A DNA stretch of 64,000 nucleotides from Patescibacteria group bacterium (GTDB lineage Bacteria; Patescibacteriota; Patescibacteriia; JAXHNJ01): NCBI GenBank assembly GCA_041649715.1, contig JBAZMP010000003.1, positions 167,690 through 231,689 of the forward strand. Direction: 5' to 3'. Positions 1 through 64,000 of the stretch are shown one piece after another; the stretch's first letter is position 1, and every line of letters starts with the position of its first letter. The notes under the pieces were generated by a model. That model saw nothing but the letters and a program-made list of their open reading frames with translations, ran no database searches and was not told the origin of the DNA. A program made the translations under genes and the position numbers.

Positions 1-1216
1 GTATTTCCTGATTATCCATTAAATTGATAAAAATATTCGCCTGGTCATTGGCCCGGACCAGAATGGCAAAATCATTCCAGGTCAGGCTCCGGTTTTTCTT
101 CCTTAAGGCCAATATTTTTTCCACCACCCCCAGCGCCTCTTCTTCCTGGGTCAAAAAATGCAAATGCTCAATCTTGCCCAAACCCTTATTTTGGGCAATC
201 AGTTTTTTTGTGATCTTTACCGTCAGTAGTTCCCCCTTGTCATCAATCTGCTTTTTCCCCAATCTTGCTTCCAGGCGATTCGGATTGTTTAACTGTATGA
301 ATTTGTAAGATAGGTCCAGGATATTCTGCCGGTTACGGTAATTCTCGGTCAGGACGATCTCTTCGCAGGCAGGAAAATCCTTTTTGAATTCTAGAATATT
401 AGAGATGGCCGCCCCGCGGAACTTATAAATAGACTGGTCGTCATCCCCCACCACCGTAATATTTTTTTTGGATCCGGCTAAAAGCTTTAATAATTCGTAC
501 TGGGCGAAGTTGGTGTCCTGAAATTCATCCACCAGGATGTATTTAAACTGCTGACGGTATTTTTCCAAGATGTTTTTCCTTTGTTTCAATAAAGCCAGGG
601 CCTTGATAATAAGATCGCCGAAATCCAGCTGTCCTTTTTCTGTCAAAAGTGTCTGGTAGGTCTGGTAGGCTTTGGCCACCTCCAAAATCCTTTTGGCCTC
701 TTCGTTGTTATCGGCTTTTAATTTTTTATCGGCGTAAAAAATGAATTGTTCGGGCGTCACATTCTCATCCTTGGCCCGGGAAAAAACTTTGATTAAAGCA
801 TAAATGAACCGGGTGGGATTGCCCATGGGCTTATAATAATCCAATTCGAACCGGTTGAAGTTCTGCCGGATAAGCCGCCACTGTTCCACCTGATTTAAAA
901 GCTTAAAGCCAGGATCCAAGCCGATATCCAGGGCGTTATCCTTTAAAATCCTTTCCCCGAAAGAATGAAAAGTGGAAATCCACAAATCCACATAACCGTA
1001 AGGCAGCAGAATATCCGCCCTTTCCTCCATTTCTCCGGCCGCTTTGTCCGTAAAAGTCAGCGCGAGAATTTCTGAAGGTAAGGCTCTTTTTTCTTTAATC
1101 AAATAAGCCAATCTTTGGGTAATGACGGTAGTCTTGCCTGTTCCGGCGCCGGCGACAATCAAAAGCGGACCAGCCCCGTGTTCTATCGCTTTTCGTTGTT
1201 CGGGGTTTATTTTCAT
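1..1216 (-). CDS. UvrD/PcrA/Rep-family ATP-dependent DNA helicase (N-terminal part; C-terminus runs off window start)
   Basis: Reverse translation from ATG at 1216 gives MKINPEQRKAIEHGAGPLLIVAGAGTGKTTVITQRLAYLI (Walker A GxGKT) and DEFQDTN (motif II) typical of superfamily-1 UvrD helicases; not in ORF track because it is truncated by the window edge. Confidence 0.85.
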   Translation of the reverse strand, partial: MKINPEQRKAIEHGAGPLLIVAGAGTGKTTVITQRLAYLIKEKRALPSEILALTFTDKAAGEMEERADILLPYGYVDLWISTFHSFGERILKDNALDIGLDPGFKLLNQVEQWRLIRQNFNRFELDYYKPMGNPTRFIYALIKVFSRAKDENVTPEQFIFYADKKLKADNNEEAKRILEVAKAYQTYQTLLTEKGQLDFGDLIIKALALLKQRKNILEKYRQQFKYILVDEFQDTNFAQYELLKLLAGSKKNITVVGDDDQSIYKFRGAAISNILEFKKDFPACEEIVLTENYRNRQNILDLSYKFIQLNNPNRLEARLGKKQIDDKGELLTVKITKKLIAQNKGLGKIEHLHFLTQEEEALGVVEKILALRKKNRSLTWNDFAILVRANDQANIFINLMDNQEI

Positions 1217-1252
1217 AAGTAAATTATAGCATTTTAAGCCGGTTTATGAAAT

Positions 1253-1280
1253 TTGACTAAAAAAATTCTTGTGCTAAGAT
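1253..1280 (+). promoter_or_regulatory. sigma70-like promoter candidate (TTGACT -N16- TG-n-TAAGAT) for small-protein operon
   Basis: -35 TTGACT at 1253-1258, extended -10 TGcTAAGAT ending 1280, ~55 nt upstream of first SD/ATG. Confidence 0.4.
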
Positions 1281-1334
1281 ACAAAAACATTATCTTTGTT
1301 CTTTTTAGCCTAGAAAAGGGAGGATTAGATAAAA

Positions 1335-1523
1335 ATGCCGAGAGTCTGCCAATTCCAAGAGGAATGTATTAGTTATGTACCGTCAATGAATAGCCGCGAA
1401 AGACTTTGGTGGCTTCTGAAAAACATCTGCTGCCGATACGCAGAAAAAGGCCGCTGCCGGCGTAAATTATGCCTGGCGCATTACGACCAAGAGATCTTTC
1501 CTCAAAAAAAGAAGGGAGCCTAA
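1335..1523 (+). CDS. small Cys-rich hypothetical protein (62 aa; C5,C11,C32,C33,C41,C46)
   Basis: ORF preceded by AAGGGAGG SD ~12 nt upstream; translationally coupled (TAAaATG) to next ORF; GC-rich relative to neighbours; antisense 145-aa ORF judged spurious. Confidence 0.45.
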   Translation: MPRVCQFQEECISYVPSMNSRERLWWLLKNICCRYAEKGRCRRKLCLAHYDQEIFPQKKKGA

Positions 1524-1524
1524 A

Positions 1525-1791
1525 ATGGCCGAAGAGAGAAAGGAAAACAAAAAGATGGTAACCCTGGAAACCGATCCCCTGCTGGCAGATTTCGCCAAAA
1601 TCCTCAACAGCAACCGCAGCGCGGCAAGAAAACACGAGCAACTCCGCCGCTTCATGCACCTTCAGACCCTGCGTATCCGCACCCGGGAAATCGAGGGAGT
1701 TATACACGACACTCACGCCACGGAAGGCACCATGGTCGGCCTGCACGCCCTTATCCTTACCAAAATGATGGATCTCGGCTTGAAAAAATAG
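1525..1791 (+). CDS. hypothetical protein (88 aa)
   Basis: Starts 2 nt after stop of previous ORF; AAGGGAG SD 9 nt upstream; followed by intrinsic terminator. Confidence 0.45.
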   Translation: MAEERKENKKMVTLETDPLLADFAKILNSNRSAARKHEQLRRFMHLQTLRIRTREIEGVIHDTHATEGTMVGLHALILTKMMDLGLKK

Positions 1792-1808
1792 CCCGCCCGA
1801 AACCAAAA

Positions 1809-1835
1809 CCCTGTCCCGAAAAGACAGGGTTTTTT
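1809..1835 (+). terminator. rho-independent terminator (CCCTGTC-ccgaaaa-GACAGGG-TTTTTT)
   Basis: Perfect 7-bp GC-rich stem followed by T6. Confidence 0.75.
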
Positions 1836-1884
1836 ATCCAGTTAAAAATCAGGTTTCTAACGAAAAATTGCCCGTTATGACTTT

Positions 1885-2664
1885 TTGTGGTTTACTGATA
1901 ATAATATCCACAACTTTCTTACAAACATAAAAATTAATAAATTCGACAAAATTAGCCAAGTATTTTCTTCTACCGTTAATCAAACAAAAGAGTTTGTCCG
2001 CACCCCTTTATTTCTGAAACTTATTGGTGACGTAAGAAATAAAAATGTGGCTGATTTTGGCTGCGGCGACGGTTTTTTTACCAGGATACTGGCGCAAAAT
2101 TTTGCCCGTAAAGTCATGGGCGTTGATTATTCTGAAAAGATGATTAAAACAGCCATTGAGAAAGAAAAAGTGAATCCCCTAAAGATCACGTATTTATTGG
2201 AAGATGTCAGATTTTTAAGAATGAAAGAAAAATTCGATTTGATATCGGCCGTATATCTTTTAGATTATGCCGAATCTAAAGAGGACCTATTAAAAATGGC
2301 CCTGACTGCTTATCACCATCTTAATCCAGGGGGAAAATTTTGCGCCATTGTTCCACATCCACATATTCAACCAACGAAAGATTTTGAATTTGAAAGAAAA
2401 ATAACTTCCCTAGATAATAAAGATAAATTCAAAGACGGAGACCGATTGAAATGCGAGATCAAAAAAAATGATAAACAATTCGAGTTTATTTTTTATTATT
2501 GGTCAAAAGACACTTATAACAATATATTATCTAAAGCCGGCTTCAAAGACATTACGTGGGTTGAACCATTTATCTCGGAAAGGGGCCTTAAATTATTCGG
2601 TCCAGAATATTGGCAAAATTTTCTGAAAAAACCATCAACCATCGGTTTTATCGGCCATAAATAA
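1885..2664 (+). CDS. class I SAM-dependent methyltransferase (small-molecule MTase-like), low-GC island
   Basis: Motif I VADFGCGDGFFT, motif post-I GVDYSEKMI, LEDVRFL acidic motif; ~33% GC versus ~55% in flanks; start codon uncertain (TTG in track, no in-frame ATG for first ~90 codons). Confidence 0.7.
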   Translation: MWFTDNNIHNFLTNIKINKFDKISQVFSSTVNQTKEFVRTPLFLKLIGDVRNKNVADFGCGDGFFTRILAQNFARKVMGVDYSEKMIKTAIEKEKVNPLKITYLLEDVRFLRMKEKFDLISAVYLLDYAESKEDLLKMALTAYHHLNPGGKFCAIVPHPHIQPTKDFEFERKITSLDNKDKFKDGDRLKCEIKKNDKQFEFIFYYWSKDTYNNILSKAGFKDITWVEPFISERGLKLFGPEYWQNFLKKPSTIGFIGHK

Positions 2665-2750
2665 TTATTTGACAACCCTATCTTAAGGCGCTAAGATTTT
2701 AAGCAACAATCGATAATCGATCTTTTCAAAATCACACCGAAGGGAAAACC

Positions 2751-2966
2751 ATGACGCTCGAAACACTCTGTCTTCATCAGAAACACCCCAACGACTGCGA
2801 ACACTATTACCACCCCAATCTGGAAAGAGAAGGCGAAGAAGCCTGCCGCAAGCATCATCTCTGCGCGTATTGTAAAGACGGCCGCTGCCAAAATCCGCGC
2901 ATCGGCAAATATCGAGGCAAATTAGTTCTGCCGAAAGTACAATCACCCGAGCGCGCCCTTCAATAA
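2751..2966 (+). CDS. small Cys/His-rich hypothetical protein (71 aa), distant paralog of ORF 1335..1523
   Basis: AAGGGA SD 5 nt before ATG; followed by terminator; shares C-x-Y-x-(E/D)-x-GRC and N-terminal C-(Q/L)-x-Q motifs with the 62-aa protein; GC-rich. Confidence 0.45.
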   Translation: MTLETLCLHQKHPNDCEHYYHPNLEREGEEACRKHHLCAYCKDGRCQNPRIGKYRGKLVLPKVQSPERALQ

Positions 2967-2985
2967 CTTGTAAGGGCGTTTTTTT
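2954..2985 (+). terminator. rho-independent terminator (CGCCCTT-loop-AAGGGCG-T7)
   Basis: 7-bp stem plus T-run immediately after stop of 2751..2966. Confidence 0.65.
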
Positions 2986-3066
2986 AGACAAGTCCAGACT
3001 CAAGACACCCGCGCTGTTTTTCGTGGCAAACACAACGCGGATCTCTTGAGCCCGCGTTGGCTTTTT

Positions 3067-3411
3067 TTATTTCTTTACAATTTTATGCGGATGATATTTT
3101 TCCACGTAGTAAATCTGTCTATCAATTTCTTCAAACGAAAAATCTGCCCCGTCTGTGACAATCAGTTTTATTTCCCCGTCATTTTCCCTTAAAACCACGG
3201 CGATAACTATTCCGTCAAAATTAACCAGAGGCTTATCCGGTCCCAAAATATAGGCATCAATTTCTTCCCCGTCAGCTTCCGACTTCGTTCCGGGAATAAA
3301 ACCGTAATTAGTTTGATACTTATTCTGCGGATAATCGGGATGCGCCGAATTTAAGGGCCGGTCGATAGCCACTTTCACCTTTTTTCCTAACCACTGTTTA
3401 TAATTATCCAT
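3067..3411 (-). CDS. inorganic pyrophosphatase-like protein, N-terminally short (matches only C-terminal half of family I PPase)
   Basis: EADGEEIDAYILGP (cf. DGDPLDVLVL), IVIAVVLRENDGEIKLIV, EEIDRQIYYVEKYHP (cf. EIEHFFEHYK); start placed at MDNYKQ with AAGGGGAA SD, abutting stop of upstream gene. Confidence 0.45.
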   Translation of the reverse strand: MDNYKQWLGKKVKVAIDRPLNSAHPDYPQNKYQTNYGFIPGTKSEADGEEIDAYILGPDKPLVNFDGIVIAVVLRENDGEIKLIVTDGADFSFEEIDRQIYYVEKYHPHKIVKK

Positions 3412-3412
3412 A

Positions 3413-4066
3413 TTATTTCCCCTTTTCCTTCCCCCAACAAACAATCAGGGCGTGAAATTCATTATATAATTTGTAAGACTTCGGCAATCGTTTTTCAAAA
3501 TATTCTTTATATTCATTATAAGTTTTAAATTCAACGCCGTACTTTTTACACAGTCTTCGGGTATAGGCGTCGATGACAAAGGAAGGCTTTCCGCCTGCGT
3601 ATAATAAAATTGAATCGGCTGTTTCCGGACCGATGCCGTGGACCGCCAATAATTCCTCGCGGCATTTTTTTAATGGTTTCTTAAAGAACTTTTTTAGACT
3701 GCCTTGATAATTTTCCATAAGCCATAAACTATACGCCTTAAGCTTTTTGGCTTTTTCATTATAATAGCCCGAGGAGCGAATCAACCCCCTTAATTTAATT
3801 GGCGAAATATTCAATATTTTTCTCGGAGACAATATTCTTTCCTTTTTAAGTTTATAAATGGCACGCTCCACGTTTCCCCAATTCGTATTCTGGGTTAATA
3901 TCGCCCCCAGACAGACTTCAAACATATTTTTCTCATTATTGACACATATTTTCTTTCTCAATATCTTATCCTCTTGATCTCTCGATATCTTTATATCTAG
4001 CACCGGCCACCAATCCTGGCGTCCGTATTTTTTCGACAAACTCAGATAAATCTTGATTAAATTCAT
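3413..4066 (-). CDS. HhH-GPD superfamily DNA glycosylase (endonuclease III / MagIII-like, no Fe-S cysteine cluster)
   Basis: Helix-hairpin-helix LLAVHGIGPETADSILLYA followed by catalytic Asp (VIDAY); no C-terminal 4-Cys motif. Confidence 0.7.
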   Translation of the reverse strand: MNLIKIYLSLSKKYGRQDWWPVLDIKISRDQEDKILRKKICVNNEKNMFEVCLGAILTQNTNWGNVERAIYKLKKERILSPRKILNISPIKLRGLIRSSGYYNEKAKKLKAYSLWLMENYQGSLKKFFKKPLKKCREELLAVHGIGPETADSILLYAGGKPSFVIDAYTRRLCKKYGVEFKTYNEYKEYFEKRLPKSYKLYNEFHALIVCWGKEKGK

Positions 4067-4145
4067 GATCGTATTATATCTTTTTTAAACCAAATAAAAA
4101 AGCCCTGCTCATAAGAACAGGGCTTTGGTTAAATGTACAAAAATA

Positions 4146-5462
4146 CTAGGCGAATACTTCCGGTGGTATTTCTACCGCTTCTGACCTTTCCGGACCGACC
4201 GTCACGAAAGGAATAGGCAGTCCAGTCTGCCTGGTGATCTCCTTCAAGAATCCCTTGGCTTCATCCGGCAAATCCTCCCAGTGCCGACAGTGGCCGGTAT
4301 TTTTCTGCCAGCCCGGCAAAGTGAAGTAAACCGGTGTCAAAGTCTCAAGATAGCGGGGCTCAACCGACGGAACCTCATCAAGTCGCCTCCCATTTGCGTC
4401 CTGGTAAGCGATGATGATTTTCACTTCCGACATAGTGTCAAGCACATCAAGTTTGGTCACCGGCGTCAGAATCTGACCGTACGGTGTTCTCATCCTTTTG
4501 AGAATCCAGCGGATAAGAACCGTGTCGAGCCAGCTTACCCGGCGTTTCCGGCCGGTCGTCTCTCCTATTTCATGACCTCGATCGCAAATTATCTCTCCGT
4601 ACACGTCAAAAAGCTCGCCGACCAGTGGTCCGTTGCCGACTCGGGTGGTATAAGCTTTAGTCGCCATGTAGGCCTTATCCCACCAGCCGATGTCGTGCAG
4701 CAAACCAGGCAAGGTCGTCGTGGAAGAGGTAACGAAAGGATAAGTACCGTGGTCGATATCGAGCATCCCTCCTTGAGCGCCTTCAACCAAAACGCTTTCC
4801 CTCTTTTCGATGACCTTCCAGATGAGATCAGTCATGTTGGTCACAGAGAAACACCTGGCCATCTCCAAAGCAGCTTCGTAGTAACACCGGCATTCTTCCT
4901 GGTATTCGTCCAGAGGAGAATCATGCGGAAACCGGAACTGCTTTGCGTAATACTTTACCAGCTTCTGGTACCGCTCTTCGAAACCCGGAGAAAGAACATC
5001 GGCGACCCGGATAGCGGTCCAGCGTTCTCTGGCTGAAGCATAAGCCAGACCGATACCCTTGCCGGTCGTTCCGATCGGATGGTCAGAGAATTTCTCCAGG
5101 ATCGCTTCTTTCCGCTTATGCCAAGGGAAAATCAGATGGGCCTGAGGTGAAATGTAAATCTCGTTCTTGAACGGCAAGTTCAGGGCTTTTACAGCCGCCA
5201 CTTCCTTCAGAAATCCCACGGGATCGATCACCATTCCCGTACCGAGAGCGCAATCGACGCTCGGGGTAAAAGCACTGGAAGGGATCTGGTGAAAGGCGAG
5301 GCTCTTGTCGCCGACAGTTACGCGATGTCCGGCATTCGGTCCGCCTTGAAAGCGGACGTTCAGACCGAATCTTTGCGACTGCAGCAAATAGTCAACCACC
5401 CTGGCTTTGCCCTCATCGCCGAACAAGAAATCACCGACAAAAACTATTTCTCCCCTCATCAC
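4146..5462 (-). CDS. purA: adenylosuccinate synthetase
   Basis: P-loop GDEGKAR (variant of GDEGKGK), GGPNAGH, GTTGKGIGLAY, GAQGGMLDIDHGTYPFVTSS, TTGRKRRVSWLD; 4-nt ATGA overlap with guaB; GC-rich. Confidence 0.85.
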   Translation of the reverse strand: MMRGEIVFVGDFLFGDEGKARVVDYLLQSQRFGLNVRFQGGPNAGHRVTVGDKSLAFHQIPSSAFTPSVDCALGTGMVIDPVGFLKEVAAVKALNLPFKNEIYISPQAHLIFPWHKRKEAILEKFSDHPIGTTGKGIGLAYASARERWTAIRVADVLSPGFEERYQKLVKYYAKQFRFPHDSPLDEYQEECRCYYEAALEMARCFSVTNMTDLIWKVIEKRESVLVEGAQGGMLDIDHGTYPFVTSSTTTLPGLLHDIGWWDKAYMATKAYTTRVGNGPLVGELFDVYGEIICDRGHEIGETTGRKRRVSWLDTVLIRWILKRMRTPYGQILTPVTKLDVLDTMSEVKIIIAYQDANGRRLDEVPSVEPRYLETLTPVYFTLPGWQKNTGHCRHWEDLPDEAKGFLKEITRQTGLPIPFVTVGPERSEAVEIPPEVFA

Positions 5463-6976
5463 TTCTCACCTCCCATCGGGTAGTTCGGCGCACTTTCCGT
5501 GATAATAATGTCGTGCGGATGGCTTTCCCGTACCCCGGCCGCTGTCACCTGCATGTAGGAAGTTTCCCAGAGATCAGTGATCCGCTCGGCGCCGCAATAG
5601 CCCATGCCGGCGCGCAAGCCGCCCATCAGCTGATAAACAACGTTGGCCAAGGCTCCTTTTATCGGAGTGCGACCCTCAATGCCTTCCGCAATGAGCTTAT
5701 CGCGATCCTTGACATCGCCCTGCTTGTACCGTTCCGCGCTGCCTTCCTGCATGGCAGAAATCGAGCCCATCCCACGGTAAATCTTGTAGTTTTTACCCTG
5801 GTAAGGAATAATCTCGCCGGGGCTTTCATCCGTGCCGGCGAAAAGCGAGCCAATCATGACTGAGCTGGCTCCCGCCGCCAAAGCCTTAACGATATCCCCT
5901 GAATAACGGATACCGCCATCGGCAATCAAGGGCACGCCTGCCTTGTGGCAGACTTCAGCGCATTCCAGGATCGCAGAAAACTGGGCCATGCCTACGCCCG
6001 TAATCACCCGTGTGGTACAGATGGCCGAAGGCCCCATCCCGACCTTTATCGCGTCCGCGCCCCAATCGATTAAATCCTGCGCTGCTTGAGCCGTGACTAC
6101 GTTGCCAGCTATGACCGGTAAAGTCGGATACCGCTCGTTCAGACGCTCAAGCATGTTCTTCATGTTCTTCAGATTATCACCATGAGCGGTATCAACCACA
6201 ATCACATCGACCCCGGCTTTGACCAAAAGATCAACTCGCTCCTGGTTATTCAGCCACACGTCGCCAACGGCGGCCCCGACAAGCAATCTGCCCTTTCCAT
6301 CCAGAGCGACCTGCGGATAAAGAGAGCGCTTTCGGATGTCATTGCGGGTATAAAGCCCGACCAGGATTTTCTTTTTTCCGTCCATCCGGATAACCGGCAG
6401 CTTTTCCACCCGCTTCTCCATCATTCTCTGCTCTGCTTCTTGAGGCGTGACGCCTTCATTAGCCGTCACCAGTTCGCGCGTCATGATCTCTGTCACCCTT
6501 CTCGTCTTCATCTCGGCTACCGGACAGGATTCCACGTCCTTGTGGGTAACAATACCCAAAAGTTCACGGTCTTGCCCGATCACCGGCAGACCCGCCACCC
6601 GACACTTAATCATATACCGGCTGACTTCTTCCACCGTCTGCTCCGGCGTGCAAGTGTAAGGGTCAGGAATCAAAGCATTCATCCAGCGCTTGACCCGCTC
6701 TACTTGTCCCGCCTGAATTCCCGGCGAAAGGTTACGGTGAATGATACCGATGCCGCCATCCAAATCTACCGCAATGGCTAATTCGAACTCGGTCACCGTG
6801 TCCATGGCCGCTGAGACTATGGGGATATTTAGTTTAATCGCCCTCTTTTTTCCCCGACTGGCCGTTATATCAGTGCCGATTTCCACCTCGTGCGGCATCT
6901 TGACGGCCAGGCCCGGTCGTAACAACACATCGTCAAACGTTAAACCGAGACCTTTAAATCTTTCCTTCGCCTCCAT
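5459..6976 (-). CDS. guaB: IMP dehydrogenase with CBS pair
   Basis: GGIGIIHRN, tandem CBS domains, catalytic loop [25 protein letters not shown]. Confidence 0.9.
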
Positions 6977-7158
6977 TTTCCCTCACTCCTTTCTCAGTTC
7001 TGCAAATACCCAATTTACTGACGGTTTTATTCCACTCCTTTCCTTGTTTTCTTTGAATTTTCAATGAGCATGCTTTCAAAAAGCGAGTCCTTTACCTTAC
7101 CAAAAAAGGCTGACTTTTGTCAACTTCATATAGGCCGGCTTGTCTGATATCTCAATTG

Positions 7159-7344
7159 CTAAAATTTTATTCCGAAATGGTCGCCCCAAAATCGGAGGAA
7201 AACTAAGATAAGAGCCATGAGAAACAAGGCCCAAAACAGCTTTAGGAAATTAAAGCCCTTTTTCAAACCCTCTTTGACGGGATTATAAACCGGCCCCCCA
7301 TACTTTATCTTATCGCGGGCTCTTTGGTAATCGGAAAGCTTCAT
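7159..7344 (-). CDS. small membrane protein (61 aa), hypothetical
   Basis: Hydrophobic helix; overlaps rmuC stop by 4 nt (operonic). Confidence 0.35.
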   Translation of the reverse strand: MKLSDYQRARDKIKYGGPVYNPVKEGLKKGFNFLKLFWALFLMALILVFLRFWGDHFGIKF

Positions 7345-8399
7345 TCTTCTCCTTCTTTAGGCTTTTCTAATTCTATCGGCTCCACCCCGCCACCCGTACC
7401 AGCGATCTTGAATACATCCCTGTCAATCTTTTTAAACTCCTTATAAGCGGTGTTATAACTGCCCACCGCCGTGCCTAATTGGCTGCCTAATTTTTCCAGA
7501 TAAGAGTCAAAATTCAAAATATGCTTGCCTAAGACCTCCACGTTCTTTCTAATCTCCAGGGCCGACTCCTCAATCTGCAGCGCTCTCAACCCCTGCAAGA
7601 CCATCTGCAGATAGGCCATGAATGTGGTCGGCGAAACAATGATCACATGCTTTTCCTTGAAAGCGTAATCGATGAGATCACGGGTGGAAATCTTGACCGC
7701 TCCGACCTTGTTCACCAGCAGGTCGTAATAAATCGCTTCGGAAGGAATAAACATGAAGGCGAAGTCATAGGTTTTTTCGGCCGGCCGGACATACTTGGCG
7801 GTTTCGTCAATCCGGTTTTTTAAATCCTGTTTAAAAAGTTTTTCCAGTTCCTGGCGCCTTTCTTCATTATGTTCTTCAACAATCTTATTATAATTTTCCA
7901 GAGAAAACTTGGAATCCACCGAGATGATTTTATCTTTAATGAAAATAACCGCGTCCACGATTTCCCCGTTTTTGAACTTATACTGCATCTGGTAGCTTTT
8001 CGGCGGCAAAACGTTCTTTAAAACGGTCTCCAAATAATATTCCCCCAAAATCCCCCTTTGTTTGGGATTCTTCAAAATATCCTGCAAAGACTGCAATTGA
8101 TCGGAAAAATTCAATACCTGGCGGTTCGTCTCGTCTAATTTCGTCAGTTTTTCCGTCACCTCGCGGATTATCTGGGCATCCTGGCTGCGCTGGGCGGCAA
8201 ACATTTTCGTGGACTCGCCCATTTTATTGTCCAAAGTCCGGTTGATCTCACTGATCTGGTTCTGCAGCATCAAAAGAGACTGTTCATCTTTTTTAACCTC
8301 TCCCAACCCCTTGAGTTTCCGGGACAAAATAAAGTAAATAAAAACCGCCAAAAACACTCCCACGAGAATAACGCCGATAATTATTGACCATGTTTGCAT
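7341..8399 (-). CDS. rmuC: DNA recombination protein RmuC
   Basis: N-terminal TM helix, long coiled coil, conserved FMFIPSEAIYYDLL nuclease-like core of RmuC/DUF195. Confidence 0.75.
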   Translation of the reverse strand: MQTWSIIIGVILVGVFLAVFIYFILSRKLKGLGEVKKDEQSLLMLQNQISEINRTLDNKMGESTKMFAAQRSQDAQIIREVTEKLTKLDETNRQVLNFSDQLQSLQDILKNPKQRGILGEYYLETVLKNVLPPKSYQMQYKFKNGEIVDAVIFIKDKIISVDSKFSLENYNKIVEEHNEERRQELEKLFKQDLKNRIDETAKYVRPAEKTYDFAFMFIPSEAIYYDLLVNKVGAVKISTRDLIDYAFKEKHVIIVSPTTFMAYLQMVLQGLRALQIEESALEIRKNVEVLGKHILNFDSYLEKLGSQLGTAVGSYNTAYKEFKKIDRDVFKIAGTGGGVEPIELEKPKEGEE

Positions 8400-8404
8400 A
8401 ATCT

Positions 8405-8437
8405 TGATATCTTAATCGCTTGATATCTTGATATCTT
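8405..8437. repeat. intergenic repeat family copy R1 (GATATCTTAATCGCTTGATATCTTGATATCTTA)
   Basis: Shares core ATCT(T/C)AATCGCTT(G/A)ATATCT with copies at 18984-19045 and 55338-55370; sits between tatD stop and rmuC start. Confidence 0.6.
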
Positions 8438-8440
8438 ATT

Positions 8441-9217
8441 TTAAATCTTAAAAAATCCTTCCGCGTTCTTTCCCGTCTGCTCAACCACTTTTTCCACCGG
8501 AATATTTTTCAATTCAGCGATTTTCTTGGCCACTTCGACAACGTATATCGGCTCGCAACGTTTGCCGCGATACGCCTGAGGCGCCAAATAAGGCGCATCG
8601 GTTTCTATAAACATCTTTTCTAATGGCACCTCTTTTACCACGGAAAAGAGTTCTTGGTCATCGGTAAAAGTGATAATGCCGGTAAACCCCAAGTAAAAGC
8701 CCAGAGCCAACAAACGTCGGGCAATTTCGCGGGAAGACAAAAAGCAATGGACGACCGCCGGAATCTCTTCTTCTTCTTTCATCAATGCGATCAGATCCTC
8801 ATAAGCGTCCCGGCAGTGCAAAATCACCGGCACGCCCGCTTGTCTGGCCACGCCCAAATGTTTCTTCAAAAGCTCTTTCTGCCCTTCTTTGGCTCTTGCT
8901 TCTTCTTCTTTGGACTCCGCCCACATCTGGTAATAATCCAAGCCCGTTTCCCCGACGGCCACCACTTTATTATCTTTGGCCAGTTTCAAATATTCTTCCG
9001 GCGAGAATTCTTCGTCATTGATATGGGTCGGGTGCAGACCGACGGCCCCAAAAACAAAATCAAACTCATGGGACATATCAGCGGCTTTTTTACTGTTTTG
9101 CATCTGCGAACCGACCGTTATCACCTTCATCCCTTTTTCTTGACAACGCTTGGCCACCTCACGATAATCTTTCTCAAAAGCCTCGAAATTTAAATGACAA
9201 TGGGTGTCTATTAGCAT
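8441..9217 (-). CDS. tatD: TatD-family metal-dependent hydrolase/DNase
   Basis: MLIDTHCHL N-terminus, conserved His/Asp/Glu metal ligands (HCF, ETDAPYL). Confidence 0.8.
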   Translation of the reverse strand: MLIDTHCHLNFEAFEKDYREVAKRCQEKGMKVITVGSQMQNSKKAADMSHEFDFVFGAVGLHPTHINDEEFSPEEYLKLAKDNKVVAVGETGLDYYQMWAESKEEEARAKEGQKELLKKHLGVARQAGVPVILHCRDAYEDLIALMKEEEEIPAVVHCFLSSREIARRLLALGFYLGFTGIITFTDDQELFSVVKEVPLEKMFIETDAPYLAPQAYRGKRCEPIYVVEVAKKIAELKNIPVEKVVEQTGKNAEGFFKI

Positions 9218-9285
9218 GTTTGTTGGTTTATTTTTCTACCTACTATTATTCTTGATATTTTAATTGTGCTTATAATAATGGTTTA

Positions 9286-9466
9286 AATCCCAAGCACCAA
9301 ATCCCAAGCACCAAACAAATTCGAAATCACAATTTTCTAAATTCCAAACCGCTCGCCTTTAAGATTATGTATATTATTTTGAATTTTGGAATTTTCCGCC
9401 AAAGGCGGATCAGCCCCGGGCTGAGAATTTGTTTTGAATTTTGTGCTTTGGATTTTGGATTTGGAG
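9286..9466. repeat. long imperfect palindrome (tandem AAATCCCAAGCACC x2 ... GTGCTTTGGATTTTGGATTTGG) with central GC hairpins
   Basis: Left arm 9286-9348 and right arm 9379-9466 are imperfect reverse complements; centre has CCGCCAAAGGCGG and CAGCCCCGGGCTG hairpins. Confidence 0.55.
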
Positions 9467-9482
9467 AAAATAGACAAACAAG

Positions 9483-9821
9483 CTAACAAGTCAGATGTAT
9501 CAGCGCCGCCACTCTTTTTCCTTCTTTTTTCAGCCGATTATATTCTTCGCAGGCGGCGGCCGAATCCTTAACGATCAGGGGAATTTTTTTGTCGGCGAAA
9601 AAATCATGGACTTCCTGACCAACCTGCATAATTGAGTCCGCGCCGTTGCCTATAATGATTATTTCTGGCTGCTCGCCGATAACTTGCCTGACATCGTCTT
9701 CATAAACCGCGTGGCCGGAAACCCGCTTCCAGTCAGATACTTTATCGGGGCCGACAAAAACATCTTTCTGATATTGCCGGCCGTCTATCACGATCCGGCC
9801 GAACTCATAAAGATCAATCAT
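9483..9821 (-). CDS. Mth938-like domain protein (DUF498 family)
   Basis: IDLYEFGRIVIDGRQYQKDVFV ... IIIIGNGADS pattern typical of Mth938/AAMDC fold. Confidence 0.55.
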   Translation of the reverse strand: MIDLYEFGRIVIDGRQYQKDVFVGPDKVSDWKRVSGHAVYEDDVRQVIGEQPEIIIIGNGADSIMQVGQEVHDFFADKKIPLIVKDSAAACEEYNRLKKEGKRVAALIHLTC

Positions 9822-10327
9822 TTGGGAATAATCTCGTTAAATTTTCGGACAGCCTCCGGAAACAAAGGCACCAGCCAGGAAGAAAAAACGACGAATATGT
9901 TAACCAGTTGGGAATTCTCGAAAGTATAGGCGAGAACCGTCCCTGAGCTGATCGTCTTGATAAAATTCAAGATAACGCCCAGGATCAATCCGCCCTCAAC
10001 CGCTCCTAAAAACAATCCTCCCAAACGGTTCAGCAAACTAAAACCGGGCAGGATCGCCACCGCCCCGAAGGTTTTGCTGATCAGACGGACCAAAGCGCCG
10101 ACAAGCTTGGAAATCAAGATAAGAAGGATGATAAAAGCGGCAATCTTGACCCCCATATTATCTTTAAGGCCGAAAAAGGCCACGAGATCGTCATACCAGC
10201 GGCTCGCCAAAATCACCCCTAAAAAAATTCCGACGATTGAACCCGCGGTCTCGATCAAACCCCGCCAGAAGCCGAACCAACAAAAGCCCAAAAAAGCCAT
10301 TAAAATCGCACCGTCAAAAAATTCCAT
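9818..10327 (-). CDS. cvpA: CvpA-family membrane protein (colicin V production protein)
   Basis: N-terminal FDGAILMAFLGFCWFGFWRGLI motif and 4 TM helices characteristic of CvpA. Confidence 0.7.
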   Translation of the reverse strand: MEFFDGAILMAFLGFCWFGFWRGLIETAGSIVGIFLGVILASRWYDDLVAFFGLKDNMGVKIAAFIILLILISKLVGALVRLISKTFGAVAILPGFSLLNRLGGLFLGAVEGGLILGVILNFIKTISSGTVLAYTFENSQLVNIFVVFSSWLVPLFPEAVRKFNEIIPK

Positions 10328-10339
10328 ATGATATATCGG

Positions 10340-11791
10340 TTAATTAATTCGGGGGAATATAGCCTCACCCTTAGTTATTTTACCACAAACCAGGGAATTA
10401 GTAATTCTGGCGGCGGTCTGCGGCATAAAAGGCGCCAAAGCCCGGGCCAGATCGCAAAGCATCGCCGCCAATTCGCTAAGAAGCTTTTCAAGTTTATCGC
10501 GGTCTTTTTTCTCTTTGGTCTTGGCCAATTTCCAGGGTTCGTTCTTATCAATTTCCTGATTCGCCCAAGTGACGGCATTTAAGATCTCGCTAAGCGCCTG
10601 GTCAAAGGAATAATTCTCAATTAAAGTATTTACTTTGCTAAAATCCTTGGGACTTTTCAAGATTTTGGGGATTTTACCGGCGCAATATTTTTCAATCATA
10701 TTCAAGACTCTGGCCACTAGATTACCCAGATTATTGGCCAAATCCGCGTTGTATTTTTCCCTGAATCTTGATTCGCTAATATCACCGTCTGACCCGAAGA
10801 TAAATTGTGAAATCAATAGATAACGGGCCGCGTCTACCCCGTATTTTTCCACTAAAAGATTGGGGTCCAGCGCATTGCCCAAAGTCTTAGACATTTTCTG
10901 TTTATCAATAGTGAAATAACCATGAATAAATTCCTCTTTTGGCGGATGTTCACCAACCGCTAAAAGTAAGGCGGGCCAGTAAACCGCGTGAAATTTTAAT
11001 ATCTCCTTGGCCATTAAGTGCAGATCCGCCGGCCACCATTTTTTGTATTCTTTTGCATTATCGCCATAACCAATGGCGGAAATATAATTCTGCAAAGCCT
11101 CGACCCAGACATAAACCACCTGTTTTTTATCAAAAACCAAAGGAATCCCCCATTTCACTTTTTCCCGAGAAACAGAAAAATCTTCCAAACCCTGATTGAT
11201 TAAAGACAAAACCTCGTTTTTCCTGGCCACCGGCAATATTTTAATCTCATCTTTTTCAATCAGCTCTTTCACTTGATCGATATAATTACCCAGTTTGAAA
11301 AAATAGTTATTTTCCGACAGTTTCACCGGCTCCTTTTTATGATCAGCGCATTTCCCATCAACTAAGTCTTTCTCGGTCATAAACTTTTCGCAACCCTCGC
11401 AATACAAACCCTCGTATTGGTCTTCGTAAATCGCTCCATTTTCTTTAAGTTTCAACATAAACTTGTCTACCGACTCGACGTGCCTTTTATCCGTGGTTCG
11501 GATAAAATAATCGTATTCAATGCCTAAATTCTGCCAGGCTACTTTGAATAAGGCCGTAACTTCATCACAAAAAGCCTGCGGGGTTTTTCCCTCTTTTTCC
11601 GCCGCTTGGGCTACTTTTGTCCCGTGCTCATCGGTGCCTGTTAAAAAGAAAACCTTATCCTTGCCCAGTTTATTCCGCCAGTAACGCGCTAAAATATCGG
11701 CCGCTAAGGTCGTATAAGCGTGACCGATATGCGGTTTATCATTAACGTAATATATGGGCGTTGTAATGTAGAATTTTTTGGGCATTGACAT
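10340..11791 (-). CDS. metG: methionyl-tRNA synthetase (short form, no C-terminal tRNA-binding domain)
   Basis: HIGH motif PHIGHAYT, zinc knuckle CEGCEKF...CADHKK, KMSKS motif KMSKTLGN. Confidence 0.9.
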   Translation of the reverse strand: MSMPKKFYITTPIYYVNDKPHIGHAYTTLAADILARYWRNKLGKDKVFFLTGTDEHGTKVAQAAEKEGKTPQAFCDEVTALFKVAWQNLGIEYDYFIRTTDKRHVESVDKFMLKLKENGAIYEDQYEGLYCEGCEKFMTEKDLVDGKCADHKKEPVKLSENNYFFKLGNYIDQVKELIEKDEIKILPVARKNEVLSLINQGLEDFSVSREKVKWGIPLVFDKKQVVYVWVEALQNYISAIGYGDNAKEYKKWWPADLHLMAKEILKFHAVYWPALLLAVGEHPPKEEFIHGYFTIDKQKMSKTLGNALDPNLLVEKYGVDAARYLLISQFIFGSDGDISESRFREKYNADLANNLGNLVARVLNMIEKYCAGKIPKILKSPKDFSKVNTLIENYSFDQALSEILNAVTWANQEIDKNEPWKLAKTKEKKDRDKLEKLLSELAAMLCDLARALAPFMPQTAARITNSLVCGKITKGEAIFPRIN

Positions 11792-11861
11792 ATTATTATT
11801 TATAGACTATAATAATTTAATTTATTTGCTCTTTACCTGTTACCAACGAAGGAGGTCGTAG

Positions 11862-12158
11862 ATGATCAATGTCAGTCCTAAAGCAGGAACGTTCTTGCGC
11901 CAGATCCGGACGAGTTTGCCGGAAGGTTCCGCCGAAAAGCGGTTGGTGGAACAACTGATAACTGGATCAATCCATATGCTCAGCCAAGCGGAACGCCAGA
12001 GCCTGGCTGATCTTTGCGGAAAGACCGCCATCAACGGACTCGAGGTACCGTTGCATCTACGGCGGGAATTCCAGGTGATCAGCGAGAGCATCCGCGCTTT
12101 CCGAACCCAGCAAGAGGTGAAATTCAGGCAGCGTCGCAATAGGCAAGCCGAGGGCTAA
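11862..12158 (+). CDS. hypothetical protein (98 aa), GC-rich
   Basis: Strong SD GAAGGAGG 6 nt upstream of ATG; followed by perfect-stem terminator; antisense ORF rejected. Confidence 0.45.
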   Translation: MINVSPKAGTFLRQIRTSLPEGSAEKRLVEQLITGSIHMLSQAERQSLADLCGKTAINGLEVPLHLRREFQVISESIRAFRTQQEVKFRQRRNRQAEG

Positions 12159-12176
12159 GTTCCTGGCAATCCTTAA

Positions 12177-12211
12177 CCGGTACTCCCCGCGGAGTACCGG
12201 TTCATTTTTTT
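12177..12211 (+). terminator. rho-independent terminator (CCGGTACTCC-ccgc-GGAGTACCGG-TTCATTTTTTT)
   Basis: 10-bp perfect stem, T-run; overlaps 3' end of convergent rsmI. Confidence 0.7.
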
Positions 12212-12888
12212 CCGCCGACCAAAACCACGAATTCTCCCCTTACTTTATCTAAATTATTTTCAAAATAGCTTTTTATCTCGTTAATATTCCCCCGTTTTAT
12301 CTCCTCAAACATTTTCGTCAGCTCGCGGCAGACGACTATTTTTCTTTTTTCCGTCAAGATCTGCGATAAACTCTGCAGGGTCTTTAAAACGCGGTGAGGC
12401 GATTCATAAAAGATGACGGTTTCGCGGCTTTCAGCAATCTGTTTGAATAACGTCTCTCTCCCCTTTTTATGGGGCAAAAATCCCAAGAAAACAAACCGAT
12501 CGCAGGGCAGACCGGAGACAGAGGCGGCGGCCGCCAGAGCGGAAGGGCCCGGGATCGGGATAATTTTCACGCCTTCGCCCAAAGAGGCCAGTACGTCGGC
12601 AATCAGGCGGTTGCCGGGATCAGAAATCCCCGGCGTCCCGGCTTCGCTCACCAAACCGGCGGATTTTCCCTGCCTTAATAAATTTATTATCTCGTCCACT
12701 CTTTGTATTTTTGAATGTTCGTGATAGCTGATCAAAGGCTTCTTTATCTCATAATGATTGAGCAGTTTAACCGTTTCCCTCTTATCCTCGCAAATAATAA
12801 AATCCACTTCTTTCAAAACATCCAGCGCCCTAAAGGTCAAATCTTTTAAGTGGCCGATCGGCGTGGCAATAAGATAAAGTTTCGGCAT
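12202..12888 (-). CDS. rsmI: 16S rRNA (cytidine1402-2'-O)-methyltransferase RsmI
   Basis: Tetrapyrrole-methylase fold; YLIATPIGHLKDLTFRALDVLKEVDFIICEDKRETVKLL matches RsmI N-terminus; ends with TGA stop. Confidence 0.85.
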   Translation of the reverse strand: MPKLYLIATPIGHLKDLTFRALDVLKEVDFIICEDKRETVKLLNHYEIKKPLISYHEHSKIQRVDEIINLLRQGKSAGLVSEAGTPGISDPGNRLIADVLASLGEGVKIIPIPGPSALAAAASVSGLPCDRFVFLGFLPHKKGRETLFKQIAESRETVIFYESPHRVLKTLQSLSQILTEKRKIVVCRELTKMFEEIKRGNINEIKSYFENNLDKVRGEFVVLVGGKK

Positions 12889-12914
12889 TTATGAATAAAT
12901 ATTAAACCCTGACA

Positions 12915-12950
12915 AAAATTAATTAATCAGGGTCTCAAATTAACGCATTT
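12915..12950 (-). terminator. terminator hairpin after AI-2E transporter gene
   Basis: CCCTGA-loop-TCAGGG stem followed by T-rich tract on minus strand. Confidence 0.4.
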
Positions 12951-12961
12951 TTTTCATCTTT

Positions 12962-14017
12962 TTAGCCAATCCCTTCACCTTCGATCCGATCCTCTTTTTC
13001 TCTTTTTTCCTTAAAAAAATCCTTTAGGAATTCATCGCCGATGATCGTAATGGGGATAGCCAAGATTATCCCTAAAATGCCGAGCAGCTTTGACGCCAAA
13101 AGCATGACTATAATCACCACGATCGGATTGAGGCCCGTCACTTTCTGCATCACTTTAGGCACCAGCAGATTATTCTCCAGCTGCTGGATTAGGATGTAAA
13201 GAATGACGACGAAAATCGCCTTCCAGGGGGAAACAGTCAAGGCGATCAAGACCGCCGGCACCGCCCCGATAATCGGCCCGGCGATGGGAATAAATTCGGT
13301 GATTCCCGCAATTAATCCTAAAACTAGCGGGTAAGGGACTTGCAAAATGACCAATCCGATGAAACAAACCGTGCCGATGACGACGCACAAAATCAGCTGC
13401 CCTTTGATCCAGAAACCCAGGCGGGTTTGAATCCGGCTGATAAGCAAAACAAAATAAGGCTGGTATTTGGCCGGGGAAATCGCGGCAATGACCTTGCGGA
13501 AACCGTCCTCAATCAGAACAATATAGAAAGTCAGGACTAAAATACCGACCAGAGAGAATAAACCGCCGAAGAGCCCAGACAAACCGGCAAAAATACTGGA
13601 GGTAATATCGCCCAAAGTGGAAACGATGCTTTGCAGACTTTCCTGGATTGTTTTTACCAACTCGCTGCCCGAACCGGCCGCTCCCGGCAAACTATTCTGT
13701 ATCTTTTCATAAAGAGAGGGAAAATTGCCGGCAAACTGTTTAAGCTGGCTGGAGATAGCCGGAATGATCAAGGCAATGGCCACACTGATCAAACCCAGAA
13801 TAATGACATAAAAAATGACAATACTGAGCACGCGGGGAATATTCCTTTTCTGCAGCTTATCCACCCAGGGTGCCAAAGCGGAAGCTAAAACCACCGAAAC
13901 AAAGATCATGATTATGACATCGCGGACGTAATACAAAAAAAGAAGGGCGATAACCACCAAAATTAGCTTAATAAAGCTGGCCGTGGAAAATGTGACTGGC
14001 TGTCCTCTTCCGTTCAT
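12962..14017 (-). CDS. AI-2E family transporter (PerM/UPF0118)
   Basis: 8 TM helices and conserved C-terminal LNPIVVIIVMLLASKLLGILGIILAIPI region. Confidence 0.8.
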   Translation of the reverse strand: MNGRGQPVTFSTASFIKLILVVIALLFLYYVRDVIIMIFVSVVLASALAPWVDKLQKRNIPRVLSIVIFYVIILGLISVAIALIIPAISSQLKQFAGNFPSLYEKIQNSLPGAAGSGSELVKTIQESLQSIVSTLGDITSSIFAGLSGLFGGLFSLVGILVLTFYIVLIEDGFRKVIAAISPAKYQPYFVLLISRIQTRLGFWIKGQLILCVVIGTVCFIGLVILQVPYPLVLGLIAGITEFIPIAGPIIGAVPAVLIALTVSPWKAIFVVILYILIQQLENNLLVPKVMQKVTGLNPIVVIIVMLLASKLLGILGIILAIPITIIGDEFLKDFFKEKREKEDRIEGEGIG

Positions 14018-14032
14018 GCTTATATTATAAAA

Positions 14033-15310
14033 TTATTTAAGATTTCGGTCAATAAAACGGACAAACTCGTTTTTCTTGGCGAAAGGGCCGATGACGACCA
14101 AATTCATCAATTTCTTTGAGAGGATCTTTGCCGCCGCCCGCTTTATTTCGGCTCGCGTCACCTTGTCCACCTTTTTAAATTTTTCTTCCGGCTTTTCTAT
14201 CTTACCCGTCAATAGCTGCTGTTTCGCTAAAAATGAAGCGATCTCGCTTGACTCTTCCAGCTCCAGGACCAGCTTGCCCTTTAAGAAATCCTTGGCGCGT
14301 TTTAACTCGGCAGGACTGACGCCTTGCTTTTTGATCTTCATTAGTTCCTGCCAAAGCACAGCCAAAGCCTCAAAAATCCTGGATTTATCCAGGCCCGCCT
14401 GGATGAATAAAAGGCCGGTATCTTCATAGATGTTGGGGATCGCTTTTATATAATAGCACAAGCCTCTTCTTTCCCGCATTTCGATAAAAAGCCGGGAACT
14501 CATCGAACCGCCTAAAATCACGGATAGTAAATAAAACGGATAAATATTCTTGTCAAAATAAGAAAAAGCCTTAAAACCCAAGCCCACCTGCACTTGCTCC
14601 GTCTCTTTAAACTTAAGGGTCACCTGCGGCTTTTTCTGTTTTGAAGAAAATCTGCGGAAAACAGGCGCTTTATTTTTCTGGCTCTTCGGATTAAAATATT
14701 TCCCGATCAAATTCTTGACTTTTTTTTCCTCAAAATTACCGGCGACCGCGATCAGCATATTCTTGGGGTGGTAAAATTTCTGATGATATCTGACCAGTTC
14801 CGACCGGGAAAAACGGCGGATATTTTCCCTCGACCCGATAACCAAACGGCCTAAAGGACCGCTTCCGAAAACCGTCCTTTCCATCAGATCCTCAATATAA
14901 AGGAGCGGATTATCTTCGTACATATTAATCTCTTCTATGATCACTCCTTTTTCCTTGGCCATTTCTTTGATCTCGAACTTGGAATGGAAAAGGATGTCGG
15001 AAAGAACATCTACAGCCAGCTCTACTTTCTTATCGATCACTTTCACATAGAAGCCGGTCAAGTCCTTGGTCGTAAAGGCATTGAAATCCGCGCCCACCTG
15101 GTCCAGGGCTTTAGAGATATCCAGGGTATTCGGCCTCTTTTTCGTCCCTTTGAACAGCATATGTTCTAAAAAATGGGAAAGGCCGTTAAGCTGGGTGGAT
15201 TCATAGCGCGACCCGACTTTAAAAAGCACCAAAACGGTCACCGCCTTGGTCTCTTTCATCGGGGCCAAGATCAGCTTGGCCTGGTTTTTTAGGGTAAGAA
15301 GTTTAAACAA
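14033..15310 (-). CDS. M16-family (pitrilysin/insulinase-like) zinc peptidase
   Basis: Inverted zinc motif HFLEHMLFKGT, downstream Glu, two-domain length. Confidence 0.8.
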   Translation of the reverse strand: MFKLLTLKNQAKLILAPMKETKAVTVLVLFKVGSRYESTQLNGLSHFLEHMLFKGTKKRPNTLDISKALDQVGADFNAFTTKDLTGFYVKVIDKKVELAVDVLSDILFHSKFEIKEMAKEKGVIIEEINMYEDNPLLYIEDLMERTVFGSGPLGRLVIGSRENIRRFSRSELVRYHQKFYHPKNMLIAVAGNFEEKKVKNLIGKYFNPKSQKNKAPVFRRFSSKQKKPQVTLKFKETEQVQVGLGFKAFSYFDKNIYPFYLLSVILGGSMSSRLFIEMRERRGLCYYIKAIPNIYEDTGLLFIQAGLDKSRIFEALAVLWQELMKIKKQGVSPAELKRAKDFLKGKLVLELEESSEIASFLAKQQLLTGKIEKPEEKFKKVDKVTRAEIKRAAAKILSKKLMNLVVIGPFAKKNEFVRFIDRNLK

Positions 15311-15410
15311 AGTATTTTGTTTAGAATTTTGATGTTGGGATTTGTTTCCCCGTTAGAAACGCGGTTTCTAAACGGGGTTTCGGATTTAGGATTTATTTAG
15401 GAATTAGAAA

Positions 15411-16745
15411 TTAATCCAACTTGCCCTTCAAATAACCCAATAATTCCTCAATAGCGATCCTCTCCTGCTTCATCGTATCTCTATCTCTCACGGTTACTTT
15501 CTTGTCTTCCAAAGAATCAAAATCTATGGTCACGCAATAAGGCGTCCCAATTTCATCCTGCCTTCTATAACGCCTGCCAATAGAAGCAACTTCGTCATAA
15601 GCGCACATAAAATGCGGCCGTAAAGTATCATAAATTTCATTAGCTAATTTAGCCACCGGTTCTTTTTTGGACAAAGGCAAAACCGCCACTTTTATAGGCG
15701 CCAAATCCTTATGCAATCTTAAAACCACTTCTTCTTCTTTATTGCTTTCCGTGGTGGTGGTCCGGCCGCCTTTGATTTCCTCGTAAGCATCGATTAAAAA
15801 TAATAAAAGACCTCTGTCCACGCCCATCGAAACCTCTTCGACGAAAGGCATGAATTTATTTCCTGTTTCTTCGTCGCGATAGCTCATATCTACGCCACTG
15901 AATTTACTGTGCCTGGACAAATCCCAATCGCCGCGATTATGAATCCCCGCAAACTCGTCCCAACCAGCAAAAGGCGTTTTATACTCCACGTCCCATGCTT
16001 CCCTAGCGTAATGGACAAGCTCATCTTTTGTATGTTGTCTCAAACGCAGATTTTCTGGATGGCAAACAAATTTTTTATACCAGCTCAATGTCCACTCTTT
16101 CCATTCTCTATAATACTTCTCGGCCGTCTCGGGTTTGACAAAATATTGCATCTCCATCTGCTCAAACTCTCGTGTCCTAAAAATAAAATTGCCGGGCGTA
16201 ATTTCATTTCTGAAGGATTTGCCGATTTGCGCGATACCAAACGGCAGTTTTTTCCGCGTTGCCTCTTTAACATTTAAATAATCTAGGTAAATGCTTTGGC
16301 AAGTTTCGCCACGCAGGTATGCCTCGCTCTGTTTGCCCTCAACCGCGCCCAAATGGGTTTTCATTAAAAGGTTAAATTTCTTTGTTTCCGTAAAATCACC
16401 CCCGCATTCAGGGCATTTTTTGCCATCTATTTTGTCCGCGCGAAAACGCTGGTGGCATTTTTTGCATTCAACAAGCGGGTCGGTAAAACTTTCAAGATGT
16501 CCGGACGCCTCCCATACTATTCTGGGCGTTAGAATAGAACTATCAAGCCCGACCACATCAATTCTTTCTTGTACCATTTTTTTCCACCAGGCGCGTTTGA
16601 TATTATTCTTTAATTCTACGCCCAAAGGACCATAATCCCAACAAGAATTAAGCCCACCGTATATTTCTGCGGCCTGAAAGATAAAACCTCTTCTTTTACA
16701 TAAAGAAGTTAATTTATCCATGATAGATTGCTTTTGATTAGCCAT
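15411..16745 (-). CDS. glyQS: glycyl-tRNA synthetase, alpha2 (dimeric, class II) type
   Basis: N-terminus MANQKQSIMDKLTSLCKRRGFIFQAAEIYGGLNSCWDYGPLG diagnostic for GlyQS; class II motifs. Confidence 0.9.
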   Translation of the reverse strand: MANQKQSIMDKLTSLCKRRGFIFQAAEIYGGLNSCWDYGPLGVELKNNIKRAWWKKMVQERIDVVGLDSSILTPRIVWEASGHLESFTDPLVECKKCHQRFRADKIDGKKCPECGGDFTETKKFNLLMKTHLGAVEGKQSEAYLRGETCQSIYLDYLNVKEATRKKLPFGIAQIGKSFRNEITPGNFIFRTREFEQMEMQYFVKPETAEKYYREWKEWTLSWYKKFVCHPENLRLRQHTKDELVHYAREAWDVEYKTPFAGWDEFAGIHNRGDWDLSRHSKFSGVDMSYRDEETGNKFMPFVEEVSMGVDRGLLLFLIDAYEEIKGGRTTTTESNKEEEVVLRLHKDLAPIKVAVLPLSKKEPVAKLANEIYDTLRPHFMCAYDEVASIGRRYRRQDEIGTPYCVTIDFDSLEDKKVTVRDRDTMKQERIAIEELLGYLKGKLD

Positions 16746-16783
16746 AAATTTAATTTAATTATAGTAAAAAAACCCCTTAAAAG

Positions 16784-16816
16784 CAAGAAAAAAGCCATCA
16801 AGCGCTTGTTTGGCTT
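16784..16816 (-). terminator. rho-independent terminator (AAGCCA-loop-TGGCTT + T-run on minus strand)
   Basis: Hairpin immediately downstream of stop of 16823..17047. Confidence 0.5.
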
Positions 16817-16822
16817 AATGGC

Positions 16823-17047
16823 TCATTTCTGCTTACCTTTCGGCAGAAGACCAAGGTGGTAAAGGACGGCCATGACGGCAGCAGTCTGCCAGACTAAGAC
16901 GTCCTCGCCCAACTCCTGTCTCTCTGTTTCCATGACTCTTTTTTTCGCCTGAATATATTCGGTTCTCTGCTTATGCCATTCCTCGCGTTTATCCGGGCGA
17001 TGGTACTTCCAGGGCATCCTCATGATAATCACCACCTCAAGTTGCAT
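16823..17047 (-). CDS. hypothetical protein (74 aa)
   Basis: AGGAGG SD before ATG; no recognisable domain. Confidence 0.35.
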   Translation of the reverse strand: MQLEVVIIMRMPWKYHRPDKREEWHKQRTEYIQAKKRVMETERQELGEDVLVWQTAAVMAVLYHLGLLPKGKQK

Positions 17048-17133
17048 TACCTCCTATTATCAACATAGCGAAAAACTTAAAAATGTCAAGACAAAAAAGC
17101 GTTTCTTCACGGGAAGAAACGCTTATCAAAAGA

Positions 17134-18288
17134 TCAAGAATAATCATACCAGGTGATCGCTTCAGAAACGCCTATCAGGCTCTTCTTCGCTGCCTCCCAC
17201 TCTTTCGCTTTAAGCGACAGATAAGCGGCTCGGGCATTTTTTATGGCTTCATCTAAACACTTCTTCTGGAAATCTTTCTCCTCCACCAGAATCATCTGGC
17301 CGGCGATCTCGCGCAGCTTCATGATGAGCGAGGCTTTAACAAAGAGGCCGGTATTGATGACGTAGGTGACTTCCAGAATAAGGTCTTCTACTTCCCCCTG
17401 GATTTTTTTCAAGCTCAGGGAATTATACGCCCGGCTTATTTCGACGATTGCTTCCTCAATCCGGTTGGCCAGGATCAGATCGGCGCCCTTTTGAAGTTCC
17501 TTAGTGCCAAGCTCCGCATTAGCGAGGAAAGGTTGAAAGTTTATCACCTCCAAATCAACGATAATGCTGTGGAGCCGGGCGACCATCCGCTGCCTGACCC
17601 TTTCCTCCACCTGATACTGACGCCCTTCACTGAAATCGACAATCGCTTTAAGGAAATGGCAGGATGAAGCGAGCAGATACTCGGCGAAATCGAAAACCGC
17701 TTTTGAAGCCAATAACCGAGGCATTAAGATTTCCTCGATTTTTTCGATTGTAACGAGACGCTCGCCAAACCGGTTGCCGGCGGCCACCGACCGGGCGCGC
17801 AAAGCGCCGGGATTGATTCGGCCCAACGAATCATGGACCAGAGGTATCGGCTCGATCACCCGCAAGCCATTCTCCTTGGTCTCGTCTCTCACCCGGCCGA
17901 CAATCCGGAAAATCTCGTCGACCCTTTCTGTCAATGCCTTTTCATAACCGGCGAGATTACCTTTATTAAGGCCGATCACCGCCAGATTCAATTCCTTGGC
18001 GGCTTCAATCGCTTGCCTCATGACCGACTTCTCGCCGTAATAAGGCTGGTCGTAGCCATTCAGAATGTCTACGACCTGGCGGTGAAAAAGATAAATGCTC
18101 GACAGAAGCTGGAATTTTCTTGTTTCACCCGACCATTTCGGGACGGCGAATTGACCCTTGTGCTTTCCTTCCGTGATCAAGATAACCCGTGTGTTAAGCA
18201 GATACCGACCCCTGGCTTTACCTCGGTGTCTGTACAATTCCGCCTCACCATGGACCCGGCTCAAGAAACGATAAGCCATGATAACCAC
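17134..18288 (-). CDS. hypothetical protein (384 aa), orphan, GC-rich
   Basis: GAGGTGG SD 7 nt upstream; N-terminal alpha/beta region (VIGLNKGNLAGYEKAL) plus C-terminal all-alpha region; no family recognised. Confidence 0.5.
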   Translation of the reverse strand: MVIMAYRFLSRVHGEAELYRHRGKARGRYLLNTRVILITEGKHKGQFAVPKWSGETRKFQLLSSIYLFHRQVVDILNGYDQPYYGEKSVMRQAIEAAKELNLAVIGLNKGNLAGYEKALTERVDEIFRIVGRVRDETKENGLRVIEPIPLVHDSLGRINPGALRARSVAAGNRFGERLVTIEKIEEILMPRLLASKAVFDFAEYLLASSCHFLKAIVDFSEGRQYQVEERVRQRMVARLHSIIVDLEVINFQPFLANAELGTKELQKGADLILANRIEEAIVEISRAYNSLSLKKIQGEVEDLILEVTYVINTGLFVKASLIMKLREIAGQMILVEEKDFQKKCLDEAIKNARAAYLSLKAKEWEAAKKSLIGVSEAITWYDYS

Positions 18289-18305
18289 CTCGATTTTTAA
18301 AGTAC

Positions 18306-18339
18306 AAGAACAAAAAAGCTACCTAATCTTGATAGCTTA
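18306..18339 (-). terminator. rho-independent terminator between small membrane-protein pair and 384-aa ORF
   Basis: AAGCTA-loop-TAGCTT hairpin followed by T6 on minus strand. Confidence 0.5.
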
Positions 18340-18394
18340 ACTTAGCGCGATTCTAATACTTTGTCAATCTCGGATGTTGATAAAAATTTAGTAA

Positions 18395-18679
18395 TTATTT
18401 TTTAATAACGGCGGCCTCTTTTTGATTAATCCGCCTTATTATTAAAGCAAATATTATAAATAGAGATAAAGATAAAATTATACCTACTATTCCAATAATA
18501 AATGGTCCTTGAACTAAGGCCAAAAAAGCAACCAGTGGCCATACAGCCGCAACAAAAAAATAACCCATTATATCGTTCCCTAACCCGCTGTTAGAAGCAA
18601 ATAAATTCGCCCAACCTATCCCGATAATAAAATAAAGTATAAGAGCGGAGATGATTGTGTGTTTTTTCAAAATATTCAT
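18395..18679 (-). CDS. small membrane protein (94 aa), paralog of 18687..18980
   Basis: MNILKKHTIISALILYFIIG... RRINQKEA; 3 TM helices; ~30% GC. Confidence 0.5.
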   Translation of the reverse strand: MNILKKHTIISALILYFIIGIGWANLFASNSGLGNDIMGYFFVAAVWPLVAFLALVQGPFIIGIVGIILSLSLFIIFALIIRRINQKEAAVIKK

Positions 18680-18686
18680 ATAATGT

Positions 18687-18980
18687 CTAATTTTTTTTGA
18701 TGTTTGCTTCTTTCTGATTAACTCTTCTAATCCACAAACCGAAAATAATAAACACAGATAAAGAAATTAGCAATTCGAATATTTTAAGGAAAATATTTCC
18801 GCTAAAAAATATTTGATACGGCCATATAAAAACAAAAAATGGTAATATCCATATTAGTTCATGCCAATTTATCTTTAAGTCAGTCAAATTTGGTAGTTCA
18901 AAAATAATTCCCCAAAAAAAGCCAATAATAAAATATATTAAAAGGGCAGTAATAGCCGTATGTTTTCTAAAAAAATTCAT
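18687..18980 (-). CDS. small membrane protein (97 aa), paralog of 18395..18679
   Basis: MNFFRKHTAITALLIYFIIG... RRVNQKEA; tandem duplication; ~30% GC. Confidence 0.5.
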   Translation of the reverse strand: MNFFRKHTAITALLIYFIIGFFWGIIFELPNLTDLKINWHELIWILPFFVFIWPYQIFFSGNIFLKIFELLISLSVFIIFGLWIRRVNQKEANIKKN

Positions 18981-18983
18981 AAC

Positions 18984-19045
18984 TTAATATCTTAATCTCT
19001 TAATCGCTTGATATCTCGATATCTTAATATCTTAATATCTCAACA
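18984..19045. repeat. intergenic repeat family copy R2
   Basis: CTTAATATCTTAATCTCTTAATCGCTTGATATCTCGATATCTTAATATCTTAATATCTC; shares core with R1 and R3; lies between Clp stop and start of 97-aa gene. Confidence 0.6.
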
Positions 19046-19047
19046 GT

Positions 19048-21825
19048 CTACAGCTCCCTTGCCTTTTCCACACTTATCTGTCCTCCCGGTTCCAAGACCG
19101 CCACGTCGCGACGGGTCAGCTTGCCCTGCAGCATATAACTCGCCAAAGCGTTGTCCACCGTTTCCTGGATCAACCGGCGCAAAGGCCGGGCCCCGTAGAT
19201 CGGGTCGTAGCCTGTTTTGGATAATTCCGCGATCGCTTCCGGCGAAGCGCGCAAGGTGATCCCTTTTGCCTGCAGTCTCTGGCCGACCTTCTTCAGCAAC
19301 AAATTCACCACTTGTTTAATATGCTCTAGGCTCAATGGACGGAACAAAATAATGTTGTCAAAACGGTTGATGAATTCCGGCCGGAAGAATTTGAACAATA
19401 TTTCCTCCAAAAGCTCCCGCTTTATCACTTCCAGGGTCGCCCCCTCGTTCAATCTGGCTTGAATGTGCGGCGTGGCCGCGTTGGAGGTGGCGATCAAAAT
19501 GACGTTTGAAAAATCGATCGTCCGACCCAAGGAATCGGTCAGCCGGCCGTCATCCATCACCTGCAAGAAAACATTTAAAACATCGGGATGGGCTTTTTCC
19601 AACTCATCTAGTAAAACCAAAGAAAAGGGGTTATTCCTCACGCTTTCCGTCAAATATCCGCCGACGCCCGCCCCGGCATAACCGGGCGGCGCCCCGATCA
19701 AACGGTTCAAGGAGGACTGGTCTTGATATTCCGACATGTCCAGGCGGATCATGTTTTCCTCCGAACCAAAATAGACATCGGCCACGGTTTTCGCCAGTTC
19801 CGTCTTTCCGACGCCGGTCGGCCCCACAAAAAGCAGATTGGCGATCGGCCGGTCGATATCGCGAAGTTCCATCCGCGCCCGGCGTAGCGCCCCGGCCACC
19901 GCGGTCACGGCCTCTTCCTGGTTGATAATCCTTTCATGGATCCGGTCTTCAAGTTTTAATAATTTTTCGCTTTCTTTTTCCGTGATCTTGGTCACTTTGA
20001 CCTTGGCTCTTTGCGAAATGATCAGAGCCACGTCCTCACCGGTCACCGCCGCGTCACGCCCTTTGGCTTTACGAACATAAACCGCCACTTCCTGCAATAA
20101 AGAAATGGCTTTTTCCGGGAGATAACGGTCATGGATATAACGCTGCGACAAAGTGACCGCTTTTTCTAAGGCCTCGTAGGAAAAATAGACCCGGTTCTTG
20201 TATTCAATCCCGCCGGCTTTGGCCTCCAAAATCCTGATCGCCTCGTTCGTCTCGGGCTCCAAAATAGTCACCTTCTGAAAAACGCCGGTCAAGCCGCCGC
20301 TTTGCTCGATGTAGCGGCTGTAATCAATAGGGTTAGTGGTCGCCATCGCCATAAAATAGCCTTTTTGCAGGGCTTCCGACAAAATCGCCGACAAATCCAG
20401 AGTCTTGCCGCCTCCCGAGGAAACACCAACCATGTTCTGGATATTGTCAATCGAAAGAACAATATTGCCCGACCGGATTATTTCATCGATAATCGCCGAG
20501 AGTCTTTCTTCTAACTCACCGATGGCTCCGGCTCCGGCCACCAGGGCCGGCACTGACAGACTGACCAGGCGCTTATCCCGCAAGACCTCCGGCACATCCT
20601 CCGCCGCCATCAGGGAAGCGATCCCTTCGACAATATTGGTCTTCCCCGTTCCCGGGAAACCGACCAAGATCGGATTGGCCTTGCCGGATTCCATCACCCG
20701 GAAGATTTCCGCGATCTCATTTTCTCTGCCTACGCAAAGCTCCAAAACCCCTTCTCTGGCCAAGCGCGTCAGATCGCGGGAAAACTGGTCTAACACCGGC
20801 GTGGCAATAGCCGTCATTGCCCTGTTTATCCCGCTTTTCGGTTTGCGCGAGGCCCTGGTCCTTAATTTTGACCACTGGCGGCCGAGTTTTTCCTGAATAT
20901 TCAGCCACTCCACCACGTTTCTTAACCGGTCAAAATCTATCCCTAAGTCAAAAAGAATTTCCTGGGCGGCCGTCCCGGTTCTGGCGATAGCGATGATCAG
21001 ATCCGGTACGCCGAGGCTGGCCCGGCGCCCCTTGTAAGCCTCTTCGTAAGCGTAATAAACCAGTTTGCTAAAATTTTCGGATAAGATCGGTTCGCTTGCC
21101 CCCTGACTAGGGATCAGCTGTAAATGCTTATTTATCTGGCCGATCAGCTTATCCGGCATGGCGGCCAACCGGGCCATAATGATTTTCATTTCCCTGGCAG
21201 AAATCAACGCCGCCAAAACATGAAGTGGCTCTAAAGTATTGTGATGGAAACGATTAGCCAATTCCCAAGCTTTCTCCACCGTGCTTTGCGCACCGGCGGT
21301 CAAATACCGGGAAACTTCCTCAGTGATCTTTTTATTCTGCAGTATCTCGGAAAACGATTCCAAGATTTCAGGGGCAGGCACTTTCTCACGGAAATCCCTG
21401 GCAATGTGGGGAAAAGCATTTCTTTCTTTTTCCAACCGGTAATAGATGTACAAATCAACCAGCAGGGAAAACCAAAAGATCAACAAAGAGGTATTACGCA
21501 AAAGCAGAAAATCATAATTCGGATAACCCTGGCTGAAATGCTGGTAGAATTGCCAGAAACCCAGCAAAAGTCCGATTATGCCGACAAGAATCGAAAAGCC
21601 GTTAATGGCCGCCCGCATGGTTTTTTCGGATTTTTCCTCCAAGATCCTGACCAGGGAAATCTTTTTTCGCCAGACCAGATAACGGCCCTGAAAATATCCC
21701 GCCAGGCCTAAGGACCGGCAAGTCGGGCAAGGCCGGTACTTCCCCTCTTCCATGACAAAACTTTGGCCTTGGCACTGCGGACAGGCGATAAAACGCAAGT
21801 CGGGTATTTTCTTTTCTTCGGGCAT
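19048..21825 (-). CDS. membrane-anchored Clp/Hsp100-family AAA+ ATPase (zinc ribbon + 2 TM + Clp_N + two AAA+ modules, no M-domain, no IGF/L loop)
   Basis: N-terminus CPQCQ...CPTCR then two hydrophobic helices; Clp N-domain repeats; AAA1 Walker A GFPGTGKT; AAA2 Walker A FVGPTGVGKTE, sensor SNAAT; Walker-A spacing ~275 aa (ClpA-like). Confidence 0.85.
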   Translation of the reverse strand: MPEEKKIPDLRFIACPQCQGQSFVMEEGKYRPCPTCRSLGLAGYFQGRYLVWRKKISLVRILEEKSEKTMRAAINGFSILVGIIGLLLGFWQFYQHFSQGYPNYDFLLLRNTSLLIFWFSLLVDLYIYYRLEKERNAFPHIARDFREKVPAPEILESFSEILQNKKITEEVSRYLTAGAQSTVEKAWELANRFHHNTLEPLHVLAALISAREMKIIMARLAAMPDKLIGQINKHLQLIPSQGASEPILSENFSKLVYYAYEEAYKGRRASLGVPDLIIAIARTGTAAQEILFDLGIDFDRLRNVVEWLNIQEKLGRQWSKLRTRASRKPKSGINRAMTAIATPVLDQFSRDLTRLAREGVLELCVGRENEIAEIFRVMESGKANPILVGFPGTGKTNIVEGIASLMAAEDVPEVLRDKRLVSLSVPALVAGAGAIGELEERLSAIIDEIIRSGNIVLSIDNIQNMVGVSSGGGKTLDLSAILSEALQKGYFMAMATTNPIDYSRYIEQSGGLTGVFQKVTILEPETNEAIRILEAKAGGIEYKNRVYFSYEALEKAVTLSQRYIHDRYLPEKAISLLQEVAVYVRKAKGRDAAVTGEDVALIISQRAKVKVTKITEKESEKLLKLEDRIHERIINQEEAVTAVAGALRRARMELRDIDRPIANLLFVGPTGVGKTELAKTVADVYFGSEENMIRLDMSEYQDQSSLNRLIGAPPGYAGAGVGGYLTESVRNNPFSLVLLDELEKAHPDVLNVFLQVMDDGRLTDSLGRTIDFSNVILIATSNAATPHIQARLNEGATLEVIKRELLEEILFKFFRPEFINRFDNIILFRPLSLEHIKQVVNLLLKKVGQRLQAKGITLRASPEAIAELSKTGYDPIYGARPLRRLIQETVDNALASYMLQGKLTRRDVAVLEPGGQISVEKAREL

Positions 21826-21832
21826 AAAATAT

Positions 21833-22216
21833 TTAAAAAAGGCCGCGCTGGCCGCTTAAATTTAAAATAATCATATAGACGATGAAAACCGGCAAAACCA
21901 ACCAGAGCAAGAGCAAAACAAGAAGAATGGCCAGCCAAATGACCATCAATACCAGTTTATAGAAAAAGACGATGATTCTCAGAAAAAAACTGATGATCCG
22001 TCCGGAACGGCTGTAATCGCCGTACATCGGTTTCAGCAAGTTCATGAATAATATCTTCAGCGAAAGCCGATTCGACCAGCTTAAGACTTCGTTGACAAAA
22101 AATAAGCCGGCTTTTTTCAAGCCCGCCGTATACCACCAGACGGGAAAATAAACGACATCAAAAACAAGTTCTTTCAGAATATATTTGGTGGTCTTCGCCG
22201 CTAAATTTTCCGCCAT
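21833..22216 (-). CDS. hypothetical membrane protein (127 aa)
   Basis: Multiple TM helices; 8 nt upstream of Clp start. Confidence 0.45.
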   Translation of the reverse strand: MAENLAAKTTKYILKELVFDVVYFPVWWYTAGLKKAGLFFVNEVLSWSNRLSLKILFMNLLKPMYGDYSRSGRIISFFLRIIVFFYKLVLMVIWLAILLVLLLLWLVLPVFIVYMIILNLSGQRGLF

Positions 22217-22340
22217 AAATGGAAAATTAATATTTTCACCTATATTATATCATAAAAATCGATTTTCCGCAAGGTAAAAATATATTAGGTAAAGCCGCTC
22301 GTTATTTTTTCTAGCGAGCGGCTAAAGTACATTTTTTGGA

Positions 22341-22697
22341 TTAAGCGTCCTGCTTTTCACGGAAAGCCTGCCTTTCTTTTCCGTTTCTTAATTTAACGAG
22401 ATCATCAAGCGCCCGAGAAATATCAATGTCTTTTTCGCAGGCGTAAATATGGCCATTGTTGCCGAGTCCGACCGCGATTTCGAACACTAATATTTTTCGG
22501 TCGGCCTCGTGCGTCACCCCGACCAGTATCCCGAATTCATGCCCCCTTTCTTTCTGGCACTGGCCGAGATTTTCTTTCTGATTGAAGTAGACCCTGACCT
22601 TAAAATCAATCAGATCATGGATGTCTCTGACGCGGCAGGAAATAATCCCGTCGCGACTCCCTTCTATCTTTTCCCGCTGTCCATAACTGATTATCAC
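22341..22697 (-). CDS. ribosome hibernation promoting factor (HPF/RaiA)-like protein
   Basis: beta-alpha-beta-beta-beta-alpha pattern; C-terminal LVFEIAVGLGNNGHIYACEKDIDISRALDDLVKLRNGKERQ resembles HPF; start moved to GTG with AAGGGGG SD 8 nt upstream; TTGACA-N18-TCTAAT promoter upstream. Confidence 0.4.
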   Translation of the reverse strand: MIISYGQREKIEGSRDGIISCRVRDIHDLIDFKVRVYFNQKENLGQCQKERGHEFGILVGVTHEADRKILVFEIAVGLGNNGHIYACEKDIDISRALDDLVKLRNGKERQAFREKQDA

Positions 22698-22846
22698 CGG
22701 ACTCACCCCCTTTCAAGAGAGGAAAGAGCTAAAGATCTGACGACTTAATCCGCTAATGTATTAGATAAACTATTTCGATATTTTGTCAAGTAGATAAAGA
22801 ATAAAAAAAATGAGGGTGGTCTTAACACCCCCAAAAGTGCATCTTT

Positions 22847-23029
22847 TCACTCTTCCGCGGGCAGACAACATTCATCCGCTTCTTTTCTCGTCCAGTGTCT
22901 CATGCCGCAAACATGGCAGATAAATTCACCGTTTAGCCGGCCGTCGTGTTCAGCAACTTTCAGCGCCTGCTCAAACTTCTTATATTCCTTGGTGTCCTTT
23001 TTCAGAATCTTGTCTTCTTCCTTCTCCAT
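22847..23029 (-). CDS. small zinc-finger-like hypothetical protein (60 aa)
   Basis: AGGAG SD; CHVC...CC motif; terminator hairpin plus T8 downstream. Confidence 0.4.
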   Translation of the reverse strand: MEKEEDKILKKDTKEYKKFEQALKVAEHDGRLNGEFICHVCGMRHWTRKEADECCLPAEE

Positions 23030-23125
23030 GTTAAATCACTCCTTGCTTACAAAAAAATTGGGATAGCATACCCATCATACTCTTAGGCAATATTTTGTCA
23101 ATACCTAATATAATTATAAAAATGG

Positions 23126-24208
23126 CTAAATCTTTTTTAGTCTCAGCCGCTCCATTAATCGATTGTAAAACCTGATATTGTGGATGGTGGCTAATGTAAG
23201 GGCTAAAGGTTCTTGGGTCAGGAATAAATGCCTTAGGTAAGCGCGGCTGTAATCCCGGCAGGTACGGCAGTCGCAATAAGGATCGATCGGTTTTAGGTCA
23301 AAGGTGTATCGGGCCTGTTTGATCTTTATTTCCTGGTAGAAATCTTTGCCGGATAAACTTGGATTTTTTGACCGCCAGACGTATAAAACTCCGTGGCGGG
23401 CGTTGCGCGTCGGTAAAACGCAATCAAACATATCTAGGCCTAAATTGACCGCCTTTACGATTTGGTCCGGATAGCCCACACCCATCAGGTACCGCAGCTT
23501 TGAGGCGGGCAAATAACCCTGGAGCCATTCTAAAACCGAATACATTTTTCTTTCCGGCTCCCCGACAGCGAGCCCTCCGACGGCGAAACCGTCAAAGGGC
23601 AAACTAGTTATTTCTTTGGCGTGTCTTATTCTTAAATCCTTGTATATTGAGCCCTGAATAATGCCGAATAATAACTGGCCGGGCTTTTTGTGCTTTTTAA
23701 AATACTCGAAACCCCGCTTGGCCCAAGCCGTGGTCAAATTCATGGACTTTTCGGCGTAATCTTTTGAACAAGGGTGGGGCGAGCACTCATCAAAAGACAT
23801 GATTATATCCGCCCCCAAATCTATCTGGATCTGGATGGCTTTTTCCGGAGATATAAAATGGGATCGGCCGGAAAGATTATCCTTAAAAAACACCCCCTGG
23901 CTGGTAATTTTCCGGAATTTGGCCAGGGAAAAAACCTGATAGCCCCCCGAATCGGTCAAGATCGGCCGGTGCCAATTCATAAAACGGTGCAAACCGCCCG
24001 CTTTTTTAATGACCGGCACTCCCGGCCGCAGATACAGATGATAAGTATTGCTCAAGATAATTTGTGTTTCTAATTTTAAAAGATCGTCCGTGGTCACTGA
24101 CTTTACGGCCGCTTTTGTGGCGATCGGCATAAAAAAGGGGGTTTTTATCAACCCGTGCCTGGTTTTTAAAATTCTGGTGCGGGCCGAAATTTTCCCCGGT
24201 TTTTTCAT
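23126..24208 (-). CDS. tgt: queuine tRNA-ribosyltransferase
   Basis: FMPIATKAAVK, catalytic Asp (LDGFAVGGLAVGE), zinc site CDCRTCRDYSRAYLRHLF; start set at MKKPGK to avoid overlap with upstream gene. Confidence 0.85.
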   Translation of the reverse strand: MKKPGKISARTRILKTRHGLIKTPFFMPIATKAAVKSVTTDDLLKLETQIILSNTYHLYLRPGVPVIKKAGGLHRFMNWHRPILTDSGGYQVFSLAKFRKITSQGVFFKDNLSGRSHFISPEKAIQIQIDLGADIIMSFDECSPHPCSKDYAEKSMNLTTAWAKRGFEYFKKHKKPGQLLFGIIQGSIYKDLRIRHAKEITSLPFDGFAVGGLAVGEPERKMYSVLEWLQGYLPASKLRYLMGVGYPDQIVKAVNLGLDMFDCVLPTRNARHGVLYVWRSKNPSLSGKDFYQEIKIKQARYTFDLKPIDPYCDCRTCRDYSRAYLRHLFLTQEPLALTLATIHNIRFYNRLMERLRLKKI

Positions 24209-24224
24209 GATTTTATCCTTATCA

Positions 24225-26162
24225 TTACTGACTTTGGGTAACGATCCCCTTTCCCTGGGCATTAATGTCATTCTTCAAATCGGTCGTCAGAGAATCACAA
24301 TTGGCTTTGATCGTTTGTTCGGTAAAACTGTCCGTGGCTTGAAGGTTGGTCTGATCGGTCAAAATTTTCACAAAGCCTCCGTCCGCCGCCACGGGTGTCG
24401 TGCTTACCTCAAAAGAAGCGGAAAGCTGCGGGTAAATCTGGCCGGTACCGACGGGTATTTTATTGACCGTCCAGGTTACTTGACGCGTGGCCGGGGCAAA
24501 AGACAGATCGCCGGCCGATAAAACCTTATTCTGGCCCGTCCAGTAGATATCCGCCGGTAAAGTGGAAACAACTGTCACGTTTAAAAGCTCGTTTGACGTA
24601 TTGGTAAGGTACCAATAGACCCGATAAGTCGTCGTCTGGCCGACCACCGGCGGCAAAGGGCCGGTCCCCAAGGCTTCGTTTTCTTCCGAATAGTAGCGCG
24701 TCTCGCAGTTTAATTCCGCCACCGTATTGACTTTAAGCGTCACCGCGTTGCTTTCGGCCGCCAAACTGCCGCCGCCCAAACCTTCAATGGCAGAAGATTG
24801 ACCTTTAAACTGGCTGATGAACTGGAAATTCTTGTCTTCAGAACCGTTTAGGGCCAATTTTTCCTTAAGATTTATTTTGAAAGTAATTTCCCCGTGGCTG
24901 GCCGGCTTTAAAGAAGAAAGAAGGTCGATCTGGTCTTTTGTCCAGGTGATTGACTGGCCGCTGACCTTCCCCTTAAGATCATCGGCGAAGGTGGAAAAAT
25001 CCAGGAGCTTATCATCCAATTCCAAAGTAAGGGTCACGTCTTTTAATTCTAGGTCGGAATTATTCTGGTAAAGCAAATAATAGGTCAGGGTTTCTCCGGG
25101 ATCAACGGCCGCATTTTCATCGGAACCGTTGATTTTAAGTTCCAGCGTCAGTTCAGGAGAGATCAACAGAACCAGCAGTGATTTTTCCACCTGCGGGTTA
25201 AATTCGCCCTCCGGCCCGATCAGGCCCACCGTAAATTTGATTTCCTTCATGTCACCGGCGGCTCCGACAAATACCCCCTTAAGCTCAATTTCACCCGTGT
25301 TGCCCGCCTCCAGGCGGTCAATCTGCCAGGTGTTCTTGCCTTCGGAAAAATTCGGATTGGCGGAAGCAGGCGTAAAACCGTCCGGATAAACCGCGACCAA
25401 TCTAATTCTTTCCAAGGCCTCGGAAGAATCATTTTTATATTTTATTTTATAGGTCGTTTCTTTTTCCGGGATGACTCTGCTGCCGCCCTCGATTTCCAAA
25501 CCGATATTAGACGAGGAAATGGCGGTCGAAAAAGACGTTTCCGTGTTAAAGGTGGAATTAAAATTAGAGGGTTTATAGCTCAATTTGGCGCTGAAACTTT
25601 TTTGACTTCCCACTTCGCCCATGAGCAAGCCGGTGATTTTCACTTCGCCTCCTTTTCCCGCGCCCAGATCCCGCAGCCTCCAGTATTGATTGTAAGTATT
25701 ATCGGCTTCCGGATCAGCGCTTTTAAAGGTAAATCCTTCCGGATAAGTCACGGATAATTCCAGATTGCCCAAAAAAGCCTGGCCTTGATTCAGGTATTGG
25801 ACAGTCAGGGTTATTTCCTCGCCGGAAGCGACCCGGCTGACCCCCGTAACATTCAAGGCCACGTCCCCTTCTTTAAACTTCTTGTCGCGGAAAAAAACAA
25901 AAAAGCCGGCCAGAGACACGGCAAAAAGCAGAAGCAATAAACCGATTATTTTTAGATAAAATGATTTTTTGCCTTTCTTCACTTTTTCCAGTTTCGTCAA
26001 ATTCAAAGGCTTGCCATCTTTATCCTGATACATCTTAGCGATGGCTGGTTTATAATCCGCCAGAGATTTCACCTGGTTGTCCCTTTTTTCTTCTTCCTTC
26101 TTTTCTTCCACCTTAAAAACGGGGATTTGACGGGTAAAATCTTTTACTTTTTTCTTTGGCAT
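24225..26162 (-). CDS. single-pass membrane/surface protein with tandem beta-sandwich (DUF11/CARDB-like) repeats
   Basis: N-terminal Lys-rich cytoplasmic tail, one TM helix, then ~5 repeats of ~110 aa rich in T/S/N/G. Confidence 0.55.
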   Translation of the reverse strand: MPKKKVKDFTRQIPVFKVEEKKEEEKRDNQVKSLADYKPAIAKMYQDKDGKPLNLTKLEKVKKGKKSFYLKIIGLLLLLFAVSLAGFFVFFRDKKFKEGDVALNVTGVSRVASGEEITLTVQYLNQGQAFLGNLELSVTYPEGFTFKSADPEADNTYNQYWRLRDLGAGKGGEVKITGLLMGEVGSQKSFSAKLSYKPSNFNSTFNTETSFSTAISSSNIGLEIEGGSRVIPEKETTYKIKYKNDSSEALERIRLVAVYPDGFTPASANPNFSEGKNTWQIDRLEAGNTGEIELKGVFVGAAGDMKEIKFTVGLIGPEGEFNPQVEKSLLVLLISPELTLELKINGSDENAAVDPGETLTYYLLYQNNSDLELKDVTLTLELDDKLLDFSTFADDLKGKVSGQSITWTKDQIDLLSSLKPASHGEITFKINLKEKLALNGSEDKNFQFISQFKGQSSAIEGLGGGSLAAESNAVTLKVNTVAELNCETRYYSEENEALGTGPLPPVVGQTTTYRVYWYLTNTSNELLNVTVVSTLPADIYWTGQNKVLSAGDLSFAPATRQVTWTVNKIPVGTGQIYPQLSASFEVSTTPVAADGGFVKILTDQTNLQATDSFTEQTIKANCDSLTTDLKNDINAQGKGIVTQSQ

Positions 26163-26195
26163 ATGACGCCGTTATTATAGCAGAGAAAATCATTT

Positions 26196-26954
26196 TTAGC
26201 CATCCGGCATTTGTTTCAGATAACTAAGGCTTTTAAAATCATGCTCAAAAATATATTTTAGATAGGGGAAAATTACTTTTTTTAATTCTTCAATTTCTTT
26301 CTTTTCTAGCTTTAAAGCCGCGGCTTTTTTCAGATCCTGCTCTAAAAAGAAACGCAGGATCTTGATCGCCTCCGTCGAAACCGGATGAGACTCCTTGTCC
26401 ACCTTAAGACACTGCGGGCACAAGAGACCGGCCTTGGCTAGACTGAAATTATTCCTAACCGGTTTTATCTTGCTCTGGCACTCCTGGCAGGAATAAAGCT
26501 GGGGGATAAACCCCAAGGTTTTTATCAACTTAAAAATGGCGGCAATTATAAGCTGGATTTTTTTTGAAGTCTCTCTGGCTTTTTCCAAAATTTCCAAAGT
26601 TTCTTTTAGCAGCTCGAAGATCTCGCCCTCCCGGCTTTGAGGCTTAATATGCTGTCCGGTAATCTCCACGATCACGGCCAGCCAGGCGATCACGGTCAAA
26701 TCATTCCGAATATTATGATAGTATTTCAAGACCTTAACCGCGGTAATGTAATCAAAACTCCGCCCCCCCGCGACCATCAATTCCGCCAGGGCGTATGGCT
26801 CCAAGGCACCGGCCAACTTGCTTTCCTTCTTTCTTGCTCCCCTGGCCAACAGTTCCAACTTGCCTTCATTTTTCCCGTAGACAAGAAAAATCCGGTCATT
26901 TACCCGGAAATTTTTTCTGTTTAAAATAATGGCTTCTGTTCGGAAAAGCGGCAT
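26196..26954 (-). CDS. recO: DNA repair protein RecO
   Basis: N-terminal OB-fold (EAIILNRKNFRVNDRIFLVYG), C-terminal zinc finger CQECQ...CPQC. Confidence 0.75.
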   Translation of the reverse strand: MPLFRTEAIILNRKNFRVNDRIFLVYGKNEGKLELLARGARKKESKLAGALEPYALAELMVAGGRSFDYITAVKVLKYYHNIRNDLTVIAWLAVIVEITGQHIKPQSREGEIFELLKETLEILEKARETSKKIQLIIAAIFKLIKTLGFIPQLYSCQECQSKIKPVRNNFSLAKAGLLCPQCLKVDKESHPVSTEAIKILRFFLEQDLKKAAALKLEKKEIEELKKVIFPYLKYIFEHDFKSLSYLKQMPDG

Positions 26955-26957
26955 AAA

Positions 26958-29900
26958 TTAGACCACAAAACCGATTCTTAGATCCTTTCCTTCAATTTTC
27001 AGGTCTTTATAAAAAGACAACTTCTCCAATTCTTCCTTTTTCCCCTCAATAATATCAGAGGCCAGTATCTCTTGCTTGAGTTTTTCCCCATAAACCGCCA
27101 AAAGTTTATCAAAAAATCCGGAGGCAGCGGCATATTTCAGCTTGATCCGGTTGCCCGGCGTCAATTTTGCTTCTTTACGCAAAGAATTTATTTGCCTTAT
27201 CAATTCCCTGACTATTCCCTCCTCCCTTAATTCATCGGTTAAAGTGATGTCGAGCGCCACCCAAAAACCGTAACTTTCTTTTACCTTGAACTCGCTACCT
27301 GCGGGTTTTGTTTTTCCCAGATGGATTTCTCTCACATTAAGCTCCTCGGCGATTATTTTTAATAATTTCTCGTCTAGATTCTTCGCGTTGGAAACAAGTG
27401 AAGTTAAAGGCTGCCGGACCTTAAAACCGTTTTCCGCCCGCAAGGCATGACCGGCTTCGACTATCTGCCGAACCAAAATCATGTCATTTATCACCGACTT
27501 TTCGATCTCCCTGTCTAACCCCGGCCAATCAGCTAAGTGTACCGACTCCTTCACTCCGCCGGTGGCCTGATAAAGTTCTTCCGCCAGAAAAGGCGTGAAA
27601 GGCGCCATCATCTTGCTCAATGTCAATAAAACATCCTCAAGCGTCGACAACGCTTCATTTTTTTCCGCTTCTGCGGCGCCCTTAAACCGGTTTCGGCTGC
27701 GCCGCAAATACCAGGTGGATAAATCATTGATAAAGACCTCCATCTTCCGGACCGCGTTCACTATCTCGTAATGCTCCAAATCTTTTGTCACTTCTTCAAT
27801 CAACAAATGAAGAGAGGTTAAAATCCAGATATCGAGGACATTTTTGCTTTCTATTGGCTTAACTTCGGTTCCGGCGTACATCTGGTAAAAACTTAAAACA
27901 TTAAAAAGAACCAAGAAGTTTTTCTTAACCACTGATTCTACGCCGGAAGCGTCAAAATTTTTGGTTTCACCCGGCTGATTCAAAGAATAAAAATACCAGC
28001 GGATGGCATCCGCGCCGAATTTTTCGAAAATCTCTTGCGGGTTTACGACATTGCCGCGCGACTTCGACATCTTCTGACCGTTTTTATCCAGGACCAAACC
28101 TAAGCAGATGACATTTTTATAGGCCGGACCTTTATCTAAAAGAGTGGAAATAGCCAAAAGAGTGTAAAACCAGCCGCGCGTCTGATCCATTGCTTCGGAA
28201 ATAAAATCCGCCGGAAAACCCGTCCCTTTATCAATCTTTTCCTTGTTCTCAAAGGGATAATGGACTTGAGCGAAGGGCATAGAACCGGAATCAAACCAGC
28301 AATCAATCACTTCCGGCACCCGCTTCATTTCCCCGCCGCATTCACAGAGAGCTTTTACCTGGTCCACAAACGGCCGGTGAAGATTTATTTCTTGTAATTC
28401 TGGATTTACGTAAAATACCCTTGGATCTGCCCCGGTTTTATGACCATAAATCTCCTTTATTGCCTGCGAAACGGAATAATGGCGCAAATAATCCGCGAAC
28501 ATGACAATCTGTGCCTGGTGAGTGACGCAAAGGACGTTATGCCCTTGGTATTTTTTGACTAAATTATCGGCAAAAACAACAATTCTTTTTTTAACGTCTT
28601 CAAACGACTCTCCGGCTTGGCTATGTTTTATCGTTAAAGCTTCGGGACTGGCCTTTTCCCGGTATGCCAAAAATCGGCGATAATCATGATCATTTTTAAT
28701 AAGCTCGTTATGGGTTTTTTCCTCCCATGACCCCTCAAATATTTCATTAAGATCCTTATCCTCAATAATTTTCACTTTCAGGGATCGATTGATTATTTCC
28801 GCTGTTTGTTTGGCCCTTAAAGTCGGCGAGGTAAAGATGATATCAATATTTTTTCCCGCTAACTGCTGGGCATAATTTTCCGCTTGTTTTTTGCCTAAGG
28901 CAGTGAGAGGATATTTATCCGGGGCCGAACTGTCAATCCCTTTTACATTTTTTTCGCTTTCGGCGTGGCGAACCAAAATCAATTTTGTCGGTTTTTCTGC
29001 CGCCTTTAGCCTTAATTCCTCCCGGGAACCGAAACACTGATATTTGTGACATTTTTCGCACTGCCAGACAGGCAAGGGCGTACCCCAATAGCGTTCGCGG
29101 CTGATAGCCCAATCTTTTACCTCGTTAATCCACTCGCCAAAGCGGCCTTCTTTAATATAGTCCGGCACCCAATTAATTTTTTCATTATTCTTTTTTAGCT
29201 TTTCTCGTAAAGCCGACATCTTAATAAACCAGGAATTCTTGGCGTAATAAAGCAGGGGCGAATCGCAGCGCCAGCAAAAAGGGTAATCATGGGTATATTT
29301 TTCCGTTTTATAAAGAAGATTTTTTTTCTTCAAATAATCGATGATCTCCTCTTCCAGTTTTTTATCTTTTACAAATCTCCCCTGCCAGGGTTTTACCAAG
29401 GAGTTAAAAATGCCATTCTCATCTAGGGTATGAATTTTCGGCAGGCCGATTTTCTCGCCTAAGTTATAATCGTCTTCCCCATACATCACGGCGGTGTGTA
29501 CCACGCCTGTTCCGTCTTCGACGGTGACAAAATCGGCGAGAGTCAAATAATAAGCCTTTTTGCCCCCTTCTTTTTCTAGATCAAGAAAATCAAATAAGGG
29601 CTTGTATTTTTTCCCTTCCAGCTCTTTTGCCGAGTACTCTTTTATCACCTCGTGATCACCCTGCAAAACATTTAACCGATCTTTGGCTAAAATAAGGAAC
29701 TCATTTCCCTGTCTGATTTTTACATACTTAAAGGACTCACCTAGGGCCAGGGCGACATTGCCCGGCAAAGTCCAGGGAGTAGTGGTCCAGGCTAAAACAA
29801 AAGTCCCGGGCTCATCAGCCAGTTCGAATTTAATATAAACCGAATCCTCGGTCACGGATTTGTACCCTTGGGCGACTTCATGCGAAGAAAGAGCCGTGCC

Positions 29901-30434
29901 ACAGCGCGGGCATTGGGGAACCACCTTATACCCCAAATACAATAATTTTTTATCCCAGACCTGCTTTAAGATCCACCAGACGCTTTCAATATAATCATTG
30001 TCGTAAGTGACATAAGGATATTCTAAATCCAGCCAAAAACCCAGACGTTTTGTCATTTCTTCCCATTCGGTTTTATATTTCCAAACATTTGAACGGCACT
30101 GATCATTGAATTTACCCAGACCGTATTTTTCAATCTGGGGCTTGCCGGAAATCTTAAGTTCCTTTTCCACTTCCAGCTCCACCGGCAATCCGTGCGTGTC
30201 CCAGCCGGCTTTTCGCTCCACGTAAAAGCCCCGCATGGTTTTGTAGCGCGGAATCACGTCCTTAAAGGCCCGGGCCAAAACATGATGAATGCCGGGTTTG
30301 CCGTTGGCGGTGGGCGGACCTTCAAAGAAAATAAAAGGATGACCTTTTTTCGTCTTTTCCAGGGTTTTCTTAAAAATATCCTTTTCTTCCCAGAATTTTA
30401 GGGTTTTCTTTTCTGCTTCCGGAAAATTTATCAT
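26958..30434 (-). CDS. ileS: isoleucyl-tRNA synthetase (type 2) with an inserted histidine-phosphatase (PGAM-like) domain
   Basis: HIGH PTANGKPGIHHV, editing domain, KMSKS KMSKSRGN, zinc knuckles WQCEKCHKYQC / CECGG; between them ~195 aa LILVRHAESEKN...VLCVTHQAQIV (RHG and second-His motifs of histidine phosphatase superfamily). Confidence 0.9.
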   Translation of the reverse strand: MINFPEAEKKTLKFWEEKDIFKKTLEKTKKGHPFIFFEGPPTANGKPGIHHVLARAFKDVIPRYKTMRGFYVERKAGWDTHGLPVELEVEKELKISGKPQIEKYGLGKFNDQCRSNVWKYKTEWEEMTKRLGFWLDLEYPYVTYDNDYIESVWWILKQVWDKKLLYLGYKVVPQCPRCGTALSSHEVAQGYKSVTEDSVYIKFELADEPGTFVLAWTTTPWTLPGNVALALGESFKYVKIRQGNEFLILAKDRLNVLQGDHEVIKEYSAKELEGKKYKPLFDFLDLEKEGGKKAYYLTLADFVTVEDGTGVVHTAVMYGEDDYNLGEKIGLPKIHTLDENGIFNSLVKPWQGRFVKDKKLEEEIIDYLKKKNLLYKTEKYTHDYPFCWRCDSPLLYYAKNSWFIKMSALREKLKKNNEKINWVPDYIKEGRFGEWINEVKDWAISRERYWGTPLPVWQCEKCHKYQCFGSREELRLKAAEKPTKLILVRHAESEKNVKGIDSSAPDKYPLTALGKKQAENYAQQLAGKNIDIIFTSPTLRAKQTAEIINRSLKVKIIEDKDLNEIFEGSWEEKTHNELIKNDHDYRRFLAYREKASPEALTIKHSQAGESFEDVKKRIVVFADNLVKKYQGHNVLCVTHQAQIVMFADYLRHYSVSQAIKEIYGHKTGADPRVFYVNPELQEINLHRPFVDQVKALCECGGEMKRVPEVIDCWFDSGSMPFAQVHYPFENKEKIDKGTGFPADFISEAMDQTRGWFYTLLAISTLLDKGPAYKNVICLGLVLDKNGQKMSKSRGNVVNPQEIFEKFGADAIRWYFYSLNQPGETKNFDASGVESVVKKNFLVLFNVLSFYQMYAGTEVKPIESKNVLDIWILTSLHLLIEEVTKDLEHYEIVNAVRKMEVFINDLSTWYLRRSRNRFKGAAEAEKNEALSTLEDVLLTLSKMMAPFTPFLAEELYQATGGVKESVHLADWPGLDREIEKSVINDMILVRQIVEAGHALRAENGFKVRQPLTSLVSNAKNLDEKLLKIIAEELNVREIHLGKTKPAGSEFKVKESYGFWVALDITLTDELREEGIVRELIRQINSLRKEAKLTPGNRIKLKYAAASGFFDKLLAVYGEKLKQEILASDIIEGKKEELEKLSFYKDLKIEGKDLRIGFVV

Positions 30435-30496
30435 ATAAAAAAATAAGCCTAATGCTTATATTTTAGAGGAAAATGACGGGTTTGGCAAGTCGGCTA

Positions 30497-30525
30497 TTGA
30501 CAAAAACAAAAAGTAGTGCTATTAT
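30497..30525 (+). promoter_or_regulatory. sigma70-like promoter (TTGACA -N17- TATTAT)
   Basis: Consensus -35 and near-consensus -10 with 17-nt spacer ~55 nt upstream of ATG at 30581. Confidence 0.55.
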
Positions 30526-30580
30526 GAACTATTAATTTTTCTCGTTCTTTGATAGATCGGAAATGGAGGAGGTGTTTGAT

Positions 30581-31165
30581 ATGATATCGGTTGTCTTAAG
30601 TTCGATCGCTATCATCGGTCATGTCATCGCCTTCGTCATATACAATAAACAGATGCTGAAAGGCGAATCAAGGCCGAATGCGGCCACCTGGAGTATTTGG
30701 GTACTAGGTGTCGGTTTGAATTGTGCCACTTATATCGTTATGAGTGGCGATATCATTAAGGCCTTGATACTTCTGGCCGGTTCCTTAGGCTGTACCTGGA
30801 CTTTCTTTTTTTCTCTGTTTAAGGGCAAGCTCACGCGGCTAAACCCCTGGGATATTGTCGCCATGATCATTGGCTTCTTCGCCTCGTTTGTCTGGTGGCA
30901 CTACCGTAATGCGACGATGGCCAACATGATTTTGCAAATCCCCATCGTCATCTCCTTCTTACCCACCTATCGTGGTATCATCCGAAATCCCCGGAATGAA
31001 AAAGCGTTACCCTGGTTTCTCTGGTCAGGCGCTTACCTGCTAACTATTTTCACTGTTATTTTACGTTGGCAGGATAAACCCCTGGATCTGGTCAATCCCA
31101 TCAACTATCTCTTTCTCCATGCAGGTATCGGTTTGTTCGCCCAACGGAAAAAACTTCCGTCCTAA
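30581..31165 (+). CDS. hypothetical polytopic membrane protein (~6 TM)
   Basis: GGAGGAGG SD 7 nt upstream of ATG (MISVVL...); hydrophobic helices; bidirectional terminator downstream. Confidence 0.5.
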   Translation: MISVVLSSIAIIGHVIAFVIYNKQMLKGESRPNAATWSIWVLGVGLNCATYIVMSGDIIKALILLAGSLGCTWTFFFSLFKGKLTRLNPWDIVAMIIGFFASFVWWHYRNATMANMILQIPIVISFLPTYRGIIRNPRNEKALPWFLWSGAYLLTIFTVILRWQDKPLDLVNPINYLFLHAGIGLFAQRKKLPS

Positions 31166-31201
31166 AAGCCATGTCGTTCCCACGACCTCTGGCTTTTTTT
31201 C
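31163..31201. terminator. bidirectional intrinsic terminator between convergent genes
   Basis: AAAAGCCA-T-GTCGT-TCCC-ACGAC-CTC-TGGCTT-TTTTT; A-run and T-run flank nested stem. Confidence 0.6.
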
Positions 31202-31251
31202 TTAACAAAAATTAATAAACTAGTCTCTCGATTCCTTAATAGCCTAGTCGC

Positions 31252-31473
31252 TCAATCTCTCAATATCTCAATCTCTTTCGTTCGGCTTTTCTCCCCCGCT
31301 AAAATAGCGACTCTGCTTTTACTGACGTCAAAATACTCCGCCAGTAATTTAATCAACGCCTTGTTCGCTCTCCCCTTTTCCGGAGGTGCCGTTATTTTAA
31401 CTTTTAAAAAATCCCCTTGGCGGGAAATTTGGTTAATTCTGGCTTTGGGAAAAACCTTGACCTTAATCACCAT
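31252..31473 (-). CDS. YggU/DUF167 family protein
   Basis: KVKVFPKARINQI...LKVKITAPPEKGRANKALIKLLAEYFDVSKSRVAILAGEKSRTKEIEI matches UPF0235; start placed at internal MVIK. Confidence 0.6.
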   Translation of the reverse strand: MVIKVKVFPKARINQISRQGDFLKVKITAPPEKGRANKALIKLLAEYFDVSKSRVAILAGEKSRTKEIEILRD

Positions 31474-31478
31474 TATAT

Positions 31479-32636
31479 CTATTTCTCTTTGCGGGTTAAT
31501 TGACAGACTCTTTCGTATACTTTTAAAGTCTCGCGGGCGCATTTTTCCCAGGAGAATTTTTTAGCCTGCTCATATCCTTTTTTAATCATCGCTTCTCTCT
31601 TAGTCTTGCTGCCTAGCACTTTTTCCAAAGCTTTAGCGATACTTTCTGAACGTTGGGGGTTGACATACTCCGCCGCTTCCCCGCAAACCTCGGGGAGCGA
31701 GGAAGTTTTGGAAACGACCACCGGGCAACCTAGAGACATCGCTTCCAGGGGAGGCAGGCCGAAACCCTCATAAAATGACGGAAAGACAAAGACGGTCGCC
31801 TGCTTCAATAGATCAATCTTGAAATTATGCGGGATGTATTCCAGATATTTCACCCTCTCTTTCAGTTTAAGTTTATTGATCAAACGGAAAATATTCTTGC
31901 TCTTCCAGCCGCGCATCCCCGCCAGCACCAAGTCATACGCGGCGAATCTGGGTTTTTCCTTGATCAATTGGCTGTAAGCCTGCAGCAATCTTAAAAGATT
32001 CTTTCGCGGCTCCAGGGTGCCGACAAAAAGTATATATTTGTCCTTCAGGTTATAACGCTTTAGGGCGGAAATATCTTTCGTCCGGGTCGGATATTTATCG
32101 ACCGTCACGCTTTCATAAACCACCGAGATTTTTTCGGAAGGGATCTTAAATAGCTTAATAATGTCCCTTTTAGTCGCCTGCGATACCGCGATAATATGCT
32201 TCGCCTTTTTCATGCTCTTCGGCACCAAGAAGCGGGTGGAAAACTTCTGGCCGGAGGGAAACCATTTCTTTTCCTTGTAAATGGCCAGGTCATGCACGGT
32301 CACCACCGAGGGCTTATTGTAATTATAGGGGATGACATTCGCCGGGCTATGATAAACATCCAGTTTCTCTTTGCCGAGTTCGGCCGCGATCAAAAGATGA
32401 GAATAGGTAAAAGGAAGAAATTTCTTGTATTGTGAAAAAGGGAAATATTTTATCTCAAAATTTTTCTGCTTGAACTCCCGGGTGTCCGTGACGCGATAAT
32501 CAAAAAACAAGACGTATTGATTCTTCTTGTCAATCCGCATCAAGTTCTTGACCAGGTAATAATTGTAGTGGCCGATCCCCGCTTTTTCGCCCCGCGAGGG
32601 AGAAAGCATGGTCCGGCAATCAATGCCAATTCTCAT
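31479..32636 (-). CDS. GT4-family glycosyltransferase
   Basis: C-terminal EGFGLPPLEAMSLGCPVVVS motif of GT-B retaining glycosyltransferases. Confidence 0.8.
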   Translation of the reverse strand: MRIGIDCRTMLSPSRGEKAGIGHYNYYLVKNLMRIDKKNQYVLFFDYRVTDTREFKQKNFEIKYFPFSQYKKFLPFTYSHLLIAAELGKEKLDVYHSPANVIPYNYNKPSVVTVHDLAIYKEKKWFPSGQKFSTRFLVPKSMKKAKHIIAVSQATKRDIIKLFKIPSEKISVVYESVTVDKYPTRTKDISALKRYNLKDKYILFVGTLEPRKNLLRLLQAYSQLIKEKPRFAAYDLVLAGMRGWKSKNIFRLINKLKLKERVKYLEYIPHNFKIDLLKQATVFVFPSFYEGFGLPPLEAMSLGCPVVVSKTSSLPEVCGEAAEYVNPQRSESIAKALEKVLGSKTKREAMIKKGYEQAKKFSWEKCARETLKVYERVCQLTRKEK

Positions 32637-32699
32637 TTTTATTATGTAGGTTTAAGGTGTTGGAAGAATGAACCGCGCGGTTCATTCGAAACACTTTAG

Positions 32700-32770
32700 A
32701 CGTTCTATCGCTTTCGCTCGCTCTAAACGTTTTGTACGAGCCACGAAGTGACGATAGAACGGTTACAACG
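32700..32770. repeat. palindromic element copy A (CGTTCTATCGC ... CGATAGAACGG) related to the ssrA 5' flank
   Basis: Inverted 10-11-bp arms 32703-32713 / 32748-32758; right arm plus following GGTTACAACGA resembles the CGATAGAACGTTAACAAGG at the tmRNA 5' end. Confidence 0.5.
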
Positions 32771-32789
32771 ATTTGAACGACTAAGGCGT

Positions 32790-34430
32790 CTACATCCGAT
32801 CCGGCGCCGAAATACCCATAAGCGCCAGGACCTTCATTAAAGCAAACTTTGTCAGTTTTATCAACTCGTAACGTTTGATTTTTAACTTATCGTTGTCAAT
32901 CACCCGGCACACGGTATAAAAATCATGGAACTTTGCGGCCAGATTTTGGGCGTAAAAAGGCAATTTTTGCACCTCATAATTTCCGGCGACCTCCTCTATT
33001 ATTTCTGGCAATTTAATGATTTCCTTGACCAGGTTCAACTCTTCCTTCTTGCGCAATGGTTCCCTGTCCTGCTGTTTTGCTTTCCGGGTGTATTTCGCCG
33101 CCTTTTTTATTATACTACAAATACGGGCGTGGGCGTACTGGACATAATAGACCGGATTTTTCTCGGATTTCTCGCGGCCCAGATCAAGGTCAAAATCCAG
33201 ATGAGTATCAGCGGCATACATCAAAAAGAAAAAACGCGCCACATCCGGCCCGACCTCATCGATCAATTCTTCCAGAGTGACAAAAGTGCCGCCCCGTTTG
33301 GACATCTTGATCTCTTGGCCGCCCTTTATCAGTCTTACCAATTGAAAAATTACGATATCCAATTTCCCCTCAAGATCCAGGGCTCGCAGAGCGGCCTGCA
33401 TCCGGCCTTGGTGGCCGAAATGATCCGCCCCCCAAAAATCGATGGCCTTATCGAATTTCCTCAAGGCGAACTTATCATAATGGTAAGCGATATCAGAAAG
33501 AAAATAAGTCGGTTCACCGTCTTTTTTTAAAAGAACCCGGTCTTTGTCATCGCCGAAAAAAGTGGTCTTAAGGAACAGAGCTCCTTCCTGCTTATAAAGA
33601 AGTTCCTTTCCTTTGAATATATTGATGACCTTATCCGTTAACTTCCTTTGGTATAAAGATTTTTCGGAAAACCAACGGTCAAATTTTATCTTCAGGCGCT
33701 TGGTCACAAAACGTTTGATCTCATCCATCATTAGTTTAAGCACTCTTTCCCTGATTCTCTGGCGCACCTTATCGATATTCTTAAGCTTATAATTATTGAC
33801 GGTCGCCAATTTTTTCGCCAGCTCAATCACGTAGTCTCCCTTGTAACAATAGTCCGGATAATCCAGTTTTATCCCCTGCTGCTGGAAAAAGCGGATGCGG
33901 ACCGATTCCGCCAAAACCTCGATCTGATGGCCCATGTCATTAAGATAATATTCCCGCTGGACGGCAAACCCCGCCGCTTTCAAGACATTGGCCAGGACAT
34001 CGCCCGTAAAGGCGCCGCGGCCGTTGCCCAAATGCAAAGGCCCGGTCGGATTGGCGGAGATAAACTCCACCTGCACCTTCTTGCCTCGGCCGAAGTCCGA
34101 CTGACCGAATTTTAGGTTTTTGGCCTGGCGACTGACCTGCCGCCTTAACCAATCTTCCGATAAATAACAATTTATAAACCCGGGCGCCACCACCATGGCC
34201 TTGCCTATCGCGGCCGGCCAGACCACCCCCTTGATCAGCTGATGCCCAATCTCCATGGCGTTTTTTCCCAAAAGGGGCGCTAATTGCATGGCCAGATTAG
34301 TGGAATAATCACCGAAGCGCTCCTCTTTCGGTCTTTCTACGGCAAAATTTACTTTGGTCAAATTTTCCGGCCAAAGCGTTTCCAGCTGTCGTTTTATTTT
34401 TTCTTCGATCTGAATCTTCAACGTTTTCAT
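32790..34430 (-). CDS. argS: arginyl-tRNA synthetase
   Basis: Class I signature PTGPLHLGNGRGA, KMSKRGG, C-terminal anticodon-binding domain; start placed at MKTLKIQ (track start is GTG upstream). Confidence 0.85.
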   Translation of the reverse strand: MKTLKIQIEEKIKRQLETLWPENLTKVNFAVERPKEERFGDYSTNLAMQLAPLLGKNAMEIGHQLIKGVVWPAAIGKAMVVAPGFINCYLSEDWLRRQVSRQAKNLKFGQSDFGRGKKVQVEFISANPTGPLHLGNGRGAFTGDVLANVLKAAGFAVQREYYLNDMGHQIEVLAESVRIRFFQQQGIKLDYPDYCYKGDYVIELAKKLATVNNYKLKNIDKVRQRIRERVLKLMMDEIKRFVTKRLKIKFDRWFSEKSLYQRKLTDKVINIFKGKELLYKQEGALFLKTTFFGDDKDRVLLKKDGEPTYFLSDIAYHYDKFALRKFDKAIDFWGADHFGHQGRMQAALRALDLEGKLDIVIFQLVRLIKGGQEIKMSKRGGTFVTLEELIDEVGPDVARFFFLMYAADTHLDFDLDLGREKSEKNPVYYVQYAHARICSIIKKAAKYTRKAKQQDREPLRKKEELNLVKEIIKLPEIIEEVAGNYEVQKLPFYAQNLAAKFHDFYTVCRVIDNDKLKIKRYELIKLTKFALMKVLALMGISAPDRM

Positions 34431-34529
34431 AATTTTATTATAACGGAAAATTTGATTTAAGAAAAGGAAACTCCCTCCCCTTTTTGACACTCCCCCCTTT
34501 CGCTGATTTATGCTAATCTAATAATACTT

Positions 34530-34982
34530 ATGAGTCTTATCGCCAAAAATAAATTCGCCTATTTTGACTATCATATCCTCAAAGAATATGAAGCGGGAAT
34601 CGTCCTGGCGGGTCCGGAGGTAAAATCAGTCAAGCTCGGGCAGATCAATTTAAAGGGCTCTTACGTCAGTTTAAGGAACAATGAGCCCTGGTTAATTAAT
34701 GCCCACATTTCACCCTACAAAATGGCGGTTGGCGCCCAAAAAAAATACGAGCCGACCCATGATCGCAAACTACTTTTAAGGGCATCGGAGATAAGAAGCT
34801 TGATCGGCCAGTCAAAATCGCAAGGGTTGACATTGATACCCCTTTCTGTTTATACTGTAAGAAGGCTTGTAAAAATCCGATTAGCCTTGGGCCGCGGCAA
34901 AAAGAAGTATGACAAGCGGGATTCAATCAAAAAACGGGAAGAAGACCGCCGTTTACAGCGGGCCATGCGCCGGAAGTATTAA
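34530..34982 (+). CDS. smpB: SsrA-binding protein
   Basis: KNKFAYFDYHILKEYEAGIVLAGPEVKS...; basic C-terminal tail. Confidence 0.9.
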   Translation: MSLIAKNKFAYFDYHILKEYEAGIVLAGPEVKSVKLGQINLKGSYVSLRNNEPWLINAHISPYKMAVGAQKKYEPTHDRKLLLRASEIRSLIGQSKSQGLTLIPLSVYTVRRLVKIRLALGRGKKKYDKRDSIKKREEDRRLQRAMRRKY

Positions 34983-34984
34983 GC

Positions 34985-35100
34985 GCTCTATTCGTTCTAT
35001 CGCCTTCGGGCTAGTACAAAGGATTAGAACGAGTGAACCGACAGAACGCCTAAAAAGATTACAACATACACGGGGATGCCAAAATTCGATAGAACGTTAA
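34985..35100. repeat. palindromic element copy B (TTCGTTCTATCGCC ... TTCGATAGAACGTT) spanning smpB-ssrA junction
   Basis: Left arm 34988-35000, right arm 35086-35099 lies inside tmRNA 5' region. Confidence 0.5.
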
Positions 35101-35462
35101 CAAGGTAAGCTATGCAAGCCGAGCCCGATGGAAACTCGCTAAAAGTCCGTCAAATGATAAGTGTCAAAAACTTATTCAGCAAACTAAGAGAAGCTTTTTC
35201 TCCTAAATTTGCTTTTGCTGCCGTTTAATTAACCGCAGCCATCTGTAAAAGCTGATACCTAATAGGCTCTTATGGGTGTCAAAATATTAGGCATGACTGA
35301 CCGGTTGTCTTGGCGGGTCAGTCGAGAGCACAAAAAGACTTTAGACTTTAAGGTTTTGTTTCTTTCCCACTTAGAGTCCGAACTAAAACCAAAGAAAACA
35401 CGCTTGTAGAATATTTTGCCTTTACTTTCTAGACGCGGGTGCAAGGCCCGCCATCTCCACCA
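35072..35462 (+). ncRNA. ssrA: tmRNA (SsrA)
   Basis: 5' GGGGATG pairs with 3' CATCTCC-ACCA giving a 7-bp acceptor stem with G3:U70 (alanine identity); T-arm GCGGG-TGCAAGG-CCCGC; ATTCGA D-loop-like motif; PK1-like TATGCAAGCCGAG; immediately downstream of smpB; candidate tag ORF ending ...KFAFAAV-TAA near 35200-35230 (uncertain). Confidence 0.75.
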
Positions 35463-35541
35463 TTCGGTTCGCCGTTTTTTACTCAAAATAAAAAAAGTCA
35501 GCCTCATTGTTTTCAATTATCTAATTATTAACTAAAAACCT

Positions 35542-36045
35542 ATCAAAAGACTCCGCATAAACCGCCAGATACGCGTCCCGCAAGTCATTGTGATTGACGA
35601 AAAAAATATTAATCTTGGCCCCCTTGATACCTATAAGGCCCAAGCCTTGGCTGAAGAGCGTGGCCTTGACCTTGTAGAAGTCAGCCCCAAGGGCAATCCG
35701 CCGGTCGCAAGGATTCTTGACTTTGGCGCCTATTTGTTCCAACAGGAAAAACAGGAAAGAAAACATAGGGCGAAACAGAAAAAGATTGAAGTCAAGTGTA
35801 TCAGGCTTACTCTAGCGATCGGCAAGCATGATCTAGAGGTCAGAAAAAAGCAAGCCGAAAAGTTTCTGAATGACGGCCACAAAGTCAAAATTGAAATGAT
35901 GCTTCACGGCCGGGAAATCGCCCATCAGGACCTTGGCCGGCAGATCATTTTTGAATTCATCAAAGAACTGGGTGACCAGGTTTTCTTAGAGCAAATGCTG
36001 ACCCGTCAGGGCCGAAAGTTTTTCACCATTGTTTATAAGAAATAA
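35542..36045 (+). CDS. infC: translation initiation factor IF-3, probable non-AUG start
   Basis: KRLRINRQIRVPQVIVIDEKNINLGPL...GLDLVEVSPKGNPPVARILDFG aligns with IF3 N-domain upstream of the track GTG start; no in-frame ATG, candidate ATC/ATA/ATT start (infC autoregulation feature). Confidence 0.7.
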   Translation: MKRLRINRQIRVPQVIVIDEKNINLGPLDTYKAQALAEERGLDLVEVSPKGNPPVARILDFGAYLFQQEKQERKHRAKQKKIEVKCIRLTLAIGKHDLEVRKKQAEKFLNDGHKVKIEMMLHGREIAHQDLGRQIIFEFIKELGDQVFLEQMLTRQGRKFFTIVYKK

Positions 36046-36076
36046 CGGGACATCATACCAATAATAATTATAATAT

Positions 36077-36295
36077 ATGCCAAAGATCAAAACCCACAAA
36101 GCAACGGTAAAAAGATTCCGTAAGACCAGCGGCGGAAAATTCATGTTCCGTCAGACCGGTCAGGACCACTTCAACGCCCGCGATTATCCCACTAAAACCA
36201 TGGGTAAAAGAAAAGATATTAGAATCGCGAGAACCAATTTAAAGGCCATTAAGAAACTAATTCCCTATTACAGGACGAAAAAATATGCGCGTTAA
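36077..36295 (+). CDS. rpmI: 50S ribosomal protein L35
   Basis: MPKIKTHKATVKRFRKTSGGKF. Confidence 0.9.
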   Translation: MPKIKTHKATVKRFRKTSGGKFMFRQTGQDHFNARDYPTKTMGKRKDIRIARTNLKAIKKLIPYYRTKKYAR

Positions 36296-36632
36296 AAGAG
36301 GCGTCATCCACGTCAAAAAAAGACAAAAGCTTTTCCGGGCCCTCAAAGGCTACCGCTGGCGCCGGAAAAACACCCTTAAGCTCGGCAAAACCGCTTTCTT
36401 GAAAGCCGGTGTCAATGCTTACCGCGACCGTAAAAGAAAAAAACGGATCTTCCGCGGCCTGTGGAACATCAAAATCAACGCCGGGGTGAGAGCCTATGGC
36501 TTGAACTACGCCACCTTCATTCATTTGCTTAAAGTGAATAAGATTGAGCTTGACCGGAAAATCCTGTCCCAGCTGGCCGAATTCGAGCCGAAAGTTTTTG
36601 AAGAACTGGTCAAAGAGATCAAACCATCATAA
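36285..36632 (+). CDS. rplT: 50S ribosomal protein L20
   Basis: MRVKRGVIHVKKRQKLFRALKGYRWRR; overlaps rpmI by 11 nt. Confidence 0.9.
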   Translation: MRVKRGVIHVKKRQKLFRALKGYRWRRKNTLKLGKTAFLKAGVNAYRDRKRKKRIFRGLWNIKINAGVRAYGLNYATFIHLLKVNKIELDRKILSQLAEFEPKVFEELVKEIKPS

Positions 36633-36644
36633 TCAACAAACTTT

Positions 36645-36679
36645 AAAAAAGTCAGGGTAAAAGAACCTTGACTTTTTTT
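36645..36679 (+). terminator. rho-independent terminator after infC-rpmI-rplT
   Basis: AGTCAGGG-loop-CCTTGACT + T7. Confidence 0.65.
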
Positions 36680-36741
36680 ATTATAATGATAATATAATGT
36701 CAGTCAATAAAAATTACAGAAGCCCTTAGCCTAGGAGGTTA

Positions 36742-37005
36742 ATGGTGAAACGTTTCTTACTAAAACAGATAATACGTAAGATTCTCAGAATTAAACCATC
36801 ATTTGCGGTAGCCCCTTCCACTTCGCGGCCTACTCCAGCAAGAGGCCAATACTATTACTTCGCTAATCCAGCCGACGAAATCCTAACCTGCTGGCCGGTT
36901 TTTCTCGAAGAGTCTCTAATAGAAAAGAAAAAAACAAATACATCGCCACGCCGCGGATGGAAAAATTTTTTCCGAAAGATAGCTAGAGCCATCCTGCGCC
37001 GATAG
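36742..37005 (+). CDS. small basic hypothetical protein (87 aa), paralog A (CWP motif family)
   Basis: CCTAGGAGG SD; shares ADEILTCWP and FFRKIARAILRR motifs with paralog B. Confidence 0.5.
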   Translation: MVKRFLLKQIIRKILRIKPSFAVAPSTSRPTPARGQYYYFANPADEILTCWPVFLEESLIEKKKTNTSPRRGWKNFFRKIARAILRR

Positions 37006-37038
37006 AAAAAACCAAGATCCCCGTCAAAGGAGGCCAAA

Positions 37039-37284
37039 ATGAGCAGTCCCTTAACAAGAGAAAACCTAACAGAAAGGCTGAAAAGAACTCCACTCTTTGT
37101 GGTAACTAATACCCCGCGGCATCCGTTGCACGGCAACCACAAGCATGCTTTCGATGATCCGGCGCAAGAAATCATTCAATGTTGGCCGGAAATCCCGAGA
37201 CACCGCCGAAAATCAGACCTGCCCATTCTTTTCTGGAAGAGATTTTTCCAAAAGATCGGTCGCGCCATTTTACGCCACCAATAA
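37039..37284 (+). CDS. small basic hypothetical protein (81 aa), paralog B (CWP motif family)
   Basis: AAAGGAGG SD; AQEIIQCWP and FFQKIGRAILRH motifs. Confidence 0.5.
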   Translation: MSSPLTRENLTERLKRTPLFVVTNTPRHPLHGNHKHAFDDPAQEIIQCWPEIPRHRRKSDLPILFWKRFFQKIGRAILRHQ

Positions 37285-37298
37285 TCCGCCCCTTGATA

Positions 37299-37330
37299 AA
37301 ACCAGACTGATTTAGTCAGCTGGTTTTTTT
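37299..37330 (+). terminator. rho-independent terminator after paralog B (overlaps 3' end of DUF559 pseudogene)
   Basis: AACCAG-ACTGAtttaGTCAG-CTGGTT + T7. Confidence 0.6.
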
Positions 37331-37680
37331 ATTATCTCATTAATTCCATCAATTACCCCCTCCGTGTTTTTGTAAATATCAAGATTTGTCACTCTTAAAA
37401 ATCAGGTGCCAAATGACTTAATATATTCCTCTCGCCTCTTGTCATATTCAATCGTATCCTTAGTAAAATGGCTGAGGCCGTCAACTTCAATGGCCAATTT
37501 CAATTTAGGACAGTAGAAATCAATGACAAAATAACCGACGCTATACTGCCTTCTAAATTTATAACCGAGTACTTGCCTATTTTTAAGTCGCACCCACAAA
37601 AATACCTCGGCCTCTGTCATATTATGCCGCAGCGTTCTTCTATTAATGTTCATCGAGGGATAATTACGAACTCGTTTCAT
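37312..37680 (-). pseudogene. DUF559 (Vsr-like PD-(D/E)xK endonuclease domain) gene interrupted by in-frame TGA at a conserved Trp position
   Basis: ORF 37402..37680 ends ...EYIKSFGT-TGA; in-frame continuation FLRVTNLDIYKNTEGVIDGINEII matches DUF559 C-terminus (G-W-x-VLRF...); TGG to TGA nonsense change inferred. Confidence 0.55.
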
Positions 37681-37721
37681 ATTTTTCTATCCTCCCCTGT
37701 AAAAACAATGCTGCGTACTTT

Positions 37722-37768
37722 ATACGCTGCGTCATTCTTCCCCTCCTTTTTTTATAAAAAAAGGAGGG
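37722..37768. repeat. perfect palindromic hairpin CCCCTCCTTTTTTTATAAAAAAAGGAGGGG plus adjacent GAACCAAGGGGAGGTTC hairpin
   Basis: Self-complementary 30-mer between VanZ stop and DUF559 start; contains AAGGAGG. Confidence 0.5.
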
Positions 37769-37815
37769 GAACCAAGGGGAGGTTCCTCGCCACCTCTAAC
37801 AATGTATCACATTAA

Positions 37816-38196
37816 CTAGGAAAATAAAGGCTTCCTCACCACCAAATAAATCCCGCTGCCGCCGACAATCCCCAGGCTGTCGATCAACACGTCTCTTAAA
37901 GCCATCTGGCGGCCACCCACAAAACTCTGGTGATATTCATCGCTGGCCGCGTATAAAATACAAAATAACAGAACAATAATATAAACGTATTTTATTTTCC
38001 CTTGATTCTCCCCTTTTAACCCGATCCGCAAGGCCAAAATTGCCAAGATGCCAAACTCTATCATATGTGCCGCCTTTCTCAAAATAAAATCCCAGACATC
38101 GGGGAAACCACTTTTTAAATTTGGCAACGAGGATAAATAAAAAATCAAACCCGCCCAAAGGATAAACGGCAGGTAATACTTAAGAAAAATTTTCAT
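37816..38196 (-). CDS. VanZ-family membrane protein
   Basis: RKAAHMIEFGILAIL...ASDEYHQSFVGGRQMALRDVLIDSLG signature of VanZ-like. Confidence 0.6.
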   Translation of the reverse strand: MKIFLKYYLPFILWAGLIFYLSSLPNLKSGFPDVWDFILRKAAHMIEFGILAILALRIGLKGENQGKIKYVYIIVLLFCILYAASDEYHQSFVGGRQMALRDVLIDSLGIVGGSGIYLVVRKPLFS

Positions 38197-38978
38197 TAAT
38201 ATTTTCCAATAAATGGCTTAAGAAATCTGACTAATTCTTGATGCACTTTCGGCTTGGCACAGATATAGCCCTTCAGCTTGCCGCCTGGATACCAGGGCTG
38301 ACCGTCCATTTGACTGGCAACTAAACCGGCTTCACGGCAGATAATATCGGGGGCGGCCACATCCCAGGGCGTATTATGGGAAAACATAAAGCCGTCCATC
38401 CGGCCCAAAGCGGCATAACAGGCGGTAATGGAGATACAGGCGCGTTCGGTAAGGCACCAGATCTTTTTTTCCAGAGCCGTCTTCATTTTTATAAGGGGAT
38501 ATTTTGAGTTTTTCCAAACATCGAGATGAATCATCGTCTCGGAAAATTTTTCTCTCGCCCTGGAGATAAACTTTTGGCCGTTTAAAAAAGCGCCCTTGTC
38601 TTTTTCCGCGAAAAATAATTCCTGATGGACCGGATCAAAAACCCCTCCCATCATCATTTCTTTCCCCCGAGCTAATCCCAAAGACACGCCAAAATACGGG
38701 ATACCTTGGGCATAATTGATGGTGCCGTCGATCGGGTCAATGAACCAGGTATATTCATGCTGATTCTTAATATCGGGTAACTCTTCAGAAATAATGTTAT
38801 GATCGCCGAAATTCTTTTTAATCTCAGCCACTATGAATTTGTTTATCTTAATATCGGTCGCCGTGACAATCGATCTCCCCTTTTTCCAGCCGATCTTCTG
38901 CTCCAGTCGGAAATTAACCAAGGCCATGGCGCCGGCCTTCTTTATTACTTGTTGAACAAATCTTTTATAATCTTCCAT
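38196..38978 (-). CDS. inositol monophosphatase-family phosphatase (SuhB/IMPase-like)
   Basis: WFIDPIDGTINYAQGIPYFGVSLGL (DPIDGT motif), WDVAAP C-terminal motif; start at MEDYK (track start is TTG). Confidence 0.75.
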   Translation of the reverse strand: MEDYKRFVQQVIKKAGAMALVNFRLEQKIGWKKGRSIVTATDIKINKFIVAEIKKNFGDHNIISEELPDIKNQHEYTWFIDPIDGTINYAQGIPYFGVSLGLARGKEMMMGGVFDPVHQELFFAEKDKGAFLNGQKFISRAREKFSETMIHLDVWKNSKYPLIKMKTALEKKIWCLTERACISITACYAALGRMDGFMFSHNTPWDVAAPDIICREAGLVASQMDGQPWYPGGKLKGYICAKPKVHQELVRFLKPFIGKY

Positions 38979-39025
38979 GGCTATAGTATAACAAAATAAC
39001 CTCAATTTGGTTAGAGGCTAAATGT

Positions 39026-39103
39026 TGGCGGACCCGACGAGATTCGAACTCGTGATCTCCTCCGTGACAGGGAGGCGTGTTAGGCCAGCTACACCACGGG
39101 TCC
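39026..39103 (-). tRNA. tRNA-Asp (anticodon GUC), CCA encoded
   Basis: Reverse complement GGACCCG-TG-GTGT-AGCTGGCCTA-ACAC-G-CCTCC-CTGTCAC-GGAGG-AGATC-ACGAG-TTCGAAT-CTCGT-CGGGTCC-G-CCA folds into canonical cloverleaf. Confidence 0.85.
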
Positions 39104-39157
39104 AAAGTATGTCTAATACTAACAAAACCAGTTAGTTTTGTCTACCCCTTCCCTTTC

Positions 39158-42100
39158 CTATTCAACGACATTGCCCAAATAATCAAAGGTGACCACTTCC
39201 GGCGCTCCGCTCATCTGGGAGGTGGTTATTTCATCTAGACCGTCGTTATTGACATCACCTGAAGAAACATAAATTCCGCGACGGGAAGAGGTTGAAGCGG
39301 CAAAAAACTGACTGACCAAAATACCATTGTTATTAAACATTCTGACGTGAGGCGCCTTACCTTGGCTCGTCCCGGTAATGATTTCTGTCCGGCCGTCCCC
39401 GTTGACGTCGCCGGCGGCCAGGTTCACGCCGCCGCGATATGTATAGGCGTAGGCAAAAAACTGAGAGAGAACTTTTCCCGAGGCGTTAAAAACCCTGACA
39501 TGCGGTCCGCCGTTGTAAATCGGGGCGGTAATTATCTCCGCGACTCCGTCGCCGTTTACATCTCCCGCGGCGACATTGATGCCGATGCGAAAATAAGTGG
39601 GATAGGCAAAAAACTGACCGAGCAGATGGCCTTGAAAATCAAATATTCTTACATGCGGGGCTGATGGTCCGTCCGTGCCGGTGATAATATCCGCGAGGCC
39701 GTCGCCAGTTACGTCGCCGACCGCGACCTTCATCCCCCTTCTAAACAACAAGTCGTAGGCAAAAAACTGAGCCTTAAGGTTTCCCTGCCAGTCAAACACT
39801 CTGACGTGCGGCCCTCCGCCGGGACCAGCTACCGTCACAATATCCGCTATCCCGTCGCCGTCGACATCGCCAATCGCCACATTAAAACCCTGGCGGAAAG
39901 TAGGCGCGTAGGCGAAAAATTGGCTTAAAACGTTTCCGCGACTATCAAATATTCTCACCTGCGGTCCGCCACCTTCCCCGGCCGCGGTGATTATCTCAAT
40001 TTGTCCGTCGTTATTTACATCACCGGTCGCTGACCTTACTCCTCCCGTAAAAGTACTGACATAAGCAAAAAAGCCTTCGCTGGTTTCCAGAGTATTAAAA
40101 ACAGCCGGAACAGAGCCTGAGGCATCGCTTACAGCGAAGCCGACTGACAGAACATCGGATTGACCGTCGCTATTGGTCACTTTCACATCGTAATAGCCAG
40201 GACTCATCTTCCCTAAAGGAATAACTACCGTCATGGCCGTCGAACTTTTAACATAGGTGGTCGTAGAAAAATCCCCGAATTGTGTTTGCGCGCCGTGGCG
40301 GAAATTCTGACCCAAGACATCCAAGTAAGCCTGGTAAGTGGTATCGGTGCGAATTTTTATGGTGTTCGGCGTGACGCCGGTCACGACCGGAGCAAGATCG
40401 GTATAGGGCGCTTGGCCGCTAACATCAATTTTTCTAATCATATCGTTCCAGCTATCGCAGAGGTAAAGATATTTATTAGTGCTATCCACGACCAAACCCA
40501 TCAGGTTGTTGAATTCCGCCGCCGTCCGGCTACCGTTCTTGAAACCCCGGCTGCCTGAACCAGCCACTAATTTTACCACCCCGCCGGATAGTTCAATCAC
40601 TCGGACGCGGTGCGAACCGGAATCGCTGACAAATAACTGATTAGCGTAATAATGAACATAAGTGGGATAGGAAAAAACCGCTTTGCTCGTCAAACCGTCA
40701 AGATAACCGTTGCGTCCGTCGCCGGCCAAAGTAACCGTGTCGCCGTCAGAAACCCTCACCCGCCTGATCCGATGATTGTCACGGTCAGCGACATATAGAT
40801 ACTGCCCGGAAGAATCAATATCAAGGCCGTAGGGAGCATTGAATTTCGCCGCCTTTCCTGCTCCGTCGGCAAAGCCGGCTTCACCCGAACCGGCGACGAG
40901 GGTCGTCTGACCGTCAGAGATCCTCACTTTTCTAATCCGGTTATTGCCGGTATCCGTCACGTATAAATACTGGTCATCGGGCGAAATTGTTAAGGTAGCC
41001 GGAACATCAAATCTGGCGGCCGCCCCCGCCCCTTCCGCGTAGCCGTTGCCCGTCCCGGTCACGTTATAATTGCCGCCCCCGGCCACCAAAAAAGAGCTTT
41101 GTTTGGCGATATTGATGCCGCGGATCCGATTGTTCCACCGGTCAACGATATACAGGGTGTCGCCCGAAGAATTAATTGTGATCCCGGAAATATTAGAAAA
41201 TCTCGCTTGGCTGCCGGTCTTTTGGCAAAAATCGTAACTGTCGATGCTGTTACCGATTACAAAGCTTACTTTACCGGTGACCCGGTTGATCTTTCTTATC
41301 TTGTTATTTTCCGCCAGGTAGAAATATTTTTTATCCGGCGATAAGACCAGGTCATACGGCCGGCCGATGACGGCAGCGCCTAAGCTTCCATCGGTATTGC
41401 CAAAACGGTCTTTGCCGGCCACCAAATTATTATCGGCGGCGTTATTTTTATTAAAACGGTGAATGGTGCCGTTACCGCCCAAGTAAAGATAATTGCCATA
41501 CACCCTGATACCGGAATAAGTGTAAACCGTGGTCATAGAAGTGTCACTGACAAATAAAGAAGTAGCTTTAGTGGCTAAATTAATTCGCCTGATCATCGAG
41601 ATGCGATCGGCATCTTCGTCAGTCACATAAAGCGAATTAGTGGCTGCATCATAACCTATACCATAGACCAGGCGGAATTGGGCGGCGGCACCCACTCCCT
41701 CCTTATATCCCTTACTGCCCGAGCCAGCGATTAAAGTAACCGCCCCCGTGCTGGTATTTACGCTGACCACACGGTAATGACCCTGATCAGCCACATAAAG
41801 AGTTGAGCCGTCTCCGGAAATATCCATTTTTCTCGGCGAAGAGATAGCGGTGGTTAGAGTGGTCACCGCGCCGGTTGAACGGCTGATTTTTTTGATGGCA
41901 TTATTGTTGGTGTCGGCCACGTACAGATAGTTCCCAAAAGTCACGATACCTTCGGGCCTGGCCAAACCGGAAGAAACATAAGTGCTAACGCTGCCGTAGA
42001 TATCAATTTTCCTGACCTGATCATTGTAGGTGTCGGAAATAAAAACATTGCCCGACGAATCAACGGCGATACCTTTGGGCAAAGCGAATTCGGCGGCATC

Positions 42101-42406
42101 GGCCGCCCCATTAATCAAACCGTATGAACCGGTACCGGCATAAGTCGTGATAATACCGCCGGTATCGATTTTTCTGACGACGTTATTATAAGTGTCGGCG
42201 ACATAAAGATTGCCCGAGCCGTCAAACGCCAAATCCTCCGGAAAATCGACATAAGCGGCCGTCGCCGCCCCGCCGTCACCTGCATAAACCCGGCCAAGAT
42301 AAGTAGTAGTATCACCGTAAGCGGCGAGGGCAGGCCCGATAAACGCAAAAAAAGTGCCAAAAAAAATGATTGGAACTAGATAAATAAAATAGCATTTTTT
42401 TCTCAT
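39158..42406 (-). CDS. large secreted/surface protein with NHL-type and FG-GAP/VCBS-type beta-propeller repeats
   Basis: Signal peptide; >10 repeats of YVADT(Y/N)NN(x)(R/K)KI (NHL-like); central IPT-like region; six C-terminal GDVNGDG...GGGPHVRVF FG-GAP repeats. Confidence 0.6.
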   Translation of the reverse strand: MRKKCYFIYLVPIIFFGTFFAFIGPALAAYGDTTTYLGRVYAGDGGAATAAYVDFPEDLAFDGSGNLYVADTYNNVVRKIDTGGIITTYAGTGSYGLINGAADAAEFALPKGIAVDSSGNVFISDTYNDQVRKIDIYGSVSTYVSSGLARPEGIVTFGNYLYVADTNNNAIKKISRSTGAVTTLTTAISSPRKMDISGDGSTLYVADQGHYRVVSVNTSTGAVTLIAGSGSKGYKEGVGAAAQFRLVYGIGYDAATNSLYVTDEDADRISMIRRINLATKATSLFVSDTSMTTVYTYSGIRVYGNYLYLGGNGTIHRFNKNNAADNNLVAGKDRFGNTDGSLGAAVIGRPYDLVLSPDKKYFYLAENNKIRKINRVTGKVSFVIGNSIDSYDFCQKTGSQARFSNISGITINSSGDTLYIVDRWNNRIRGINIAKQSSFLVAGGGNYNVTGTGNGYAEGAGAAARFDVPATLTISPDDQYLYVTDTGNNRIRKVRISDGQTTLVAGSGEAGFADGAGKAAKFNAPYGLDIDSSGQYLYVADRDNHRIRRVRVSDGDTVTLAGDGRNGYLDGLTSKAVFSYPTYVHYYANQLFVSDSGSHRVRVIELSGGVVKLVAGSGSRGFKNGSRTAAEFNNLMGLVVDSTNKYLYLCDSWNDMIRKIDVSGQAPYTDLAPVVTGVTPNTIKIRTDTTYQAYLDVLGQNFRHGAQTQFGDFSTTTYVKSSTAMTVVIPLGKMSPGYYDVKVTNSDGQSDVLSVGFAVSDASGSVPAVFNTLETSEGFFAYVSTFTGGVRSATGDVNNDGQIEIITAAGEGGGPQVRIFDSRGNVLSQFFAYAPTFRQGFNVAIGDVDGDGIADIVTVAGPGGGPHVRVFDWQGNLKAQFFAYDLLFRRGMKVAVGDVTGDGLADIITGTDGPSAPHVRIFDFQGHLLGQFFAYPTYFRIGINVAAGDVNGDGVAEIITAPIYNGGPHVRVFNASGKVLSQFFAYAYTYRGGVNLAAGDVNGDGRTEIITGTSQGKAPHVRMFNNNGILVSQFFAASTSSRRGIYVSSGDVNNDGLDEITTSQMSGAPEVVTFDYLGNVVE

Positions 42407-42457
42407 AAATTTTTCTACCTTTCACTACTATTTTAATATGAAATTTTAAATAAATCA

Positions 42458-42500
42458 AGATAAAAAAAGAGGGCGGTTCTCAAAGCCTTGAGAACCGCCC
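42458..42500 (-). terminator. rho-independent terminator (13-bp stem GGGCGGTTCTCAA / TTGAGAACCGCCC + T-run on minus)
   Basis: Perfect long stem immediately downstream of stop of 42516..43601. Confidence 0.75.
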
Positions 42501-42515
42501 GCAAAGAACAAACCG

Positions 42516-43601
42516 CTAGAGCCGGTAAACCAACAGCCGCACGTGCGGCTCGGCCAACTCTCTGGTCGCCCAGAATTTCACCGCGTGGCCGATGCCCTGG
42601 CTGACGGGCAGATTTAAAGCGGCGACCAGCTCGCCCGATCTTAAGGCCCGGATGATCAGGTACGGCCGGCCGGGTCTGAAAGCCGTCTGCCAGGCAAAAA
42701 TCTGGCCGGTCTTATGCCTGATTGAAATGATCGGACAGGCGTAGGGAGCCGTTTGGACAAGTAGCTTCCGGCCGATCGAAATTGATTCCGGCAGGACAAA
42801 CGGTCCGGCGGGAAAATACATCTTATTGCTCGATGGCCGACCGAGTTGCCGCAAGTAGCGCGCCAGGTTCGGTGTCTCCACGGAACCTTCGAGCACCACC
42901 GCATAGATCTCTCCAGTCTTTATGGTGACAAATGACTGAAGCTGACCATTCTTGCGGTTAGTAACGTAATTGTTCAACTGGGGCAGTCGGTCGGGCAAAT
43001 TGAGGCTGTCCGGCACCCCGAAAAAACGATATTCTTCGGGTTCCACCACGGCAAAACCCAGAGGCATCTTGTCCGAACCGGTTATGCCCAGGTAGGGTGC
43101 CTTTACCAAGATGACGGCAAGAAGCACTAAGCCAATGACGGCGTATATGCGGCTTTCCCAATTCGTCTTCTTTCGCCAGATCTTGTCGATTAAGCTGACA
43201 ACGACCAGCCAAAACAGATAAGTGAAGAGAAGCTTGACGATGAGAATCGTATTCCCCGGCCAGCCGAGGTCAGCATAATTACGGAAGTAATCCGTGAAAC
43301 CGCCGGCCTTGACGATCGTGTAGGACAGGGCCAGCAAAAGCGGCAGCCAAAGGAGAAGCGTAACGGTTAACCATCTGGGTCTGACTGCCTGTTCACCAGG
43401 TTTTTTCTCCCCGAGCTTTCCCAACTTCTTTTTTAGCCATTGCTTGATCCTCTGCCAAAGGCTAACTTTATCTTTTTTCTTCCCGTTGATCTTCGCTCTT
43501 GGCTTAGGCGATCTATGCGCCTTGACGTATTGCCAAATCACCCAGGAGCCAAAGAGGACGATTCCGAGAATGAAAAAAATATAGGACAGAGTAATACCCA
43601 T
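42516..43601 (-). CDS. hypothetical membrane protein (361 aa) downstream of SPFH gene; possible partner protein
   Basis: N-terminal TM, Lys-rich linker, 3-4 TM helices, beta-rich C-terminal domain; GC-rich like SPFH gene. Confidence 0.5.
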   Translation of the reverse strand: MGITLSYIFFILGIVLFGSWVIWQYVKAHRSPKPRAKINGKKKDKVSLWQRIKQWLKKKLGKLGEKKPGEQAVRPRWLTVTLLLWLPLLLALSYTIVKAGGFTDYFRNYADLGWPGNTILIVKLLFTYLFWLVVVSLIDKIWRKKTNWESRIYAVIGLVLLAVILVKAPYLGITGSDKMPLGFAVVEPEEYRFFGVPDSLNLPDRLPQLNNYVTNRKNGQLQSFVTIKTGEIYAVVLEGSVETPNLARYLRQLGRPSSNKMYFPAGPFVLPESISIGRKLLVQTAPYACPIISIRHKTGQIFAWQTAFRPGRPYLIIRALRSGELVAALNLPVSQGIGHAVKFWATRELAEPHVRLLVYRL

Positions 43602-43669
43602 CCTCTTTTACCCCCTTTCTTTGAGAGTAAGTTGGAGGGCAAAACAGGCTTGCCCCCTTTGTTATTTCC

Positions 43670-45136
43670 TCACTTGGCTGAGGGTGATTCCGGCTTCGGT
43701 TTCACTTTGCCGGCTTTGATCCCCGCCATCATTTCTTCAACACGTTTCCACTGCTCGGGATCACTCTTGATGCCCGCGAGCATCTTCTCCAGCTGCTGGA
43801 GATCGGTACCGGTTGTCGTCTTTCCGCCGTCAAGTACCGTCTTGATACCCCTGACGGCCGCGGCTAGCTCCGCCGTTCCAGCCGTGCTGGAAAACACGGA
43901 ATAATCAGAGCTTGCCAGAGTGACTTGAAGAGTATCTAGAACGAGAAGAATCTTCTTCTCTTCCTCTTCCAAGCCAAGCTTCTTGGCCAGCTCATCATAA
44001 CCTTCCGCTCGCAACGTCCGGTCGAACTTTTCCTTGGACGCCAATCCCAGGGCGCTCTTTTCCTTTTGGATCTGATCGAGCTCGGCCAGCGTTGTCCCTT
44101 TCTCTTTGGTAATAAAGGCTTTCGCCCGATCGTTCATCTCGGTGATGATTCCTTCGGGAGGGATGACTTGCTGGATTTTGCTGGCATGCTCGATAGTCAC
44201 CAAACCCCACTGCTGCATGATGGCGTTGATCTCCTTAAAGAACCCATCGCTCATGCGTGTTAATCCCGCTGGTCCAATCAGATCGGCCAATTTTTCTTTT
44301 GCCGATAAATTCAGGACCACAGTCTTGGCCAGGGCCAGCGCCGAAGGATAAAGTTCCTTGACCGCATAAACAGCCTTGAGATGATCTTCCCAGGGTATCT
44401 GGAAATAGAGCACCCAATCGACCTTTGCCCCGACCACTCCGTCTTTGGTATTGACGGGTTGGAGCTCGGGATCGATTATCTGGACTTTCAAACTGATAAG
44501 CCAGGGAAATTTAGGGTAGTACTGAATGTTGTTGTCCTTGCCAACCGGATATTCATCTGGCTCGGCCATCCGCACTCTTTCATAGGGATAAAACGTGCAG
44601 GTGATACGTTTCCAGAATTCCGGATAGTATCGCGCGGAAAAACTGTAGCCGCCGAAAGCTTCGAACACCGCCACGTTGTTCACGGGGATGTAGAAAATCA
44701 CCCGGTGACTCCAGTAAAGTCCGCCGGCTAATCCAAGGTAGGCAAACACGTATATCCAGGGCTTGCCTTTCTTCTGGAAATCCGGATACCAGTCCATCGG
44801 TGCCTTGGTTTCTTCCGCCGTGACCGACGTCTGCACCAGGGTCGAATCCGACTGGCTTTTTTTCAGCGCCCGCTGATAAGACAAGTCAAAGGGCTTGAAC
44901 AACAACGACGTGCCAAGCCAGGCCATGATCGGGATCAGGATGATAAAAACCCAGATCATCCTGGCAATCCTTTCCCAATCGTCCAGCTCGTTGATCTTCG
45001 GAACTTTAACGGTTTTTGAGCCCGTTCCCGCTGAAGCGCCACCGTCCTCGTTTTCCTCTCTTGGCTTGCTGATGATAAGGATAAAGACTGGGCTGACAAA
45101 CAACAGCGCAATGAAGATCCACTTCAGACCGAACAT
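43670..45136 (-). CDS. SPFH/band-7 (stomatin/prohibitin/flotillin-like) membrane protein
   Basis: TM anchor then SPFH core (ISLKVQIIDPELQPVNTKDGVVGAKVDWVLYFQI, AVKELYPSALALAKTVVLNLS), long C-terminal coiled coil. Confidence 0.7.
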   Translation of the reverse strand: MFGLKWIFIALLFVSPVFILIISKPREENEDGGASAGTGSKTVKVPKINELDDWERIARMIWVFIILIPIMAWLGTSLLFKPFDLSYQRALKKSQSDSTLVQTSVTAEETKAPMDWYPDFQKKGKPWIYVFAYLGLAGGLYWSHRVIFYIPVNNVAVFEAFGGYSFSARYYPEFWKRITCTFYPYERVRMAEPDEYPVGKDNNIQYYPKFPWLISLKVQIIDPELQPVNTKDGVVGAKVDWVLYFQIPWEDHLKAVYAVKELYPSALALAKTVVLNLSAKEKLADLIGPAGLTRMSDGFFKEINAIMQQWGLVTIEHASKIQQVIPPEGIITEMNDRAKAFITKEKGTTLAELDQIQKEKSALGLASKEKFDRTLRAEGYDELAKKLGLEEEEKKILLVLDTLQVTLASSDYSVFSSTAGTAELAAAVRGIKTVLDGGKTTTGTDLQQLEKMLAGIKSDPEQWKRVEEMMAGIKAGKVKPKPESPSAK

Positions 45137-45329
45137 CGCAATCACCTCTTTCTTTCCTGATTAGTAACTTTAACACCTGTGTTAACCTAAATTTAGCCAT
45201 CACGTTATACTCACTCTTCAAGAACTAAATCTTTTAGAGGAGTAATTTTCCCCGCTAACACAGCGGGTATACCCCCCTCTTTTTCAAGGTTCTCGTTTTT
45301 AGCACAACTTAAATCATCAGTAACATCAT

Positions 45330-45358
45330 ATGCTAGCACAAAATCACGAATTTGTCAA
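45330..45358 (-). promoter_or_regulatory. sigma70-like promoter candidate on minus strand (TTGACA -N17- TAGCAT) upstream of SPFH gene
   Basis: Reverse complement of 45330-45358 reads TTGACAaattcgtgattttgtgcTAGCAT. Confidence 0.4.
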
Positions 45359-45366
45359 GAGTAAAA

Positions 45367-46230
45367 TTAGTAACAGGTCAAAAGCGCTTTTTTCCGCTCA
45401 CAAATAACCTCACCATCTGTATCTGTCCTAAAAATACGCGCTCCGATTTTTTCCAATCTTTGTAAAGTAATCAAATGGGGGTGGCCGAAACGATTATTTT
45501 TTCCGACCTGGAAAACCGCATATGAAGGCGATAGTTGAGTTAAAAAGGGCGGACTTGAGGAATATTTTGAGCCATGATGCCCCACTTTTAGCACTTCAAC
45601 TCCGCTAATCAAATCGGCGGCTAACATCTCTTTTTCCTCTTCCGCCCGGCTGTCGCCGGTAAATAAAAAAGAGTAAGAACCGTCAATAAGTTCGGTGACA
45701 ATCGAAGTATCGTTTAAATTTTCAAACTTTTGGCCGGTTATATCCGTCAGGGGATATAAAGTTTTAAGATATGTATTTTCCCCTAAATTGAACCGGTCAC
45801 CGTTTACGGTTTTTTCCAAAGGAATCTTTTTTTCTTGAGTTACCCTTAACCAGTCCTGATAATCGGCTCCCGTATAATCAATTTGAGAATCAATTATTCT
45901 TTCAACCTTGTAACTTTTTAAAACTTCGATCAACCCCTGCAAATGGTCAGTGTGCGGATGCGTTAAGATCACTAACTCGATTTTCCGGTCCCAAAAAGGC
46001 AGATGCTTGCCCAAACCGGAGAGAACTTTTTTATCCGGGCCGCCGTCGATCAGGACATCAATATTACCAGGCGCTTGAATTAAAATGGCATCGCCCTGCC
46101 CGACATCTAAAAAAACCACCTTGACATTCCGGCTGTATTGGCTAAATAAAATTATTAAAAAAATTGAAATAACTAATACAATAACCAGGATTATAAAAGA
46201 AATTTTTTTGTAACTTTTCATATTTGACAA
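45367..46230 (-). CDS. ComEC-type metallo-beta-lactamase domain protein (separately encoded C-terminal module of ComEC/Rec2)
   Basis: N-terminal TM, VVFLDVGQGDAILIQ, HPHTDHLQG (HxHxDH), VGHHGSK motifs. Confidence 0.7.
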   Translation of the reverse strand: MSNMKSYKKISFIILVIVLVISIFLIILFSQYSRNVKVVFLDVGQGDAILIQAPGNIDVLIDGGPDKKVLSGLGKHLPFWDRKIELVILTHPHTDHLQGLIEVLKSYKVERIIDSQIDYTGADYQDWLRVTQEKKIPLEKTVNGDRFNLGENTYLKTLYPLTDITGQKFENLNDTSIVTELIDGSYSFLFTGDSRAEEEKEMLAADLISGVEVLKVGHHGSKYSSSPPFLTQLSPSYAVFQVGKNNRFGHPHLITLQRLEKIGARIFRTDTDGEVICERKKALLTCY

Positions 46231-46346
46231 CTTATTAATGAGATGATACTTTTTAAGTCTCGGTTATTCGTCTTTAGAGCGTTCCTGCCGCTCTTTAAAA
46301 TATAACATAAATCATCGTTTTTTTCTTTTTCTTGAGGAGGCCTAAG

Positions 46347-47447
46347 ATGAATATCACGTTGACGTTAGTGAAGGCTGACATTGGTTCTCTCGGCGGCCAT
46401 ATCAAGCCATCGGAAAAACTCCTGGCCACGGTCACGGACATCATTGACTCATCCTACCAAAGCGACAATCTTCTTTCCTACCGCGTCACCCACACGGGTG
46501 ACGATATCGCGATTCTTATGGTTCACCCGCACGGGGTAAACAACGTCCACATCCACGGCCTCGCGCTGGAAGCCTTCAAGGCCGGTACCAAGATAGCCAA
46601 GAAACAGGGGCTGTACGGCGCCGGCCAAGATCTGCTGAAAGACGCTTTCAGCGGCAACATCAGAGGCATGGGTCCGGCTATCGCGGAAATGACTTTTGAG
46701 GAAAGACCCAACGAGCCTTTCCTGGTCTTTGCCGCGGACAAGACCGACCCAGGTGCCTACAACCTCCCCCTCTATCTCGGCTTTGCCGATCCCATGCACT
46801 GCTCCGGTTTGCTGCTGAGCGAAAAAATGGGCCAGGGTTTCAAATACACGATTATGGATGTCTCCCACACCGAGGGTGACCGCGTCATCGAACTCAATAC
46901 TCCGGAAGATCTATACTTATTGGCGGCTCTCCTGCGGGACAACGAGCGTTTCGTCGTCGAGACAATCAACTCACGGGCCACCGGCGAAATCGCGGCCGTC
47001 GTTTCCACCACTCGTCTCCACAACATTGCCGGCAAATACACCGGTAAAGACGACCCCATCGCCATCGTGCGCGTCCAGGGCGCTTTCCCGGCCACCGGCG
47101 AAATCCTTTCACCCTATACCCTCGGGCATTTTGTCGCCGGCTTCATGCGCGGCAGCCACAACGGACCCCTGATGCCAGTCAAGCAAAACAGCTCTATTTC
47201 CTTTTTCGACGGACCGCCGGTGGTCAGCTGCGCCGCTTACTGCGTTAAGGAGGGAATACTCACCGAAGCGGCGGATACCTTTGACCATCCCTTCTGGGAT
47301 TATATCCGGCATCAAATCTCCCAGAAAGCGCTGGAAATCCGCCGACAGGGTTTTTCCGGACCGGCCATGCTCGATATCAGAGAACTTGAGTATGGGGGGA
47401 TTAAGAACGTACTTGCCACGCTAGAAGAGCGGTTCAAAGTCCGCTAG
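46347..47447 (+). CDS. fbp: fructose-1,6-bisphosphate aldolase/phosphatase (class V, archaeal-type bifunctional FBPase)
   Basis: N-terminus NITLTLVKADIGSLGGH (cf. TISVIKADIGGxxGH) and overall length ~370 aa; GGAGG SD 7 nt upstream; ~58% GC. Confidence 0.7.
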   Translation: MNITLTLVKADIGSLGGHIKPSEKLLATVTDIIDSSYQSDNLLSYRVTHTGDDIAILMVHPHGVNNVHIHGLALEAFKAGTKIAKKQGLYGAGQDLLKDAFSGNIRGMGPAIAEMTFEERPNEPFLVFAADKTDPGAYNLPLYLGFADPMHCSGLLLSEKMGQGFKYTIMDVSHTEGDRVIELNTPEDLYLLAALLRDNERFVVETINSRATGEIAAVVSTTRLHNIAGKYTGKDDPIAIVRVQGAFPATGEILSPYTLGHFVAGFMRGSHNGPLMPVKQNSSISFFDGPPVVSCAAYCVKEGILTEAADTFDHPFWDYIRHQISQKALEIRRQGFSGPAMLDIRELEYGGIKNVLATLEERFKVR

Positions 47448-47457
47448 AAAAATCGTA

Positions 47458-48948
47458 TTATTTGCCGTCTACCGCAGGTAGACGGCTTTTTATAAGTTTA
47501 AAAAATGCAAACATTATTAAATAAATTAAAAAGATAATCAAAACATTTAAATGACTGAAGCTTATAGCCGCCCAGGAATGATTGGCAAAAAAATGACATA
47601 GGCTAGTGATGTATTTTAATAATAAATAACAAAGCCAGAATAAAAGTTGGCCGATGGGCCAAAATATCAGGGAAACAAATGTGGCCGCCAAACCTAAAGT
47701 CAAAAGCAGGGAAAAAATCGGCAAGATCAAAACATTAGCCAGCGGCGAGATCAAAGAAATAATCTTGAAGTTATAAATAATGATCGGCAGAGTAAAAACC
47801 TGGGCAGACAAAGTCATAACCAACGAGCTTTTTATTTCTAAAAGTTCCGGGAGGAATTTCAATATTTTCTCCAACCAAGGCGAAATATATATTAAACCCA
47901 AAACCGCCAAAAAAGAAAGCTGAAAGCCGACATCGTGCTTTAAAAGCTGGGGGTTAAATAAAAGCATTGCCACGGCGGCTAAGATTATGGCATTAAGACT
48001 GTGGTTTAACCTGCCCAAAGACATGGCCCACAAGACCAAAAAAGCCATAACAGACGCCCTGACCGCCGAAGCCGGCAAGCCGATCAATACGGTAAATAAA
48101 AAGAGAACCGCGCTCGCCAGCCAAAAAGCCTGTTTTCTTCTTAAGCCGATTGCTAAAGAGAAATTCATTAAAAGCCCGGCGATAATGGTCATGTTCTGGC
48201 CGGAAATCGCCATGATATGCGTGATCCCCGTGCGGGAAAAATCTGCGGCGACCGCGGCCGGCAATTTTGTCTTAATGCCAAACGACAAGGCTGCAAAAAA
48301 TGAGCTTTCCGGCTCCGGTATTCCCCTTTTTATGCTTTCGGCGAATTTTTCTTTCACGGAGTAAATTACTTCTAAAAAAGCATTGCCCTGATAAACGGCC
48401 AATTTTTCAATCCTGGGCTTATAACTGACCAGGTATATTTTGAAACGGGCCAAATAAGCTGGATAATCAAAATCTTGGATTTTTTCCGGCCTTTGGATTT
48501 TACCGCTCACTTTAACCAGATCACCGTATTGATAGACCGGATTCAAATCGCTGGTAATCAAAAAATTCAGGCCGATCAATTCAGGAGGCCCTAACTTAAT
48601 TTTCACTTTGATTTTTCTTATCTGTTCGCTTTCCTCGGTTTCCTCGTAAACCAAACCGGTGATTTCAATTTTTTCCTTTAACAAATCTTCCGGAATAATC
48701 GGCTCTTCGGATATGCTCAATGTATAGCGGCCCAGCCCTAATATGATAAATAAAAAACAAAAACCTGCGATTTTTATTTTTCGCACCGGCCAAAAAAATA
48801 TCAAGATAATTAAAGTCAGAACAAGCGCCATGAATATATAATAAATGGAAACGGCGAAAAATGACCGGCCGGCAATTCCGGCGATAAAGGAAATAAGAAA
48901 TAAAAGAAATATTTTTGATTTAGAAAAATAATTCATTAATAAGCTCAT
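47458..48948 (-). CDS. comEC: ComEC/Rec2 competence membrane channel, N-terminal (DUF4131 + competence domain) module
   Basis: Polytopic membrane protein with conserved MAISGQNMTIIAG and SAVRASVMA competence-domain motifs; 5' end overlaps tnpA stop by 29 nt so true start may be an internal Met. Confidence 0.7.
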   Translation of the reverse strand: MSLLMNYFSKSKIFLLFLISFIAGIAGRSFFAVSIYYIFMALVLTLIILIFFWPVRKIKIAGFCFLFIILGLGRYTLSISEEPIIPEDLLKEKIEITGLVYEETEESEQIRKIKVKIKLGPPELIGLNFLITSDLNPVYQYGDLVKVSGKIQRPEKIQDFDYPAYLARFKIYLVSYKPRIEKLAVYQGNAFLEVIYSVKEKFAESIKRGIPEPESSFFAALSFGIKTKLPAAVAADFSRTGITHIMAISGQNMTIIAGLLMNFSLAIGLRRKQAFWLASAVLFLFTVLIGLPASAVRASVMAFLVLWAMSLGRLNHSLNAIILAAVAMLLFNPQLLKHDVGFQLSFLAVLGLIYISPWLEKILKFLPELLEIKSSLVMTLSAQVFTLPIIIYNFKIISLISPLANVLILPIFSLLLTLGLAATFVSLIFWPIGQLLFWLCYLLLKYITSLCHFFANHSWAAISFSHLNVLIIFLIYLIMFAFFKLIKSRLPAVDGK

Positions 48949-49519
48949 TATTTAAATATAAATGAGGATATCTCGAATATTTGCCGGGCAAACCATGCTT
49001 TTCATAATTATATTTGATGTATTGAAGAATGTTATACAATCGTTTTTCGTTATCAATGATGCGGAAGTTGTAACGCGATTGCCAAAGCTCGGCAACATGA
49101 ATTTGGCGTGAAAAATTTCCTTTAATAGACTGCATCAAATCGGAAATGGTGTATCCGCGCGGGCTAGAAAGCCCGCGCTGTTTTTCTGGAAAAAGCCCGC
49201 GCTGTGGTAACGAGGAAGACTCACGCCGTATGTATGGGTAAAAACCGTGCGATGCAAAACAAAAAAAAGTCTCACCTTCCGTCCCACAGCGCGCCTTTTC
49301 TAAGGCGCGCCCGCCGTTCTTCACCAATAAATGCAAATGATCGGGCAAAATACAAAAAGCGTACAAATTAAAACCCTTTATCCTGCCTGCTTCAATGATA
49401 ATTTGATACAGAAGCTGGGCGTATTTTTCATTATCAAAGAACCAAAATCGTTCTTCGATATTGGTGGTGATAAAATATGGCAAAATAACCTGGTATATCC
49501 TTCTTTGGGTCATAAACAA
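48920..49519 (-). mobile_element. tnpA: IS200/IS605-family (HUH Y1) transposase gene tnpA with ~57-codon in-frame insertion
   Basis: HUH motif LPDHLHLLV, C-terminal ELWQSRYNFRIID...YIKYNYEKHGL with catalytic Tyr; 199 aa versus ~140 typical. Confidence 0.7.
49155..49312. repeat. GC-rich palindromic (REP/MITE-like) element inserted in-frame within tnpA
   Basis: Hairpins CGCGGGCT-agaa-AGCCCGCG (+T5), direct repeat AGCCCGCGCTG x2, inverted GCCCGCGCTGTGG / CCACAGCGCGCC, CGCGCC-ttttctaa-GGCGCG; local GC ~60% within ~38% GC gene. Confidence 0.6.
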
Positions 49520-49593
49520 AAAAGCGGCCTTCTCTAAGCCACCGTATTATCTGTCTATATACTAATTTAAAATAGGATAAAAGTCAAACAATT

Positions 49594-50689
49594 TTATCTC
49601 TCTTTGTGGCGCAGATAGCTTTCAATAAAAGCGTCTAGTTCGCCGTCCAAAACTTTGTTCACGTCTTGAGTCTCATATTTCGTCCGGTGATCCTTGACCA
49701 TCTTATAGGGCTGCATGACATAGGAGCGGATCTGGTTGCCCCAGGCCGCTTCGTGAAATTCGCCTCTGATTTTTTGCTTTTCTTTTTGCTTCTCTTTTTC
49801 TTCCAACATCAAGAGCTTACTCTTTAATATTTTCAGGGCCATTTCCCGATTTTGCTTCTGGGAGCGCTCGTTCTGGCAGGAAACGGTGATCTTGGTCGGC
49901 AAATGGACGATCCGCACGGCCGAATAGGTTGTCTGCACGCTCTGGCCGCCGTGGCCGGAAGAAAGGAAAGTATCGATGCGCAGGTCCTTCGGGTCAATTT
50001 TTATTACTTCAATTTCGTCCAGCTCCGGAATCACCTCAACTAGGGCAAAAGAGGTGTGACGCATTTTTTCCGCGTCGTAAGGGGAAATTCTTACCAAACG
50101 ATGGACGCCATTTTCTGATTTCAAAAAACCAAAAGCATAATGGCCGATAATTTCAAAAGTAACGCTTTTTATGCCGGCTTCATTACCCACGGATTTATCT
50201 AATATTTTGACCAGCCAGCCTCTTTTCTCGCAAAACCTCAAATACATACGCAGCAAAATCGCCGCCCAGTCCTGGGCGTCCACCCCGCCGGTGCCGGCAT
50301 GAATCGCCACTATGGCATTCCGCTGATCGTATTTGCCGGCCAACAAAATAAAAAACTCCAGTCTATCGAACTGCTGCTGCAATGCCTTGTATTTTTTCTC
50401 AATATCCTTTTCTAGAGAATGGGCTTTTTCTTTGATTGCTTCATGAGACAAATTTAGCAACTCTTCAATCTCCTGATGGATATTATCCCAAGTGGCGATT
50501 TCTTTCTTTAACTCTTCAAATTGCCGGCTGATTTTCTCCGCCCTCTCCCTATCCTGCCAGAAATCTTTTTCCGCGACCTGGTATTCAAAATCTTTAAGTT
50601 GATCTCTTTTCTTTTCTAGGTCAAAGAAACCCCCTCGCCTGCTCGATTTTCAGGCTCAATGACTTTATTTGCTTGACGATATTTTCCAC
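49594..50689 (-). CDS. prfB: peptide chain release factor 2, with programmed +1 frameshift (join 50689..50624, 50622..49594)
   Basis: Frame-0 leader (GTG)ENIVKQIKSLSLKIEQARGFL-TGA with internal SD AGGGGG then CTT TGA C shift site; downstream frame gives RF2 (SPY variant of SPF motif, GGQ as GHGGQSV). Confidence 0.8.
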
Positions 50690-50718
50690 AAGGATTCATT
50701 TATTTATTAATGAATGAA

Positions 50719-50775
50719 TATTATCACAAAAGAGGGCATTTATCAAATTATCCCTCTGAAATTTTCTTTTTCACG
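50719..50775 (-). terminator. terminator hairpin after two-component/ABC operon
   Basis: AGAGGG-loop-CCCTCT stem followed by T-rich tract on minus strand. Confidence 0.4.
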
Positions 50776-50790
50776 TCCAACCTAAAATGA

Positions 50791-51939
50791 CTACAGATCA
50801 ATCACAAACTCCGTTCCTTTTTTATTCTCCGGAATTCTCGCGCTAATCTTCCAGCCGTGGGCTTCCACTATTTCTTTAGCAATAGCCAGGCCTAAGCCCA
50901 AACCGCCGGTCAGCCTATTTCTTGATTTTTCCAGGCGGAAAAACCGCTCAAAAATATCCTGCAAGTGTTCCGGCGGTATGCCGACCCCGTCATCGGCAAA
51001 AATTATTTGCTTCTCATCGGCAAAAAGAGTGATATTCTGCGCTTTTGAATAGCGCAGAGCATTGTCAAAAAGATTAGTGAATACCTGGGACAAAAGCACC
51101 GCGTCCGCGTTAAGCGTGTAGTTTTCAGGTAACTCGGCTGCAAACGCCATTTTATTCTTTGCCAATTTCTCCTTATAAAAACCCATCAACTTATCTATAA
51201 TATCTTTTAAAATAATATCCTGGCGCTGAATTTTGACCGATTGGCTGCGCAAGACCGCATAATCCTGCAGGCCTTCGGTCATTTCCGTCAAACGATCAAC
51301 CTGCTCTTTTAATGACTTAATTCTCTCATTGTCTAATTTTAAAACCCCGTCCTGCAAGCCTTCCAATTGGGCGGTTAAAGAGGCTAAGGGCGTCCGCAAT
51401 TCGTGCGAAGTGTCGGAAATCAAATTTTTGCGCAGCTCTTCCACTCTTTGAAGTTCCGCCGCTAGACTGTTGAATTCCTGAATAATGGCGTTAAATTCCG
51501 CGCTTTCATTCTCATCCAGACGCAGCTGGTAATGACTCTGTCTTAGTTTTTTCAAACCGCCGCTTAATTTATTAAGGGGTTTGGTTACCGTGCGGGAAGT
51601 CAGATAGCCAATTCCGATCGCCCCTAAAAAAGCGGCTAAACCGATAATAATCAGGGAATTTTCGAAACGCGTCCGGAAATGCTCCCCCGGCGTCAGAAGT
51701 TCCCCTTTTTGGGGTCCTGGAAAAATGAAAAAAGGATCATCGGAATACGGCATCCTTTCGGGGGGAAAAATGTTAGGTCCGGTAAAAAGGCCGTAAACAT
51801 CAGTAAAAATCCTTTCTCCGCGGCTCATGGCGAAAATATTCACAAAAATTAAAAGACTGGCTACCAACAATATAATCAGAAGAGCGACTTTAAAACCGAT
51901 TTTATTAATATATTTAAGAAAATCCTTTATTTTATTCAT
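50791..51939 (-). CDS. sensor histidine kinase (2 TM, HisKA + HATPase_c)
   Basis: H-box SHELRTPLASL, N/G boxes FDNALRYS, DDGVGIP, GGLGLGLAIAK. Confidence 0.8.
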   Translation of the reverse strand: MNKIKDFLKYINKIGFKVALLIILLVASLLIFVNIFAMSRGERIFTDVYGLFTGPNIFPPERMPYSDDPFFIFPGPQKGELLTPGEHFRTRFENSLIIIGLAAFLGAIGIGYLTSRTVTKPLNKLSGGLKKLRQSHYQLRLDENESAEFNAIIQEFNSLAAELQRVEELRKNLISDTSHELRTPLASLTAQLEGLQDGVLKLDNERIKSLKEQVDRLTEMTEGLQDYAVLRSQSVKIQRQDIILKDIIDKLMGFYKEKLAKNKMAFAAELPENYTLNADAVLLSQVFTNLFDNALRYSKAQNITLFADEKQIIFADDGVGIPPEHLQDIFERFFRLEKSRNRLTGGLGLGLAIAKEIVEAHGWKISARIPENKKGTEFVIDL

Positions 51940-52601
51940 AAATTATATTTATAGCCCGTGCCAATGACGGTTAAAATGTATTTGGGGTTTTGGGAATCAT
52001 CCTCAATTAATTTCCTAAGCGATTTAATATGGGCGTCAATCGTCCTTTCCATCGCTTGCCGGCTAGAACCGTCGCCGTCAATCGCCTCCAATAAGGCCGG
52101 CCGGGTAAAAACCTTGCCTGGCTGCCGGATTAAAGCATTGAGGATTTTAAATTGCGTGGTGGTCAAGATTATTTCCTGGTCACCTTTTCTGGCGATCATT
52201 TTTTCTTCGTCAAGCGCTAACCCGCCGGCCCGTGGCACCGACACCAATGGCTGACGTAATCTGGCCTTCACCCGGGCCACCAGCACTTTTGGCGAAAAAG
52301 GTTTTTTAATGTAATCATCCGCGCCGATCGTCAAGCCTTTTAGCTCGTCGGGTTCCTCAATCCTGGCCGTCACCATAATGATCGGCACTTTTGATTTCTG
52401 CCTGATATTCCGACAAACCTCTAGACCATCCCGGTTAGGCAAATTTAGATCCAAAATCACCAGGTCAAAAGTATCGTTAAATTTCACCATGGCCACTTCT
52501 CCGCTCCCTGCTTCGTCCACGCTAAAACCGGCAAGTTCCAGATATTTTTTCATAACCTCGCGGATGGATTCTTCGTCTTCAACTATTAATATCTTGCTCA
52601 T
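51936..52601 (-). CDS. OmpR-family response regulator
   Basis: Receiver domain ILIVEDEESI...DLVILDLNLP, winged-helix C-terminus. Confidence 0.85.
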   Translation of the reverse strand: MSKILIVEDEESIREVMKKYLELAGFSVDEAGSGEVAMVKFNDTFDLVILDLNLPNRDGLEVCRNIRQKSKVPIIMVTARIEEPDELKGLTIGADDYIKKPFSPKVLVARVKARLRQPLVSVPRAGGLALDEEKMIARKGDQEIILTTTQFKILNALIRQPGKVFTRPALLEAIDGDGSSRQAMERTIDAHIKSLRKLIEDDSQNPKYILTVIGTGYKYNL

Positions 52602-52622
52602 ATTCTGTCTTATTTAATCCTA

Positions 52623-53291
52623 TTACCTGTCCGAGGTTATTTTACCATCTTTGATAATAATCGTCTTGTCCGCGTATTTCTTCACATAATCAGAGTGGCT
52701 GATCAGGATAATTGTTTTATGATGTTTTTTGTTAAGCTGGCCTAAAAAGCCGATTATTTCCTCTCCGCTATGACTATCCAGATTGCCGGTCGGCTCGTCC
52801 GCCAGGATAATTTCCGGGTCGTTAACCAGGGCTCTCGCGATGGCCACTCTCTGCTGTTCACCGCCGGAAAGCTTGCTCGGCAGATGATCAGCGCGGCCCT
52901 CCAAACCCACCGGCTTCAAAGCCTCGATGACTCTTTTTTTATCGTGTTTCGTCCGCTTGGCCATCACCGCTTCGACATTTTGAGCCGCGGTTAAGGTGGG
53001 TATCAGATTAAAATTCTGGAAAATAAAACCGAGGTGCTCGCGCCGGAGTTTAGTCAGCTTGCCATCACTGGCTTTTGTTAAATTAAGACCTAATACTTCA
53101 ATCTCTCCTTTGTCAGGCCGGTCCAGGCCTCCCAATAGCTGCATCAGAGTGCTTTTACCTGAACCGGAAGGGCCGATGACCGCCAAAAATTCCCCTTTTT
53201 CTATCTCCAGATCAACTTCATCCACCGCTTTAATAATCTTTGTCCCCTGCTGAAATATTTTTGAGATTTTTTTCGCTTTGATAATAGGCAT
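52623..53291 (-). CDS. ABC transporter ATP-binding protein (MacB/FtsE-like)
   Basis: Walker [10 protein letters not shown], signature [15 protein letters not shown], Walker [12 protein letters not shown]. Confidence 0.85.
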
Positions 53292-53306
53292 GTCAATATT
53301 TTTAAT

Positions 53307-54965
53307 TTATTCAAGGTGCCGCAAGGCTTCCTGCGGTTTCATTTTTGACGATTTAAGCGCGGCGAGACTGCCGGCCACAATCGCGCCGACCAGCGCGACC
53401 AAAGTGCCGAGCAGCAAAATAGAATAATCCAGGGCGATTTTTAAAGGAACGGAAGTAGTCACGCCCGCGTTTTCCTCTGTACCCATAAACCGCCGGACAA
53501 AACCAAAGCCGCCGGGCCCGCCGATATCACTTGTCTGACCAATGGTCGCGGTAAGAGAAATATTAAAGTGATTTAAAAGAACGATCGCCCCTAAAGCCAA
53601 ACCCAGGCCCAAAGCGGCGCCAATCACTCCGATCACGATATTTTCCCCGATAATCTGCCGGACAATCAAAGAATTTTTCCAGCCAATCGCCTTTAGTGTG
53701 CCGATTTCCCTCACCCGTTTGTTAACCGAAAAAACAGTCAGCAGGCTGACAATGATGAAAGAAGCGATTACGACGATTATGGTCGTTACTCCGATGAATT
53801 TGTTGGTCAGATTGGCGGCGCTGACCAGGCTGCCCGTCACTTCCCTGGCTGTATCAGATGAATCCGTCACGGTCGCGCCGGTAAAAGCGGACGAGAGTTT
53901 TTCGCTGGTCTGCGCCACGTCTTTGGCGTTGGCAGCCTTGACCAGCATGACATTGATCCGGCTTTCCCGGCCGGCCAGTTTTTGCAAATCCGCCAAAGAA
54001 AGATAAAGATCCGCCGTGTTGGTGTAAAGTTTCGGCGTCACCAGGCCGACCACGGTTAATTCCTGCTTGGCCAGAGTGATTTTATCGCCCAGCTTGATAC
54101 TGTTTTTATCCGCGTAGGACTGGTTGACCACGACCTGGTTTTCCCCATTGAAATAACTACCGCTGGTGATTTGGTCCGGTAAAATCAAACCGATATCGGT
54201 CTTAGTCGTGTCCACGCCGGCCACCGTAAAATTAGTCGTGGTGATATCCGTGGAAATCGCTCCGATATCCTGCTTATAGGTGCGGGTGGGAGCGGTAAAG
54301 CGGAATGTCATGCTGCGGAAACGTTCCGGCATGGCGTTTCTCTCCGCCTCGCGGACATATTGCCGGCCTTCTTCAGAGCGCGGATCAATGCCTTTGGCTT
54401 TAAGTTCGTTTTCCGCCTTCGTCCGGGCGGCGTCCACGGCCGCTCTTTCCGCGTCCGTCATCTCGGCTATCTCTTGGTTCACTTCAAACTGCTCCCCGCC
54501 CGTGGTAATTTCCGCCGTCACCTGGGGGATCTTTCCCTCCTGATGAGTAACATTCAAAATAAGGCCGGCCGCGGCGTTGGCCACCAGACTTGAATCCAAT
54601 TTAGTTATTTCCGCCGCGTCATAAGTCAAAAGCGTGCCCGGCAAAAAAGAATCACTGGTAAACTGGTCGCCGGGATTGCCCAATTTGGAGAGGTCAGTCG
54701 AAATCTGATTTTCTTTCATCATGTCCGCACGGGTGGTTTCATCCAAACTTTCTATATTGTCCTGATTGACCGTCCGGGTGACCATGATGTCCGTGCCGAC
54801 ATTCTGCAGAGGATTCAAGACTTTGTCCTGTTCGGCCGACAAGCTCTGGGAAAGAGAAAGAATCGTGATGATAATGGCGCTGGCCATGGCCAAGCCCAAA
54901 GATACCGTCAAAGTCTTTCCCCACCGCCGAGTCAATTCAGCCCATAAATAACGCAGATAAAACAT
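53307..54965 (-). CDS. ABC transporter permease, FtsX/MacB type with large extracytoplasmic domain
   Basis: N-terminal TM, ~300-aa extracellular region, C-terminal FtsX 3-TM bundle. Confidence 0.75.
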   Translation of the reverse strand: MFYLRYLWAELTRRWGKTLTVSLGLAMASAIIITILSLSQSLSAEQDKVLNPLQNVGTDIMVTRTVNQDNIESLDETTRADMMKENQISTDLSKLGNPGDQFTSDSFLPGTLLTYDAAEITKLDSSLVANAAAGLILNVTHQEGKIPQVTAEITTGGEQFEVNQEIAEMTDAERAAVDAARTKAENELKAKGIDPRSEEGRQYVREAERNAMPERFRSMTFRFTAPTRTYKQDIGAISTDITTTNFTVAGVDTTKTDIGLILPDQITSGSYFNGENQVVVNQSYADKNSIKLGDKITLAKQELTVVGLVTPKLYTNTADLYLSLADLQKLAGRESRINVMLVKAANAKDVAQTSEKLSSAFTGATVTDSSDTAREVTGSLVSAANLTNKFIGVTTIIVVIASFIIVSLLTVFSVNKRVREIGTLKAIGWKNSLIVRQIIGENIVIGVIGAALGLGLALGAIVLLNHFNISLTATIGQTSDIGGPGGFGFVRRFMGTEENAGVTTSVPLKIALDYSILLLGTLVALVGAIVAGSLAALKSSKMKPQEALRHLE

Positions 54966-55337
54966 AGTCTTTTTATTTTATTTATTAAATATTCACAGGT
55001 TTAGTATAACCCTGCTGTTTGAATTTGGCGTGAATTTTTTTACAACCTTAAATAATATTAAAAAACATGATAAGAATAGAATTTTATAATATATATACTG
55101 AAAAACAGAAGGGGTAATGACAATTTTTTAAATGTATGCTACCATTGGATATACAAAATTAGACGGCACATATTGTTTGTTTGCCGGGGTATCCAGCGCT
55201 GCTTGGGTGTTTTAAACACTAGCCTTAAAAAGGCACGAGCAAAACCTGGCCCCGGCCCTTTTTTTATGTAAAGATACCGACTGCACCGCCAGATTAAAAG
55301 TATAAAAAAGCGCAGGCGATAAGTCGCCCGTGCTTAA

Positions 55338-55370
55338 TATTTTAATATCTCAATCGCTTAATATCTTCCG
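55338..55370. repeat. intergenic repeat family copy R3
   Basis: CTTAATATTTTAATATCTCAATCGCTTAATATCTTCC immediately after htrA stop; shares core with R1/R2. Confidence 0.55.
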
Positions 55371-55371
55371 C

Positions 55372-56604
55372 CTACTCTCCCGACCACTCCTCCAGCGTCA
55401 CCTTGACCTCCTTTTCCTGGCCGTCATGCAGAACTTTCAAAGTCACTACGTCGCCCGGACTCTTTTTGGTAATCAATTCGGCTAAACTATTATCGCTGTC
55501 AATTTTTGTGCCGTCAAAAGTCAGGAGAATATCGTTTTCTTCCAAGCCCGCTTTGTCTGCCGGACTGCCGGACATCACCGCGGATTCACTGGCATCACCT
55601 TTGGCTAACAAAGCGCCGTAACTCACTGACAAATTATCCGCCTTTTTTATCTGATCATTAACCAAGATATAGCGCACGCCCAGGTATGGCCGGGTGATTT
55701 TCCCGCTTTTCTGGATGCTTTCAATATCTTTCTTCGCCTCATTAATAGGAATGGCAAAACCGACTAACTGGCCTGAGCTGGAAATCGCCGTATTCACGCC
55801 GACCACCTGGCCGGCCAGATTAAGCAAAGGCCCGCCGGAATTGCCGTAATTGATGGCCGCGTCAGTTTGAATAGTGTTTTCCAATGTTTCCGTCGTGCCG
55901 GAGGTAGAACTTCCCGCTTCAATCGTCCGGGCCAAACCAGACACGATCCCTTGAGTCACCGTATTGCGGTATTCGCCTAGGGCGTTACCGATGGCAATGA
56001 CCGTCTGGCCAATTTGTAGAGCTTCAGAATCGCCGAGCTCCACCGTGGTTAAATTGCTCGCTTCAATTTTCAGGAAAGCCAGATCCTGGGTCGGATCCTT
56101 GGCCAAGACTTCGGCGTCGTATTTTGTCCCGTCGTTTAAAACCACAGAATATTCCGTCGTGGTGTCGGCAACGACATGCTTATTGGTTAATATCAGGCCG
56201 TCAGAGGCGATAATAAAGCCGGTGCCGCCGGAAACTTCCGTTTCGCCTTGGGGCAATTGAGAGGGGTAACCAAAGAAGTATTCAAAGGGTGAATACTGCT
56301 GGTTTTGATAATATTTTGAATAATCCTTGGTGCCGACAATGGAAACCACGGCGTTTTTCACCTTATTGACCACGTCGATGGTCGCCGAATTCTCGGTCAC
56401 GGAAAGAGTCGAAGTGTTGACATTGGCAAAACTTTGGCTGTTTGTTTCCTCGCGGAATATATTCTCTTTAATCCAATTACCCACCTTGCCCTGGTTTAGA
56501 AAATAACCAAAAAATCCGCCGGACAGGCCGCCGATAAAAAAACTAATGATTAAAACCAAAATAATCACCGGCGTTAAACTCGTTTTTTTGTTTTCTGCCT
56601 CCAT
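55372..56604 (-). CDS. HtrA/DegP-family serine protease with PDZ domain, membrane-anchored
   Basis: N-terminal TM; catalytic His (LTNKHVV), Asp, Ser (GNSGGPLLN); C-terminal PDZ. Confidence 0.8.
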   Translation of the reverse strand: MEAENKKTSLTPVIILVLIISFFIGGLSGGFFGYFLNQGKVGNWIKENIFREETNSQSFANVNTSTLSVTENSATIDVVNKVKNAVVSIVGTKDYSKYYQNQQYSPFEYFFGYPSQLPQGETEVSGGTGFIIASDGLILTNKHVVADTTTEYSVVLNDGTKYDAEVLAKDPTQDLAFLKIEASNLTTVELGDSEALQIGQTVIAIGNALGEYRNTVTQGIVSGLARTIEAGSSTSGTTETLENTIQTDAAINYGNSGGPLLNLAGQVVGVNTAISSSGQLVGFAIPINEAKKDIESIQKSGKITRPYLGVRYILVNDQIKKADNLSVSYGALLAKGDASESAVMSGSPADKAGLEENDILLTFDGTKIDSDNSLAELITKKSPGDVVTLKVLHDGQEKEVKVTLEEWSGE

Positions 56605-56651
56605 ATTTTTACTAATTAATTATTAGTAATATAAAGATATAATAATTTTTG

Positions 56652-56665
56652 ACGTGCGTCAAGAA
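56652..56665. promoter_or_regulatory. perfect 14-bp palindrome TTGACGTGCGTCAA overlapping -35 of putative htrA promoter (candidate operator)
   Basis: On minus strand TTGACG -N17- TATCTT precedes htrA ATG by ~35 nt; palindrome overlaps the -35. Confidence 0.4.
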
Positions 56666-56795
56666 TTAAATAATAACAGTTTTTTAAATAATATTAGAGG
56701 AAAAAATTGATAATTTTCATACCAAATTCACAATTATGATTATACCAAAAAGAACCGTCTTCACAGCCATGGAAAAATTGCCCAGTCAACGAGAA

Positions 56796-56858
56796 GAGCG
56801 GATTCAGAATCCGCTCTTCTCCATCAAACGGATGGTAGGCTGATCAGCCTACCATCCA
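56796..56858. repeat. two adjacent perfect palindromes (GAGAAGAGCGGATT-cag-AATCCGCTCTTCTC; GGATGGTAGGCT-GATC-AGCCTACCATCC)
   Basis: 14-bp and 12-bp perfect stems 7 nt apart, between 56911 gene stop and htrA promoter; no adjacent T-run. Confidence 0.6.
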
Positions 56859-56910
56859 GAAATATTATTTCACCAGCTTTTTCTCAAAATCCACGCCCCT
56901 CTCTCGCCCC

Positions 56911-57159
56911 CTATTTCTTGTGGAATAATCGTCTTTTTTCGATATAGGCTAACTTCCACCAAAACCGGCCTAAAAAATAGCCGCCGATCAAGCCAGCAAT
57001 GACCAAACTGATCTGCAGCCAGTAAGGCAGGGCGCAGCCGTGATGCCAGGTTATTTCTTTGGCATATTTTAAATACATGGCTTCAATGCCGGCGTGCAAG
57101 ATGAAACTTAAAAGCAAACCCAGAATGACGCTTAAAATCAGATATGCTATTCGTTTCAT
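56911..57159 (-). CDS. small membrane protein, hypothetical
   Basis: 2 TM helices; start set at MKRIAYL giving ATGA overlap with upstream gene. Confidence 0.4.
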   Translation of the reverse strand: MKRIAYLILSVILGLLLSFILHAGIEAMYLKYAKEITWHHGCALPYWLQISLVIAGLIGGYFLGRFWWKLAYIEKRRLFHKK

Positions 57160-57647
57160 AATATTCCGGCCTTGGATTTGGCTATTTTTTCCAATCCCTG
57201 GCATAACTTATTTATCATTTCCTGACTGGTTTTTTTATGCGTCAGCTCCAGGAAAAAACCAGCGCCGCCTAAGATGACGAGCCCCGGATAAGCGAAGGGG
57301 GAAGGAACAAAATAGACCGCCGCCAGAGCCAGGGCGAGCCAAAAACGGATAAGAGTATGTCTTTTTGTTAATTGGCGCATAAGACCCTCCATCTCATTTG
57401 GCAAATGAAGGATGTTATTACCCATTAAATTTATTTTTTTTCTTTTAGTTTCCTGCGAAACCTTGGGAACAACCAGGATGATAACCACGATAACAATGCC
57501 CAAATAAACCGCCATTCCGGTTATTTTCGTGATAGCCGCCATGAGGACGAGAAGACTGTCCAAACTTAACCAAACCCTCCTCTCATAGGCTTCGAGGGCT
57601 AATAATTTTTCACCTAATTCTTTGGGGGTTAACAATAATTCAACCAT
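57156..57647 (-). CDS. hypothetical membrane protein
   Basis: 4 predicted TM helices; start set at MVELLL to avoid overlap with lipoprotein gene. Confidence 0.4.
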   Translation of the reverse strand: MVELLLTPKELGEKLLALEAYERRVWLSLDSLLVLMAAITKITGMAVYLGIVIVVIILVVPKVSQETKRKKINLMGNNILHLPNEMEGLMRQLTKRHTLIRFWLALALAAVYFVPSPFAYPGLVILGGAGFFLELTHKKTSQEMINKLCQGLEKIAKSKAGIL

Positions 57648-57666
57648 GAATATGTAATGGTTTATT

Positions 57667-57876
57667 TTAAGGGTTTGCCGACTCGCCGGAAAGAGGCTTT
57701 TCTGAGACCGTCGGCATATCCTCCTCTCCCGCGACCTGGCCGGTCGAAAGGGTATTATCTTCAATATTTTGATTTACGGGCGTGGACAGCCTGGTCTTAG
57801 TCTTAACACTCTCCCCGCAACCAGCTAAGGTAAGAACCAATATGGCCAAAGCAATGATAAAAAAATATTTTTTCAT
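57667..57876 (-). CDS. small lipoprotein (69 aa)
   Basis: Lipobox LTLAGC after signal peptide. Confidence 0.45.
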   Translation of the reverse strand: MKKYFFIIALAILVLTLAGCGESVKTKTRLSTPVNQNIEDNTLSTGQVAGEEDMPTVSEKPLSGESANP

Positions 57877-57911
57877 ACTTTATTACAATTTACCCTAAAA
57901 AGCGGATAAAA

Positions 57912-58220
57912 TCAAGGAGATAAAAATAAATGTTCTGTAAATTCAAAAATCTTTTCACCGGCAAACTTAACACCCTCTTTCTTTAAAAGTAGAATCTTTT
58001 TTTTATTTCCACCGGCAAAACCGCCGGCTTGCCCATCTGATCTTATGACTCGGTGGCAGGGCACTTTCGGCGCATACGGATTTTTATTCAAGGCATTGCC
58101 TACCGCCCTAAAGGCCTTGGGCTTATTAATCGCTTTGGCCAAAAGCTTGTAGGTTGTAATTTTCCCTTTCGGAATCTTGCGGCAGGCCAGCCAGACTTTT
58201 TCCTGAAAATCTGTTGACAT
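57912..58220 (-). CDS. ogt: methylated-DNA--protein-cysteine methyltransferase (Ogt/MGMT, DNA-binding catalytic domain only)
   Basis: Active-site motif VPCHRVIRSDG, upstream HTH YKLLAKAI. Confidence 0.75.
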   Translation of the reverse strand: MSTDFQEKVWLACRKIPKGKITTYKLLAKAINKPKAFRAVGNALNKNPYAPKVPCHRVIRSDGQAGGFAGGNKKKILLLKKEGVKFAGEKIFEFTEHLFLSP

Positions 58221-58267
58221 AATAAAAAAACTCCTTTTAAACCCTAAAATAGGGCTGACTTAGAGAA

Positions 58268-59170
58268 TTACGGAGTTAATATCGTGGGCAGATCGACGAA
58301 TGAATAACCCCGATTTTTTATCTCATTGATCAGGTCCGGTAAAAACTGCGGGACCAGTTTTGTGCCCGCCTGCATGACGACGATCGTACCGTCTTTCAAG
58401 TTATCCAAAACGCGGGTCTTGGCGCCGTCCGCGGTCTGTGAGGTATCCCAATCGTAGGCGTCAACCGTCCAAAGCACCGGGCAATAGCCGTCATTTTTTA
58501 CGGTGGTAAAAATACTGTCACTGATCTCCCCGTACGGCGGCCGGAAAAAGGGCTTTGATGATTTTCCAGTCGCGGAAATACAGGCGTCATCCGTTCTTTT
58601 CAATTGACTGGTCAGGTCCTCGGCGCTCAAAGACACGATATGGGAATAGTCATAACTTAAATTATAAATGGAAAAACCCTGGTCACTTAAGCTCTTCACC
58701 GCTTCCTTATTCTCGCTAATTAACTCACCGGTCATGAAAAAACTGGCCGGCACACTGCTAGTTTTTAAGATATCGGAAATCTGGGCAAGATTATCCGTTT
58801 TTGAGGCGCCGTTAAAAGTCAGGGTCACCTGCTTCCGGTTCTGGCCGCGGGAAAAAGCGGCGCGGCAATTATCCAGATTAAAGGAAGTGCTGGGCGCGAC
58901 TGAAACATTAGTATTGGCATTGGCATTGGCGCTAATATCAAGATTACTGTTTGCATTTACATTTACATTGACATTAGCATTGGTGTTAGGGCTGGTCGTT
59001 TCTTTTTTGCCGAAGCAACCCTTAAAGATCCAGATGGCAATCAAGATGAGGATAATCCATAAGACAAACTTAAAAATCTTGGAACCTGAAGATTCCCTTT
59101 TCAAGCGGTATTTCTGATATTGCTGCAAATCGGCCATAGTAGCTTTTTTAGGCGGCCTTAATCGCTTCAA
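58268..59170 (-). CDS. polysaccharide deacetylase (CE4/NodB-homology) with N-terminal TM and NANxNV low-complexity linker
   Basis: NodB motifs (TFDDG-like region degenerate; HSxxH-like; PPYG) in C-terminal 200 aa. Confidence 0.65.
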   Translation of the reverse strand: MKRLRPPKKATMADLQQYQKYRLKRESSGSKIFKFVLWIILILIAIWIFKGCFGKKETTSPNTNANVNVNVNANSNLDISANANANTNVSVAPSTSFNLDNCRAAFSRGQNRKQVTLTFNGASKTDNLAQISDILKTSSVPASFFMTGELISENKEAVKSLSDQGFSIYNLSYDYSHIVSLSAEDLTSQLKRTDDACISATGKSSKPFFRPPYGEISDSIFTTVKNDGYCPVLWTVDAYDWDTSQTADGAKTRVLDNLKDGTIVVMQAGTKLVPQFLPDLINEIKNRGYSFVDLPTILTP

Positions 59171-59699
59171 CAGGCTGCTTATTTAAGTATACCACTAATT
59201 CATAAATTCCGAAAAACAGGCCGACGAAGAACAGGTCGCCTAAAACAGAGTTTCGGAAAAAGGGAACAGCCATGGCGAAACATTGGCCCAAACCGGCTAG
59301 TGTTTTAGGGTACCAGGCGCCGGCCGCCCAAACGGCAAAATTGGTGGTCAGGAAAAACAAGAAAGAGGAAGCAAGCGTGCCCGAAAATACGGTCGTCAAA
59401 CCCTTTCTCTTCCGGATAAACAAACCGATCAAACCCGCTAAAATAAAACTGCCCCAAACGGTTAACATCACGGGCCACTCGTAAAAACCAATGAAGATAT
59501 CGGCGATCACCTCGGCCGCCAAAGGAATTAATATGGCGTATTTTTTGCCTAAATACACGCCCCCAAACAAGGCCAAGGCGGCCACCGGGGCGAAATTGGC
59601 CGGCAACGGCAGAATCCTTTCATGTGACAAGACTCGGATCAAAACGGCGAAAATCACCAAAATATAAGGCAAGATCTCCCAGTTTTTTATTTTTTTCAT
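59148..59699 (-). CDS. membrane protein, possible ECF-type S component (cobalamin/corrinoid-related by context)
   Basis: 5-6 TM helices, small size, downstream of DUF4430 gene under cobalamin riboswitch. Confidence 0.4.
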   Translation of the reverse strand: MKKIKNWEILPYILVIFAVLIRVLSHERILPLPANFAPVAALALFGGVYLGKKYAILIPLAAEVIADIFIGFYEWPVMLTVWGSFILAGLIGLFIRKRKGLTTVFSGTLASSFLFFLTTNFAVWAAGAWYPKTLAGLGQCFAMAVPFFRNSVLGDLFFVGLFFGIYELVVYLNKQPVEAIKAA

Positions 59700-59733
59700 A
59701 AGATTTTCTCCTAAATTTATCTTCTAATTTTTA

Positions 59734-60201
59734 TTACATTTTGGAAAATTTGAATTCTACTTTGTCGCCGCCGCGTACCTGATAGGCGTCAATGCCGACG
59801 TTCGCCTCCTGGTCATTAACCGTATAGGTCCAGTATTGGCCGTCGGTACCGTTTTTATAACCGTTGAGCTCTTCCAAAAGCGTGCCGAAATCATATGCCT
59901 TTATTGTATAGCTCAAATCTTTGTTCTGCGCCCCTTTTTCCAAGAGCGAAAGAACGGTTACCGGTCCAGTCACCTCAAAGCTAAGCTCTTCGGTTTTTTG
60001 TCCGTTGTTGATGACAAAATTAACCAAGGGCGAAACCGTGAAAACACCGGCGACCTCGCCCCGGTTAACCGCTACGACCGGCTTAAATGAAAGTTTATCG
60101 ATCTCATTGTTTGTTTTGTTCGCCTGCGCGTTAAAAACCACGCCCAGGACAAAAGCCAGTAAAACAAAAATGCTTAATTTTAACTTACCGTTTTTTAACA
60201 T
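59734..60201 (-). CDS. DUF4430-domain secreted protein (B12-associated)
   Basis: Signal peptide; C-terminal YWTYTVNDQEANVGIDAYQVRGGDKVEFKF pattern of DUF4430. Confidence 0.55.
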   Translation of the reverse strand: MLKNGKLKLSIFVLLAFVLGVVFNAQANKTNNEIDKLSFKPVVAVNRGEVAGVFTVSPLVNFVINNGQKTEELSFEVTGPVTVLSLLEKGAQNKDLSYTIKAYDFGTLLEELNGYKNGTDGQYWTYTVNDQEANVGIDAYQVRGGDKVEFKFSKM

Positions 60202-60254
60202 AATTTTTCCTTTAAAAAAACCCTTTCAACTTTTCGGTTTTAGGGTTTCATAAA

Positions 60255-60455
60255 TGATTAAATCCTTTCGACCGAAGGCTTTTACTTAAGGTATCCTGGC
60301 TTACAGAGGATTGGCTCATCTTTCCCTTCCCCCCAACCTCCTTCCTAGACGGAAAGCGTTAGAAGTGGTTTAAAAGACTGGCTTCTCTGTTTACAGTGAC
60401 GGGATCGCGCCGGATTCACACCGGACTTCCCTTTTTCTTGGTCTTAACTTTCAAC
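60255..60455 (-). promoter_or_regulatory. cobalamin (AdoCbl) riboswitch with terminator-type expression platform
   Basis: Minus-strand RNA reads AAAAAGGGAAGTCCGGTGTGAATCCGGCGCGATCCCGTCACTGTAAACAG...GTAAGCCAGGATACCTTAAG (B12-box) followed by AAACCCT-loop-AGGGTTT-T7 terminator and SD AAAGGA before DUF4430 ATG. Confidence 0.7.
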
Positions 60456-60472
60456 CAAGAAATATTAAATTT

Positions 60473-60979
60473 TTAATATTCGATGCCTTTTCGGGCCCTT
60501 ACTCCCTGATTGAAGTAATGCTTGACGGCCCGCATTTCTGTGACTAAATCCGCTTGTTCAAGTATCTTACCACAGGCGCCTCGGCCTGTCAAAATAATTT
60601 CTGTGGATAAAGATTTACCCTTGATAAGCTTTAAAATATCCGCCGGGGCAATTAACTTGAGTTTGGCCGCGACATTTATTTCATCCAGTATCACCAGGTC
60701 AGATCTTCCTTCTTTGACCATCCGGCCGGCATAAGCCAGGGCCTCACGCGCCGCTTTCCGGTCTATGGCGCTCGGCCTGCTAAAATTAACAAAAGCCCGC
60801 CGGCCGAATTGTTTGACGGTTATGTTTTTGAATTTTTTTAACGCTTTGACCTCGCCAAAATCCCCTTTTTTCATGAACTGGATCAGGCAGACTTTTTTCC
60901 CCTGGCCCAAGGCCCTTAAGGCCTGCCCTAAAGCGGCCGTGGTCTTTCCCTTGCCGTCGCCGGTATAGACCTGGATCAT
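60473..60979 (-). CDS. btuR: cob(I)yrinic acid a,c-diamide / cob(I)alamin adenosyltransferase (CobA/BtuR family)
   Basis: [37 protein letters not shown] P-loop region. Confidence 0.8.
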   Translation of the reverse strand: [168 protein letters not shown]

Positions 60980-60983
60980 AAAA

Positions 60984-63239
60984 TTAGCCCAGTGAACAGG
61001 CCGACCAGCCGCAATGCGTGCAGGTCTTGCAGCCTTCCTTAATTTCTAAGCGAGCCCCGCACTCCGGACACTTGGCCTTATCCACCATTTTTAAAATTTT
61101 GACTTCTTCTTGCGTGGTCCGCGGCGCAATCCCTTCTGTCTTCGTTTCCTTTCCTTCCGCGCCTTTTTTGCCTGTTTCAATATTTAGAACCTGGGCCTCT
61201 CGGCTACGATCACGATAAATGGTGACTCCCTTACAACCCAACTTAAAAGCCAGCATATAAACTTTTTCCACGTCTTCGGTGGTCGCCTCATGCGTAAAAT
61301 TAACGGTTTTGGAGACCGCATTATCGGTATATTTCTGAAAAGCCCCTTGCATTTTTATGTGCTCTTCCGGCGTGATATCGTGAGCCGTGACAAAAACTTT
61401 TTTCACCTTTTCGGGAATCTCGCTAAAATCCTGCAAGGTGCCTTTTTCTGCGATCCGGCGCATCAATTCATCCGAGTAAAAACCGCCCGCCCGGGCCACT
61501 TCCTCAAAAAAGGGATTTACTTCCACTAATTCATCGCCTTCGTCGAGTAAATGGCGCCGCACGTAAGAAATGGCGAAAATCGGCTCCACGCCCGAAGAAC
61601 AGCCGGCGATAATGGAGATAGTGCCGGTCGGCGCGATCGTGGTCAAGGTCGCATTGCGTAATTTAGGACCTTTGGTCTTATAATATATGCTTTGAGCATA
61701 AGCCGGAAAAGCTCCCCTGATCTCCGCCATATTTTGCGAAGCGATCTTCGCCTCATCACTGATAAATTTCATCAGCTTCTCGCCCAATTTCAGGGCGGCG
61801 GGAGAATTATAAGGAATTTCCAAAATTAAGAGCATGTCGGCGAAACCCATCACCCCTAGACCGACTTTGCGGTTTTTTTCCACCATTTGCTCAATCTGTT
61901 CCAAGGGATACCGGTTCATGTCAATCACGTTATCCAGAAAATGAATGGCCGTATGGACAGTTCTCTTTAATTTTTCATAGTCTACTTCTTTATCCTTAAC
62001 CATTTTGGCTAAATTTATCGAACCCAAATTGCACGATTCAAAAGGCAATAAAGGCTGCTCGCCGCAAGGGTTGGTCGATTCGATCTTGCCCTCTTTTGGC
62101 GTGGGGTTGAATTCATTTATCCGGTCGATAAAAACAATCCCCGGCTCGCCGTTTTTCCAGGCCATGGTCACGATAAGGTCAAAAACCTTGCGGGCGGAAA
62201 GGCGAGAGGCGACCAGATTCGAGCGCGGATTGATTAATTCATATTCCTTGTTCTTTTCCGCCGCTTTCATAAATTCATCGGTTAAGGCGACGGAAATATT
62301 AAAATTGGACAATTCCCCCTCTTTTTCTTTCGCCGTGATAAACTCCAAGATATCGGGATGATCAACCCGCAATATCCCCATGTTGGCCCCCCGCCTCGTC
62401 CCTCCCTGTTTGACCGCTTCGGTGGCGGCGTTAAAAACCTTCATAAAGGAGATGGGGCCGGAAGCGACGCCGCCCGTTGTTTTGACGATATCCCCCTTGG
62501 GCCGGAGCTTCGAAAAAGAAAAGCCGGTGCCGCCGCCGGATTGGTGGATAATGGCGGTGTTTTTTATTGTTTCAAAAATACCGGTGATAGAATCGTCCAC
62601 GGGCAAAACAAAACAGGCGGAAAGCTGCTGTAAATCCTTGCCCGCGTTCATCAAAGTGGGAGAGTTCGGCAAGAATTCAAAACTGGACATCATGTCAAAA
62701 AACTCGCGAGCGGTCTGCTCGACATCGATCTCCTGATGATACAAAGTTTTATATAATTTGTCAGCATAGGCGATATTATTCGCCACCCTTTTGAACATTT
62801 CCTCCGGTGTTTCAGTCACTTGCCCCTGCCCGTCTTTAAGCAGATAGCGCTTGCGCAAAACCGTCATGGCGTTCGGCGTCGACTTCACTTCTACCCGGTA
62901 CCCTTTGAGCATCTGCCTCGCCTCGCGGATTTCCTTATGTTTTTGCCGGTAGATGATATAAGCCTTGGCCATTTCCGCCTGCTTATCCCGGATTAATACC
63001 TCCTCGACAATATCCTGGACTCCTTCCACGGAAGGGAGGCTATTTTCCGGCAGTCTTTCCCGCAAAATGGTTACGGTCTGCTCGGCCAGTCTTTTTGACA
63101 GGCTCCGATTGGGCTTGCCGATCGCGCGCGAACACTTGAAAATCGCTTCGGTGATTTTATTCACGTCAAAGGGAACTACCCGGCCGTCTCTCTTGCGGAT
63201 TTCCGTTAATTTATTTTTTTTGAACAATGAAGCTTCCAT
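60984..63239 (-). CDS. nrdJ: adenosylcobalamin-dependent ribonucleotide reductase (class II, NrdJ) with N-terminal ATP-cone and C-terminal zinc ribbon
   Basis: ATP-cone ([13 protein letters not shown]), catalytic core with NPCGEQPL, C-terminal CPECG...CKTCTHCG. Confidence 0.85.
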
Positions 63240-63377
63240 TCGTATTCTCGTTTATTTCCACGATTGATTATTAGCAAAAAAATAGACCCTAAAAACAAGA
63301 AAAGGTCAAGAATTTTAAAAGTCAAAAAGAAACGATTATTTTTCCCAACAGTCTTCTTCTTCACCTTTAAAATTCTT

Positions 63378-64000
63378 CTACATCATTTTCTTACGGATAA
63401 AGGCGGGAATCTCTAATTCCTCCTCTTCCTTGGTTTTTTTAGGTGCTTCTTCTTGGGCCGGTGGCATTCTTTTATCCGGTTTATAGGCGGGGATGAATGT
63501 TTTTTCCGGCCGCTTAAGCTCTTCAAAGGGGGTGACCGGGGTTGGAGCAACCTTTTTGACCGATTTCATTCCTTTGCCGAAACCAGTGGCGATCACCGTT
63601 ATCTTTACTTCGTCGCCCATCGCTTCATCAATAACCGAACCGAAAATTATCTTCGCCTCGGAATCAGCGGAGGCGGTGATCACTCTCGCCGCTTCATTAA
63701 CCTCGTACATGCTCAAATTCGGTCCGCCGGTGATGGTAAATAAAATTCCCTTCGCCCCATCAATCGAAAGTTCCAAGAGAGGGCTGTCAATGGCGGCTTT
63801 GGCCGCGTCCACCGCCCGGTTCTCACCCGAAGCCTGGCCGATACCCATCAAGGCCGAACCGGTATCCGCCATAATCGCCTTCACATCGGCGAAATCCACA
63901 TTAATCAAACCAGGAACAGTAATCAATTCCGCAATACCTTGGACGCCCTGGCGTAAAACATCGTCCACCACGGCAAAAGCGTCTAAGAGACTGGTTTTTT
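63378..64000 (-). CDS. ftsZ: cell division protein FtsZ (C-terminal part; N-terminus beyond window end)
   Basis: ...[41 protein letters not shown]7 loop region, C-terminal conserved peptide [13 protein letters not shown]. Confidence 0.9.

Follow-up and report, generated by a model that had tools for sequence, protein, structure and literature searches.

A narrowly distributed operon of cysteine-rich microproteins and a helical partner protein beside an endonuclease III gene in Patescibacteria

Cysteine-rich microproteins and a helical partner protein are encoded by a previously undescribed operon of Patescibacteria, located beside a gene for an endonuclease III-like protein (EndoIII). The operon is very narrowly distributed, being limited to a narrow clade within this group, and the stretch of DNA analysed here (64,000 nucleotides, hereafter the window) carries a rearranged copy of it. 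We favour the view that the microproteins are cytoplasmic, zinc-binding adaptor or regulatory proteins. Taken as a whole, the explanation that this narrow-clade operon codes for zinc-finger-like microproteins and their helical partner, and that the methyltransferase gene lying among them is unrelated, has in our judgement about even chances of being right.

All features of the window copy are located on the plus strand. Promoter P1 (1253..1280) is composed of a -35 box TTGACT (1253-1258), a 16-nt spacer and an extended -10 element TGcTAAGAT (1272-1280), just as a first-pass annotation of this DNA had proposed. Two short genes follow. The ORF list places the first, W62, at 1335..1523 with a Shine-Dalgarno (SD) site GGGAGGA at 1318-1324; its product is a Cys-rich microprotein of 62 aa, basic (pI 9.4), with a single histidine and six cysteines at positions 5, 11, 32, 33, 41 and 46. 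The second, W88 (1525..1791; SD GAAGGGAG at 1511-1518), codes for an all-helical partner of 88 aa (type C). The two genes are translationally coupled through the junction TAA-A-ATG, with one base between stop codon and ATG. The unit is closed by intrinsic terminator 1 (1805..1839), whose hairpin (1805-1833, inverted repeat I10) consists of a perfect 11-bp stem and a 7-nt loop, is followed by a U-run and has a free energy of -15.4 kcal/mol (z = -4.3). A consensus terminator scan missed it because part of the T-run is absorbed into the stem. Direct reading and the ORF list agree with the first-pass annotation also on the coupled 62-aa and 88-aa ORFs, each with its SD site, on the perfect terminator behind them, and on the 71-aa ORF and low-GC methyltransferase gene further downstream. 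The sequence directly past terminator 1 (ATCCnGTTAAAAAT…TTCTAACG) is also found after the terminator of the related cassette in genome L004. W62 is present in no public gene call, and its exact sequence is missing from a collection of 15 billion proteins. A search with Rfam found no known RNA between 1100 and 3200.

The third small gene, W71, stands behind a second copy of the cassette promoter. This promoter, P2 (2669..2697), consists of TTGACA (2669-2674), a 17-nt spacer and TAAGAT (2692-2697), and its best alignment is to the promoter of the L087 cassette. W71 (2751..2966; SD GAAGGGA at 2739-2745) codes for a 71-aa type-A microprotein of pI 8.6 with six cysteines and six histidines. It has been described as independently terminated, and terminator 2 (2953..2986) bears this out: a hairpin (2953-2979; -14.3 kcal/mol, z = -3.2) with the W71 stop codon inside its loop precedes a run of U7. 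The pattern ATTTGAC-N15-18-GCTAAG occurs exactly twice in the 64 kb, at the P1 and P2 sites, and in none of 100 shuffled sequences. An element nearly identical to P1 lies upstream of the L004 cassette, and the ATTTGAC…GCTAAG promoter is kept in all three genomes known to carry the cassette.

Conservation of the small-protein cassette in related genomes, suggested earlier as a check, was indeed found: the same cassette adjoins the same EndoIII gene in two further Patescibacteria genomes (L004; L084/L087), both times without the methyltransferase gene. Behind the common promoter it comprises one to three genes for tiny Cys-rich microproteins, soluble and for the most part basic, then a gene for a helical protein of ~90 aa. 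Searching with W71 by tblastn led to a tandem pair of small ORFs in L004, where the helicase is 88% identical. Among 1.84 billion protein representatives, a profile scan picked out one true homologue, P0004 (C65; 65 aa, E = 2.8e-9); in its contigs, L084 and L087, the promoter is followed by genes for 65-aa, 77-aa and 90-aa proteins, a terminator and then EndoIII. L087 was also the sole find of a metagenome scan with a two-sequence alignment. L002 is identical to the window and so offers no polymorphism for comparison.

In pairwise comparison, W71 is 48% identical to C65 (E = 1.5e-17), and it is 40% and 37% identical to L4b and L4a of L004, respectively. W88 shares 33% identity over 87 aa (E = 4e-10) with C90, the 90-aa protein of L087, and 29% with the C-terminal half of L4c, a protein of 131 aa from L004. 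L4c in turn matches C77 with its N-terminus (40% identity, E = 6e-10) and C90 with its C-terminus (39%, E = 6e-6). The helical gene and the Cys gene preceding it are coupled in the window, overlapping in L087 and fused in L004. As L004 is a metagenome-assembled genome (MAG), an assembly error could in principle have produced the type B-type C fusion in L4c; this is unlikely because the fusion is in-frame with a clean deletion.

The genes flanking the cassette are 79-88% identical at the protein level and 77-82% at the DNA level, compared with only 29-48% amino acid identity inside the cassette, figures that rest on very few sequences, as the cassette is known from three genomes only, all of them MAGs. 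DNA similarity within the cassette is undetectable by blastn between genomes. The locus between the conserved genes is variable, its contents differing in L004, L005 and L087. Adjacency to the helicase was considered as a fixed feature and rejected, the left neighbour in L084 being different. Searching the window and 80 helicase-anchored loci with HMMs of types A, B and C revealed no additional copies; word-index homology searches with W62, W88 and W71 returned the query itself or nothing, and tblastn against phages and scans of viral contigs gave no matches.

All Cys-rich members carry the signature C-x5-8-C-x2-Y … C-x5-7-C, with G-x-C at the last cysteine. Type A is defined by the pattern C-x5-8-C-x2-Y-x17-18-C-x-[YF]-x3-G-x-C, encoded by a small ORF that lies downstream of the ATTTGAC…GCTAAG promoter. 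This pattern is present in W71, P0004, L4a, L4b and W62 and in no other ORF among 1.63 million six-frame residues. Invariant across these five proteins are C5, C11, Y14, C33, G39 and C41 (W62 numbering). In the Cys proteins, Cys content is 6-12%, with eight cysteines in P0004. Type-A proteins have pI values of 7.6-10.1. Their similarity to type B is weak in hhalign (P = 0.007, probability 5%).

Judged by sequence comparison, W62 is a divergent paralogue of W71, a relationship already put forward in the first-pass annotation. A signature built on three proteins with W62 left out found W62 as the sole extra match in the 1.63 million six-frame residues, and hhalign of W62 against the type-A profile gave P = 7.8e-5 (probability 61%); the score of W62 in a leave-one-out plain HMM is weak (6.3 bits, E = 15). 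The repeat search found a 15-nt remnant common to both genes at the GRC codons. The C-terminal motif proposed for the pair, C-x-Y-x-(E/D)-x-G-R-C, stands as C-x-Y-x3-G-R-C, but its acidic residue is out of register (CRYAEKGRC versus CAYCKDGRC).

That the small ORFs are real, conserved genes we regard as very likely. The contrary reading takes them as chance ORFs or part of a long 5' leader, the antisense 145-aa ORF being the real gene; it can point to W62 being missed by all public pipelines and to the word-index searches without homologues. We hold it to be barely tenable, and for W71 and W88 already refuted. Only the sense frames are conserved, over three genomes and despite the lack of detectable DNA similarity, with tblastx of the type-A gene giving 46 bits in the sense frame and at most 30 elsewhere. 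The antisense ORFs, among them the 145-aa one, whose better conservation would have spoken against the small genes, show no similarity to any counterpart in pairwise comparison. SD sites, the conserved promoter and terminators are all present.

Between the W62-W88 operon and W71 lies a gene for a class I SAM-dependent methyltransferase (1885..2664), assigned by its motif DFGCGDG and its match to Pfam Methyltransf_25 (61.4 bits, cut-off 27). Its sole plausible start is the TTG at 1885, which lacks an SD site. The protein is above no equivalog cut-off in NCBIfam, the best model being UbiG (50.8 versus 102.95 bits). Its GC content, 33.7%, agrees with the AT-richness (~33% GC) reported at first and falls into the lowest 0.5% of 780-bp windows, the mean of the whole window being 45.4% (sd ~5%). 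The small ORFs had in turn been called GC-rich (~55%); their measured values of 46.6%, 53.2% and 50.9% are ordinary for the window. The GC analysis, proposed as a check for horizontal transfer, therefore singles out the methyltransferase gene as a strong outlier and leaves the small ORFs unremarkable, and this outlying composition suggests a separate acquisition. No tblastn match to the methyltransferase was found in L004-L083, nor is there such an ORF in L084/L087. A search for repeats revealed no target-site duplication at its flanks. We are rather confident that the gene is a lineage-specific, low-GC insertion outside the conserved cassette and not part of the system. An unrelated gene, it would have been acquired horizontally by a recent insertion, and would now split W62-W88 from W71, which was left under its own copy of the promoter. 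The proposal that Cys peptide, partner and methyltransferase form one module is not supported, given an enzyme of generic class I that is a GC outlier and missing from the cassettes of L004 and L084/L087.

No significant match to the small proteins was found in Pfam, NCBIfam, PHROGs or PADLOC, and profile searches of the PDB with the Cys family and type C gave only noise, in agreement with the initial impression that no known family is recognisable. A weak match of W88 to DUF7593 was rejected as chance: at 17 bits it stays below the cut-off of 27, and it does not recur in the W88 homologue. For W71 and W62, AF2 reached a pLDDT of only 51, and therefore no fold can be assigned to the Cys proteins. 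Single-sequence AF2 modelled W88 as one long helix (residues 18-83, pLDDT 77), a result of no help in searching for a fold. Small proteins of the zinc-ribbon and treble-clef type have two CxxC (or CPxCG) knuckles on beta-hairpins; within the two conserved Cys pairs of the cassette proteins the intervals are x5-8 and x5-7, where those knuckles have x2. The CCCH zinc finger (PF00642), C-x7-8-C-x4-5-C-x3-H, was rejected as an assignment: the motif is not conserved, and only W62 has a third cysteine and a histidine, in the wrong spacing.

Our proposal for function starts from the Cys proteins, which we think somewhat more probably bind metal than not, to go by their residue patterns. The four conserved cysteines would most likely coordinate a single structural metal ion, for which Zn(Cys)4 is the default guess. 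W71, P0004 and L4a have an extra Cys pair, present or absent together, and nearby histidines, which suggests that these three proteins may possess a second metal site. The coupled, overlapping and fused arrangements of the genes suggest that the helical protein is probably bound by the Cys protein whose gene directly precedes its own; for such a complex we see the chances as evenly balanced. We take the microproteins to be cytoplasmic and zinc-finger-like; with the helical partner at their side they would bind to nucleic acid or to another protein, or serve as adaptors there. That their role is a regulatory one, or involves binding of nucleic acid, is only tentatively suggested. More speculatively still, and rather improbably, the cassette may be a fast-evolving two-component system of this Patescibacteria lineage, in which variable zinc-finger microproteins dock onto a helical effector and diversify under conflict, for example with phages or, in an episymbiont, with its host cell; such diversification would explain the low identity of the cassette next to well-conserved neighbouring genes. 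Speaking against the zinc-finger explanation, the spacings C-x5-C and C-x7-C differ from the classical CxxC zinc knuckles.

Other functions have to be weighed against a zinc-binding adaptor. A Cys-rich small ORF adjoining a methyltransferase gene in the window invites the reading of a RiPP-like, peptide-modification module whose precursor peptides are modified by the SAM methyltransferase, and a model for daptide RiPP methyltransferases does match weakly. The match, at 28 bits, lies below its cut-off of 175 bits, and the generic UbiG and BioC models score higher. Since the enzyme occurs in neither of the other cassettes and stands out by its GC content, the pairing of peptide and modifying enzyme is unsupported; synteny largely refutes it, as peptide and enzyme do not consistently co-occur. 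No other maturase, radical-SAM enzyme, protease or exporter/transporter is present in any of the three loci, conservation spans the whole peptide without a leader/core pattern, and we give this reading next to no weight. The peptides might instead be secreted, as Cys-rich effectors or as bacteriocins paired with an immunity protein, and owe their rapid evolution to interaction with a host or competitor in an episymbiotic CPR bacterium; this would fit small, Cys-rich paralogues and the gap in identity between cassette and flanks. It is nevertheless very improbable: the cassette has no transporter, no member contains a signal peptide or hydrophobic stretch (maximum Kyte-Doolittle value of a 19-residue window <1.2), and a Cys domain fused to the helical protein is a poor fit to a bacteriocin and immunity pair.

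The first-pass annotation thought of metal-binding or toxin-antitoxin-like modules; the former stays plausible, the latter possible but weak, with no toxin or antitoxin domain found. In an addiction or defence module, toxicity would come from the 88-aa helical protein and be countered by the Cys protein encoded upstream, acting as antitoxin. Such a reading is in keeping with two short genes in a translationally coupled unit (62 aa, followed by 88 aa), the variable spot between conserved genes and very fast divergence. Type II toxin-antitoxin operons likewise combine two short coupled genes with variable neighbourhoods and fast divergence. In the cassette, however, no toxin or antitoxin family of Pfam, no PADLOC defence model and no PHROGs family was matched, both parts are one polypeptide in L004, which is unusual for such a pair, and the three to four genes include several paralogues of the Cys protein. 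The chromosomal position beside EndoIII in three of three genomes does not speak for a mobile element either, and we consider this function unlikely. Hardly more probable is a role in metal handling, with the Cys proteins as metallothionein-like buffers, metallochaperones or small Fe-S proteins and not structural zinc fingers. The six cysteines and six histidines of W71 and the eight cysteines of P0004 favour it, and the invariant four-Cys core could equally ligate an Fe-S cluster. Against it, only four cysteines are conserved, His positions vary down to a single histidine in W62, no Pfam model matched, those of metallothioneins and Fe-S proteins included, and the conserved helical partner is left without a role. 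Typical metallothioneins have a higher Cys content than the 6-12% of the Cys proteins, and the bacterial type (SmtA/BmtA) was rejected on these grounds.

Comparable small zinc-finger microproteins of prokaryotes have been reviewed, including the zinc-finger µ-proteins of Haloferax volcanii and the zinc-binding small proteins of Methanosarcina mazei (PMC13525628). Like the type-A proteins, these are stand-alone, soluble, shorter than 80 aa, with four cysteines in two pairs and few or no recognisable domains, and they are often missed by annotation. They mostly use CxxC or C(P)XCG knuckles, whereas the cassette proteins combine C-x5-8-C and C-x5-7-C pairs with a fixed tyrosine and glycine, share no sequence similarity with them and are arranged as paralogues in tandem, sharing their operon with a dedicated helical partner. 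Cyanobacterial NblD is reportedly a further example of a small zinc-finger microprotein. The eukaryote-type CCCH finger (zf-CCCH) resembles the cassette proteins in its first half, C-x-[YF]-x3-G-x-C, and W62 continues with C-x7-C-x4-C-x2-H; W71, P0004, L4a, L4b and the type-B proteins, however, lack the third cysteine and the histidine, the His spacing in W62 is x2, not x3, and there is no Pfam match at E <= 1. DksA/TraR proteins also join a four-Cys metal site (C4 zinc finger) to a long helical element or coiled coil, comparable to the L4c fusion and the W62-W88 pair, but the order of domains is reversed, DksA has CxxC-x17-CxxC, and no Pfam match was found. Type II toxin-antitoxin systems differ from the cassette in the points given above.

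With the cassette, the largely uncharacterised proteomes of CPR/Patescibacteria gain a compact, clearly bounded family of Cys-rich microproteins, one member of which had never been annotated, together with its dedicated helical partner. The series from separate to overlapping to fused genes offers a ready hypothesis of physical interaction, and conserved flanks around a rapidly diverging cassette mark a possible locus of conflict or adaptation. A tempting but wrong annotation as RiPP or peptide methylation is removed. As the family occurs in only three MAGs and no phenotype is tied to it, its wider importance is uncertain. A further point against the zinc-finger explanation is a strain variant (L087 versus L084) in which the core Cys35 is replaced by tyrosine, though Cys34 is adjacent.

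In a Patescibacteria (CPR) MAG, the small-ORF cassette lies on a contig of 235 kb, to the right of a UvrD/PD-(D/E)XK helicase gene on the minus strand (start at 1216). Promoter P1 (1253-1280, plus strand; TTGACT, 16-nt spacer, TGcTAAGAT) precedes the 62-aa ORF W62 (1335-1523, plus; SD GGGAGGA), whose product has six cysteines, and W88 (1525-1791, plus; 88 aa; SD GAAGGGAG), which starts one base past the W62 stop. Terminator 1 (1805-1839, plus) consists of a hairpin paired without mismatch over 11 bp and a U-run (-15.4 kcal/mol, z = -4.3). It is followed by a class I SAM methyltransferase gene (1885-2664, plus; Methyltransf_25, 61 bits), promoter P2 (2669-2697, plus; TTGACA, 17-nt spacer, TAAGAT), the 71-aa ORF W71 (2751-2966, plus; six Cys, six His) and terminator 2 (2953-2986, plus; -14.3 kcal/mol, z = -3.2). 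Next, on the minus strand, are a short ORF resembling pyrophosphatases, the EndoIII-like gene (HhH-GPD) and purA. The promoter core ATTTGAC-N15-18-GCTAAG occurs in 64 kb only at P1 and P2, and in none of 100 shuffles. W88 and W71 are known to NCBI as hypothetical proteins (WC528_05345 and WC528_05355, respectively). Sequence and ORF list thus bear out every element named in the first-pass annotation, each in its place. Its figure of ~55% GC for the small ORFs is not borne out: their 47-53% is ordinary for the window (mean 45.4%, sd about 5%), and the compositional outlier is the methyltransferase gene, whose 33.7% places it among the 0.5% of 780-bp windows poorest in GC. Another patch of strong AT richness (29-34% GC in 780-bp windows) is located around 18100-18500.

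Word-index homology searches with the small proteins returned self-matches only, and the locus from a second sample is identical to the window, so that it carries no polymorphism information. Relatives were found by two other routes. Among 80 helicase-anchored related loci taken from species-representative genomes, locus L004 (helicase 88% and EndoIII 79% identical to those of the window) contains two tandem small ORFs matched by W71 in tblastn, with 40% and 37% identity. Its cassette is ordered as promoter ATTTGACTAATAGAGCTATTGTGCTAAGAT, the same as in the window, the Cys-rich pair L4a (57 aa) and L4b (68 aa), then L4c (131 aa), terminator and EndoIII; a short DNA motif 3' of this terminator is the same one that is present 3' of window terminator 1. 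When 1.84 billion representatives were scanned by HMMER with its filters off, using a W71+W62 profile, one genuine homologue came up, P0004 (65 aa, E = 2.8e-9), the remaining matches being three repeat-protein artefacts. The two P0004 contigs, L084 and L087, represent a third genome (EndoIII 88% identical), where a P2-like promoter is followed by the 65-aa protein, a 77-aa Cys-rich protein (C77), a 90-aa protein (C90), a terminator and EndoIII. BLASTP relates W71 to the 65-aa protein (48% identity, E = 1.5e-17), W88 to C90 (33% over 87 aa, E = 4e-10), C77 to the N-terminus of L4c (40%, E = 6e-10) and C90 to L4c residues 62-99 (39%, E = 6e-6). The first-pass annotation had named a lack of conservation of the small ORFs, with better conservation of an antisense 145-aa ORF, as one finding that would refute it. 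The antisense ORFs of the window, L087 and L004 (145, 218 and 95 aa, respectively) showed no mutual similarity in pairwise comparison, and tblastx of the Cys-rich gene shared by all three cassettes favoured the sense frame. This objection therefore falls, and W71 and W88 are real genes.

Evidence on W62, proposed earlier as a paralogue of W71, is mixed. Direct BLASTP between the two is marginal (E = 0.014) and a leave-one-out HMM gives W62 only 6.3 bits. On the other side, the signature C-x5-8-C-x2-Y-x17-18-C-x-[YF]-x3-G-x-C, derived from W71, L4a and L4b alone, matches in 1.63 million six-frame residues only its three source proteins and W62, the Cys spacing of W62 is exactly that of L4a, hhalign against a four-member profile of the W71-like proteins (type A) yields P = 7.8e-5 over 48 columns in Cys register, and a 15-nt DNA remnant is common to W62 and W71 over their shared GRC codons. 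The C-terminal motif said to be shared by both does exist, in the form C-x-Y-x3-G-R-C; its acidic residue does not line up between the two. The balance leans towards paralogy. The signature, the profile alignment and the remnant, taken with promoter duplication, a strong SD and a place directly before a W88-like gene, make a divergent type-A gene the best reading of W62. Gene callers list the 88-aa and 71-aa ORFs on this contig and miss W62. As its exact sequence is absent from a collection of 15 billion proteins, no pipeline has called it; W62 is an unannotated small gene.

Four cysteines, a tyrosine three residues past the second and a glycine two residues before the fourth are kept in all seven Cys-rich sequences. 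A further cysteine pair (C32/C41 in W71) is found in W71, P0004 and L4a and in neither L4b nor W62; its joint presence or absence suggests a paired role. No Cys-rich member has a hydrophobic segment, and those of type A are mostly basic (pI 7.6-10.1). C77 and the L4c N-terminus (type B) share C-x5-C-x2-Y and G-x-C with type A across a longer linker; hhalign (P = 0.007) is only suggestive of a relationship. One difference in 1420 nt separates L087 from L084: at L087 position 955, in the type-A gene, it changes core Cys35 of the 65-aa protein, which adjoins Cys34, to tyrosine, a warning against over-reading "invariant" cysteines. AF2 models of the Cys-rich proteins are unreliable (pLDDT 51); that of W88 is one long helix (residues 18-83, pLDDT 77). 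In the window, the gene preceding the helical one (type C: W88, C90, L4c C-terminus) is coupled to it; in L087 the two share 44 nt, and in L004 they are fused into one. Such a series is classic evidence of partnership, and we infer that the Cys protein encoded before the type-C protein would physically partner with it.

The methyltransferase is not part of this system. Neither L004-L083 nor L084/L087 contains a counterpart. The gene is a GC outlier, has TTG at 1885 as its sole plausible start, with no SD or clear promoter of its own, and scores under every NCBIfam equivalog cut-off. Given its absence from both other cassettes and its aberrant GC, the methyltransferase-linked peptide modification suggested earlier is not supported. 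It is likely a recent acquisition and possibly poorly expressed. Its PADLOC match to mad2 spans only the generic SAM-binding domain. In alignment, P1 is closest to the promoter of L004 and P2 to that of L087, so that the window appears to hold a cassette which was duplicated or rearranged, with W62-W88 and W71 as its two parts and the methyltransferase gene inserted between them.

Surroundings of the cassette are variable, adjacency to EndoIII being the only constant. Around the cassette, L004 has a 52-aa ORF and two genes for membrane proteins; in L005 unrelated genes occupy the cassette's spot; and in L084 (1-2358, minus) the place of the helicase on the left is taken by an acidic protein that is at least 786 aa long and lacks any Pfam domain. 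The pyrophosphatase-like ORF (3067-3444, minus; 114-125 aa), between W71 and EndoIII, is unique to the window, and L004 and L087 lack it at this position; it matches PF00719 with 27.5 bits over profile positions 11-92 of 153 only. The two extra L004 genes between helicase and cassette (6334-7838, minus) code for a 200-aa protein and a 301-aa multi-pass membrane protein, the latter weakly matching the phage "membrane protein" family phrog_944 (E = 1e-6).

As the first-pass annotation had held, no known family is recognisable: the cassette has no family match in Pfam, NCBIfam, PHROGs, PADLOC, PDB or Rfam, and no phage link was found for it. Membership among CCCH zinc fingers, DksA/TraR proteins, metallothioneins, toxin-antitoxin systems and RiPPs was tested, and none of the five was supported. 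The closest kind to its Cys proteins are stand-alone zinc-finger microproteins of prokaryotes (PMC13525628), from which the cassette differs in Cys spacing, operon organisation and possession of a dedicated partner. It is a genuine and new microprotein family of very narrow distribution, with a helical partner, and metal binding is probable. Flanking genes are 79-88% identical as proteins and 77-82% as DNA; cassette proteins are 29-48% identical, and blastn detects no similarity of cassette DNA except in the promoter. Either constraint is relaxed outside the putative metal ligands or the cassette is diversifying. That it diversifies as a conflict system appears improbable and would be the more interesting case.

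The L004 helicase (8001-11972) carries an insertion of ~358 aa between DDDQ and SVYKFRGA, beginning CLPGETL… and ending …VVHN|S, which the window helicase lacks and which looks like an intein. Left of the window, past the helicase, a 120-aa gene (L001 6322-6684) has precomputed Pfam matches to 23S_rRNA_IVP and bAvd; bAvd is an accessory protein of diversity-generating retroelements. A tmRNA (35072-35462, plus; 108 bits), a tRNA-Asp (39026-39103, minus) and a cobalamin riboswitch (60274-60477, minus; 73 bits) are the only Rfam or ARAGORN matches in the window.

Follow-up and report, generated by a model that had tools for sequence, protein, structure and literature searches.

A widespread Patescibacteria-specific Hsp100 subfamily with a predicted membrane anchor and a single competent AAA+ ring

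The locus, its gene model and its neighbours

The stretch of DNA analysed here (64 kb, hereafter the window) carries on its reverse strand a gene of the Hsp100/Clp family, which is directly preceded by a small membrane-protein gene and followed by two tandem paralogous genes and a gene of unrecognised family (Table 1). The open reading frame of the Clp gene starts with ATG, and an NCBI gene model of the same length, from a Patescibacteria MAG, matches its 925-aa product at 100% identity. Pfam matches were found to AAA_2 (E = 1.7e-56), ClpB_D2-small (2.5e-23), AAA_lid_9 (4.4e-13) and AAA. The AF2 model of the protein has a mean pLDDT of 86; ClpC and ClpB were the best Foldseek matches of the model as well as the best PDB sequence matches. 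From the N- to the C-terminus, the protein is composed of a putative DnaJ-type finger, a predicted TM hairpin, a tether of ~40 residues, Clp_N, a degenerate D1 and a competent D2.

Table 1. Features of the Hsp100 locus, in positions of the window.
Feature	Position	Strand	Evidence
Hsp100/Clp-family gene, complete, 925 aa + stop	19048..21825	-	ORF list, Pfam, NCBI gene model, AF2
Residues 10-51, single DnaJ-type zinc finger (putative), predicted cytoplasmic	21673..21798	-	Conserved Cys, sub-threshold Pfam, AF2 beta-strands
Residues 73-94, TM helix 1 (predicted)	21544..21609	-	Hydropathy, AF2, column conservation
Residues 112-131, TM helix 2 (predicted), marginally hydrophobic	21433..21492	-	Hydropathy, charge pattern, AF2
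Residues 176-327, Clp_N domain, two four-helix repeats	20845..21300	-	ClpC/ClpA alignment, AF2
Residues 343-607, D1 AAA+ module, catalytically degenerate	20005..20799	-	ClpC alignment, family statistics
Residues 613-925 + stop, D2 AAA+ module with ClpB_D2-small lid	19048..19989	-	Invariant residues, AAA_2, loop analysis
Partner gene, 127-aa orphan membrane protein	21833..22216	-	Homology, synteny, AF2, hydropathy
Tandem pair of paralogous genes for small membrane proteins, 97 and 94 aa	18395..18980	-	Paralogy, terminator scan
384-aa protein gene, family unrecognised	17134..18288	-	tblastn synteny, terminator-like hairpin

Family statistics were derived from 106 full-length homologues and from a diverse alignment of 29 sequences. 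The taxonomic range of the subfamily is restricted to Patescibacteria, a gap in bit score (from 720 to 525) separates it from canonical ClpC, and its members bear the generic NCBI label "ATP-dependent Clp protease ATP-binding subunit". A full-text literature search returned no account of a bacterial Hsp100 from Patescibacteria that is anchored in the membrane or has a degenerate D1, and the CPR pilus described in a 2026 preprint involves no ATPase. The gene is a member of a Patescibacteria-specific Hsp100 subfamily, an undescribed and widespread branch of a known chaperone family, set apart by its predicted membrane tether, one working ring, lack of a ClpP-docking loop and small membrane-protein neighbour. 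A preliminary description of this DNA had called the architecture unusual for an Hsp100. The predicted membrane anchor and the absence of both the M-domain and the ClpP loop do occur together, and comparison with the Hsp100s of related genomes indicated that this architecture is common to the family of 106 homologues.

The stop codon of the partner gene lies 7 nt before the Clp ATG. The partner protein contains the motifs YFPxWWY and KPM[YF]G..GR[IL]IS, a basic juxtamembrane helix (R73/R80/K87) and, by hydropathy, a hydrophobic stretch at 88-121. R80 is invariant, so that a test of co-variation between it and D124 of Clp was uninformative. Its AF2 model (pLDDT 87) is all helical, and no PDB match to this fold was found. 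A homologous partner was present in all nine hand-fetched loci with DNA (E 1e-38 to 1e-55), and in 10 of 11 loci the two genes were separated by -13 to +7 nt. Of 79 species-genome loci, 77 have Clp directly after the partner, usually abutting or overlapping it. At least 561 species-level genomes of Patescibacteria encode the partner, which forms at least 901 protein clusters, all annotated as hypothetical and none with Pfam matches. The partner is thus near-obligate and translationally coupled to Clp. This coupled small membrane protein had not been mentioned in the first reading of the sequence.

The 97- and 94-aa proteins are 41% identical to each other and are missing from 89 related loci. 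No terminator-like site was found between their genes and Clp, the first one being located at 18338-18316; the pair probably shares a transcript with Clp, in this genome only, and lies outside the conserved module. The 384-aa protein is a recurrent but lineage-restricted neighbour: tblastn located it just downstream of Clp, in the same orientation, at 16 of 89 loci. A terminator-like hairpin is present near its gene at 17124-17097. Pfam and NCBIfam scans gave no match for the partner, the 97/94-aa pair, the 384-aa protein or a 121-aa ORF. Conserved synteny around Clp includes RecO, a DUF11 surface protein, TGT and GT4, which may reflect only an ancestral gene order; an M16 peptidase gene is also syntenic, a few genes away from Clp. 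The GT4, which is WecA-like, immediately follows Clp at 5 of 10 hand-picked loci and at 14 of 66 in the systematic set, but is missing in this window, and provides weak context. Its identification as MraY with a link to the dcw cluster (one locus has mraZ-rsmH upstream) was rejected, as the protein scores better as WecA-type (far below the cut-off). Overall, the genomic context points to no substrate.

The N-terminal module

The protein begins with a quartet of cysteines (C15-P-Q-C18-Q-G ... C33-P-T-C36) that are kept in 88 of the 106 homologues, the remainder being mostly shorter gene models, and are invariant in the diverse alignment. The family consensus is CPxCxGxG...CxxCxGxG, from which the query repeats CPQCQGQS and CPTCRSLG deviate. 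Among the 29 aligned members, DnaJ_CXXCXGXG (PF00684) matches 21 (best E 2.9e-4) and the Anti-TRAP profile 16 (best E 5.8e-6), both below the gathering score, while BSD2_CRD gives sub-threshold matches to four; AF2 places beta-strands at residues 10-51. A zinc ribbon had been proposed here, and the CxxC...CxxC quartet is indeed present and conserved, but the consensus and the sub-threshold Pfam matches point to a different type, namely a putative single zinc centre of the DnaJ CxxCxGxG type. The DnaJ zinc-finger domain contributes to the binding of non-native proteins.

The finger is followed by a basic juxtamembrane helix (58-72) and by TM1 (about 73-94), with a Kyte-Doolittle 19-residue maximum of 2.14 in the query; 98% of the members have a value above 1.6, and column conservation singles out N75 and G85. 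The value for TM2 (about 112-131) is 1.58, with a family mean of 1.42, and its insertion energy is about +4.6 kcal/mol on a Hessa-type scale. Its conserved residues are W118, D124, Y129 and R130, the last being invariant in the 29-sequence alignment. Therefore, the earlier impression of two strongly hydrophobic helices holds for TM1, but TM2 is marginal and contains a conserved Asp. In the AF2 model, helices extend over residues 58-98 and 112-136. Across the family, the mean number of K+R is 4.45 before TM1, 1.38 in the loop and 5.28 after TM2, a pattern that supports a two-helix hairpin with N-in/C-in topology, in which TM2 would return the chain to the cytoplasm and the predicted extracytoplasmic loop would count only about 17 residues. 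Hydropathy, positive-inside charge bias and AF2 helices all agree with the membrane anchor suggested in the preliminary description.

The N-terminal module is matched by 741 representatives. Among the best 150 of these, zinc finger and TM segments occur only with Clp_N/D1 (with or without D2) or in contig-end fragments, and none is fused to other domains. A paralogous version of the same membrane module, with D1 only and lacking the P-loop, also exists.

It should be considered whether the anchor could be an annotation artefact, i.e. whether the true start is downstream, or the hydrophobic segments are buried in a soluble domain, of what would be an ordinary cytosolic Clp ATPase. The marginal hydrophobicity of TM2 and the lack of the extreme N-terminus in about 12-17 of the 106 homologue gene models could be taken in this sense. 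However, the extension is conserved at the amino-acid level across 42-81% identity, with the Cys residues and R130 invariant; the module recurs in the 741 representatives, the hydropathy of TM1 is nearly universal, the positive-inside pattern also fits a membrane hairpin, and the coupling to the partner stop just upstream of the ATG is conserved. We consider such an artefact hardly credible. A wrong start codon in particular was checked and rejected on the basis of the identical NCBI gene model, the conserved extension, the invariant Cys and the conserved partner coupling. The extension, judging from its conservation, is real and under selection, and the proposed anchored architecture consequently withstands both the objection of a wrong start and that of missing TM helices.

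Clp_N and the two AAA+ modules

The Clp_N domain aligns to the N-domain of ClpC from residue 176 and to ClpA from residue 179/187, and is modelled by AF2 as eight helices in 2x4 repeats. The Pfam Clp_N match of the query is sub-threshold (17.7 vs 20.7 bits); PF02861 is precomputed for nearly all homologues.

The D1 Walker A motif GFPGTGKT (389-396) is intact in the query, and the D1 P-loop in only 58 of the 106 members. Alignment with ClpC showed that the Walker B of the query reads D460-N461, with the catalytic Glu missing, that G433-A434-I435 occupies the pore loop where ClpC has KYR, and that G514-V515 replaces RR at the Arg-finger positions, so both fingers are missing. Across the family, the Walker B DE pair is found in 0 of 106 members, and neither a pore-loop aromatic nor Arg fingers occur in D1. 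Two AAA+ modules, as described earlier, are present in the structural sense and each has its Walker A, but D1 is catalytically degenerate in every member. Because catalytic, pore and Arg-finger residues of D1 are missing family-wide, the protein is, as far as residues can tell, a single-motor machine: of the two competent rings that define a class I Hsp100, competence is found in D2 and not in D1.

In D2, K674, D740, E741, N782, R821 and R880 are each invariant (106/106), and this module is predicted to be a fully competent ATPase. The query keeps the pore-loop Y716 (canonical PPGY), as do its closest relatives. In the family at large, the aromatic is kept in only 40 of 106 members and missing in 66, and in 52 the loop has no hydrophobic residue at all. 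Conservation across the family therefore cannot extend to canonical threading, which may not even be the activity of the query protein.

The Walker A motifs of D1 and D2 (the latter GPTGVGKT, 668-675) are 275±4 residues apart, compared with 337 in ClpC, and in all 58 members that could be parsed, D1 sensor-2 and the D2 Walker A are separated by 102 residues, compared with 161 in ClpC; no coiled coil is seen in the AF2 model. Both the ClpA-like spacing (~275 aa) and the absence of the M-domain, noted previously, are thus confirmed. The same applies to the missing IG(F/L) ClpP-docking loop: the segment from sensor-1 to FRPEF has a fixed length of 31-32 residues in the family (37-39 in ClpC), the query has E794-G795-A796 at the position where ClpC has (L/V)GF, and a hydrophobic-Gly-hydrophobic tripeptide is found there in only 3 of 91 relatives. 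When the protein was compared with known Hsp100 profiles, also suggested at the outset, the NCBIfam equivalogs of ClpA, ClpB and ClpX all scored far below their cut-offs, at about half. A tblastn search with E. coli queries found no clpP, clpX or ftsH in the 64-kb window, nor was clpP present in any sampled gene neighbourhood of family members. The claim of ClpP independence is favoured by the missing docking loop, but gains nothing from gene absence: ClpP is common in Patescibacteria (PMC12361377), so the missing loop is all it has to build on.

Possible function and relation to known systems

The function of the subfamily, like its oligomeric state, zinc binding, membrane insertion and ATPase activity, is predicted from sequence. 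Our preferred reading, about evenly poised in our judgement between right and wrong, is that of a membrane-tethered, D2-powered and ClpP-independent extractase or unfoldase acting on membrane-associated or aggregation-prone envelope proteins. The invariant trans-acting Arg finger of D2 points to a ring; the protein would form a hexameric double ring, anchored on the cytoplasmic side of the membrane through 12 TM helices. The anchor being N-terminal, the substrate-entry face (zinc finger, N-domain and D1) would be directed towards the membrane. Zinc finger and N-domain would capture non-native segments, D1 would act as a passive scaffold, perhaps still able to bind nucleotide in the query protein, and D2 alone would hydrolyse ATP; in the query, Y716 would pull the polypeptide from the membrane side into the cytoplasm. 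The partner could be an adaptor, a regulator or a dedicated substrate. Because Y716 is retained, an unfoldase/disaggregase activity of the query protein is plausible. Points against an extractase are the marginal TM2 with its conserved Asp, the loss of the D2 aromatic in 66 of 106 members and a partner without recognisable fold or family.

That loss, coexisting with invariant D2 catalytic residues, also speaks for a non-threading, ATP-driven regulator or assembly chaperone, in which D2 would drive a conformational change through D1, the N-domain and the TM hairpin while the pore translocates nothing. Its target could be the partner or a neighbouring polytopic enzyme, e.g. the WecA-like GT4, in the manner of a dedicated AAA+ activator such as SpoVK, described in PMC10659427 as an AAA+ chaperone that activates MurG. 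The family-wide lack of D1 pore loops, the near-obligate pairing with a membrane partner, the GT4 genes directly downstream at some loci, and the conserved polar N75, D124 and R130 within or flanking the hairpin would all be consistent with such a role. On the other hand, the canonical PPGY loop persists in the query and in closely related members, Clp_N and the DnaJ-type finger are typical substrate-capture modules, and the GT4 is missing in this window and at most loci; we regard this possibility as rather unlikely, although worth serious attention. A bolder version, speculative and somewhat less probable, is that of a CPR-specific membrane machine with an orphan partner, in which an Hsp100 chassis would have been repurposed, with D1 as a pseudo-ATPase scaffold and the D2 threading paddle lost in most lineages. 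ATP hydrolysis would be coupled through the hairpin (N75, D124, R130) to the membrane segment of the partner (R80), and would serve to gate, assemble or remodel an envelope component, with a possible link to WecA-type glycopolymer initiation, instead of unfolding proteins. If so, the D1-only, P-loop-less paralogue would represent a further step on the same path.

Two other roles appear improbable. The protein could be the unfoldase half of a membrane-bound Clp protease, docking ClpP or another peptidase (FtsH, or the nearby syntenic M16) in a non-canonical way, as the NCBI label, the frequency of ClpP in the phylum, the ClpA-like Walker A spacing and the three relatives with a suitable tripeptide might suggest. 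However, E-G-A stands at the docking position of the query, the loop is shorter than that of ClpC by 6-8 residues and keeps a fixed, ClpB-like length throughout the family, the equivalog scores are far below cut-off, and clpP was not found in the window or in the sampled neighbourhoods. An export motor is still harder to believe. An outward conduit for unfolded proteins would be built from the hexamer with its 12 TM helices and six copies of the partner, comparable to the role of Hsp101 in the Plasmodium PTEX; a ring with multiple TM helices would be a membrane-embedded AAA+ assembly, the TM segments contain conserved polar residues, CPR bacteria are dependent on what they secrete or display at their surface, and the synteny includes a DUF11 surface-protein gene. 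Nevertheless, Hsp100s thread from the N/D1 side to D2, and an N-terminal anchor puts the entry face, not the D2 exit face, at the membrane, so that substrates would be moved away from it; moreover, the extracytoplasmic loop is only about 17 residues long and the partner has no detected channel-like fold.

In the textbook picture, an Hsp100 is a soluble double ring, both tiers of which are active, and it docks ClpP or works with Hsp70 through its M-domain. The present family would depart from all of these features together, and its label as a Clp protease subunit probably misstates its function. It is widespread in Patescibacteria, which may account for a large share of bacterial diversity and have very few characterized proteins. 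The family thus offers a natural experiment on what a single D2 motor can do behind a dead D1 ring, and on how membrane-protein quality control is handled by bacteria lacking the usual set of systems. P-loop and pore loop are lost to graded extents among its members, which bears on the evolution from unfoldase to non-threading pseudo-enzyme, and the orphan partner provides a readily testable interaction.

With ClpC, ClpB and ClpA the family shares Clp_N, two AAA+ modules, the AAA_lid_9 and ClpB_D2-small lids and 35-43% identity in D2; with ClpA also the inter-ring spacing (the alignment covers query residues 179-905), and with ClpB the short post-sensor-1 segment without a ClpP loop. A putative zinc finger and a predicted TM hairpin, in contrast, distinguish this family, which lacks both the IG(F/L) loop of ClpA/ClpC and the M-domain of ClpB/ClpC, as well as the D1 Walker B Glu, pore Tyr and Arg fingers. 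Consistently, the ClpB profile TIGR03346 scores 635 against a cut-off of 1232, in two separate stretches and without the long M-domain, the ClpA profiles score 551 against 993 (TIGR02639) and 411 against 1350 (PRK11034), without the IGL loop, and the hallmarks of ClpC, a short M-domain with UVR and a (V/L)GF loop, are present in reference ClpCs and missing here. Firmicute ClpE, whose structure 29hb is among the PDB matches, also has a CxxC...CxxC module at the extreme N-terminus of a two-ring Hsp100. However, ClpE is soluble, retains a short M-domain and the ClpP loop and has both rings active; here, a putative DnaJ CxxCxGxG-type finger is followed by the predicted TM hairpin and Clp_N, with no M-domain and no ClpP loop.

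As regards membrane-bound AAA+ proteins, FtsH is a bacterial hexamer with two N-terminal TM helices per subunit and its entry face towards the membrane, as predicted for the present family, but its only AAA module is of the classical type and is fused to an M41 metalloprotease, and its extracytoplasmic domain is sizeable. The present protein has two Hsp100-type modules and a short predicted outer loop, and Pfam and NCBIfam scans found no M41 or other peptidase domain. Human CLPB/Skd3, also among the PDB matches, is an Hsp100 relative with only a D2-type motor that acts without ClpP. Msp1/ATAD1, as characterized in PMC12793716, is an N-terminally membrane-anchored, protease-free AAA+ extractase, and would share with our family the anchor and the ability to work without a protease. 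Both differ in being single rings without Clp_N, zinc finger or degenerate D1. Pex1/Pex6 combines an inactive D1 with active D2 pore loops, and its N-domains are bound by the tail-anchored Pex15 (PMC5762779). The dead D1 with an active D2, the small membrane-anchored partner (Pex15/Pex26) and, if our proposal is correct, the extraction or unfolding of membrane proteins would be common to both systems. However, Pex1/Pex6 belongs to the classical NSF/Cdc48-like clade, is eukaryotic and heterohexameric, and its ATPase is not membrane-integrated, so that the resemblance is best regarded as a functional and architectural analogy rather than homology.

Domain layout and the N-terminal membrane module

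The Clp gene of the window encodes, from an ATG start, a protein of 925 residues that matches, residue for residue, the 925-aa NCBI gene model P0001, from a "Patescibacteria group bacterium" metagenome-assembled genome (MAG). Every element named in the preliminary description was recovered in its place. Pfam detected AAA_2 (E=1.7e-56), ClpB_D2-small, AAA and AAA_lid_9, with Clp_N below threshold; this domain content assigns it to the Hsp100/Clp class-I superfamily. It aligns to the NCBIfam models of ClpB, ClpA, ClpK, ClpG and ClpV, every score lying far under the curated cut-off (635 vs 1232 for ClpB, 551 vs 993 for ClpA), and its closest relatives of solved structure are ClpC and ClpB. About 110 full-length homologues (895-945 aa, 42-81% identity) were found in Kerfeld-, Buchanan-, Falkow- and other Patescibacteria, and a drop in bit score from 720 to 525 marks the boundary between them and Firmicute ClpC. 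Complete genomes with this gene include OZ246416.1 and JACROE010000002.1 (1.1 Mb). In the AlphaFold2 model, built on a 90-sequence alignment (mean pLDDT 86), beta-strands (10-51) are followed by two helices (58-98, 112-136) and a tether, after which come Clp_N, as two repeats of four helices (177-327), and the AAA+ modules D1 and D2.

The four N-terminal cysteines (C15, C18, C33, C36) are present in 88 of the 106 full-length family members used for residue statistics, the remainder being mostly shorter gene models; in a diverse 29-sequence alignment of the same family they are invariant, as is R130. The motif had been described as a zinc ribbon; the cysteines stand, whereas the ribbon type probably does not. 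The family consensus is CPxCxGxG...CxxCxGxG, and consistent, albeit sub-threshold, Pfam matches were obtained to DnaJ_CXXCXGXG (21/29) and Anti-TRAP (16/29, best E 5.8e-6), as well as to GRXCR1-2_C and BSD2_CRD. Because of this consensus and of the DnaJ_CXXCXGXG, Anti-TRAP and BSD2_CRD matches, the finger is predicted to be a single zinc centre of DnaJ type rather than a generic ribbon.

The anchoring by two hydrophobic helices proposed earlier agrees with hydropathy, with the distribution of basic residues and with the two AlphaFold2 helices. TM1 (about 73-94) reaches a strongly hydrophobic KD of 2.14, and 98% of members exceed 1.6 there. TM2 (about 112-131), with a KD of 1.58 (1.42 on average in the family) and an insertion energy of about +4.6 kcal/mol on a Hessa scale, is of marginal hydrophobicity and conserves W118, D124, Y129 and R130. 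Basic residues (K+R) average 4.45 ahead of TM1, 1.38 within the loop of 17 residues and 5.28 behind TM2, a pattern that favours an N-in/C-in hairpin, which would leave both zinc finger and ATPase in the cytoplasm. A wrong start codon had been considered as the source of the N-terminal extension; the extension is conserved across the homologues, and on this sequence evidence it is real and membrane-directed. When the N-terminal module was used as a profile in an exhaustive search, 741 representatives matched, and among the best 150 of these the module was always followed by Clp_N/D1, with or without D2, or lay on a fragment.

The same module appears in a family of paralogues, 583-631 aa long, that share no more than 21-28% identity with the protein of the window (P0278, P0296, P0298, P0306, P0314, P0319, P0321, P0334, P0337, P0341, P0351), with no representative in the window itself. 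These proteins contain the zinc finger, the TM hairpin, Clp_N and a D1-like region and come to a natural end immediately behind D1, where the C-terminal sequence (V/E)P(Y/F)TK(I/L)LK is conserved; several lack Walker A altogether. From their sequences they look like single-ring, membrane-anchored pseudo-ATPases that descend from this module. In one member of the Clp family, P0295 (1231 aa), about 300 residues are added at the C-terminus and finish in a hydrophobic TM-like tail; such an Hsp100 would have an anchor at either end.

Degeneration of D1, conservation of D2 and loss of the M-domain and ClpP loop

Both AAA+ modules reported previously are present, but the degeneration of the first had gone unseen. 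Compared with ClpC, D1 of the window protein reads IDN for IDE in Walker B, AGAGAIGE for AGTKYRGE in the pore loop and TGVFQ for the Arg-finger ERRFQ. None of the 106 members has DE in the D1 Walker B (DN 44, ED 18, EN 16, others), and none has the pore aromatic or the Arg pair; the GK[TS] P-loop is kept in only 58, including the window protein. In D2, each of K674, D740, E741, N782, R821 (the trans Arg finger) and R880 is found in 106/106 members, and this invariant catalytic set argues for a putative obligate ring ATPase. The canonical D2 pore-loop aromatic is retained in only 40/106 members, and in 52/106 the loop is shortened and devoid of any hydrophobic residue. The D2 pore loops of P0105 and P0091 contain no Tyr. 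The protein of the window falls in the least degenerate class (29/106), in which the P-loop of D1 is intact and the D2 pore loop reads PPGY (Y716).

The absence of an M-domain, previously deduced from Walker A spacing, is borne out. The D2 Walker A stands exactly 102 residues from DRYLPEKA, the sensor-2 motif of D1, in 58/58 parseable members vs 161 in eight reference ClpCs (P0113-P0120); the two Walker A motifs are 272-279 residues apart vs 337 in ClpC, and the AlphaFold2 model contains no coiled coil. The failure to find a ClpP-docking tripeptide was likewise confirmed: the segment from D2 sensor-1 to FRPEF has a constant 31-32 residues vs 37-39 in ClpC, E794-G795-A796 occupies the site of the ClpC (V/L)GF, and only 3/91 relatives have a hydrophobic-Gly-hydrophobic tripeptide at that position. 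The suggested independence from ClpP gains support from this missing loop, but not from gene absence. No clpP, clpX or ftsH was found within the 64-kb window, which is not the whole genome, and ClpP is common in Patescibacteria (K01358 genomic proportion 120.8%; PMC12361377), the clpP of TM7x being a second instance.

The partner gene and its genomic neighbourhood

Features of the window and of related loci
Sequence	Position	Strand	Feature	Remarks
Window	17124-17097		Strong terminator-like hairpin	After the 384-aa gene
Window	17134-18288	-	384-aa protein of unknown family	Just downstream of Clp in 16/89 related loci, 23-52% identity
Window	18395-18980	-	Two tandem paralogous small hydrophobic membrane-protein genes, 97 and 94 aa, 41% identical	Directly downstream of Clp
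Window	19048-21825	-	Clp gene	
Window	21833-22216	-	Partner, 127 aa (locus tag WC528_05450)	Ends 7 nt ahead of the Clp ATG
Window	24225-26162	-	DUF11/CLIPPER-domain protein	Upstream of partner-Clp
Window	35072-35462	+	tmRNA by Rfam (107.7 bits)	Not reported by ARAGORN
Window	60274-60477	-	Cobalamin riboswitch (72.6 bits)	In an apparently reduced Patescibacteria genome
L005	2786-4994		Surroundings of partner-Clp	Pair right after mraZ, rsmH and a 120-aa FtsL-like (TM + coiled-coil) gene; GT4 next
L009	9969-11373		Diversity-generating-retroelement-like pair (bAvd + RVT_1 reverse transcriptase)	About 2 kb downstream of Clp

The Clp gene is preceded by a gene for an orphan membrane protein, the partner. 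A gene of 119-139 aa without Pfam match occupies this position in 10/10 hand-picked related loci, with homology to the partner in the 9/9 for which DNA was available (E 1e-38 to 1e-55) and an intergenic distance of -13 to +7 nt in 10/11 loci. The partner family comprises at least 901 protein clusters, all from Patescibacteria, every one annotated as hypothetical and none with a Pfam match; in a scan of species-representative genomes, it was present in at least 561. In 77 of the 79 fetched loci whose sequence extends far enough downstream, a full-length Clp comes directly next on the same strand. The two exceptions are L064, where ORFs of 189 and 325 aa stand after the partner, and L066; there the gene could have been lost, rearranged or split. 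The partner is modelled confidently as all-helical (pLDDT 87), and a PDB fold search with the model gave no match. Its hydropathy indicates a tail-anchor-like layout: a basic, aromatic-rich, predicted cytoplasmic domain, a juxtamembrane helix with R73, R80 and K87 at seven-residue spacing, and an unbroken hydrophobic stretch (88-121).

Two types of synteny were observed, RecO-DUF11-TGT-...-partner-Clp-GlyRS-like-M16 peptidase-AI-2E transporter, as in the window, and partner-Clp-GT4-...-L21-RecR; locus L008 combines them. GT4, whose best score is to a WecA-type model yet far under cut-off, follows Clp in 14/66 loci and was not found in the window, and provides weak context. In L005, mraZ, rsmH and the FtsL-like gene before the pair and GT4 after it place partner-Clp inside a remnant division/cell-wall cluster. 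The DUF11/CLIPPER-domain protein, a probable surface protein of about 610-700 aa, lies between recO and tgt also in L001-L004, L006, L008 and L009. Downstream, no terminator-like site separates Clp from the 97/94-aa pair, which has no family match, is absent from 89/89 related loci and is unique to this genome; the 384-aa protein has no match in Pfam or NCBIfam. The tag of the tmRNA elsewhere in the window could give a clue to the protease that deals with tagged proteins in this organism. Among the species-representative MAGs with this Patescibacteria-type pair, many bear the title "uncultured Gammaproteobacteria bacterium" (L016, L018-L020, L031, L036, L039 and others) and one the title "Acutalibacteraceae"; mislabelling of the records or mis-binning of the contigs is the probable cause.

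Proposed function and comparison with known systems

What this analysis establishes is the order of the domains, a degenerate D1 and a competent D2, the lack of both M-domain and ClpP loop, and a conserved partner that is coupled to Clp. As the trans Arg finger is invariant, the protein would assemble into a ring, which 12 TM helices would anchor. Hsp100 proteins thread their substrates from the N/D1 side to D2 and the anchor is N-terminal, so that the entry face (zinc finger, N-domain, D1) would be turned towards the membrane. D1 would act as a passive scaffold, possibly still nucleotide-binding in the window protein, and D2 as the sole motor. We regard it as about an even call that this protein, in which Y716 is kept, works without ClpP to extract or unfold envelope proteins that are membrane-associated or non-native, with the partner as its adaptor, regulator or dedicated substrate. 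The main rival, which we hold to be rather improbable, is an ATP-driven regulator or assembly factor that does not thread but acts on the partner or on an envelope enzyme; in its favour, most relatives have lost the aromatic residue of the D2 pore loop. Coupling to a protease by a non-canonical route, work as an export motor and an artefact of annotation are all unlikely.

The family is named only generically in databases, and no description of it was found in searchable open-access papers, which omit most subscription journals. Judged by sequence, it is a distinct subfamily of Hsp100, widespread and specific to its lineage, that combines features in an unusual way and has an orphan partner; its function as given above is a proposal. 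The window protein differs from ClpB in the M-domain, from ClpA and ClpC in the ClpP loop and the equivalog scores, from ClpE, which is soluble, in the M-domain and ClpP loop as well, and from FtsH in the peptidase domain. The closest working analogy for the protein and its partner is Pex1/Pex6-Pex15, in which the D1 ring is inactive, the D2 pore loops are active and a tail-anchored partner is bound via the N-domains (PMC5762779).

Follow-up and report, generated by a model that had tools for sequence, protein, structure and literature searches.

The comEC locus of this Patescibacteria group bacterium raises the question of how a gene for a central-carbon enzyme came to lie, in reverse orientation, between the two genes that encode ComEC, and whether its arrival is the reason why this protein is made there in two pieces. 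The window, that is, the whole stretch of 64,000 nucleotides that was analysed, holds 44 genes, and only five of them, fbp included, are encoded on the plus strand. The reading that we favour, with a probability of about 80%, is that ComEC was already encoded by two genes, and that a cassette carrying fbp was inserted between them in the lineage of the window only, probably after horizontal gene transfer from a donor that had a higher GC content and was not a member of Patescibacteria. The features on which the argument relies are the following (window positions):

45367..46221, minus strand: gene for the ComEC-type metallo-beta-lactamase (MBL, beta-lactamase-like nuclease) subunit, 284 aa, membrane-anchored, assigned by profile and structure matches
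46222..47491, plus strand: inserted cassette of ~1.27 kb, with boundaries good to ~10 nt, delimited by the junctions in relatives L006, L007, L008, L090, L091 and L094
46222..46346, plus strand: fbp upstream region, absent in relatives; read on the other strand, it now flanks the MBL gene on its 5' side
46273-46301, plus strand: promoter-like site TTTAGA-17-TAAAAT within the fbp upstream region
46334-46340, plus strand: ribosome-binding site GAGGAGG, 5' of the fbp ATG
46347..47447, plus strand: fbp, fructose-1,6-bisphosphate (FBP) aldolase/phosphatase (class V FBPase), 366 aa, assigned by PF01950 and NF041126
47464..47491, plus strand: intrinsic terminator of fbp, GCCGTCTACC-GCA-GGTAGACGGC and then TTTTT, assigned by its stem and folding energy
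47458..48948, minus strand: ComEC channel subunit gene (comEC_N), 492-496 aa, with DUF4131/OB fold and Competence transmembrane domain but no MBL domain, assigned by profile matches
48920..49519, minus strand: RAYT-like gene of the Y1 (HUH) transposase family, overlapping the comEC_N start, assigned by profile match and synteny

A preliminary description of this DNA had placed the ComEC modules in two distinct minus-strand genes, and both open reading frames are indeed intact, with domain matches in each. The product of 47458..48948 holds an N-terminal OB fold (DUF4131, E=4e-15) and a nearly complete Competence domain (PF03772, E=2.9e-57, profile positions 1-268 of 270), and it aligns to approximately residues 38-501 of the full-length ComEC 9vc6. 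The C-terminal metallo-beta-lactamase nuclease domain of ComEC constitutes here a polypeptide of its own (45367..46221), whose reading frame (45367..46230 on the minus strand) matches Lactamase_B (E=5e-13) and the C-terminal part of TIGR00361 ComEC_Rec2 (411-663, E=3.5e-39). Its structural counterparts are the ComEC beta-lactamase-like domain solved as 9ic4 (aligned with E=4e-34) and residues 513-783 of 30bt, a solved full-length ComEC of 801 aa. The protein presents the metal-binding motif HPHTDH (HxHxDH) at residue 88, and has a single N-terminal hydrophobic helix (residues 7-25), which bears out the transmembrane start previously attributed to it. The frame 45367..46230 exists as described, but translation most likely begins with the ATG at 46221, not with the TTG at 46230: the protein has 284 aa in all relatives too, and an exact-protein look-up found the ATG-start version and gave no match for the TTG-start one.

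Compared with ComEC/Rec2 of the Bacillus subtilis type (TIGR00361; DUF4131-Competence-Lactamase_B), the two products together span the whole protein and share with it the OB fold and the HxHxDH motif, but they are two polypeptides, and the nuclease has its own transmembrane anchor. The three domains that ComEC/Rec2 carries in one polypeptide are thus distributed over two, and both halves, with 84.6 and 134.5 bits, fall short of the TIGR00361 equivalog cut-off of 190. This division is not peculiar to the window. The closest 120 homologues of the channel protein are all stand-alone proteins of 420-541 aa lacking an MBL domain, and the closest 120 of the MBL protein are likewise all stand-alone (240-306 aa, mostly ~285 aa). 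When the nearest 150 clusters (at 50% identity) of the MBL half were considered, ~139 were stand-alone and 10 exceeded 600 aa, nine of the latter being fused ComEC with a C-terminal MBL domain. Judged from these sequences, members of this part of Patescibacteria normally encode ComEC in two genes, and in one relative, from Falkowbacteria, these are not even neighbours.

A ComEC profile without fused Lactamase_B, named 'DC', has been described as common (Pimentel & Zhang 2018, PMC6299819); the passages of that work on the 'DC' profile say nothing of a neighbouring nuclease gene that would act in trans, and no specific account of a split ComEC in Patescibacteria emerged from a literature search. 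In one cultivated Saccharibacterium, comEC is needed for natural transformation (PMC10633639), and a role in DNA uptake is predicted for the ComEC pair in the lineage of the window.

The organization of the locus before the insertion can be approached through six relatives in which the comEC genes are co-directional, lie in the same gene neighbourhood, and have no fbp between them. Their channel proteins are 44-69% identical to that of the window where scored, the sixth relative having been identified via its MBL half. The channel and MBL genes overlap by 14 nt in L006 and L007, by 22 nt in L008, by 26 nt in L091, and by 17 nt in L094, while in L089/L090 they are 2 nt apart. Where the contigs reach, the upstream neighbours prfB, glmS, and the RAYT-like gene are conserved, as are downstream genes for proteins of ~600 aa (SPFH/Band_7 where Pfam matches), ~400 aa, and ~1080 aa (FG-GAP). 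In the window itself, glmS is missing from the place that synteny would assign to it. One check proposed earlier was whether related genomes have a fused comEC and lack fbp; the absence of fbp is confirmed in all six, but their comEC is not fused. Since the genes abut or overlap in these relatives, the fbp cassette appears to have entered the junction in the lineage of the window only, as the idea of a lineage-specific insertion between the modules had supposed. The timing of this event is coarse, because the nearest insert-free relatives are only 65-69% identical in ComEC_N. The ancestral state would have been a channel gene and then an anchored nuclease gene in the same direction, overlapping by a few codons, an arrangement that suggests translational coupling.

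The identity of the inserted gene as a class V FBPase is equally clear. Its product, for which the start is the ATG at 46347, matches PF01950 from end to end (E=1e-154; 515.6 bits against a cut-off of 25; profile positions 2-361 of 361) and surpasses the cut-off of the NCBIfam equivalog NF041126 (527.4 bits vs 520). The N-terminal motif by which the family had been recognized, LVKADIGSLGGH, is present. In enzymes of this kind, one active site serves both as Schiff-base aldolase and as Mg-dependent phosphatase. In an alignment to Sulfolobus tokodaii ST0318, residues D11, H18, D52, D53, Q95, D132, Y229, K232, D233, and D234 are all identical; we take the Lys and Tyr of GKYxGKDDP to be the catalytic Schiff-base lysine and its tyrosine, and the Asp, His, and Gln residues to bind Mg. 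The full-length match and the conservation of all aligned catalytic and metal-binding positions are shared with the crenarchaeal enzymes, and the protein is expected to work like them, with the bifunctional activity being predicted. In contrast to archaeal and thermophile representatives, the host is here a Patescibacteria metagenome-assembled genome (MAG). The crenarchaeal structures 3R1M and 1UMG (both Sulfolobus tokodaii) and 3T2B (Thermoproteus neutrophilus) are more distant from the window's protein (~320 bits) than the best database matches (~600-630 bits), and the nearest sequences, 70-77% identical, belong to mesophilic anaerobic bacteria and DPANN archaea.

The fbp gene seems to have arrived with its own expression signals. 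The cassette runs opposite to the surrounding minus-strand gene array, and its upstream region (46222..46346), which contains a small hairpin (AGAGCG-N7-CGCTCT) in addition to the promoter-like and ribosome-binding sites, has no counterpart in the relatives because their two comEC genes overlap. At the other end, the terminator hairpin has a 10-bp stem with seven GC pairs and a folding energy of -18.4 kcal/mol (z=-5.0). On the opposite strand this same sequence is the 3' end of comEC_N and codes for its last nine residues, SRLPAVDGK*; the ComEC_N proteins of the relatives stop ~9 residues short of that of the window. We propose that a ~1.27-kb cassette consisting of promoter-like region, strong ribosome-binding site, fbp, and terminator was inserted in reverse at the comEC junction, and that its terminator hairpin took the place of the former 3' end of the channel gene, supplying the last nine codons and the stop codon.

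No vehicle for this movement was detected within the cassette, which contains fbp alone, with no integrase or transposase travelling with it. The insert ends show no target-site duplication, terminal inverted repeats, or other meaningful flanking repeats, and a comparison of the insert with Rfam gave no match to a known RNA element. An imperfect TAT[A/G]AAAAG on both sides (8 of 9 positions) was discarded, as it was equalled in 206 of 500 shuffles. The terminator hairpin was also considered as a REP-like element tied to the neighbouring RAYT gene, but no further copies of it exist in the window. The RAYT-like gene itself is not part of the insert, as it is syntenic in relatives devoid of fbp.

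Base composition had been invoked as a sign of foreign origin. The GC content of fbp, given initially as ~58%, is 55.6-55.7%, with a GC3 of 0.69, and both its GC and GC3 are the highest among the 44 genes of the window. The change across the locus is abrupt (39% to 56% to 39%). The gene nevertheless occupies the top of a continuum (GC z about 2) at the bottom of which the comEC halves are found, its codon-usage distance reaches a z of only 1.5, native neighbour genes are 50-53% GC, and fbp-free relatives likewise show low-GC comEC beside high-GC neighbours. High GC alone is thus weak evidence of transfer, because GC-rich neighbours are native to this locus and to that of the relatives.

The homologues are more informative about the source. 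In a database of 5.8 billion proteins, the best non-self match of the enzyme is 77% identical, and a neighbour-joining tree groups it with P0002 and P0003 with 100% bootstrap; beyond this three-member clade, support falls to 35% and 3.5%. The contig of P0003, the one that was readable of these two sister contigs, has 67-68% GC and encodes an H+-PPase and an NAD synthase, and from its sequence it does not look like Patescibacteria. The closest homologues sit in unrelated gene contexts, and the flanks of fbp have no similarity to those of its closest homologue, L003. Homologues of ~70% identity number in the thousands and come from Thermodesulfobacteriota, Zixibacteria, Ignavibacteria, Bacteroidales, Aminicenantes, DPANN archaea, and others. 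The earlier characterization of the enzyme as typical of archaea and deep-branching thermophiles consequently overstates its oddity, because the family is widespread among anaerobic bacteria. Within Patescibacteria, at least one other genome, a Moraniibacteriota UBA12116 MAG (L084, 35% GC), encodes a 70%-identical FBP aldolase/phosphatase at a different site, with a GC3 that matches its host; this gene is not beside comEC, its neighbours being a hypothetical gene and one for the CCA-adding enzyme. Another match labelled Patescibacteria (L059) was not counted because it is probably mis-binned, its contig having 60% GC and encoding an ECF sigma/anti-sigma pair, a TPR-GT2 protein, and a patatin. 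A search of the literature found no paper naming an FBP aldolase/phosphatase in Patescibacteria/CPR. The neighbour-joining tree separates this gene from that of L084, though its deeper branches are weak, and we infer that fbp was most likely acquired horizontally, the donor being a bacterium of higher GC content outside the phylum, perhaps with partial amelioration since then.

Several other histories could be envisaged for this locus. It was originally proposed that the insertion had split comEC or, alternatively, had exploited a natural split. Physical division of a formerly fused gene is scarcely credible: fused forms do occur among more distant homologues (the 10 of 150 clusters mentioned above), but every close relative has two overlapping or abutting genes in different frames, and the two-gene form prevailed throughout the closest homologues of each half, so that the second alternative was the correct one. 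An ancestral fbp between the comEC genes, lost in the relatives, is very unlikely. It would draw some strength from the small sample, as six relatives were compared and none exceeds 69% identity in ComEC_N, but it would require repeated precise deletions restoring a coupled junction in all six, the terminator-encoded ComEC_N tail is missing from every one of them, and no fbp above 77% identity exists in the protein database. Given the metagenomic source and the abrupt change in GC, a GC-rich foreign fragment could also have been joined into the contig during assembly or binning. This is highly improbable, as a chimera would need exact intergenic ends, three intact reading frames, and an in-frame comEC_N tail with its stop codon; moreover, both junctions and the arrangement are identical, with 0 mismatches, in the 235-kb contig of the ENA assembly and in a separately assembled Logan contig (run SRR8542065), the two possibly sharing reads.

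The alternative that concerns the source instead of the event is that fbp has long belonged to Patescibacteria, by vertical descent or through exchange among members of the phylum, and was relocated into the comEC junction. The weakness of the FBPase tree above the closest clade and the existence of the Moraniibacteriota gene, with its host-like GC3, are the reasons why this origin keeps some probability, and the GC heterogeneity intrinsic to these genomes is consistent with it. It is nonetheless unlikely, because the protein groups with P0002 and P0003 and not with L084, the P0003 contig, with its GC content and H+-PPase, is unlike Patescibacteria, the other supposed Patescibacteria match is the probably mis-binned L059, and the GC3 of fbp is the highest in the window.

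Under the favoured reading, that of a cassette probably from outside the phylum placed between two pre-existing comEC genes, both of these remain intact but would have become uncoupled. For the MBL gene, now isolated, the search for a promoter or ribosome-binding site gave no convincing candidate, and expression of the nuclease would have to rely either on a new start region or on read-through transcription antisense to fbp. It has also been considered that the insertion, besides adding an enzyme, rewired competence by separating the coupled genes with a convergent fbp that terminates inside the channel gene, a reading that we regard as decidedly unlikely. If true, nuclease expression would hinge on antisense read-through of fbp or on the new start region, the uptake and breakdown of DNA, which supplies nucleotides and C3 units, would be regulated inversely or jointly with gluconeogenesis, and the locus would offer a natural experiment in which the ComEC nuclease functions in trans, unlinked from the channel and the OB fold.

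Horizontal transfer is documented to have shaped the metabolism of Patescibacteria (PMC12455944). As in other transfers of central-carbon genes to Patescibacteria/CPR, a single metabolic gene with extra-phylum affinities is found here in a streamlined genome, but comparison with six relatives places the integration point to within ~10 nt, and the expression signals came with the cassette. It represents a cleanly resolved case of a streamlined Patescibacteria genome acquiring a central-carbon enzyme, in which a complete one-gene expression unit came to lie at the junction of an operon and the adjacent gene recruited the terminator as coding sequence. The predicted enzyme would convert triose phosphates into FBP and this into fructose-6-phosphate, an irreversible gluconeogenic step, and the hexose phosphate so formed could feed the synthesis of the envelope and of sugar nucleotides. 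Reports that these organisms lack FBPase and PFK are frequent, one of them on a Microgenomates genome (PMC7143001), and fbp could therefore allow hexose-phosphate synthesis from C3 compounds. The two-gene ComEC, in which channel and nuclease are distinct and the nuclease has its own anchor, extends over a large part of Patescibacteria; it is relevant to annotation and bears on the mechanistic question of whether the nuclease is required in cis with the OB fold (PMC12455585). As a whole, this is a tidy and fairly ordinary gene acquisition, and both fbp and the two-gene ComEC leave current understanding standing.

The three genes at the comEC site lie intact where the preliminary description had placed them, as an ORF check confirmed. 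Their source is a 235 kb contig of a "Patescibacteria group bacterium" MAG (ENA ERZ27247363), and an independent Logan assembly of run SRR8542065 matches the window with 0 mismatches over 11 kb, covering both junctions. The site comprises the following features:

45367..46221, minus strand: MBL nuclease gene, 284 aa from ATG, with one N-terminal hydrophobic helix and an HPHTDH motif
~46222 to ~47491: DNA without counterpart in relatives (~1.27 kb), from the junction comparison
46273-46301: promoter-like site TTTAGA-17-TAAAAT, upstream of fbp
6 nt before the fbp ATG: ribosome-binding site GAGGAGG
46347..47447, plus strand: fbp (FBP aldolase/phosphatase), matching PF01950 end to end (E=1e-154), on the opposite strand to both comEC genes
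16 nt past the fbp stop: terminator hairpin GCCGTCTACC-GCA-GGTAGACGGC, then TTTTT
47458..48948, minus strand: comEC_N, with DUF4131 (OB fold) and Competence channel domains (E=3e-57, profile search)
48920..49519, minus strand: RAYT-like HUH/Y1 transposase-family gene, directly upstream of comEC_N and overlapping it, conserved in the clade

The products of comEC_N and the MBL gene together amount to one complete ComEC, because their alignments to solved ComEC are complementary. The channel protein covers approximately residues 38-501 of the full-length structure, and a profile search found no nuclease domain in ORF 47458..48948(-). The MBL protein matches the solved beta-lactamase-like nuclease domain of ComEC (9ic4, E=4e-34) and also aligns to residues 513-783 of the 801-aa ComEC 30bt; the TTG at 46230 chosen by the ORF finder makes it 3 residues longer. 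Against the NCBIfam equivalog model for FBP aldolase/phosphatase, the fbp product scores 527 bits, above the cut-off of 520, and its alignment with ST0318 of S. tokodaii shows identity at Lys232, Tyr229, D11, H18, D52/53, Q95, D132 and D233/234, of which Lys232 is the Schiff-base residue and all the others except Tyr229 are metal ligands. On these sequence features, the enzyme looks functional.

The insertion of fbp at this site, as proposed in the preliminary description, is borne out by comparing the junction in six contigs of relatives, and it is this synteny comparison which carries the argument. Five of them were identified by their ComEC_N (69, 65, 53, 51, and 44% identical to that of the window), and the sixth was picked up via its MBL half (65% identical). 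All six have the nuclease gene immediately after the channel gene and on the same strand, with overlaps of 14, 14, 22, 26, and 17 nt in five and a 2-nt gap in the other, an overlap which suggests that the two genes are translationally coupled there. The wider order is kept where the contigs reach: (HtrA)-prfB-glmS-RAYT-like-comEC_N-MBL, followed by a ~600-aa gene (SPFH/Band_7 where Pfam matches), a ~400-aa gene, and a ~1080-aa FG-GAP gene. A more distant Falkowbacteria contig has its nuclease gene away from the channel gene. Neither this contig nor those of the six relatives contain fbp, and therefore, by parsimony, a single insertion occurred on the branch leading to the window genome. The gene is a lineage-specific insertion and was probably acquired horizontally.

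It had also been suggested that the insertion either split comEC or exploited a natural split, and a check for relatives with a fused comEC and no fbp at this site had been proposed. The absence of fbp stands, but comEC is already two genes in the relatives. The best 120 homologues of the channel protein fall without exception at 420-541 aa and carry DUF4131 and Competence domains only, and the best 120 of the nuclease protein are likewise all stand-alone, at 240-306 aa (mostly ~285); the source names in both sets are Patescibacteria, Falkow-, Moran-, Buchanan-, Kerfeld-, Uhr-, and Parcubacteria. Among 1.84 billion cluster representatives searched exhaustively with HMMER, the nearest 150 clusters included ~139 with a stand-alone MBL and 10 longer than 600 aa, 9 of these with a C-terminal MBL domain as in fused ComEC. 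The two-gene ComEC is therefore a large and old architecture, widespread and, judging from these surveys, predating the arrival of fbp; the insertion exploited this split and did not cause it. PMC6299819 already records ComEC without a fused Lactamase_B as common; discussion of an adjacent nuclease gene working in trans was not found in the literature consulted.

The fbp terminator (-18.4 kcal/mol, z=-5.0) falls within comEC_N, at its 3' end and on the other strand, where the hairpin encodes the stop codon and the last nine residues (SRLPAVDGK) of the channel protein. ComEC_N of relatives ends ~nine residues sooner, directly after the last transmembrane helix; thus, the old overlapping junction was replaced by the insertion, and the channel gene gained a new tail from foreign DNA. 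Only 5 of the 44 window genes, fbp among them, are on the plus strand. No significant flanking repeats and no mobile-element gene were detected around or within the insert, respectively, and the hairpin has no further copies in the window. The RAYT-like neighbour was rejected as part of the insert, since it also occurs in relatives lacking it. Entry by transformation uptake followed by illegitimate recombination is a reasonable guess, but no more than that.

Base composition is a weaker sign of transfer than the preliminary description held. With 55.6% GC and a GC3 of 0.69, fbp stands at the top of the 44 window genes (z about 2; means 46% and 0.54), and the comEC halves stand near the bottom (39% GC). 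Nevertheless, the distribution is continuous, with native SPFH, hypothetical, and FG-GAP neighbours as well as purA, IMPDH, and ClpB at 50-55% GC, and the codon-usage distance of fbp reaches only z=1.5. Across the window, genes range over 34-56% GC and GC3 0.33-0.69, a heterogeneity which makes GC-based calls of transfer unsafe in this clade. Two relatives without fbp (L008 and L091) keep the same pattern among orthologues, low in comEC and the RAYT-like gene and high in the SPFH, hypothetical, and FG-GAP genes. The composition of fbp fits a recent foreign origin, without proving it.

A search of 5.8 billion proteins gave non-self matches to the FBPase of 77, 75, and 73% identity at best; after these, a very large set of sequences levels off at 67-72% and includes Thermodesulfobacteriota, Syntrophia-like Deltaproteobacteria, Zixibacteria, Ignavibacteria, Bacteroidales, Aminicenantes, Krumholzibacteria, Planctomycetota, and Aenigmatarchaeota. 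The "archaeal/thermophile-type" description of the enzyme is a historical label and not a sign of phylogenetic oddity, a weaker argument than the preliminary description held. A neighbour-joining tree groups it with homologues P0002 and P0003 (100% bootstrap), with deeper nodes at only 35% and 3.5%. The contigs of P0003 (67-68% GC, encoding H+-pyrophosphatase and NAD synthase) and of a further homologue, P0004 (57% GC, encoding IspH and a Kdo-kinase-family gene), do not look Patescibacteria-like, and neither carries comEC near the fbp homologue. Two GTDB genomes labelled Patescibacteria have an FBPase gene. One is probably mis-binned: its contig (DATKWS010000113.1) has 60% GC and codes for a metal-resistance protein, a patatin, a TPR-glycosyltransferase, and a pair of ECF sigma and anti-sigma factors. 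The other, Moraniibacteriota UBA12116 (35% GC), is a convincing carrier, with fbp of host-like GC3 at a different site beside a CCA-adding enzyme. The enzyme thus occurs elsewhere in the phylum, though rarely.

Several neighbouring features were also recorded. The RAYT-like gene, like its counterparts in relatives (L008 7151-7909, L089 7460-8017), carries a variable, GC-rich, palindrome-bearing segment that separates the HUH motif from the conserved C-terminus, with hairpins at 49157-49181 and 49286-49310 in the window and a longer, repetitive segment in L008. In L091, a PycTM (Pycsar effector-like transmembrane) gene (7344-7874) takes the place of the RAYT-like gene upstream of comEC_N, with a heliorhodopsin gene 7 kb upstream. 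The prfB gene (RF2, ~49594..50690, minus strand) holds an ordinary, canonical programmed +1 frameshift site (AGGGGG-TTT-CTT-TGA-C), because of which the ORF finder gives only 288 aa. Between HtrA and prfB, the window has two-component system and MacB/ABC transporter genes (50791..54965). An isoleucyl-tRNA synthetase-like ORF (26958..30434, minus strand, 1158 aa) holds a His_Phos_1 histidine-phosphatase domain (PF00300, residues 485-657, E=3e-38) between the class-I synthetase catalytic match (11-481) and later synthetase/anticodon-binding matches (from ~768), an unusual in-frame domain insertion. A cobalamin riboswitch (60274..60477, minus strand, 72.6 bits) lies between BtuR/ribonucleotide-reductase and DUF4430/DUF6580 genes, and the DUF4430-DUF6580 pair is also found beside BtuR in L090.

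All components come from known families, and the event belongs to a familiar type, the horizontal gain of metabolic genes by Patescibacteria; the terminator co-opted as coding sequence and the uncoupled ComEC subunits are neat details, with no new principle. As neither comEC gene is disrupted, the cell probably still produces ComEC. The nuclease gene would have lost its coupled start, and a sequence scan turned up no promoter or ribosome-binding site of its own that was convincing. No U-run comes after the hairpin on the comEC strand, and therefore read-through of the comEC transcript antisense to fbp is possible.

The FBPase would turn triose phosphates into FBP and then fructose-6-phosphate, an irreversible gluconeogenic step. 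The latter is consumed by the product of glmS (glutamine-fructose-6-phosphate aminotransferase), hence the interest in the location of this gene, which in L008, L090, and L091 has prfB on one side and the RAYT-like gene on the other and is absent from the window, both at the syntenic position (49520..50790 compared) and window-wide. FBPase activity occurs in some members of the PF00459 family, and an inositol-monophosphatase-family gene of this kind (38196..39005, minus strand) is found 7 kb away from fbp. PFK is often reported missing from CPR genomes, and one Microgenomates genome paper also reports no FBPase (PMC7143001); fbp could therefore supply hexose phosphate from C3 compounds, which could feed envelope and sugar-nucleotide synthesis.
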